This document shows, one piece after another, positions 1 through 20,000 of a stretch of 20,000 nucleotides of DNA. The notes beneath the pieces are model-generated. The model was not told where the DNA came from, made no database searches, and saw nothing but the letters and a program-made list of their open reading frames with translations. The DNA is from an uncultured virus (IMG/VR IMGVR_UViG_3300031759_000013) (taxonomy: Duplodnaviria > Heunggongvirae > Uroviricota > Caudoviricetes). Position numbers and translations under genes: made by a program. Within the stretch, counting starts at the first letter, position 1; each line of letters begins with the position of its first letter. The DNA lies in IMG/VR virus record IMGVR_UViG_3300031759_000013; one strand, 5' to 3'.

Positions 1-54
1 AGTAACTGTGCCTACTGGCGACAATCCTGATACGGCATTTACATTTGCCATCAT
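1..54 (-). CDS. 5' end of the next structural gene (probably capsid-associated), runs off the window
   Basis: ATGATG at 54/51 preceded by TAAGGAAAA; reads MMANVNAVSGLSPVGTVT with no stop; lies downstream of the scaffold in the head module. Confidence 0.55.
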   Translation of the reverse strand, partial: MMANVNAVSGLSPVGTVT

Positions 55-73
55 TTTTCCTTAATTAGAAAGT

Positions 74-535
74 TTAATATTTGATGCCAGCATTATAGAA
101 ACCAGAGGAATCAACACCAGGTGTCTTACCTTGTCTAATAGCTGCATCGGTTTTATCGTTACGTTCTTGTAATTGCTTTTGGTCTTCGTCAAACCACTCT
201 TGTTTGATTTTCATCAAATAAGCGTACATTGGTTCGCCCTTCTCTCCAGCACCTACTAAGAATCTAACCTTATCTCCTAAATCAAGATTACGAGAAGTAA
301 CGTTCTCTGTAACCCCATCTATCTCACTTGGATGAACAAACTCATAACCGTTTTCAGTAGCATTCTGGATGCGCCCAGGAGTGTCATTGAAAATGTGCAT
401 GTGGAAACCATCAATCTGTCTCCCTACTTGCAACTTGCCTTGAGTCCCATTAAATACGCCTTTTTTACGTTCACGAGGACGCTCTACCTTAGTAGACTCT
501 ACAGCAGCTTTTACTTCTTTTTTAATTTCAGTCAT
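74..535 (-). CDS. Hypothetical head-module protein (153 aa)
   Basis: Full ORF with AGGGAG RBS, co-oriented with and directly after the scaffold gene. Confidence 0.7.
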   Translation of the reverse strand: MTEIKKEVKAAVESTKVERPRERKKGVFNGTQGKLQVGRQIDGFHMHIFNDTPGRIQNATENGYEFVHPSEIDGVTENVTSRNLDLGDKVRFLVGAGEKGEPMYAYLMKIKQEWFDEDQKQLQERNDKTDAAIRQGKTPGVDSSGFYNAGIKY

Positions 536-548
536 GTTCTATTCTCCC

Positions 549-1388
549 TTAGGTCCAATCATATTCTGCTACATAAGCTTCTTTGGTCATAAGACCTTGT
601 TTAACGAATTTGTCACATGCTGCTTTAGCTTCAGCAGGTAAGTTATTGTAAGATTTCTTACTACCGCCTACAGATGGTCTAGCTGTCCCATTAGAGGAAC
701 CTTCCATTGGATTCTGCACACGTTTCTTACCAAACTTCTCTGGTATCATATTAGCAAGTTCTTCATCTAGCTTGTCCAAGAATGCTTTACCTTGTAAGGC
801 TGGGTTCTCACGACGTAATTCAACGCCTAAACCATTTGCCATACCAGTCAAACGTGTATCTTTTCCAAACCAGTCATTACGGTCCATCCACTCATTAAGA
901 GTAGGGTCAGCAGTAACTTGAGGAACTTCTTTAGCTTTCTCTTCAGCAGCTTTTAAGTCTTGTTTAGCTTCTAGACGTTGCTCTTTCAAGTCGTCCATTG
1001 CATCGTCAATCGCTATTGCTCTATCGCCATCGCCTTGAGTGATTGCATCACGCTTAGCTTGCTTTAGTTGCTCTAATTGACCTTCCAAGTCTTTGGTCTT
1101 TCGCTCAAACTGTTGCTTCTGGTATTCACGAAACTCTTTAGCAGCTTCTCGTGCTTCTTCAGCAATCTTTTTGGCTTCACCTAATTCTTTAAGCAATTTC
1201 TCATTATTCTTACGAAGGATAGGCATAATTTCTTTGCCACGACGTACAAACGTCTCAGCATCAACCCAATCGTTCTCAGAACCACGAAACTCTTCTGCTG
1301 CTACCCAACCCTGCGCCCTTGCTTCGGACTCAACCTGAGAGGCTTCTGGAGCTTCCTGTGGTGCTTCTTGTTGTAGTTCATCACTCAT
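549..1388 (-). CDS. Putative capsid scaffolding protein
   Basis: Acidic N-terminus, long E/K/A-rich coiled-coil core, position between portal and capsid genes. Confidence 0.65.
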   Translation of the reverse strand: MSDELQQEAPQEAPEASQVESEARAQGWVAAEEFRGSENDWVDAETFVRRGKEIMPILRKNNEKLLKELGEAKKIAEEAREAAKEFREYQKQQFERKTKDLEGQLEQLKQAKRDAITQGDGDRAIAIDDAMDDLKEQRLEAKQDLKAAEEKAKEVPQVTADPTLNEWMDRNDWFGKDTRLTGMANGLGVELRRENPALQGKAFLDKLDEELANMIPEKFGKKRVQNPMEGSSNGTARPSVGGSKKSYNNLPAEAKAACDKFVKQGLMTKEAYVAEYDWT

Positions 1389-1729
1389 TATTTAATCCCT
1401 TTTAATAGATGTGGGTCAACTAAGCCCATATCGTCGTCTAACTTGGCTACGAGGTCTGCATAATTAATCATGCGATAGTCTTTGCCGTCTTTACCTTTGT
1501 ACATCAAACCAGCGTATTTAGCGAAAGCTACCTTCATACCGATTGTTACAATGTCTGCTGGAACTTCTTCACCTAAAGCAATAATCTCACCTGTAGTGTT
1601 TGCAAGTTGTTCACGTTCACTGGTTTCATCTGAAGATACGATAATTCCACTAGCTGTCTTATTCTCTACTACTAAAGGCTGAATAAGAACCCTGTCAAAG
1701 ATAGGGGTGATACCTGTCGCATTAGACAT
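1388..1729 (-). CDS. groES: Co-chaperonin GroES/Cpn10-like protein
   Basis: PIFDRVLI, mobile loop KTASGIIV, GEIIALG, V.IG.KV.FAKYAG all match the Cpn10 pattern. Confidence 0.85.
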   Translation of the reverse strand: MSNATGITPIFDRVLIQPLVVENKTASGIIVSSDETSEREQLANTTGEIIALGEEVPADIVTIGMKVAFAKYAGLMYKGKDGKDYRMINYADLVAKLDDDMGLVDPHLLKGIK

Positions 1730-1949
1730 CCTTCTTCTCCGTTACTGAATTCATCAACTCGTTATAATCTAAAGCTAGAATTGCTGTACATGCTGCTGCT
1801 CGTCCTCTGATACTCGCATCATCTTCGGTTCCTGCTAACAACATCTCTTTAAGCCACTCTCTGTCATTGTGTATTGCCTTCATAAAGGCTTGAGTTACAC
1901 GACTAGTTTTCCATTCATTAAATTCCTGCTCTGTTACTACGATTGCCAT
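1722..1949 (-). CDS. Small hypothetical protein after the portal gene
   Basis: 75-aa ORF with strong AAGGAGG RBS; overlaps the groES start. Confidence 0.7.
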   Translation of the reverse strand: MAIVVTEQEFNEWKTSRVTQAFMKAIHNDREWLKEMLLAGTEDDASIRGRAAACTAILALDYNELMNSVTEKKDV

Positions 1950-1967
1950 ACTTCCTCCTTGTTAAAC

Positions 1968-4004
1968 CTATTCTGGTGCTGCTTCTCCCTCTTTAGGAGC
2001 TGTCATATCAGACATGTGTTTTTCCAAAGCCATTACGGTTTTGATACTGTCTTGAATTCCTTCTTGCTTAGCTCTAGCTGCACCAATTTGTGCATCTAGC
2101 ATTGCAATATCGTGTCCTGTCTTAACGCCACCTGCTTGTTCAACAGCAAGGATAGCGTCTGCTTCCAACTTGTGAATCTTAGCTTGTTGGAGTTCAGCTT
2201 GTTGTAACAACTTAGCAACGCTGAGCTTAAGGTCGATTTGCATCTGAGCCTGTTTAGCTTGCATCTTCATTTGTTCAATTTGAATCTTCTCTGAAGGACC
2301 TGGCTTAATAGCGTTAGGGCCTTTAGGGTCTGGTAACACTTGTTCAATGTTATTAACCTTCATTGCTTTGAGGTATGTTTTCTGAGCTTCATACATATTC
2401 ATACCAGGCGTGGTAGTTGCTAATTGAAGCACTGCCTGGGCTTGTTGAATACGCTGTGTGTCAGAAACAATGTTAGGGTCTGCAGCAGGACGTACATCAG
2501 ATACTGGACCTAAGAAGTCATCAGCAGCAATAAAGTTAGCACCTGTATCGCTGTTGTAGTCTTCTACACCTTGGAGGTATAGTTGATTTAAGCGATACAA
2601 CTTACGGAACTCATCTTTAAGACTACGGTAGGTACGTTTGAAGATACCAGAGAAAATCTTCATTCCCTGTTCAGCCATCGTCCTCGTAGTTTCAGCAGCA
2701 GTATTCTGACCTGGATTCTGACCTGACAAGATGTCAACAGAACCACCAATACGCTCACCGTAATTAATAAGCATACTGAGCAAAGTAAACAGAACTTGAG
2801 AAGGTTCACGCACTGGGAGAGGCATGATACCTTTACGGAGGTCATCGCCAGTTGTATCGACATGTTTCCACTCTAGGGGTGCGAAGTTGTAGTTACCGCC
2901 TCGGAGCTTGATACCACGGGACAAGAAACCACCTGCTGTATTGGCCATCGTGCCTGTGTCAATAAGCTGATTGAGTAAGGTATCAATACTTTGATTAAGT
3001 GGTCCAAGTAGGCTTCCGAAACCGAGGTCATAAAAGCCACCATCAGGTGAGGGAATGAAAGGGAACTTAGTGAAGTATGTTTCTGCTTTGATGGAAAGAA
3101 CATTTCCTTTACCGTCTCTTTCAATAGAGTTTTCAAAATAACGAGCTACGATACGTAGAACTTGTTTAGTATCCCGACGCATCCAAATGATGTACGGCTC
3201 AGCATAGCCATCACCGTCTAAGTCAATAAAGGTGTGTTGTTCTAAGATTTCAAATGGAGTAGAGTCATCGATTGAATCAGGAGCAGACATCCCTTGTGCT
3301 TTGTTTTGAGCCAAAGTCATGTTTGACTGAGGAACAGCAGCAGGACGTACATCAGTCATTTCACACCATAAACCACGAGCTACACGTTCGTATATGTCGT
3401 TTCTAGACAAGTACTGAATCTGAGTAATACGTGGGGATGTATCTAAATGCTTAGTCCAATAGTTTACGACAAAGTCCTTAGCAAGGATGTTCTCGGAAAC
3501 ATTGTGTTTAAGGATAGGGTCAAAGTAAGACTTCTTAAAAGCACAGCCAACAATAGGCTGAGAGATAAGAACTCTATCCATCTCAGATTCCCAGTTGGTA
3601 TCTTCTTCAAGAATCTGGTAAGACATGAAGTTTGCTACACGCTGAGCACGTGCGTCTTTAGCCCCTGTTGGGTCGTCACCGAATGTGCGACATTGGACAG
3701 GGGTTTCCCCATTGATAAGTACAGGATAACTGCGAGCATGAAACTGCAAAGCAGCAATAGTGATAAGTGGAAATTTGACATTAGATGCTCCAGGCCAAGG
3801 GAATGACTTAGCTTCTGCAACTTGCAAAGCAAGCTTCATAGCATCTTCAGTACGTTTTTCCCAAGCAGAACGAGACTCCAAGTCAGCTTGGAATCCCTTG
3901 TAGACGTTATAGCTAATTGTGTTGAGGTCTCCTTCATCTAACATCTCAGCGATATTAGGGGAGGCAACAACGTCTTTTAGATTAAACTCGGTATTTAATT
4001 TCAT
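1968..4004 (-). CDS. Portal protein
   Basis: 678 aa, directly after terL; Q/A-rich helical C-terminal region typical of podovirus portals; call rests on synteny, size and composition. Confidence 0.8.
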   Translation of the reverse strand: MKLNTEFNLKDVVASPNIAEMLDEGDLNTISYNVYKGFQADLESRSAWEKRTEDAMKLALQVAEAKSFPWPGASNVKFPLITIAALQFHARSYPVLINGETPVQCRTFGDDPTGAKDARAQRVANFMSYQILEEDTNWESEMDRVLISQPIVGCAFKKSYFDPILKHNVSENILAKDFVVNYWTKHLDTSPRITQIQYLSRNDIYERVARGLWCEMTDVRPAAVPQSNMTLAQNKAQGMSAPDSIDDSTPFEILEQHTFIDLDGDGYAEPYIIWMRRDTKQVLRIVARYFENSIERDGKGNVLSIKAETYFTKFPFIPSPDGGFYDLGFGSLLGPLNQSIDTLLNQLIDTGTMANTAGGFLSRGIKLRGGNYNFAPLEWKHVDTTGDDLRKGIMPLPVREPSQVLFTLLSMLINYGERIGGSVDILSGQNPGQNTAAETTRTMAEQGMKIFSGIFKRTYRSLKDEFRKLYRLNQLYLQGVEDYNSDTGANFIAADDFLGPVSDVRPAADPNIVSDTQRIQQAQAVLQLATTTPGMNMYEAQKTYLKAMKVNNIEQVLPDPKGPNAIKPGPSEKIQIEQMKMQAKQAQMQIDLKLSVAKLLQQAELQQAKIHKLEADAILAVEQAGGVKTGHDIAMLDAQIGAARAKQEGIQDSIKTVMALEKHMSDMTAPKEGEAAPE

Positions 4005-4010
4005 GTGTTC

Positions 4011-5528
4011 TTAATAGCCTGTGGTAGCATTTCGACCAGCTTGGTCATATCCAAAATCGTGTAGGGCAACCCTGTATTCTTCTTCATCAACTTCACTTTG
4101 AGTAGCAGCTACTTGCATTTGATTTAAGAGTAAACCGATGTAGGCCCAAGCATCAACCTGGTCATCATGTCTGTCTCTAGGAAAACGCAGTAACTCATCT
4201 TCGAATGTTTGATACCAATCAGCAGAATTGTCAAATTTAACGGCTCCTGCTCTCATACGAGCTTGCATTGACCTTGCACGACTCAACTTATCACCTGAAG
4301 GCTTGAGTAACACCAGGTTAATAAAAGTGTCCTGCTTCATCATTGCTTCGTTCAAGTACGGTCCGATAGACTTCTGGATAGTACCTGCTTCGATTCCAAA
4401 CAACTCAGGGTTGTACGTTCGCTGGAGGGCGAGAATAGTTTCAACAATTTGCATCCCGTCCATTCGGTCACGAACGATGTTTACACACTGGAGATGTTGG
4501 TTCTCATCCATTCCCGCCACAGCAAAAACACTGTAATCACTATGTTGTCGTTGACTAATAGCTAAGTCACAAGCAATATAGTAATTCAAATTCTTTAATC
4601 TATCTTCTTCCTTAAGCGGAGCAAAGTCACTCTTCTTAAAGAATCCGTTAGCATCATCAAGAGGAACGTTTAACATCTCTTGAGAATATACGTCAGCTAA
4701 TCCTTGTGCGACGTATTGCGCTTTACGCTCTTCTAAGGCTTTCTTGTTCCATCTATCAGGCCACAGAATCTTACTAAAGTCATCTGTATGAGCACGATAC
4801 TTAATGGATAACCAAGAAGTCTTGTAATTTGTATACTGTCTTAAATCTTCAGTAATTAAGTTCTTTAAAGCTTTAGTGCCTAGGGATGCTAGTTGAGACT
4901 CAGGCATCAACCTTTCAAGAAGGGAGTCTAAGTGCAAAATAGTACCGACTATGCGAATCTTTCCTGTAACTGACAGGGCAGGGATAAGAGCAGAGTAAAA
5001 CCAACGTCTTAACTTCTCTCGTCTATCCTTATTGAGAACCTGTTCATCAGATTCCATATCGTCACAGATAACTAAGTCTGGACGTTTGTTCAACCACTTT
5101 AAACCACGAAGCTTTTGTTCAGAGCCTTTAGCCTGAATACGGAATGTGTGTCCGTCTTCGAATTTACCTATTATATCATCTTCTGTTTGTTTTGTCAACT
5201 CAATGTTGCCAAATAGACCATGTATATCGTCATTGTCCCTAAGTTCTTTAATGATATCACCTAAGAACAAACCAGCTTGACTAAAGCTGTCTGAGACAAT
5301 CAAGACATATCTAGACCTGCGAAACAACACCTCAGCGAGACAATAAGTATAAGTAACAGCAGTACTTTTGCCATGGCCTCGTGGTGCGCTAATCGCAACG
5401 AATTTATCTTTAGTACAGCATAAAGACCATAGTTCTCGGTGGAAGTCAGGAGTTTGTGTAGCAGAATCAAAATTCTTAACTAAACAAGCATTGCTGAATC
5501 CTTCAATTACCTCAGAGGTTAATTCCAT
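4011..5528 (-). CDS. terL: Terminase large subunit
   Basis: Walker A APRGHGKS, Walker B LVICDDME, coupling motif VGT, RNase H-like nuclease motifs ACDLA and HDDQVDA. Confidence 0.93.
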   Translation of the reverse strand: MELTSEVIEGFSNACLVKNFDSATQTPDFHRELWSLCCTKDKFVAISAPRGHGKSTAVTYTYCLAEVLFRRSRYVLIVSDSFSQAGLFLGDIIKELRDNDDIHGLFGNIELTKQTEDDIIGKFEDGHTFRIQAKGSEQKLRGLKWLNKRPDLVICDDMESDEQVLNKDRREKLRRWFYSALIPALSVTGKIRIVGTILHLDSLLERLMPESQLASLGTKALKNLITEDLRQYTNYKTSWLSIKYRAHTDDFSKILWPDRWNKKALEERKAQYVAQGLADVYSQEMLNVPLDDANGFFKKSDFAPLKEEDRLKNLNYYIACDLAISQRQHSDYSVFAVAGMDENQHLQCVNIVRDRMDGMQIVETILALQRTYNPELFGIEAGTIQKSIGPYLNEAMMKQDTFINLVLLKPSGDKLSRARSMQARMRAGAVKFDNSADWYQTFEDELLRFPRDRHDDQVDAWAYIGLLLNQMQVAATQSEVDEEEYRVALHDFGYDQAGRNATTGY

Positions 5529-5958
5529 CTATTATCTTTCTGCACCACCATTTTAACTCTGCATCAGAGCTGTCTAATCTCATTTTATTAACTAGGCTAC
5601 ATACAATTCGTACATTCCAAGCTTCGTAAGGACCACCTGCTATGATTCTATCTAAAGAAGCATTTGTATTAACAACTCCTGAACCATGTAGTTTTGTTAA
5701 AGGAACTCCTGTAATAGCACATACGTAGTTTTGTTTTTTAAGTATTATAACACATTCTTCAACAGTAAGTGTTAAGTGTCTTTCTCTTTTAGAAAGTAAT
5801 CTTATAAAATATCTATCCCAGCTATTACTAGTTTTTTCTTTTTGTTCTTTACGTTCACAGTTTTTACACTTGTGTCCGATGTATTCTTTATTGTTTAATT
5901 TACGAACTCTATATTGGTCAAGTTCAAAAAAAGTATTACATGTGTTACATTGTTTCAT
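5512..5958 (-). CDS. HNH/His-Me-finger-like endonuclease (probable homing endonuclease)
   Basis: CxxC...CxxC N-terminus, then CAITG, SLDRI, GPY...NVRIVC..VNKMR; AT-rich relative to neighbours; best start is the ATG at 5958 with GAAAGGGA RBS. Confidence 0.7.
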   Translation of the reverse strand: MKQCNTCNTFFELDQYRVRKLNNKEYIGHKCKNCERKEQKEKTSNSWDRYFIRLLSKRERHLTLTVEECVIILKKQNYVCAITGVPLTKLHGSGVVNTNASLDRIIAGGPYEAWNVRIVCSLVNKMRLDSSDAELKWWCRKIIDGINL

Positions 5959-6042
5959 TTTATCCCTTTCAGAGGAGTGGAACAGGTGTTTGACCATTCG
6001 CACCTGCGACGAATTGAAAGCTCTTGCGAGACGGTCTTTTAT

Positions 6043-6567
6043 TTATTCGTTCTCGATAACCAATGGTTTAGGAGTAATGTCTTTCTCTTTAGGCTTAGCG
6101 AACTGTTTAAATTGTTCAGCTAAAGCAGCTAATCTGGCATCGACAGTCTTTTCAATCTGTTCTTGTTGTGGTTTAGACTCAATCAAGTCTTTACGCTCTA
6201 ACATATCGTTAGCAACCTTAGCTGCATCTTTCATCGACACAGGGACACGAATCAGTTCAGACGTCTTAGGGTCATATTGATAGTTACCTTTGTCAAGTCT
6301 ATCTTCTGTGACATCCAAAGCCTTAGAGACCAACTTAGTTAATCTAGCATTGAGTTTAAGATTGTCTTCAGCTTTTAAGTCATCAACAATCTTCTTAAAC
6401 CAGTCGGTATATCTCCAACGGTTAAACGTAGCTAACGGAATATCTAAGACAGCAGCAGTTTGAGCACCGTTACCCAATGCAAGGAATGTAGTCGCAGCTT
6501 CGAGCTTTTGACTCTCTGACCACCATTTACCTTCAGCTTTTAGTTCTCGTTTCTTTCTACGTGCCAT
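6043..6567 (-). CDS. terS: Putative terminase small subunit
   Basis: N-terminal HTH-like segment (GAQTAAVLDIPLATFNRW) followed by helices; first gene of the packaging operon upstream of terL. Confidence 0.7.
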   Translation of the reverse strand: MARRKKRELKAEGKWWSESQKLEAATTFLALGNGAQTAAVLDIPLATFNRWRYTDWFKKIVDDLKAEDNLKLNARLTKLVSKALDVTEDRLDKGNYQYDPKTSELIRVPVSMKDAAKVANDMLERKDLIESKPQQEQIEKTVDARLAALAEQFKQFAKPKEKDITPKPLVIENE

Positions 6568-6590
6568 AATATTCCTTTACTCTATACCTC

Positions 6591-6619
6591 ATTGTAACAT
6601 ATAATTATTTAAATGTCAA
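6591..6619 (-). promoter_or_regulatory. Sigma70-type promoter for the packaging/head operon
   Basis: Minus strand TTGACA (6619-6614), 17-nt spacer, TACAAT (6596-6591) with TGn extension; AAAGGA RBS and the terS ATG follow. Confidence 0.8.
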
Positions 6620-6652
6620 GCACTATTTTATACGACATGCCCTAAATAGTTC

Positions 6653-6680
6653 TTGACAAATAAAGAAATTAGTGTATAAT
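6653..6680 (+). promoter_or_regulatory. Consensus sigma70 promoter, rightward
   Basis: TTGACA (6653-6658), 16-nt spacer, TATAAT (6675-6680). Confidence 0.75.
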
Positions 6681-6692
6681 ACTATATAGACA

Positions 6693-6791
6693 ACAATGTA
6701 GTCTACTTTTTAGTAAGAATATAGTAAGTATTTAATATAGTAATAAAAACTATTAACTACATAGAGCAATAGAGCACAATGTAGTCTACAT
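6693..6791. repeat. 14-bp direct repeat containing a palindrome (operator-like)
   Basis: ACAATGTAGTCTAC at 6693-6706 and 6776-6789; second copy forms ATGTAG-T-CTACAT (6779-6791). Confidence 0.65.
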
Positions 6792-6969
6792 AGGGCTAAA
6801 GAGCACTTATTAGTTCTATGTCTTAACTTTCTTTCTTTATGTCTACTCCGTCCTGGAGAGCACGACCTAGTTTCTACCTTGGTCCGACCCTACCCCTTGT
6901 TTTAAAAGTTATGCCAGCGTTAAATGTAGCGTTATATATATTATCTAATAATTCTTTTTTACCCCCACC

Positions 6970-7014
6970 CTACCTAGATTCTACCTAGGGAACTACCCAG
7001 CTCTACCCAGCTAC
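6970..7014. repeat. Periodic CTACCYAG repeats
   Basis: CTACCTAG at 6970 and 6981, CTACCCAG at 6993 and 7003, CTAC at 7011. Confidence 0.7.
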
Positions 7015-7342
7015 GTTGGAGGTCTGCTCAGGTCTTTACGTTGTAATGTCATGTTCTGTGCAGCTTTGTGCAGGGCTAAGTAGTGCCTGTTTATTAGGCA
7101 GTTTATTACCCATCATTACTAATCAAGGACTTGCACCTGCTTAGTGCGTCTTAGTCTTATACCATTACTGAGTAGACAATCCTATTCAATATGCTATTCA
7201 GTTATATAGACTAAGTAGCTCTCTTATGCCCTTCTCTGTCTGTTATTGTCTATCCCTTTAGTATGTCTATCCGTTCTATCGCTATCTGCTTTACTGTCTC
7301 GATGTTGTCCCCTATAAATTGGCATTGTTGTTTGTTTGCAAC

Positions 7343-7387
7343 TAGGTATAAACACCTATAGATTTTACTTACAATTAGTACTAAATT
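7343..7387 (+). promoter_or_regulatory. Candidate early promoter 1: palindrome + 23 nt + TAAATT
   Basis: TAGGT-ATAAAC-ACCTA (7343-7358), TAAATT at 7382-7387; same geometry as 7517-7561. Confidence 0.55.
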
Positions 7388-7420
7388 GTAGTTACCCACA
7401 CAAACAAAGGAATAAACATC

Positions 7421-7510
7421 ATGTCAAACTTTAAAGCCCTTATCATTACCTTAGTAGTTTTCGCTGTGTGTCTTACTGTATGGCACCTAACTAACATACA
7501 TTATTTGTAA
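7421..7510 (+). CDS. Small membrane peptide (29 aa, MSNFKALIITLVVFAVCLTVWHLTNIHYL)
   Basis: Read manually; AAAGGA RBS; single hydrophobic stretch. Confidence 0.6.
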   Translation: MSNFKALIITLVVFAVCLTVWHLTNIHYL

Positions 7511-7516
7511 TGTCAA

Positions 7517-7561
7517 TAGGGGTAAGTCCCTATATACAATAGCTTGAAATAAGAATAAATT
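7517..7561 (+). promoter_or_regulatory. Candidate early promoter 2: palindrome + 23 nt + TAAATT
   Basis: TAGGG-GTAAGT-CCCTA (7517-7532), TAAATT at 7556-7561. Confidence 0.55.
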
Positions 7562-7606
7562 AGTAGCTAAGCATTAAACATAAACTAAATTAAAGGATTA
7601 AACATC

Positions 7607-7891
7607 ATGCAAAGAATCACAGAAAAACAACTCGAATCATTGGTTGATTACATCAACAAGCTAACTAACAGCCCCTTAGAATCCTCAAGCCGTGTAGATG
7701 GTAAATACTGTGCTAATGTAGGTAATTTCCACATTTACTATGCTTATGGCGGTGTTAACTTACACCGTATGAGCAACACAGGCGGAGGCGTTAGCACTCC
7801 AGTAGGACAGGGAACACGCACTAAGCGTGAGCTATATAATGATATGCAGTCTTTTATTCGTGGTTTAGAATTTACAAAACATGAGGCTTAA
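7607..7891 (+). CDS. Early hypothetical protein (94 aa)
   Basis: ORF with AAAGGA RBS. Confidence 0.75.
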   Translation: MQRITEKQLESLVDYINKLTNSPLESSSRVDGKYCANVGNFHIYYAYGGVNLHRMSNTGGGVSTPVGQGTRTKRELYNDMQSFIRGLEFTKHEA

Positions 7892-7895
7892 TACA

Positions 7896-8057
7896 ATGAA
7901 CTCAAGAAACTATCTTATAGAGCAATACCTAGAATTTAAAAATAACTATCTCAGCCCTTCATTGTTTGCAGAGCATCGGGGCATGACTGAAGAACAAGGG
8001 TTATCGTTGATAAACCTAGGCAGAAACTTATTCAATTCTAAACATCCTGAGGCTTAA
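7896..8057 (+). CDS. Early hypothetical protein (53 aa, MNSRNYLIEQYLEF...KHPEA)
   Basis: Read manually; GAGG RBS; tiles between neighbouring ORFs. Confidence 0.65.
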   Translation: MNSRNYLIEQYLEFKNNYLSPSLFAEHRGMTEEQGLSLINLGRNLFNSKHPEA

Positions 8058-8058
8058 C

Positions 8059-8211
8059 ATGAAAACTTACCACATTGTAGCAATTAACGAAAAAACAGGC
8101 GATAGCGTATTTATGACTAGGTATGCAATGACGCATGATAAGGCTTGTGAGATGCTAAAAAGATTTACATCTCATAAAGGTAGAAGATTACAACTTATTG
8201 AAGGGGCTTAA
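8059..8211 (+). CDS. Early hypothetical protein (50 aa, MKTYHIVAINEKTG...LIEGA)
   Basis: Read manually; GAGG RBS; tight tiling. Confidence 0.65.
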   Translation: MKTYHIVAINEKTGDSVFMTRYAMTHDKACEMLKRFTSHKGRRLQLIEGA

Positions 8212-8212
8212 T

Positions 8213-8356
8213 ATGAAAACTTTCAAGATAACCCTAGAGATAGAATTAAAAGATGATTCTATATGTGCTGCTGACTTTGTTTATGACATTGTAGAGCAAG
8301 CCTTAGAGACTGGGGAGAGTATTTTAGATTATGAATTATTGGAGGTTTTACCATGA
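8213..8356 (+). CDS. Early acidic hypothetical protein (47 aa, MKTFKITLEIEL...LEVLP)
   Basis: Read manually; ATGA overlap with the next ORF. Confidence 0.6.
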   Translation: MKTFKITLEIELKDDSICAADFVYDIVEQALETGESILDYELLEVLP

Positions 8357-8565
8357 TTGGAATCGCAGGCGGTATCTTATTGTCTTTATTGTTCTTAGTA
8401 TGTTTACCATTGATTATTCAATTAGGTGTCTTCGAATGTATGCTAGGATTGTTCTTAGGTGCTATCTGGTTGGCTGGTGAGTATCCCTTATGGGCTTTGT
8501 TCTTGCTTATACTTGCTGTAGCGTGTTACTGTACAAACAAACAAGGGGTTAAAGATGAAGCATGA
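8353..8565 (+). CDS. Small membrane protein (70 aa)
   Basis: GGAGG RBS; almost entirely hydrophobic. Confidence 0.65.
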   Translation: MIGIAGGILLSLLFLVCLPLIIQLGVFECMLGLFLGAIWLAGEYPLWALFLLILAVACYCTNKQGVKDEA

Positions 8566-8737
8566 AGTTATATTTAATACTAGAGATTTGCTCATCGAAT
8601 GGCTTGATGAGAATTTCCCAGAGAATCGTCTTACGCATGTTGCAGCAGATGGAGCTAATTACGCCTGTAACGGTTGCACAATAGAAGTCAAGGGCTTACA
8701 CCTTGTGATTAACTTAGAATCCTTGGAGGGTGTTTAA
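8555..8737 (+). CDS. Early hypothetical protein (60 aa)
   Basis: ORF track; AGGGG RBS; tiling. Confidence 0.6.
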   Translation: MKHEVIFNTRDLLIEWLDENFPENRLTHVAADGANYACNGCTIEVKGLHLVINLESLEGV

Positions 8738-8738
8738 A

Positions 8739-8879
8739 ATGTTTGAGAATTGGAAAGAGTTTTGGGAATGTTACAAGTTTTTAATGCAATATTTTGCTGT
8801 AATAGCCCTTAGCATGTTTACTATATTTTTTATTGGTATTAGTATTGTTTTCTTAGTTAAGTTTATAGGAGGTCTTTAA
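8739..8879 (+). CDS. Small membrane protein (46 aa, MFENWKEFWECYKF...FIGGL)
   Basis: Read manually; GGAGG RBS; one transmembrane-like stretch. Confidence 0.6.
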   Translation: MFENWKEFWECYKFLMQYFAVIALSMFTIFFIGISIVFLVKFIGGL

Positions 8880-8880
8880 A

Positions 8881-9165
8881 ATGAGCTTATACGGAAATAG
8901 AAATTATTATGTACCTGAGGAAGAAGAATACACCGACATTGAGATGTTAGAGAATGAAATAGCTTTATATACTCAAAACCTAATGATGAGCACCTGTAAC
9001 CCTGCTACGCACTGGGGTGAAGGTCTAGCAGAGTGCGGTTACGATGAATCAGACTATCCTACACCCTCGCACGCACCTGTAGATATTGTCCAGCGTGTAC
9101 ATGCTTACTGGTACAATACAGCTTTATTTCTTGCACAACGCTACTATGAGGCTAACCCAATATGA
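8881..9165 (+). CDS. Early hypothetical protein (94 aa)
   Basis: GGAGG RBS; ORF track. Confidence 0.7.
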   Translation: MSLYGNRNYYVPEEEEYTDIEMLENEIALYTQNLMMSTCNPATHWGEGLAECGYDESDYPTPSHAPVDIVQRVHAYWYNTALFLAQRYYEANPI

Positions 9166-9326
9166 ATAACTTACAAGAGATGAGCAGCGAGGAAGCTCGT
9201 TACGCATGGGAAGAGGCAGAATATCACTTCGACCTCGCAGATATTGTTAAGCAAATGAAAGTAAGGGGCGAAGGTGTAGTTATCCTTGATATATTAAATA
9301 TGTTTAAACAATCGGAGCAAGTATAA
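9162..9326 (+). CDS. Early hypothetical protein (54 aa, MNNLQEMSSEEARY...SEQV)
   Basis: Read manually; ATGA and TAATG overlaps with both neighbours. Confidence 0.6.
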   Translation: MNNLQEMSSEEARYAWEEAEYHFDLADIVKQMKVRGEGVVILDILNMFKQSEQV

Positions 9327-9667
9327 TGATTACTGAAAACCTCATACGCAAGGCACGTGCCTACGCATTGAATGATGACTACGTCGTGACAGCTAACCTC
9401 ATTAACCAGCTATGCGATGCCCTAGAAGTCCAAGAAGATAACAGAGCATCGTTATTGTCCTATATGATGGATAATAAAGAAAACTTTAAACACGCTGAGA
9501 TGTATCGTCATCTACGAAATAGTGCCTGCCACGCACCTCATGACGCTATGGCTCCCGCAGTTGTGCTATGTAATGGTAATATGTCATCTTTTGAATGGCT
9601 TGATGGCGATATGCTAGATAAAGCCATTGAGGAAGACATGAAAAAAGACTACTATTGCGGAGCTTGA
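9326..9667 (+). CDS. Early hypothetical protein (113 aa)
   Basis: ORF track; GGAG RBS. Confidence 0.7.
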   Translation: MITENLIRKARAYALNDDYVVTANLINQLCDALEVQEDNRASLLSYMMDNKENFKHAEMYRHLRNSACHAPHDAMAPAVVLCNGNMSSFEWLDGDMLDKAIEEDMKKDYYCGA

Positions 9668-9668
9668 T

Positions 9669-9821
9669 ATGTTGAGCAAATACTGGGTTAGTGATGAGGA
9701 TGGTTTTGTGCTGCGTTGGTTCTATACTAAAGCTGAGGCCCTCGCCTATGTAGGTACTAACGCATGGACAATCGAGCTTCGCAAGGCTCCTAAGTTTATA
9801 TTTGAGGATGCACTATTTTAA
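9669..9821 (+). CDS. Early hypothetical protein (50 aa, MLSKYWVSDEDG...FEDALF)
   Basis: Read manually; GGAG RBS. Confidence 0.6.
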   Translation: MLSKYWVSDEDGFVLRWFYTKAEALAYVGTNAWTIELRKAPKFIFEDALF

Positions 9822-9836
9822 AAGGTTATAAAAGAA

Positions 9837-10004
9837 ATGAGCGCAAACACTACATATTACGCAAGGATACCTAAACTGGTATGGGAATGGATTGAAGTAG
9901 ATGCTTTAGTAGGTGCTGATGTATGGGAAAAATATCCTACAGCTTCTGATGTTTTGCATTGGACTGAGTATGAAGAAATGGAAAGAAAGGCACAAGAAAA
10001 ATGA
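9837..10004 (+). CDS. Hypothetical protein (55 aa) ending ERKAQEK; carries an outlying copy of the cassette junction
   Basis: Read manually; ends in AAAGAAAGGCACAAGAAAAATGA (9982-10004). Confidence 0.65.
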   Translation: MSANTTYYARIPKLVWEWIEVDALVGADVWEKYPTASDVLHWTEYEEMERKAQEK

Positions 10005-10120
10005 GCTTTACTATTTATCAGCAAGATGGCTTAAAGGTGATACAATGGTTCTCATCTGTTGATGAGTTAGTGAAAAGTATGCTTACGCATCCGCATGACG
10101 CATACCATAGGAATGTATAA
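10001..10120 (+). CDS. Hypothetical protein (39 aa, MSFTIYQQDGLKVIQWF...HRNV)
   Basis: Read manually; start lies inside the junction repeat; TAATG overlap with the next ORF. Confidence 0.55.
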   Translation: MSFTIYQQDGLKVIQWFSSVDELVKSMLTHPHDAYHRNV

Positions 10121-10218
10121 TGGACAAGGAAGAAATGCTTTTAATTATCTTTGCGGTTACATCGTGCATTGATACCGTGATTAGTTTGCTTCGTTACTGT
10201 AAAGGGATGGGAGAATAA
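10120..10218 (+). CDS. Small hydrophobic peptide (32 aa)
   Basis: Read manually; MDKEEMLLIIFAVTSCIDTVISLLRYCKGMGE; tiling. Confidence 0.45.
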   Translation: MDKEEMLLIIFAVTSCIDTVISLLRYCKGMGE

Positions 10219-10219
10219 A

Positions 10220-10348
10220 ATGACATATCAAGAAATAGGAAAAGCATTAGGCATCTCGCACGTGATGGTAATTTACATAGAGAGAAAAGCCTTGATGAAG
10301 GTTCGCAAGCGTTTAATGGCTTTAGGGTATGATAGAGATTGTATTTAA
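10220..10348 (+). CDS. Sigma70 region-4-like HTH mini-protein A (42 aa)
   Basis: MTYQEIGKALGISHVMVIYIERKALMKVRKRL resembles sigma region 4.2 (T..E.G..F..T.E.IRQIE.KAL.KLR); GGGAG RBS. Confidence 0.65.
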   Translation: MTYQEIGKALGISHVMVIYIERKALMKVRKRLMALGYDRDCI

Positions 10349-10349
10349 G

Positions 10350-10496
10350 ATGACTAAGATTTATACTTACCAAGAAATAGCAGAAGAAATAGGTGTTACG
10401 CACCAGGCAGTATGGGAGATTGAGAAAAGAGCTTTAATGAAGTTAAGAAAGATTTTTATTAACAGAGGTATATTAAGAGAACATTATTATGACTGA
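10350..10496 (+). CDS. Sigma70 region-4-like HTH mini-protein B (48 aa)
   Basis: MTKIYTYQEIAEEIGVTHQAVWEIEKRALMKLRKIF; clear paralogue of the preceding ORF. Confidence 0.7.
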   Translation: MTKIYTYQEIAEEIGVTHQAVWEIEKRALMKLRKIFINRGILREHYYD

Positions 10497-10680
10497 TGCA
10501 GAATTGACAGCATTATTAAATCGTGGTGGAATTGCTCCAGCATTATATGAAGGTGAAGTAGGAGAAACTAACCTCCCTACATGGCGTAAACTAGCTAAGG
10601 AATTTAGAAACTATTATGAAGTATATTATAACACACAATCTGATTCACGAGACTCTTTCCTTAACCAAGATAATGCCTGA
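10489..10680 (+). CDS. Hypothetical protein (63 aa)
   Basis: ORF track; overlaps neighbours by 8 nt. Confidence 0.55.
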   Translation: MTDAELTALLNRGGIAPALYEGEVGETNLPTWRKLAKEFRNYYEVYYNTQSDSRDSFLNQDNA

Positions 10681-10798
10681 AGATAATCGTGCAAGCACTT
10701 ACGCACCTGAAGAAATGGACTGCGAGCACGTAGTTTGGGATTGTGATAACATTTCAGGAGAAGCTCTAGGAGGCTTTCAAGATGAAGATGAAGGATAG
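10673..10798 (+). CDS. Small acidic protein (41 aa, MPEDNRAS...QDEDEG)
   Basis: Internal ATG of the 10616..10798 ORF fits the tiling better. Confidence 0.45.
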   Translation: MPEDNRASTYAPEEMDCEHVVWDCDNISGEALGGFQDEDEG

Positions 10799-10867
10799 GT
10801 ATCAAATGACTAAGAAAACAGCTAAAAAGCACCTTAAATCGCCTATAAAAGGCAACGGAGACACCAG

Positions 10868-11083
10868 ATGAGATGCTATTGCTGCAATGTGTTATTAACT
10901 CCATACGAAAGTACGATTAAGTCAGTTAATACTAATGATTATCTAGATATGTGTTTAAAATGTTTAAAAACAGTAAAAACAGATATTAATTATAAAGATA
11001 GAATTGATTTACTAAGTAGTAATGATGTAGATGATTTAGATTTATATCTAGATAATGATTATGATAATCTAGATGAATACTAA
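10868..11083 (+). CDS. Small Cys-rich (probable zinc-binding) protein with an acidic tail
   Basis: CYCC...CLKC and Asp-rich C-terminus; GGAG RBS. Confidence 0.7.
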   Translation: MRCYCCNVLLTPYESTIKSVNTNDYLDMCLKCLKTVKTDINYKDRIDLLSSNDVDDLDLYLDNDYDNLDEY

Positions 11084-11166
11084 GTAGTATGTAGTACTAA
11101 ATAGTAAATAATATTAATATTGTTTTTAAAAACTAAATTAACTAAGTAGTATGTAGTACTAAATAG
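11079..11166. repeat. Exact 26-bp direct repeat around a 36-bp AT-rich spacer (candidate replication origin or operator)
   Basis: ACTAAGTAGTATGTAGTACTAAATAG at 11079-11104 and 11141-11166. Confidence 0.8.
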
Positions 11167-11174
11167 AGAAAATT

Positions 11175-11744
11175 ATGTCTAAAATTAAAATACTTGTAGC
11201 GTGTGAATATAGTGGTAGAGTTAGAGATGCTTTTATTAAAAGAGGCTTTGATGCTATTTCATGCGACTTACTTCCTACTGATGTCCCTGGGCCTCATTAT
11301 CAAGGAGATGTATTTGATATTATTGATAATGGTTTTTCTTTGATGGTTGCTCACCCACCTTGCACGCACTTAGCAGTTTCTGGTTCAAGATGGTTTAAAG
11401 ACAAGGTGGTAGAACAGGCAGAGGCTTTAGATTTTGTTCGTAAACTACTTGATGCAAATATTAAACATATTGCTTTAGAAAATCCTATTAGCGTGATTTC
11501 TAGTAAAATTAGAAAACCTGACCAGATAATACAGCCTTGGCAGTTCGGGCATGGAGAAACTAAAGCAACTTGTCTATGGCTTAAAAACTTACCTAAACTT
11601 GTTCCTACTAATATTGTTGAAGGCAGAGAAGCTAAAGTGCACAAAATGCCTCCTAGCCCTGATAGATGGAAACTACGCAGCACTACTTACCAAGGAATCG
11701 CTGATGCGATAGCACAACAATGGGGAGATTATTTAAGTGTCTAA
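11175..11744 (+). CDS. Compact DNA (cytosine-5)-methyltransferase-like protein
   Basis: Rossmann-like start ILVACEYSG, SCDL, GDV, catalytic-type HPPC and ENP motifs. Confidence 0.7.
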   Translation: MSKIKILVACEYSGRVRDAFIKRGFDAISCDLLPTDVPGPHYQGDVFDIIDNGFSLMVAHPPCTHLAVSGSRWFKDKVVEQAEALDFVRKLLDANIKHIALENPISVISSKIRKPDQIIQPWQFGHGETKATCLWLKNLPKLVPTNIVEGREAKVHKMPPSPDRWKLRSTTYQGIADAIAQQWGDYLSV

Positions 11745-13314
11745 TTTCCTTAAGCACATTCCATGTCTTAAATGCGGTAGCTCCGATGGGAATTCATTGT
11801 ATGATGACCATCACGAATATTGTCATGTGTGTGGTAATCACATTAAAGGCGATGGAACAGAAAGTTATGTTGCACCTACAAGGAAGAAGAATATGTTAGA
11901 AGTTAAAGGCAGTATTATGTCGATTAGCGACAGAGGCATCACACGAGATACTTGCCAATATTACGGAGTAACTCAAGATGGGACTTCACAGTTCTATCCC
12001 TACGCAGATGCAGAAGGTATTATTGTAGCTACCAAGAATCGTAATGTTGAGCATAAGACTTTTGGTATCTCTGGAGAGTGGAAACATACGACTTTATTCG
12101 GTCAGCAGTTATTTCCTAAAGGCGGTAAGACTGTCACTATCCATGAAGGTGAGCTAGATGCCCTAGCAGGGTTCCAGATGAGTGGTAGCAAGTACGCTAA
12201 TGTCTCAGTACGTAACGGAGCACAAGCAGCTCTAAAGGACGTTAAAGCCTCTTATGAGTGGTTATCTTCCTTTGAGAATATCTATATCTGCTTTGATGCT
12301 GATGAGCCTGGACAGAAGGCAGCGAATGAAGTAGCAGAGATTCTAGGTAGCAAGTGTAAGATTGTGAAGCACGTAGCAGGTTTTAAAGATGCTTGTGATT
12401 ATCTTGCAGTAGGTAAAGGAGCTGATTATGTTAAGCAATGGTGGGCAGCAGAGCAATGGACACCGGATGGAATTATCGCAGGTTCTTCGTTATGGGAAGA
12501 AGTTAATAGACCTGTGGAGAAATCGTCAGCCCTCTATCCTTGGGCAGGAGTCAACGAGCTTACCTATGGAATCCGTCCAGCAGAGCTTATCACAGTCTGT
12601 GCAGGTTCAGGACTAGGTAAGTCTCAATTCTTGCGTGAGATTCTCTGGCACTTGATACAGACTACAGACTCTAACATTGGCTTAATGTTTATGGAAGAAT
12701 CTGTACGTAAGACAGCGAGAAGTATTATGTCTTTACACTTGAACAAACCTTTACATTTACCTGACACTTTAGTAAGTAATGAAGAACTCAAGCAGTCCTT
12801 TGATGCTACGATGGGTACAGATAGATTGTATTTATGGGATAACTTTGGTTCTACGGATATTGACAACGTGATGAATCGTATTCGATACTTCGCTAAAGCA
12901 GCAGATTGCAAGTATATCTTTTTAGACCATATTTCAATGATTATTTCTGCACAATCTAACGGTGATGAGCGCAAGGCTATTGATGAGTTAATGACGAAGT
13001 TGCGTATGTTAGTTCAAGAAACTGGAGTGTGTCTTATTGCTGTGTCACATCTGAAGAGGCCAGATAGTAAGGGACATGAGGAAGGGGCTGCGACATCATT
13101 GTCTCAGTTGCGTGGTTCTGCTTCTATCGCCCAACTTAGTGACATTGTTATTGGATTGGTTCGTAATGCTCAAGCTGAAGACCCTATTGAACGCAACACT
13201 ACCAGGGTTTCCATTTTAAAAAATAGATTTTCAGGATTAACTTCACCCCATTGTGCTTCGTTGTTATACAATAAAGACTCTGGACGAATGCTTGAAATGG
13301 AGGATGTATTATGA
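11737..13314 (+). CDS. T7 gp4-type primase-helicase
   Basis: Zn ribbon CLKC..CHVC, TOPRIM EGELDA and DAD, Walker A AGSGLGKS, DHIS, SHLKR, LRGSASIAQLSD, KNR; GTG start. Confidence 0.93.
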   Translation: MSNFLKHIPCLKCGSSDGNSLYDDHHEYCHVCGNHIKGDGTESYVAPTRKKNMLEVKGSIMSISDRGITRDTCQYYGVTQDGTSQFYPYADAEGIIVATKNRNVEHKTFGISGEWKHTTLFGQQLFPKGGKTVTIHEGELDALAGFQMSGSKYANVSVRNGAQAALKDVKASYEWLSSFENIYICFDADEPGQKAANEVAEILGSKCKIVKHVAGFKDACDYLAVGKGADYVKQWWAAEQWTPDGIIAGSSLWEEVNRPVEKSSALYPWAGVNELTYGIRPAELITVCAGSGLGKSQFLREILWHLIQTTDSNIGLMFMEESVRKTARSIMSLHLNKPLHLPDTLVSNEELKQSFDATMGTDRLYLWDNFGSTDIDNVMNRIRYFAKAADCKYIFLDHISMIISAQSNGDERKAIDELMTKLRMLVQETGVCLIAVSHLKRPDSKGHEEGAATSLSQLRGSASIAQLSDIVIGLVRNAQAEDPIERNTTRVSILKNRFSGLTSPHCASLLYNKDSGRMLEMEDVL

Positions 13315-13523
13315 GTGAGAAATTAGTATTAGAAGTTTTTGAGCGTGGTAAAGCGTTTGGGTATGCTGAAGGACTTAAAACCAATAAAGTAAAAACACTA
13401 ACAGATGCAGAAATTGCACAAGTATTTCAAGATGACAATTTATGGCGTTATAGTGATTTGGTGTTAGAAAGTGATGGAATTCAGTTTGCTAGAGCAATAC
13501 TAAGAAAGGCACAAGAGAAATGA
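13311..13523 (+). CDS. Cassette protein 1 (70 aa), ends FARAILRKAQEK
   Basis: GGAGG RBS; ATGA overlap with helicase gene; ends in the junction repeat. Confidence 0.75.
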   Translation: MSEKLVLEVFERGKAFGYAEGLKTNKVKTLTDAEIAQVFQDDNLWRYSDLVLESDGIQFARAILRKAQEK

Positions 13524-13762
13524 ACTATCAATCTCCATTTACCCGTTGGTGGGATGCAAACATAACTCAGATGGCGGTCAGTCCTGAGATTAGAAAGCTG
13601 ATTGCTATGGCATTTGAGGGCGGTCAATTATCCACAAAACCTCGTGAGTTAAGTGATGATGAGATATGTGATATTTGGCTTGATGTATTTTCAAATAATT
13701 CCACCGCAGAAAGACAGTTAGTTTTTGCTAGAGCAATACTAAAGAAAGCACAAGAGAAATGA
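13520..13762 (+). CDS. Cassette protein 2 (80 aa), ends FARAILKKAQEK
   Basis: Starts and ends inside junction repeats. Confidence 0.75.
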   Translation: MNYQSPFTRWWDANITQMAVSPEIRKLIAMAFEGGQLSTKPRELSDDEICDIWLDVFSNNSTAERQLVFARAILKKAQEK

Positions 13763-13847
13763 TTAGCAAAGCAAGTGTAGTGCTTGGAGTGAGACAACTC
13801 GCTCGATTGCTAACGGTATTGGTTGGCTACCGTCTGCACAGTCAACC
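13763..13847 (+). ncRNA. Candidate structured non-coding RNA cassette (three-way junction, hairpin, two pseudoknots)
   Basis: Six complementary segment pairs cover almost all bases; the three non-Watson-Crick pairs are all G-U on the plus strand; bounded by junction repeats. Confidence 0.5.
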
Positions 13848-13873
13848 CCTAATTTAAGAAAGGCACAAGAGAA

Positions 13874-14251
13874 ATGACTACTAAAATGCTATATCGTGAT
13901 TTAGAAATCCTTGACTTACTTAAACTACGTTTTATCCGAGACCCTGATAATAAAGATGTTTATGTAGGAAGAACAACGGACGAAGAGCTAGATAAGTACG
14001 AAGAAATACTAAGAAATACTAAGAAAGGCACAAGAGAAATGAACGCAAATGAACTAGCTCAACAATTAAGTCAGATGGATACGCTTCAAGATGGTATGTC
14101 TAAATTTGAATACTCAATAATTCAAAAATCTGAAGCCATGCTACGCCAGCAACAAGCTGAAATAGAGGCGTTGAAAGCAAAGCATGACGCAATATCATGT
14201 TCAAGCTGTGCATGTGGCTTTATTAAAAGAGGAAAGGCTAATGAAAAATGA
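13874..14251 (+). CDS. Fused cassette protein (two units joined at 14039, MNANE module)
   Basis: Contains an internal junction repeat read in a shifted frame because of the AAGAAATACT tandem duplication at 14001-14020. Confidence 0.7.
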   Translation: MTTKMLYRDLEILDLLKLRFIRDPDNKDVYVGRTTDEELDKYEEILRNTKKGTREMNANELAQQLSQMDTLQDGMSKFEYSIIQKSEAMLRQQQAEIEALKAKHDAISCSSCACGFIKRGKANEK

Positions 14252-14454
14252 AATATTGGAAACCTTTAACACCTTTGCGTTATGTAATGCGTGGTGAAAT
14301 GCCGATTCTTCAGCAAGCATGGGGATTATATGTGCCAATTCCTGATGCACCTTACGAATCGCAAATAGATTATATGTGGCGTGATATTCCAACTTTGCCT
14401 GAAAACAAAGGCAATGGTTTGGATTGGATTATTGAAGAACCATTATCAGTTTAA
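14248..14454 (+). CDS. Cassette protein (68 aa, ILQQAW...WRDIP)
   Basis: Start lies in a variant junction; the stop is the TAA of the next junction. Confidence 0.7.
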   Translation: MKYWKPLTPLRYVMRGEMPILQQAWGLYVPIPDAPYESQIDYMWRDIPTLPENKGNGLDWIIEEPLSV

Positions 14455-14470
14455 GAAAGGCACAAGAGAA

Positions 14471-14746
14471 ATGAACGCAAATGAATTGATTGATGAACTG
14501 TGGGTTTGTTTAGAATCTCCAATTATTAGTGATTCAGATACTAGAGATTTAGTTATGAATGCAGCCACTATGCTACGCCAGCAACAAGCTGAAATAGAAA
14601 CATTACAAACAAGAATCGTGGATAGGGAAAATGAATATTCACAAATAGCCATTCAAAATGAAACTAATAAAGCGTTGTTAGATGATGCTAATGCTGAAAT
14701 AGAGGCGTTAAAAGAACAATTGAGGTTTAGCTATGACGGACAATGA
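14471..14746 (+). CDS. Cassette protein (91 aa, MNANE...MLRQQQAEIE coiled coil)
   Basis: ATG of the junction at 14471; shares modules with the 14039 and 15315 units. Confidence 0.7.
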   Translation: MNANELIDELWVCLESPIISDSDTRDLVMNAATMLRQQQAEIETLQTRIVDRENEYSQIAIQNETNKALLDDANAEIEALKEQLRFSYDGQ

Positions 14747-14945
14747 ACCAGTAGCGTGGATGGATAAAGATGGAAATATTTTTTATACAGATGGAATGGC
14801 TCATACACTTCCACTCTATACCCATCCAGCAAAGACGCTAAACAAAGAAGAAATACTGAAATTAGCTGAAGAATTTGATATATGGCTTGGCTATGATGAG
14901 ATTAAATTTATTCAGTTTGTGTTAAGAAAGGCTAATGAGAAATGA
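14733..14945 (+). CDS. Cassette protein (70 aa, EPVAW...PLYTHP...LRKANEK)
   Basis: GAGG RBS; ends in a variant junction. Confidence 0.75.
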   Translation: MTDNEPVAWMDKDGNIFYTDGMAHTLPLYTHPAKTLNKEEILKLAEEFDIWLGYDEIKFIQFVLRKANEK

Positions 14946-15034
14946 ACACAAAAGACTTCGTAATATCTTGGGTGATGATTTATATAGCTGGCGGTATTGC
15001 TCTTTATTTAATACTTTCAGCAAGCCATTGTTAA
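14942..15034 (+). CDS. Cassette membrane peptide (30 aa, MNTKDFVISWVMIYIAGGIALYLILSASHC)
   Basis: Read manually; start and stop both supplied by junction repeats; one hydrophobic helix. Confidence 0.55.
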   Translation: MNTKDFVISWVMIYIAGGIALYLILSASHC

Positions 15035-15050
15035 GAAAGGCACAAGATAA

Positions 15051-15536
15051 ATGAGCTACCACGGAAAACTGCAAACATTAAAAAACGGTACAGCAGATTC
15101 GGAAATTCAACTATGGGCTTATCAGCAAATAGAAACAATAGAATATTTGTACAAAACGCACGACAAAGATAAAGCACAGTTAGTTGCAGCAGAACAGCTT
15201 TATTTAGATTCCTTTGAGCGTGGAAAGCAAATAGGTTATGCAGAAGGAATGATGAACAGGTCAATTAGTGTTCAAAATAATGAGCAGTTCATGTTCCGTG
15301 AACAAGGTAAAGAAATGAACGCAAATGAAATAGACCCTAAATATGTTGCTGATTTAGAAAAAATAATTGTCAAACAACAAGCTGAAATAGAGGCGTTGAA
15401 AGCTGACAAATTATTACATGATGAAGCGTATTTAAGCCAGATGAAAGAAATAGAGGCGTTGAAAGACGAGGCTGCAGGGTGGGAGATGTCTTACGAAAAC
15501 TGCCATAGAACATGCAGTGGATATGGGATGAATTAA
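15051..15536 (+). CDS. Cassette protein (161 aa), apparent fusion with an internal MNANE unit at 15315
   Basis: Start in a junction; contains FERGK..GYAEG, MNANE and two EIEALK modules. Confidence 0.7.
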   Translation: MSYHGKLQTLKNGTADSEIQLWAYQQIETIEYLYKTHDKDKAQLVAAEQLYLDSFERGKQIGYAEGMMNRSISVQNNEQFMFREQGKEMNANEIDPKYVADLEKIIVKQQAEIEALKADKLLHDEAYLSQMKEIEALKDEAAGWEMSYENCHRTCSGYGMN

Positions 15537-15537
15537 A

Positions 15538-15909
15538 ATGATACCAGCTATGCGTAATGCGAATGCTTCTCATGTAGACTTTGGTTTCCTTCGTGGAATG
15601 ATTCCTGATAATCCTCACTTCATGCCTAGTAATATTGACATGATAGTTGAACGTAAAGGAAAGTTTATCTTCGGTGAATGGAAGCGTGAAGGTGAGAAGA
15701 TGACGATGGGTCAAAAGATTCTGTTATTATCTTTATCTAAAATTCATACGGTATTGATTATCACAGGTCATGTTGACGAAGAAGCATACGTTTCTAAAGT
15801 ACAAGTATTAAACTGTAACGGTAAACTAAACCTCATTGGTAACAGTAAAGAATCTTTAATAACATATTTACAAGACTGGTATGAAGCAGTCGAGAAAGGA
15901 AAACTATGA
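15538..15909 (+). CDS. Putative PD-(D/E)xK-fold nuclease-like protein
   Basis: ID.IVER.G.FIFGEWK....M..GQ resembles the VRR-NUC/restriction-endonuclease-like motif. Confidence 0.55.
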   Translation: MIPAMRNANASHVDFGFLRGMIPDNPHFMPSNIDMIVERKGKFIFGEWKREGEKMTMGQKILLLSLSKIHTVLIITGHVDEEAYVSKVQVLNCNGKLNLIGNSKESLITYLQDWYEAVEKGKL

Positions 15910-16037
15910 GAAGCACTGGCGGCAAAGGCGATAGGCAAAGACCATTAACAATACCGAAAGAACAATTTGAGAAAAACTGGGATGAGATATTTAAGAAAAA
16001 AGAAAAGCCTGTTCCTCCTCCTGTTCCTACTAAGTAA
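15906..16037 (+). CDS. Small basic protein (43 aa, MRSTGGKGDRQRP...FEKNWDEIF)
   Basis: Read manually; AAGGA RBS; ATGA overlap. Confidence 0.65.
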   Translation: MRSTGGKGDRQRPLTIPKEQFEKNWDEIFKKKEKPVPPPVPTK

Positions 16038-16224
16038 TGTAGTATGGATAGTTATTATGCACAAAGATGCAATGTATAATAGCTATGTAGGTGATGACAG
16101 ATGCCATGATACAATGAATTATCAAGCGTTCTATTCTGTTAAAAATGAAATAGAATATTGTTTTTATAGAAAGACTGCTTATCCATATAGGCTAAGTGGT
16201 GGGATAATAGGAGTTAAACCATGA
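15982..16224 (+). CDS. Putative membrane-anchored small protein
   Basis: Basic N-terminus plus hydrophobic stretch; start uncertain (15967/15982/16057); ATGA overlap with the next gene. Confidence 0.5.
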   Translation: MRYLRKKKSLFLLLFLLSNVVWIVIMHKDAMYNSYVGDDRCHDTMNYQAFYSVKNEIEYCFYRKTAYPYRLSGGIIGVKP

Positions 16225-16361
16225 AGATTATTATTGCAACATTGTTGTTTTGTTTGGTGACAGTAGCCCAGGCACAGAGCACTACAACGATTGTTATGCC
16301 TGATGGTACAATGATGGTGTGTACTAATTTTGGTACAGTTGTTTCTTGTGAAAAGATGTAA
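16221..16361 (+). CDS. Small secreted protein (46 aa) with signal peptide
   Basis: MKIIIATLLFCLVTVAQA-QSTTTIVMPDGTMMVCTNFGTVVSCEKM; AxA cleavage site; AGGAG RBS; TAATG overlap with the polymerase gene. Confidence 0.65.
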   Translation: MKIIIATLLFCLVTVAQAQSTTTIVMPDGTMMVCTNFGTVVSCEKM

Positions 16362-18013
16362 TGCTTAAGACTTTAGTCCTCGATATTGAAACCAACCTAG
16401 CACATGACATAGTCTGGTGCGTGGTTACTTTACATCGTGAAACTGGAGAGATTAAAGTATGGAAAGAACCTACAGGGTTGAAGGAATATTTAGAAAATGC
16501 TATTACTATCGTGGGACACAATATTTTTGCTTTTGATGCTTATCTCCTTAATCGTTTATGGAATACGAAAATAAGAAAATCTCAACTTCAAGATACTTTA
16601 CTTTTATCTCGTTTATCTGATTCAAGCAGAGAAGGAGGACACAGTTTAGACTCGTGGGGTAAAACTCTTGGTTATCATAAATTAGATTTTAATGCTTATG
16701 ACGACGGGCTTACAGATACTATGCTTGAGTATTGTCAAAGAGACGTAGAGCTTACATCTAAAGTATATGATATGTTATGGAAAGAATTAGATGCTAACAA
16801 GATTAGCGACGAAGCTATTAAACTAGAGTATGAAGTACAAGTAATTCTATCGGAGATGGAACGTAATGGATTCAAGCTTGATGAACCGTATGCACAGACG
16901 TTGCTCTGTGAAATTAAAACTGAGATGGCTCAGATTGAAGAAGCTTTACAAGCCATATTCCCTCCGATTGTTACGGAGCGTGTATCGGAGAAGACTGGTA
17001 AAAGACTTAAAGATGATGTTGAAGCATTTAATATTGGCTCACGTCAACAGATTGCTAAGCGTCTTATGTCTAAAGGTTGGAAGCCTACCAAGACTACAGA
17101 GAAGGGGCAGATTATTGTCGATGAGACGGTACTTGCTGATGTACAGCTTGAGGAAGCTAAACCTATTGCAAGATATTTGACATTACAAAAGAGAGCATCA
17201 CAATTAGATTCATGGTTAGAAAAACTAGGAAAGGACGGGAGAGTTCATGGTAAAGTTATTGGTTTTGGTGCTGTTACTGGCAGAGCTACCCATAGTAGCC
17301 CTAATATGGCTCAGGTGCCAGCAGTGCGAGCTACTTTGGGTACAGAGTTCCGTTCGTGTTGGACGGTTGATAAGGGGAATGTCCTTGTGGGTGTTGACTT
17401 GTCTGGTATTGAACTGCGTTGTTTTGCTCATTACCTTAATGACTTGGACTACATAAATGAGACAGTCAACGGTGATGTCCACACGAGAAATCAGCAAGCT
17501 TTCGGGGTTGAGACGAGAGACCTTGCGAAGACTGTCCTTTATGCGACTTTGTACGGAGCATCCCCAACCAAGATTGGTACAGTTATTGGTGGCACTGCGA
17601 AGCAAGGAGCCAACATTATCAATAGCTTCAGTAAAGCAATACCAGCGTATGCGAGGCTTAAATCCAAAGTTGAACGCCTTGCTGAAAAGGGAACACTACC
17701 TGGGCTTCATGGTTATCAACTTAAGGTCAGGTCGGCTCATTCGTCGCTCAACACGTTACTACAAAGTGCAGGGGCTATCATCGCTAAGCAGTGGCTTGTT
17801 CAAATCAAAAAGAACTTGACAGCAGCAAAGATACCTTATAAGCTAGTAACCTGGTGTCACGACGAGGTTCAAATAGAAACACCTGAACAGTACGGAGAAC
17901 AAGTAGGTAAATTAGTAGTACAAGCAGCAAGAGAATCAGGAGAGATTTTAAAGTTTAGATGTCCCGTAGGTGCAGAATACAAAGTAGGACATACATGGGC
18001 TGATTGTCATTAA
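16361..18013 (+). CDS. Family A DNA polymerase, T7 gp5-like
   Basis: Exo motifs DIET, GHN..FD, YC..DV; TGR; motif A DLSGIELR; motif B RDLAKTVLYATLYG; motif C HDE. Confidence 0.95.
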   Translation: MLKTLVLDIETNLAHDIVWCVVTLHRETGEIKVWKEPTGLKEYLENAITIVGHNIFAFDAYLLNRLWNTKIRKSQLQDTLLLSRLSDSSREGGHSLDSWGKTLGYHKLDFNAYDDGLTDTMLEYCQRDVELTSKVYDMLWKELDANKISDEAIKLEYEVQVILSEMERNGFKLDEPYAQTLLCEIKTEMAQIEEALQAIFPPIVTERVSEKTGKRLKDDVEAFNIGSRQQIAKRLMSKGWKPTKTTEKGQIIVDETVLADVQLEEAKPIARYLTLQKRASQLDSWLEKLGKDGRVHGKVIGFGAVTGRATHSSPNMAQVPAVRATLGTEFRSCWTVDKGNVLVGVDLSGIELRCFAHYLNDLDYINETVNGDVHTRNQQAFGVETRDLAKTVLYATLYGASPTKIGTVIGGTAKQGANIINSFSKAIPAYARLKSKVERLAEKGTLPGLHGYQLKVRSAHSSLNTLLQSAGAIIAKQWLVQIKKNLTAAKIPYKLVTWCHDEVQIETPEQYGEQVGKLVVQAARESGEILKFRCPVGAEYKVGHTWADCH

Positions 18014-18032
18014 AGCAGTAGAAGTAAAAGTA

Positions 18033-18041
18033 TGTTATAAT
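18033..18041 (+). promoter_or_regulatory. Extended -10 promoter for the SSB gene
   Basis: TGTTATAAT in the intergenic gap upstream of AAAGGA RBS. Confidence 0.6.
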
Positions 18042-18084
18042 AGCTAAGTAGTACAAATTCAACTAAATTAAAGGAATCAACATT

Positions 18085-18507
18085 ATGAGTACAGGTAAAT
18101 CAGTAGCAGTTCAGGCAGACGTATTTTGGGCATGTACACAAACTCCTAATCCTACATCGGATAAAGAGCAATACACAATCAACTTGTCTAACCTATCAGA
18201 TAAGGCAGCAACAGCATTAGAAGAGCTAGGTATTACAGTTCGTACAAACGAAGAGAAGCGTTCAGCAGAAGGTAAGTACATCACTTGTAAGAGCAATTAC
18301 AAGATTGATGCTTTTACTACTGACGGAGAACTCATCTCTGCAGATAAGAAGATTGCTAATGGTAGCAAATGCACAGCGATTGTTTCTTCGTATGAGTGGA
18401 ATTATCGTGGTAAAAAAGGTGTTAGTCCATCTTTGAAAAAGTTGACGATTACTAATCTAATCGAATACAAAGGTGCTAACGTAGAAGAACTTGACGACGT
18501 ATTGTAG
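18085..18507 (+). CDS. Single-stranded DNA-binding protein, T7 gp2.5-like
   Basis: Position between polymerase and exonuclease genes; IANGS.C, Y.W..RGKKGVS..L pattern; acidic tail VEELDDVL. Confidence 0.75.
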   Translation: MSTGKSVAVQADVFWACTQTPNPTSDKEQYTINLSNLSDKAATALEELGITVRTNEEKRSAEGKYITCKSNYKIDAFTTDGELISADKKIANGSKCTAIVSSYEWNYRGKKGVSPSLKKLTITNLIEYKGANVEELDDVL

Positions 18508-18516
18508 AAAATAACA

Positions 18517-18538
18517 GAGGAGCTTCGGCTCCTCATTT
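18517..18538 (+). terminator. Stable hairpin after the SSB gene (weak terminator or mRNA-stabilising hairpin)
   Basis: GAGGAGC-TTCG-GCTCCTC followed by ATTT; C(UUCG)G loop; short U tract. Confidence 0.7.
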
Positions 18539-18550
18539 AGAAAGTTTATA

Positions 18551-19237
18551 ATGCACGTTTTAATAGATGCGGACATTCTTGGGTACAGAATAGGTTTTTC
18601 TACTGAAGAAGAAAGCGAAAAGATTGCTATTTCTCGTTGTGCCCATTTTATTGAAACAATGTTATGGGAAGACCTAGAAGGAGTTGAAACATATCAGGGA
18701 TTCCTTACTGGTAAAACTAATTTTAGAAATGAAATAGCTGTCACAGCTCCTTACAAAGGAAACAGAACATCTGCTAAGCCTAAACATTTAGAAATATTAC
18801 GTGAATATATGATAGATGGTTGGGGATTTTCAGTGTCTGACGGACAAGAAGCTGACGATGATATTGCGACAGCGCACGTAGCTCATAACTATCAAAGTAT
18901 TATCGCATCGATTGATAAAGACATGGCCCAATTAAAAGGTAAGCACTGGAACTTTGTCAAGAAAGAGATGACAGAAGTAAACGAAGAAGAAGCATTGCTC
19001 AACTTTTATAGACAGGTACTTACAGGTGACAGAGTTGATAACATCATTGGTCTCAAAGGCATCGGCCCTGTTAAGGCTGACAAAATCCTCAACGGATGTA
19101 CAAGTGCAGCAGAAATGTATACTGCTTGTGTCGAAGCTTACGGTGGCTCAGAAGAACGAACGATTGAAAATGCAAGACTGCTTTGGCTTAGAAGAGAAGC
19201 CAACCAGCTCTGGCAACCTCCCACCGAAGGGTTATAA
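18551..19237 (+). CDS. 5'-3' exonuclease/RNase H, T7 gp6-like (FEN family)
   Basis: IDAD, YKGNR, EADD, SIDKD and the helix-3-turn-helix GDRVDNIIGLKGIGPVKA. Confidence 0.9.
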   Translation: MHVLIDADILGYRIGFSTEEESEKIAISRCAHFIETMLWEDLEGVETYQGFLTGKTNFRNEIAVTAPYKGNRTSAKPKHLEILREYMIDGWGFSVSDGQEADDDIATAHVAHNYQSIIASIDKDMAQLKGKHWNFVKKEMTEVNEEEALLNFYRQVLTGDRVDNIIGLKGIGPVKADKILNGCTSAAEMYTACVEAYGGSEERTIENARLLWLRREANQLWQPPTEGL

Positions 19238-19468
19238 ATGATAATATTAAATGATATTTTTCTTTGTCTTGGTATAATTGTAGTTTTATTGATGGCTTAT
19301 GAAATGTTTTTTAATAAAAAAACAGACGAACTAAGAAAAAAACTATGTGAGTTGTACGGACACAAAAATACTATTGATGTTATAGCTACTGATTTAGAAG
19401 GTAAACTATATGTTAAATGTAATAAGTGTGAAAGATGTTTATCTTACTTGCCTTTAGGTTATAAATGA
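19238..19468 (+). CDS. Small AT-rich gene: N-terminal membrane helix plus C/H-containing tail
   Basis: ORF track; C...GH...C.KC.RC; flanked by 12-bp direct repeats. Confidence 0.6.
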   Translation: MIILNDIFLCLGIIVVLLMAYEMFFNKKTDELRKKLCELYGHKNTIDVIATDLEGKLYVKCNKCERCLSYLPLGYK

Positions 19469-19692
19469 AAGCTAGAAAACATAGAGGAAGCTTTGCAGAG
19501 AGCATGGAAACTATGGAAGAATTTGAACCTACTTGGGAAAACATTGAAAAGTATTTTCAATGTCCAAGGTCAATGCTTACTTTTGATAAAAGTGTATACG
19601 ACGCTAGACAAGGCTGGGAATCAAATACTTATCATGTTATTGTAAACAATGCTGGAGTACTTGGAATGGTAGATTATGATATTACTTCTTAA
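19465..19692 (+). CDS. Hypothetical protein (75 aa)
   Basis: ORF track; ATGA overlap. Confidence 0.6.
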   Translation: MKARKHRGSFAESMETMEEFEPTWENIEKYFQCPRSMLTFDKSVYDARQGWESNTYHVIVNNAGVLGMVDYDITS

Positions 19693-20000
19693 CAATCACG
19701 GACACTCTGACGAAAGGTTTAACGAATATGTTCAACGAGCTTCCCAATTCTATGCTGAGCAGTTATTCACTAAGCAACTCCTCAGGCATATTGTTGTTAC
19801 TGTTAAGTTTAATAAGCATTTGGATGCTTTTGGATATACTAACGTTGAAAAAAGGAACACCAAAGGAGCAGCGAGAGAATTCTTAATTGAACTCCATCCT
19901 TATATCTCAGGTAAAGAAATCTTAAAAACATTAGCACATGAATTTGTACACATTAAACAATATGCAGACGGGGATTTAAATGAAGAGCAAACGCAGTGGC
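19676..20000 (+). CDS. HEXXH zinc-metallopeptidase-like protein, truncated by the window end
   Basis: Read manually: MILLLNNHGHSDERF...KTLAHEFVHIKQYADGDL...; open to the end of the window. Confidence 0.7.
   Translation, partial: MILLLNNHGHSDERFNEYVQRASQFYAEQLFTKQLLRHIVVTVKFNKHLDAFGYTNVEKRNTKGAAREFLIELHPYISGKEILKTLAHEFVHIKQYADGDLNEEQTQW

What the first reader, a model, noticed from the sequence alone, without database searches (positions are those of the whole stretch)
13311..15536. Repeat-delimited array of interchangeable mini-gene cassettes between helicase and polymerase
Seen: eight copies of a 23-bp junction (TAAGAAAGGCACAAGAGAAATGA) at 13501, 13740, 13855, 14020, 14229, 14452, 14923 and 15032, with four exact copies and a GGCTAATGA subtype at 14229/14923. 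They separate units of about 110-470 bp. The junction works in every frame. In one frame it encodes LRKAQEK-stop with an ATGA overlap into the next gene, in another its leading TAA is the stop (13857, 14454, 15034), and in the third it reads through as KKGTREM to make a fusion. Identity at synonymous positions suggests the DNA itself is conserved or recently copied. Inference: this is a standardised recombination handle plus translational coupler that lets the phage add, drop and reorder accessory genes without breaking the replication operon. It would be an integron-like cassette system with no integrase in view. Repeat-bounded modular genes are known conceptually (PeSL elements of T4-like phages, mycobacteriophage start-associated sequences), but this junction is embedded in coding sequence.
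Basis: partly seen in the sequence, partly recalled or inferred. Interest (0 to 1): 0.88.

Follow-up and report, generated by a model that had tools for sequence, protein, structure and literature searches.

The report
Shared recombination junction shuffling phage mini-genes
A 22-base stretch at the ends of tiny phage genes is letter-for-letter identical in over a hundred unrelated freshwater phage fragments and marks the points where these genes are swapped, reordered and fused, so it looks like a shared plug for exchanging small accessory genes.

Summary
The 23-mer occurs at all eight stated places: four exact, three with 1-3 mismatches, one degenerate. Further copies lie at 9982 and about 15311. 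None is expected by chance.

It is not private to this phage. These sit beside quite different replication and recombination modules.

A codon-blind scan shows near-total identity at synonymous sites, with variable sequence directly upstream. Relatives whose helicase gene is only 72-81% identical in DNA carry the 22-mer exactly.

Homology between contigs stops at its 3' edge in 166 of 280 cases. Close relatives differ by cassettes added, dropped, replaced, reordered or fused at these junctions.

It is one of several DNA-identical handles, some inside genes.

It has no integrase, hairpin, promoter or terminator.

Best reading: short identical handles for homologous recombination that also act as a stop/ribosome-site/start adaptor. 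This is a new variant of modular shuffling (PeSL-like), not an integron.

The parts
13311..15536 (+). Array of nine or ten mini-genes (30-161 aa) between the primase-helicase and a conserved 123-aa gene. ORFs: 13311-13523, 13520-13762, 13759-13857, 13874-14251 (a fusion that contains 14039-14251), 14248-14454, 14471-14746, 14733-14945, 14942-15034, 15051-15536.
   Evidence: ORF list. No Pfam or PHROG family for any of them. Content differs between relatives.
13485..13523 (+). 39-nt handle (FARAILRKAQEK*) whose last 22-23 nt are the exact junction. Frame A: TGA stop overlapping the next ATG.
   Evidence: The FARAI codons are identical in 73 of 73 unbiased contexts.
13724..13762 (+). 39-nt handle variant (FARAILKKAQEK*), 3 mismatches in the junction; frame A.
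13855..13877 (+). Exact junction used in frame B: its leading TAA stops the 32-aa ORF.
14004..14023 (+). 10-bp tandem duplication (AAATACTAAG twice). It shifts the upstream gene into the read-through frame.
   Evidence: Sequence. The L356 homologue lacks it and ends EEILRKAQEK* as a 52-aa gene.
14020..14042 (+). Exact junction read through in frame C (KKGTREM), giving the 125-aa fusion.
14229..14251 (+). Degenerate junction of the GGCTAATGA subtype (..KANEK*); frame A, with ATGA overlap.
   Evidence: family D4.
14452..14474 (+). Exact junction in frame B (TAA stop of the 68-aa ORF), followed by an MNANEL gene.
14923..14945 (+). Junction of the GGCTAATGA subtype (..LRKANEK*); frame A.
15032..15054 (+). 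Junction with 1 mismatch. Its TAA stops the 30-aa ORF (frame B).
15311..15333 (+). Degenerate in-frame junction plus MNANE start inside the 161-aa ORF: an older fusion of two modules.
   Evidence: families D5 and D8. The L358 homologue has a different second module after the same first module.
9837..10004 (+). Outlying cassette (55 aa) ending in a junction variant at 9982-10004.
   Evidence: The L079 cassette matches at all but 4 of the 163 positions between the junctions, plus 1 in the downstream junction. Homology starts and stops at the two junctions and the flanks are unrelated.
14039..14058 (+). MNANELA start handle. Also at 14471 and 15325.
   Evidence: family D5. 35 of 46 contexts have the same DNA. 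It is the right-hand crossover in L306 versus L307.
14138..14180 (+). MLRQQQAEIEALK handle. Also at 14570-14612, 14696-14714, 15363-15405 and 15447-15465.
   Evidence: families D3 and D6. It is the left-hand crossover in L306 versus L307.
14740..14762 (+). NEPVAW handle at the start of the 14733 gene.
   Evidence: 100% 23-25 nt islands in relatives. 80 of 90 contexts have the same DNA.
14809..14841 (+). PLYTHPAKTL handle inside the 14733 gene.
13392..13414 (+). KTLTDAEI handle inside the 13311 gene.
   Evidence: 100% 23-nt island in L322, L323 and L345. The last block shared with L358 ends here.
11737..13314 (+). T7-type primase-helicase: the left, conserved border of the array.
15538..15909 (+). 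Conserved 123-aa gene: the right border of the variable part. In several relatives the junction sits directly in front of it.
16361..18013 (+). Family A DNA polymerase.
18085..19237 (+). Gp2.5-like ssDNA-binding/annealing protein (18085-18507) and exonuclease (18551-19237): the phage's own candidate recombination enzymes.
   Evidence: phrog_112, E 9e-7; phrog_107, E 2e-57.

Best explanation
The 22-23 nt junction T|AAGAAAGGCACAAGAGAAATGA is the commonest of a small set of short stretches that are identical in DNA. The other stretches lie at the starts of and inside the same mini-genes. They are shared by a large pool of small accessory genes in uncultured, apparently freshwater phages.

Inferred step: when two such phages, or two cassettes in one genome, meet, recombination crosses over in these 20-40 nt islands of perfect identity. 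The agents would be the phages' own annealing and exonuclease enzymes, or copy-choice by the replisome. This exchanges, deletes, duplicates, reorders or fuses the divergent segments between the islands.

Shown: the junction is also a self-contained intercistronic adaptor. It has a TAA stop in one frame, a TGA stop in a second frame, and an unstructured A/G-rich leader. The leader carries AAAGG 10 nt before an ATG that overlaps the TGA. A gene joined upstream in either of two frames is therefore terminated and the next gene has a start site. A gene joined in the third frame becomes a fusion.

Inferred step: the identity of the handles is kept up by the exchange itself. Only cassettes with intact handles spread, and crossovers homogenise the handles. 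New cassettes are probably first captured at the TAA or ATGA microhomologies.
For: Spread and exactness
- In the loci fetched through (exact and degenerate scans), the canonical form makes up 222 of 275 unique junction-like contexts (so enriched for the canonical form). It lies in one orientation in 297 of 297 loci.

DNA-level conservation, tested without codon bias
- Of 160 unique contexts encoding [L]RKAQEK*, 140 have the canonical 22-mer. Codon counts: AGA 160/160, AAG 158, GCA 154, CAA 159, GAG 149, AAA 158.
- With FARAI upstream, five more codons are identical in 73 of 73 contexts, while codons -14 to -16 vary in amino acid.
- The same amino acid has different fixed codons in different handles: Arg is AGA in one and CGC in another; Ala is GCT, GCA or GCG. 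Codon bias therefore does not explain it.
- 23 of 72 helicase relatives carry the exact 22-mer (39 copies), although their helicase DNA is 72-81% identical to the window, median 75%. By my arithmetic, 0.75^22 is 0.002.

Breakpoints
- 166 of 280 HSP ends where homology is lost going downstream fall at the junction's 3' edge. 50 of 302 where homology begins fall at or near it, offsets -5 to +30.
- Conservation drops to background immediately after ..AAATGA.
- Among 34 helicase-polymerase intervals, 37 of 37 internal ends of >=95%-identity HSPs lie in the interval. 16 fall in eight handles that cover 9.2% of positions.

Specific events
- L306 versus L307 (99.3-99.4% identical flanks): a 606 nt versus 180 nt replacement, bounded by the AEIEALK and MNANEL handles.
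- L294 versus L293: a 523-nt insert lying between two ATGA and ending in the canonical junction.
- L322 versus L321: the first gene is replaced up to the 39-nt handle.
- L356 has the window's cassettes in another order plus two extra cassettes. Its cassettes are 95-99% identical to the window's, while the block holding its helicase and first cassette is 88.6% identical.
- The 9837 cassette recurs between two junctions in an unrelated context.

Array arithmetic: spacing mod 3 is 2, 1 and 0 in 90, 27 and 9 of 126 units, which matches frames A, B and C.

Adaptor features
- ATG is present in 257 of 262 contexts.
- The RNA is no more structured than shuffles (z 0.12 to 1.97).
- AAAGG followed by 10 nt and ATG also occurs at genes 7607 and 18085.
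- In 29 frame-B contexts, identity to the consensus upstream sequence extends at most 4 nt beyond the junction (1 nt, the T of TAA, in 23 of them), and the upstream ORFs are diverse.

Enzymes: a gp2.5-like annealing protein, an exonuclease and endonuclease VII are in the window. RecT, ERF, Sak, YqaJ and PD-(D/E)XK proteins lie beside arrays elsewhere. The minimal pairing segment is 23-27 bp for Red-beta and 31-34 bp for RecA (passage in PMC3945230).

The array is not an assembly accident: L355 and L357 reproduce it at 100% over 5284 and 9040 nt.
Against: - No recombination event was observed directly. Reads, circles and deletion joints could not be examined.
- Breaks at gene ends are expected anyway, because selection keeps only intact genes. 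The control points 200 nt away gave too few pairs to be a clean contrast (7 and 6 pairs).
- 21 of the 37 systematic breakpoints did not fall in my eight handle strings. Many of them sit at degenerate junction variants, but that judgement was made by eye.
- HSP ends are not independent events, so the binomial figure overstates significance.
- Loci were collected by the motif itself, which inflates its share of breakpoints.
- 22 nt is at or below the published minimal pairing length.
- The ribosome-site role is read from anatomy only.
- A trans-acting factor that binds the sequence cannot be excluded and could also explain exact conservation of this one handle.
- The host is unknown: MAG labels are mixed and probably mis-binned.
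Confidence: 0.68

Rival explanations
1. The junction is a regulatory site, like the start-associated sequences of Cluster K mycobacteriophages. A host or phage factor (protein or RNA) would recognise it on the mRNA or DNA to control translation of early mini-genes. Exact conservation would then reflect binding specificity, and recombination breakpoints would fall there only because it marks gene ends.
For: - The junction sits at the start codon, contains an SD-like AAAGG, and lies in one orientation only.
- It occurs as a non-coding unit after unrelated ORFs in 29 frame-B contexts.
- SAS motifs are likewise conserved before genes of different families and can contain the upstream stop codon (passages in PMC3203893).
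Against: - Handles inside genes, away from any start (LTDEEI, EPVAW, LYTHP, AEIEALK), show the same codon-level identity and are also breakpoints.
- The motif is shared by phages with quite different replication modules, so a phage-encoded factor would have to be shared too.
- Other genes of the same phage use ordinary, varied ribosome sites.
- No Rfam family matches and there is no structure.
Confidence: 0.15
2. It is a passive by-product: a young, fast-expanding family of paralogous mini-genes whose shared C-terminal helix (..FARAILRKAQEK) has simply not had time to diverge. The DNA itself would have no role, and mosaicism would come from illegitimate recombination filtered by selection for intact genes.
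For: - About three-quarters or more of contexts use the junction as coding sequence for ..RKAQEK*: 178 clear and 24 unclear of 232; 197 clear and 27 unclear of 260.
- The protein family is large: 3470 cluster representatives at E<=0.001, and 113 of the 145 top hits examined end in [RK]KA.[ED]K.
- Tandem paralogues are visible in the window.
Against: - The handle is exact in phages whose core genes are about 75% identical in DNA. It abuts unalignable sequence. It follows unrelated ORFs in another frame.
- Both ends of replaced segments lie in identical handles in genomes that are 99% identical elsewhere.
- Cassettes are more alike (95-99%) than the block holding the helicase gene (88.6%) in L356, which means exchange after the cores diverged.
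Confidence: 0.1
3. Exchange is driven by an enzyme that recognises the site: either an integron-like site-specific recombinase, or a homing-type endonuclease that cuts the 22-39 nt sequence and provokes repair from a co-infecting genome.
For: - The core is long, exact and asymmetric, with a sharp 3' boundary.
- An endonuclease VII/HNH-like gene is in the window at 5512-6003 on the minus strand.
Against: - No integrase or resolvase family was found in the window ORFs scanned or among 100 flank ORFs.
- No HNH, GIY-YIG or LAGLIDADG family was found among 110 ORFs that follow the junction.
- There are no inverted repeats and no hairpin.
- Several different handles serve as breakpoints.
- The window's nuclease lies next to the terminase, the usual place for a packaging or resolving nuclease.
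Confidence: 0.05

Closest known systems
PeSL mobile regulatory cassettes of T4-type phages (Arbiol et al. 2010, PMC2839356: abstract and section 13 read; Comeau et al. 2014, PMC4122927: search listing only)
   Same: Both are short repeated motifs concentrated in hyperplastic regions full of small ORFans. Both sit between a stop codon and the next start and carry a Shine-Dalgarno sequence. Recombination between copies explains insertions, deletions and replacements between close relatives.
   Different: A PeSL is intergenic and made of a sigma-70 promoter plus a stem-loop terminator. This junction has neither. It is mostly coding sequence, is usable in three frames, and is only 22-39 nt long. 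It is shared exactly across phages with different replication modules, and it is accompanied by handles inside genes. Mini-circles, shown for PeSLs, could not be tested here.
Start-associated sequences (SAS/ESAS) of Cluster K mycobacteriophages (Pope et al. 2011, PMC3203893: passages read)
   Same: Both are asymmetric, single-orientation motifs at translation starts of non-structural genes. Both include an SD core, occur before genes of different families, and sometimes contain the upstream stop codon.
   Different: The SAS is a 13-bp GGGATAGGAGCCC confined to one phage cluster. It is absent from the window and has not been linked to breakpoints in the passages I read. This junction includes the ATG itself, usually encodes a conserved peptide tail, and coincides with homology breaks.
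Short conserved flanking ('linker') sequences in lambdoid phages, and relaxed homologous recombination by Rad52-like recombinases (Martinsohn et al. 2008, PMC2327257, and De Paepe et al. 2014, PMC3945230: passages read). The Susskind-Botstein module theory is recalled, not read.
   Same: Modules are exchanged by homologous recombination at short shared sequences. Phage annealing proteins work on short or diverged homology. Arrays lie next to exo/annealing genes, as in the lambda exo-xis region (the lambda comparison is recalled).
   Different: In those phages the flanks are usually longer, diverged 'shoulders', or no signal is seen at all. Here the handles are exact, standardised, repeated up to 10 times per fetched locus, and shared by hundreds of contigs.
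Integron gene cassettes (attC plus IntI)
   Same: Both are arrays of small promoterless genes in one orientation, separated by a recurring site, with content that differs between relatives.
   Different: There is no tyrosine recombinase, no attC-type imperfect inverted repeat or folded bottom strand, and no attI/Pc. It works like a cassette array but is not an integron.

Membership tests
Integron | IntI-type tyrosine recombinase next to the array | tested here: not met
   No integrase or recombinase family in the window ORFs scanned or among 100 large flank ORFs from motif-bearing loci.
Integron | attC sites: imperfect inverted repeats that fold as a hairpin | tested here: not met
   0 inverted repeats in 13300-15540. 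The four junction contexts folded are no more stable than shuffles (z 0.12-1.97).
Integron | Cassettes differ in content and order between relatives | tested here: met
PeSL / mobile regulatory cassette | Sigma-70-like early promoter within the motif | tested here: not met
   17 promoter-like sites in 9500-16500 against 24.7 expected. None coincides with a junction.
PeSL / mobile regulatory cassette | Stable stem-loop terminator or attenuator | tested here: not met
   One terminator-like site, on the minus strand and outside the array, against 3.9 expected.
PeSL / mobile regulatory cassette | Location in a hyperplastic region; indels and replacements between relatives bounded by the motif | tested here: met
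PeSL / mobile regulatory cassette | Excised mini-circles from recombination between neighbouring copies | not testable with these tools
Start-associated sequence (Cluster K SAS) | 13-bp consensus GGGATAGGAGCCC, 3-7 bp before the start codon | tested here: not met
   0 matches with up to 2 mismatches in the window.
Start-associated sequence (Cluster K SAS) | Asymmetric, single-orientation motif at starts of non-structural genes, containing an SD core | tested here: met
   All copies on the coding strand. AAAGG lies 10 nt before the ATG. ATG is present in 257 of 262 contexts.
Homologous-recombination linker (module boundary sequence) | Perfect identity about as long as the minimal pairing segment of phage recombinases | tested here: inconclusive
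   The handles are 22-39 nt exact. The published minimum is 23-27 bp for Red-beta (PMC3945230). The enzymes of these phages are untested.
Homologous-recombination linker (module boundary sequence) | Homology between genomes begins or ends in the linker | tested here: met
   166 of 280 ends; 16 of 37 against 9.2% expected; examples.

The most novel reading that the evidence does not exclude
Unrelated phages of one host community share a standard plug. It is a three-frame stop/ribosome-site/start adaptor, used together with a few in-gene handles, all kept identical in DNA. With it they draw on a common pool of thousands of mini-gene modules. The modules are assembled combinatorially into stand-alone or fused small proteins on a conserved scaffold with hypervariable inserts. 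That would amount to a recombination-based diversity generator for early accessory (perhaps anti-defence) proteins. The cassettes would behave as semi-selfish elements whose conserved ends are their cis-acting mobility signals.
Probability: 0.35. Interest if true: 0.9.

Novelty: new variant of a known kind. Interest (0 to 1): 0.8.

Why it matters
Whether phage mosaicism arises from homologous exchange at conserved linkers or from random illegitimate joining followed by selection has been argued for decades. Clear, standardised linkers have been documented mainly as the PeSLs of T4-type phages.

Here a single 22-39 nt sequence is exact at synonymous sites. It lies inside coding sequence, is usable in all three frames, and is shared by over a hundred contigs with different replication modules. 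It coincides with the breakpoints of cassette gain, loss, reordering and fusion. This gives a concrete, searchable marker for following gene flow among uncultured phages.

It is also a simple system for measuring how much homology phage recombination needs. And it defines a very large, unnamed family of modular mini-proteins (3470 cluster representatives) whose hypervariability suggests an arms-race function.

A practical point: annotators will mis-call these arrays. In MW202753.1 the stretch between two junctions carries no annotated gene.

Tried and rejected
- Own-genome search: the assembly is not held. The nearest record, G001, is the same sequence and gave no comparison.
So there was no read-level test for circles or deletion joints.
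- Pfam and PHROGs on all mini-genes found no family. The only hits were two sub-threshold coiled-coil matches for 14471-14746.
- AlphaFold2 model of the 14733 protein (pLDDT 81.6; two short strands and two helices). Foldseek against the PDB gave no match with E<=0.001, best E 0.71. The protein's function stays unknown.
- Rfam: 0 hits at E<=1.
- Promoter and terminator scan: no excess.
- Inverted repeats: none.
- GenBank phage collection: only MW202753.1 truly carries the motif. The other 34 records are chance-level matches with E>=0.2, so no cultured phage or host was found.
- MAG titles for the 11 genome-contig hits are mixed: Polynucleobacter, Burkholderiales and betaproteobacteria, but also Bacteroidetes, cyanobacterium, Micrarchaeota and Nitrosotalea. 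I read most of these as mis-binned phage contigs, and the host is left open.
- My first pair test removed identical contexts and so undercounted pairs that share both sides. The redone count was 20 pairs sharing only the upstream side, 15 only the downstream side and 12 both. Its control points 200 nt away yielded only 7 and 6 informative pairs, too few to be a useful contrast.
- A first regular expression for junction subtypes was mis-sized and found nothing. It was corrected.
- Literature: the motif and peptide strings were not found in the library, apart from one unrelated lactoferrin peptide paper. A search for freshwater or Polynucleobacter phage hypervariable regions gave nothing relevant in the listing.

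Full report
**The observation**

The region was read directly and searched with up to three mismatches. The 23-mer TAAGAAAGGCACAAGAGAAATGA is exact at 13501, 13855, 14020 and 14452. It has one mismatch at 15032 and three mismatches at 13740 and 14923. Shuffles give none.

The copy at 14229 is degenerate: six of 23 letters differ by my reading. It shares the GGCTAATGA middle with 14923 (family D4). A further decayed copy lies in frame inside the 161-aa ORF near 15311 (families D5 and D8).

The ORF list confirms the three uses:
- The junction encodes ..LRKAQEK and its TGA overlaps the next ATG.
- Its leading TAA ends the upstream ORF (13857, 14454, 15034).
- At 14020 it is read through as KKGTREM.

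Translating the 23-mer gives a stop in two frames and an open frame ending in M in the third.

**The surroundings**

The array lies between a T7-type primase-helicase (11737-13314) and a family A DNA polymerase (16361-18013). Downstream are a gp2.5-like single-strand annealing protein and an exonuclease. An endonuclease VII-like gene, terminase and portal lie on the other strand. None of the mini-genes matches Pfam or PHROGs.

The array contains other repeats:
- An MNANEL start.
- An MLRQQQAEIEALK block.
- A FERGK..GYAEG block shared by the first and last genes.

**The junction is not private to this phage**

- It is in 11 stretches of metagenome-assembled genomes with mixed and probably mis-binned labels.
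- It occurs twice in the circular GenBank genome MW202753.1, which shares nothing else with the window at the DNA level.
- No other GenBank phage record has it.
- The genes beside these arrays include T7-type primase-helicases and PolA, D5-type primases, SNF2 helicases, RecT, ERF, Sak, YqaJ and PD-(D/E)XK nucleases, methylases, radical-SAM enzymes and DNA-hypermodification enzymes. Phages of several kinds therefore carry it, mostly in replication or recombination regions.

**Anatomy across 262 unique contexts**

- Conservation falls to background immediately after ..AAATGA and decays gradually upstream.
- ATG is in place in 257 of 262.
- The upstream gene is in the ..RKAQEK* frame in about three-quarters or more: 178 clear and 24 unclear of 232; 197 clear and 27 unclear of 260.
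- It is in the TAA frame in 29 contexts and in the read-through frame in 7, only 2 of them clear.
- In the TAA-frame cases, identity to the consensus upstream sequence extends at most 4 nt beyond the junction (1 nt, the T of TAA, in 23 of 29), and the upstream ORFs are diverse. The 23-mer can therefore stand alone.
- Downstream ORFs are diverse, 28-265 aa apart from one 3-aa stub, median about 60.
- Within arrays the median spacing is 212 nt. Spacing mod 3 is 2, 1 and 0 in 90, 27 and 9 of 126 units. That is what one gene per unit in frames A, B and C predicts.
- All 297 loci that carry a copy have it in one orientation only.

**Is the DNA, or only the peptide, conserved?**

I scanned IMG/VR with a fully degenerate back-translation of LRKAQEK-stop, which cannot favour any codon.
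- Of 160 unique contexts, 140 carry the canonical 22-mer. The codons are almost fixed: AGA 160/160, AAG 158, GCA 154, CAA 159, GAG 149, AAA 158.
- Where FARAI precedes the tail, its five codons are identical in 73 of 73 contexts, while the three codons before them vary even in amino acid.
- Different handles fix different codons for the same residue: Arg is AGA here and CGC in LRQQQ; Ala is GCT, GCA or GCG according to position. Codon bias is therefore not the cause.
- Among 72 relatives with a long helicase match, 23 carry the exact 22-mer (39 copies). Their helicase DNA is 72-81% identical to the window's.
- In the window-versus-relative comparison, the mini-gene region matches mainly in 23-50 nt islands, most at 90-100% identity. 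The conserved genes to the right match at 72-85% over 146-969 nt.

**Breakpoints**

In an all-against-all comparison of motif-bearing loci from different contigs (HSPs >=100 nt and >=90% identity):
- 166 of 280 ends where homology is lost going downstream lie at the 3' edge of the junction.
- 50 of 302 ends where homology begins lie at or near it, offsets -5 to +30.

The remaining ends cluster at other short DNA-conserved strings: the NNEPVAW start, PLYTHPAKTLTDEEI, MLRQQQAEIEALK and MNANELA. These also show codon-level identity: LTDEEI 93 of 130, EPVAW 80 of 90, MNANEL 35 of 46.

A recount of pairs from different contigs gave 20 that share only the upstream side, 15 only the downstream side, and 12 both. 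The control points in that call gave too few pairs to be useful.

**Close relatives**

The helicase protein retrieved 80 related loci. Of these, 51 hold both the helicase end and the polymerase start. The interval between them is 278-3050 bp, and 21 of the 51 have 1-6 junction copies. The 29 distinct intervals encode 58 protein clusters, 39 of them singletons. The genes next to the polymerase are the stable part.

Systematically, all 37 internal ends of >=95%-identity HSPs between 34 distinct intervals fall inside the interval. Sixteen fall in eight handle strings that cover 9.2% of positions (binomial 5e-8, but the ends are not independent). Most of the other 21 sit, by eye, at degenerate junction variants, at bare ATGA overlaps or at another SD-plus-ATGA boundary.

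Individual events:
- L306 and L307 are 99.3-99.4% identical on both sides of a 606 nt versus 180 nt replacement. Its left end is in the AEIEALK handle and its right end is at the MNANEL start.
- L294 has a 523-nt insert relative to L293. It lies exactly between two ATGA and ends with the canonical junction.
- L322 and L321 differ in the first gene, from the helicase stop up to the 39-nt handle.

The 55-aa cassette at 9837-10004 recurs in L079. It differs at 4 of the 163 positions between the junctions and at 1 in the downstream junction. It lies between two junctions, and the flanks are unrelated.

**The nearest relatives in metagenomes**

I searched with a 40-mer from the helicase 3' end. L355 and L357 are 100% identical to the window over 5284 and 9040 nt. 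The array is therefore reproduced in other assemblies and is not a chimera.

L356 carries the window's cassettes in a different order:
- The 13520 gene lies after the 13759 and 13874 genes, and two further cassettes are interposed.
- The shared cassettes are 95-99% identical to the window's, while the block holding the helicase and first cassette is 88.6% identical.
- Its homologue of the 13874 gene is a separate 52-aa gene ending EEILRKAQEK-stop. This shows that the window's 125-aa fusion arose from the 10-bp tandem duplication at 14004-14023.

L358 shows other rearrangements:
- A triple fusion made by two read-throughs of junction variants, one of them with an A-run one base longer.
- The 14942-type cassette lies before a 14733-type gene.
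- A homologue of the 15051 gene has its second module swapped.

**The protein family**

A profile search shows a very large pool: 3470 cluster representatives at E<=0.001 and 892 at E<=1e-10. Of the 145 top hits examined, 113 end in [RK]KA.[ED]K, and many contain two to four module sets.

The alignment shows a fixed scaffold: MNNEPVAW, a variable stretch, IPLYTHPAKTLTDEEI, another variable stretch, then FARAILRKA.EK. The model is confident (pLDDT 81.6) but has no PDB match at E<=0.001, best E 0.71. What these proteins do remains unknown.

**What it is not**

- Not an integron. There is no integrase, no inverted repeat and no fold.
- Not a PeSL. There is no promoter or terminator signal.
- Not the mycobacteriophage SAS.
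- Not a known RNA family.
- No homing-type nuclease follows the junction in 110 ORFs.

**Mechanism, with its status**

Shown:
- Exact DNA conservation far above that of the core genes.
- A sharp 3' boundary.
- Stop, stop and start in the three frames.
- Unstructured RNA, with AAAGG 10 nt before the ATG, as at two other genes of this phage.
- Breakpoints in the handles, and cassette gain, loss, replacement, reordering and fusion between relatives.
- Annealing and exonuclease genes in this phage and beside many arrays.

Inferred:
- Crossovers occur by homologous recombination or copy-choice within the 22-39 nt islands. Published minimal pairing lengths are 23-27 bp for Red-beta and 31-34 bp for RecA (passage in PMC3945230).
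- The junction supplies termination and re-initiation for whatever is joined.
- Handle identity is maintained because only cassettes with intact handles spread.
- New cassettes are first captured at TAA or ATGA microhomology. The L294/L293 insert and the frame-B contexts suggest this.

**Comparison with what is known**

The closest system is the PeSL-mediated modular shuffling of T4-type phages (PMC2839356, abstract and section 13 read). Also relevant is the older idea of short conserved flanking sequences in lambdoid phages (PMC2327257, introduction passage). This case differs in four ways: it is embedded in coding sequence, it is usable in three frames, it lacks transcription signals, and it is shared exactly by many phage types. 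It also comes with in-gene handles that make the proteins themselves mosaics.

The motif and peptide strings were not found in the paper library.

I rate it a new variant of a known kind.

Noticed in passing
window 11079-11114 and 11141-11176: Two 36-nt direct repeats (89% alike, ACTAAGTAGTATGTAGTACTAAATAG..) lie 62 nt apart, just upstream of the DNA methyltransferase gene at 11175. They could be a promoter pair or an origin-like element (family D11).
   Followed up: no
window 7577-7606 and 18055-18084: The leaders of the genes at 7607 and 18085 (the latter is the gp2.5-like gene) share AACTAAATTAAAGGA plus T.AACAT, ending 10 nt before the ATG. This may be a second standard leader or promoter of this phage.
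   Followed up: no
L291 about 1560-1585 (helicase-polymerase interval): A truncated junction, TACTAAGAAAGGCAAAATGA, sits directly before the homologue of the 15538 gene. It looks like a 7-nt deletion within the motif, which suggests slippage in this purine-rich sequence.
   Followed up: partly
L358 (reverse complement) 268-762: A triple fusion protein is made by two read-throughs of junction variants. One variant has an A-run one base longer (AAAAAAAGG). Such slips may toggle between separate and fused genes.
   Followed up: partly
L140/L141 (contig of 138,666 bases labelled Micrarchaeota MAG) and L142 (Nitrosotalea MAG): Junction arrays sit on contigs binned to archaea, with up to 5 exact copies in L140/L141. 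These are most likely mis-binned phage contigs, one possibly a large phage.
   Followed up: no
L025 and L037, 2018-3004 (- strand): In these loci the junction directly precedes an amino acid:DNA transferase next to a 5-hmdU DNA kinase. The adaptor therefore also fronts large DNA-hypermodification genes, not only mini-genes.
   Followed up: no
L001 (MW202753.1) 3755-4440: The deposited annotation has no gene between two junctions, although two ORFs are plainly there: an MNANEL gene and an MNNEPVAW-type gene ending ..ILRKAQEK. Arrays of this kind are under-annotated.
   Followed up: partly
window 1388-1729 (- strand): A GroES-like co-chaperonin gene lies among the head and packaging genes (phrog_3188, E 3e-13).
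   Followed up: no

What the first reader, a model, noticed from the sequence alone, without database searches (positions are those of the whole stretch)
13759..13857. One cassette looks like a compact double-pseudoknot RNA rather than a protein gene
Seen pairings: P1 TTAGCAA 13763-69 / TTGCTAA 13807-13; P2 AGCA 13770-73 / TGCT 13781-84; P3 GAGTGAG 13787-93 / CTCGCTC 13798-804; P4 CGGTA 13814-18 / TACCG 13828-32. The P2 loop GTGTAG 13775-80 pairs with CTGCAC 13834-39, and the P4 loop GGTTGGC 13821-27 pairs with GTCAACC 13841-47. Nearly every base is used, all three imperfect pairs are G-U on the sense strand, and the unit is more GC-rich than its neighbours. The 32-aa ORF spanning it shares none of the array's peptide modules. 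Inference: a riboswitch-, ribozyme- or decoy-like RNA carried as cargo by the junction system. I could not match it to hammerhead, twister, pistol or HDV cores.
Basis: partly seen in the sequence, partly recalled or inferred. Interest (0 to 1): 0.8.

Follow-up and report, generated by a model that had tools for sequence, protein, structure and literature searches.

The report
Mobile double-knot RNA in phage operons
This short stretch of a bacteriophage genome is not a protein gene but a tightly knotted RNA of a kind not found in the RNA family library; many phages keep or swap it between genes, and it most likely shields the downstream messenger RNA from decay, though it could be a new self-cutting RNA.

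Summary
All six helices are present; 0 of 5000 shuffles fold as well. Ten close variants keep all 360 counted pairs while the overlapping ORF switches frame. The cassette moves between LRKAQEK junctions (15 neighbour pairs) in unrelated phage backbones. Through bridging copies (L272, L377) it links to a diverged lineage that sits behind rusA in 30-34 of 34 loci and covaries in both pseudoknots (16 of 24 pairs in 12 sequences). That link is indirect: a model of the diverged lineage alone misses the window. The fold is two interleaved H-type pseudoknots with an optional P3, always on the sense strand, ending 17-28 nt before a start codon. Rfam had no match; HDV, pistol and hammerhead criteria fail. 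Function is untested. Best guess (0.38): a barrier to RNase E scanning that stabilises downstream cistrons, since pseudoknots block scanning by size, not sequence. Rivals: new self-cleaving ribozyme (0.2), SSB-type translational operator (0.14), trans-acting decoy (0.12), antiterminator (0.08). The scan had not noted this RNA before; one note describes a different mobile phage RNA.

The parts
13740..13762 (+). 5' junction repeat (LRKAQEK-type; stop of upstream gene overlapping ATG)
   Evidence: repeat family D1; junction present at both ends of all 67 full matches counted
13763..13813 (+). 5' domain: P1 13763-69/13807-13 closing a three-way junction with P2 (13770-73/13781-84) and P3 (13787-93/13798-804)
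   Evidence: P3 absent in 3 of 23 diverged members; P1 has no both-side change among the 10 close variants
13775..13839 (+). Pseudoknot 1: P2 loop 13775-80 with 13834-39; one A (13774) in loop 1
   Evidence: one both-side change in close variants; 5 of 7 pairs change on both sides in 12 diverged members
13814..13847 (+). 3' domain: P4 13814-18/13828-32 and pseudoknot 2 13821-27/13841-47
   Evidence: one-side changes only in close variants; wholly different sequences keep the pairs in diverged members
13848..13873 (+). 26-nt spacer from PK2 to the next ATG, holding the 3' junction and its purine-rich ribosome site
   Evidence: sequence; 17-28 nt in 23 diverged members
13855..13877 (+). 3' junction repeat
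13759..13857 (+). 32-codon ORF overlapping the RNA; peptide not conserved
   Evidence: two frames used among 10 variants; no Pfam or PHROG hit
11737..13314 (+). Primase/helicase gene upstream of the accessory array (context)
   Evidence: phrog_239, E 1.6e-178
16361..18013 (+). DNA polymerase gene downstream of the array (context)
   Evidence: phrog_17, E 1.7e-134

Best explanation
A cis-acting structural barrier in polycistronic phage mRNA. SHOWN by comparison: a 70-100-nt RNA of two interleaved H-type pseudoknots on the sense strand, between cistrons, ending 17-28 nt before a start codon, fixed behind the resolvase gene in one phage lineage and mobile as a junction cassette in others. INFERRED: it has no promoter of its own, folds in read-through mRNA, and forms a long coaxial obstacle. 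After an upstream cut, RNase E scanning from the 5' monophosphate (or another 5'-to-3' translocating enzyme) stalls at it, so the downstream genes outlive the upstream recombination or replication genes. It would work in front of any gene, which explains why it spreads as cargo.
For: PMC9943677 (passages): H-type pseudoknots, not plain stem-loops, protect distal sites from RNase E scanning in E. coli, and protection depends on obstacle size, not composition, levelling off above about 50 A. This predicts what is seen: helices kept while their sequences swap, both knots close to CPK1 geometry (loop 1 of 1-3 nt; stem 2 of 6-7 bp in PK1 and 5-7 bp in PK2), position just 5' of a ribosome site in all 33 parsed members, and indifference to gene identity (15 neighbour pairs; glycosyltransferase-like, HNH and unknown genes). 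No promoter- or terminator-like site lies in or next to the cassette. Two copies can share one operon (L156). The diverged type also has a 5' CC that could pair with GG in the junction, like the two-base 5' pairing of xrRNAs.
Against: The host is unknown, so RNase E is assumed (nearest cultured primase relatives about 50% identical; none of 8 rusA loci from bacterial genomes carries the RNA). A UUAGG/AUAGG motif is kept in 23 of 23 diverged members, more than a passive block needs (19 rows were found by anchoring on it). The RusA tail or the cassette ORF runs through part or all of the RNA, so ribosomes would unfold it at times. The 17-28-nt spacing could simply reflect compact genomes.
Confidence: 0.38

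Rival explanations
1. A new class of small self-cleaving ribozyme that cuts phage polycistronic mRNA and leaves a 5'-OH downstream product.
For: Size, two pseudoknots, an optional stem and a place between phage genes match known classes (PMC4604425, PMC6765202, passages). The order of PK1, P4 and PK2 strands equals that of HDV P1, P3 and P1.1 (inference). Conserved residues cluster where PK1 meets PK2: A before PK1, a purine-pyrimidine first pair in 31 of 33 (G-U in 7), a C-G pair at the end of PK2 in 30 of 33.
Against: Few unpaired bases are shared by both lineages (pistol has 10 highly conserved); the UUAGG motif is replaced in the window type. The A before PK1 was required by my parser, though the unconstrained descriptor also found it in the members it hit. 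A cut near that A would remove the rusA stop codon in members whose stop lies further 3'.
Confidence: 0.2
2. A translational operator like the T4 gene 32 pseudoknot: SSB or a host protein nucleates on the knot and covers the A/U-rich spacer and ribosome site of the next gene; a ligand-driven switch is a minor form of this idea.
For: T4 gp32 binds a pseudoknot followed by an unstructured A+U-rich tract (PMC3014915, passages). An ssb gene lies upstream in the rusA-type operon. The GUUAG strand can pair with the spacer next to the ribosome site better than letter-shuffled spacers (0 of 300).
Against: It lies 3' of ssb, not 5', and before variable genes. The spacer pairing does not beat partner permutation (95 of 300) and 5' CC pairing to the SD does not either (85 of 300). 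The window type moves among phages with different replication genes.
Confidence: 0.14
3. A small RNA trimmed out of the transcript that acts in trans as a decoy for a host defence protein, like a pseudo-antitoxin (recalled example, not tested).
For: Sporadic cargo in accessory arrays: 3 of 51 spanning primase loci, all one phage. Kept intact in 15 contexts. The 3' knot alone is 34 nt.
Against: Near-universal behind rusA in the other lineage, which suggests a core cis role. High sequence turnover with a fixed fold and fixed spacing to the next ATG. No Rfam match.
Confidence: 0.12
4. An RNA antiterminator or Rho block that acts on the elongating polymerase.
For: Promoter- and gene-independent, mid-operon, two copies in one operon.
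Against: In MW202753.1 it lies only about 2 kb from the end of its operon. No terminator-like site was found in window 10800-16500.
Confidence: 0.08
5. A tiny protein gene whose pairings are chance.
For: The ORF is open from ATG to a junction stop in 10 of 10 variants; the nested fold z-score is weak.
Against: Two frames are used; 24 of 24 pair types at 11 variable pairs are standard, where a random change keeps a pair with probability 0.18 (0.54 for transitions); diverged members have no such ORF in common.
Confidence: 0.01

Closest known systems
H-type (CPK1) pseudoknots as obstacles to RNase E scanning (PMC9943677; CPK1 as defined in PMC11262651)
   Same: Loop 1 of 1-3 nt, 5-7-bp stem 2, 0-2 nt between stems; position 5' of a ribosome site.
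   Different: Those tested were viral or telomerase knots placed in reporters. Here two knots are interleaved, the long loop of the second forms stem 2 of the first, and the unit is a natural, mobile phage element.
Flaviviral xrRNA (PMC5760640)
   Same: Three-way junction, hairpin loop pairing with a downstream segment, possible two-base pairing of the 5' end into the junction (rusA type).
   Different: The pseudoknot comes from L2 and a second knot follows; P3 is optional; no ring or base triple shown; bacterial virus; window type has a plain 7-bp P1.
HDV-like / theta ribozymes (PMC13635239, PMC10879173)
   Same: Double pseudoknot with the same strand order for three helices; purine-pyrimidine first pair; phage location.
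   Different: The P1.1 equivalent is 5-7 bp, not 2; no HDV L3 motif; no fixed P2 equivalent or J4/2 cytosine; the would-be cleavage site sits inside a hairpin loop.
T4/T2 gene 32 autoregulatory pseudoknot (PMC3014915)
   Same: Phage pseudoknot followed by an A/U-rich tract and a ribosome site; ssb gene in the operon.
   Different: Single knot 5' of the ssb gene in T4; here a double knot 3' of ssb and rusA, before variable genes, and mobile.
Pistol ribozyme (PMC4604425)
   Same: A hairpin loop pseudoknot whose linker pairs with a distant strand.
   Different: No P3 equivalent flanking a cleavage dinucleotide; no 10 conserved bases; no Rfam hit.

Membership tests
Any Rfam 15 family (incl. twister, hammerhead, pistol, hatchet, HDV, riboswitches, RAGATH motifs as far as the library holds them) | Covariance-model match | tested here: not met
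   No hit on the element at E<=5 in the window, at E<=10 in L272 or 12 diverged loci; none at gathering score in 18 loci.
HDV-like ribozyme | Two-base-pair P1.1 | tested here: not met
   Equivalent helix is 5-7 bp in 33 of 33; definition from PMC13635239.
HDV-like ribozyme | L3 with U20 and G25 (pattern UYYNCGY recalled) | tested here: not met
   0 of 33 match; first loop base is U in 12 of 33.
HDV-like ribozyme | P2 closing the 3' end and catalytic C first in J4/2 | tested here: inconclusive
   A GUUAG:CUAAC pairing is possible in part of the rusA type but shows no covariation; a C two bases after PK2 occurs in 29 of 33 by my parse.
HDV-like ribozyme | Self-cleavage | not testable with these tools
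   Needs an in vitro assay.
Pistol ribozyme | Three stems plus pseudoknot with a strict 2-nt cleavage junction between P3 and P2, 10 conserved bases | tested here: not met
   No such junction in the parse; AAA linker (recalled feature) in 0 of 33; definition.
Hammerhead ribozyme | CUGANGA and GAAA core (recalled) | tested here: not met
   0 of 33.
xrRNA | Three-way junction with loop-to-downstream pseudoknot and 5'-end pairing | tested here: inconclusive
   Analogous elements exist, but P3 is missing in 3 of 23 diverged members and a second knot is added.
xrRNA | Ring fold that halts 5'-3' exoribonucleases | not testable with these tools
   Needs a nuclease assay or a structure.
Gene 32 autoregulatory pseudoknot | Lies 5' of the ssb gene it controls | tested here: not met
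   Lies 3' of ssb and rusA; in the window about 4.2 kb 5' of the gp2.5-like ssb with other genes between.
Riboswitch (general) | Consistent class of downstream genes | tested here: not met
   13 different downstream N-termini for the window type; varied genes for the rusA type.
CPK1 H-type pseudoknot (structural motif) | Loop 1 of 1-2 nt, stem 2 of 6-7 bp, no loop between stems | tested here: met
   PK1 meets it in the window and most members; PK2 meets it in the window type, with 5-bp stem 2 in 10 of 23 diverged members. The parser allowed only nearby ranges.

The most novel reading that the evidence does not exclude
A previously undescribed class of self-cleaving ribozyme with an interleaved double pseudoknot related in strand order to HDV but with a different active site, used as a portable mRNA-processing cassette that phages exchange through junction repeats like a gene.
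Probability: 0.2. Interest if true: 0.92.

Novelty: categorically new. Interest (0 to 1): 0.74.

Why it matters
It is a well-supported structured RNA family with no Rfam match and a fold that fails the tests of the nearest ribozyme classes. It also shows a non-coding RNA moving as cargo in phage small-gene arrays, which are usually read as protein-only. If it blocks RNase E scanning, it is a natural, portable mRNA stabiliser and gives a direct test of how phages set different lifetimes for cistrons of one transcript. If it cleaves, it is a new ribozyme class. Both can be tested with a 70-100-nt transcript, and minimal natural members without P3 exist.

Tried and rejected
blastn of the element, of L272, L148 and L432 against 50,697 GenBank phages: no match covering the element. 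L013 looked like a distant member but has no P2/PK1 arrangement under the descriptor and only the seed motif matches; dropped. Of 17 hits, 9 were chance; of 51, 29 were chance. One search gave no new member (17 hits). One search gave 62 hits, none with a full P4; its gap was set too long to include the window type. A genome contigs pattern found 0. Model R1 (rusA type without L272/L377) misses the window, L377, L001/L156 and five virus records, one of which holds a known diverged copy, so its sensitivity is limited. Sequence-only HMMs of the rusA type, with or without the bridge, miss the window element. SD sequestration by the 5' CC run was not supported (85 of 300 permutations). Read-through or frameshift recoding was rejected because the upstream stop codon lies at different places. 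The neighbour count failed through a regex error and was redone. Literature searches for such an RNA listed nothing describing it; two searches returned 0 papers.

Full report
Setting. The window is part of a tailed phage with terminase, portal, primase/helicase, DNA polymerase, gp2.5-like SSB and exonuclease genes. Between primase and polymerase lies an array of small genes joined by a 23-nt repeat that encodes LRKAQEK and overlaps the next ATG. The element 13759-13857 fills one slot between two such junctions. No whole genome is held; the nearest virus record carries an identical copy.

Observation. All six helices are as described, with three G-U pairs and no mismatch; GC is 0.494 against 0.366 for the array. 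The nested fold is weak (z -1.48). A descriptor of P2, P4 and both pseudoknots scores 21.2; 0 of 5000 dinucleotide shuffles reach that and the minus strand scores 0. Among 115 junction cassettes of up to 260 nt, the top 9 scores all belong to this RNA (20.8-22.0) and the next is 19.8.

Close homologues. Pattern scans gave 8 true copies among 17 viral hits, 3 more in primase loci and 21 among 51 metagenome hits. Ten distinct variants keep 360 of 360 counted pairs; 4 pairs change on both sides, one of them in PK1. For 'pairs with a change on both sides' 52 of 500 shuffles reach the observed value, so that measure alone is not significant, and P1, P4 and PK2 vary on one side only. All 24 pair types at 11 variable pairs are standard. 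The ORF stays open in all ten, but 5 end at the junction TAA, 4 read another frame over the 3' two-thirds and 1 shifts at the end, so the peptide is not what is conserved. The cassette has 15 distinct neighbour pairs in different phage backbones. It is sporadic: 3 of 51 primase loci that reach the polymerase gene hold it, all one phage.

Distant homologues. One metagenome hit, L272, keeps the fold with compensatory changes in P2, P4 and PK1 and lies between rusA and a glycosyltransferase-like gene. I fetched 80 loci around relatives of that gene (best 80 of at least 600). A descriptor without sequence constraints, run on 3.0 million bases (both strands of all loci held), found the known copies, L377/378, L379/383, L429 and L456, the unplaced L148, and three apparent chance hits. 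Further members followed. In 12 diverged sequences aligned by MAFFT, 87.4% of cells pair and 16 of 24 pairs change on both sides (0 of 500 shuffles; 5 of 7 pairs in PK1, 2 of 5 in PK2, where misalignment lowers pairing to 72%). These sequences were picked because they fit the fold, which inflates the percentage paired. Of the 80 loci, 34 contain rusA; 30 score as this RNA right behind it and the other 4 look like members with a weak P2. GenBank MW202753.1 has an unannotated copy at 27679-27762. None of 11 more distant rusA loci, 8 of them from bacterial genome assemblies, has it.

How firm is the link? Model R1, built from the diverged lineage without the bridge, misses the window and L377 but hits L272 at E 0.022. 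Model R2, built from the ten close variants only, hits L272 (E 2.6e-5) and L377/378 (E 0.036) and nothing else at E below 1 among 84 sources. L272 was found with a window-derived pattern, so its score is partly by selection; L377/378 were fetched through the neighbouring gene. L272 and L377 share position, the 5' ACCUC and the UUAGG motif with the diverged lineage. I rate common descent of the two types at about 0.85 (judgement). One contig holds both types about 870 nt apart in one operon (L156).

Anatomy. In 33 distinct members that I chose and parsed (10 window type, 23 rusA type) the order is P2 5', A, PK1 5', P2 3', optional P3, P4 5', PK2 5', P4 3', PK1 3', short linker, PK2 3'. This is two interleaved H-type pseudoknots near CPK1 geometry (PMC11262651, passages). 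P3 is absent in 3. The rusA type has UUAGG/AUAGG before P4 (23 of 23) and a 5' CC (22 of 23); the window type has a 7-bp P1 instead. All lie on the sense strand and end 17-28 nt (26 in the window) before an ATG. The upstream stop codon falls before, inside or at the end of the 5' half, which excludes recoding. No promoter- or terminator-like site lies in the cassette.

Mechanism. No functional data exist, and expression could not be checked. The best fit is a barrier to RNase E scanning. PMC9943677 (passages) shows that pseudoknots, unlike simple stem-loops, protect downstream sites, and that size rather than composition matters. That accounts for a fold kept under free sequence turnover, a place just before a ribosome site, and indifference to the neighbouring gene. 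The host, and so the nuclease, is assumed. A natural riboswitch pseudoknot acting this way is known to me from memory only. A new ribozyme is the main rival: such RNAs are common near phage genes (PMC4604425, PMC6765202, passages) and conserved bases cluster at the PK1/PK2 interface, but few are shared by both types. An SSB operator (PMC3014915, passages), a trans-acting decoy and an antiterminator are less likely. Pairings that would make a translational switch showed no covariation.

Comparison with known families. Rfam gave no hit on the element or on 13 diverged loci. HDV criteria from PMC13635239 and PMC10879173 (passages) fail on P1.1 length and L3; pistol and hammerhead cores are absent. 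xrRNA (PMC5760640, passages) is an analogy, not a membership.

Novelty and its limits. Searches listed no description. PMC5737381 (passages) and PMC12191101 (passages) showed nothing on it; 10.64898/2026.09.22.753630 was seen as outline and abstract only. PMC10690425 mined IMG/VR intergenic regions for about 8,500 DNA-virus candidates (passages, section 15 and part 1 of one table). Motif searches in its readable supplements gave 0, but the one table I opened holds no sequences, and its coordinate table, diagrams and alignments could not be read, so part of this RNA may be among its unnamed candidates. The element overlaps predicted genes, which that pipeline set aside. Most subscription journals are outside the library. 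Earlier scan notes hold no look-alike; one note describes a different mobile phage RNA.

Verdict. A real, widespread and apparently undescribed phage RNA family; structure strongly supported, function inferred. Interest 0.74.

Noticed in passing
A paper search on such arrays returned 0. The mechanism of exchange was not studied.
   Followed up: partly
window 14001-14020: A 10-nt tandem duplication shifts the gene after the RNA out of the junction frame, fusing it to the next cassette (125 aa); in L299 the same gene is 52 aa and ends in LRKAQEK.
   Followed up: partly
L148 about 595-700: A single intergenic sequence fits the double-knot descriptor (score 21.1) with a long middle hairpin, followed by SD and ATG; possible third subtype; not hit by R1 or R2 and no relatives found.
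   Followed up: partly
L156 about 1690-1770 and 2537-2632: One operon carries both a rusA-type copy and a window-type cassette.
   Followed up: yes
window 10924-11176: AT-rich intergenic stretch with overlapping inverted repeats and two 36-nt direct repeats upstream of a methyltransferase gene; possible origin or promoter.
   Followed up: no
window 6570-7400: About 800 nt without long ORFs between the divergent packaging and early gene blocks; possible genome end or promoter region.
   Followed up: no
window 14138-15465: Internal peptide modules (LRQQQAEIEALK; MNANELA) recur among cassettes and suggest shuffling below the gene level.
   Followed up: no
L388 628-700: A tRNA gene about 350 nt upstream of the RNA in one rusA-type locus; not seen in the other 11 loci of that call.
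   Followed up: no
L411 753-1070; L413 447-764: A different resolvase family (phrog_244) replaces RusA while the RNA stays downstream, so the RNA follows the operon position rather than the RusA protein.
   Followed up: partly
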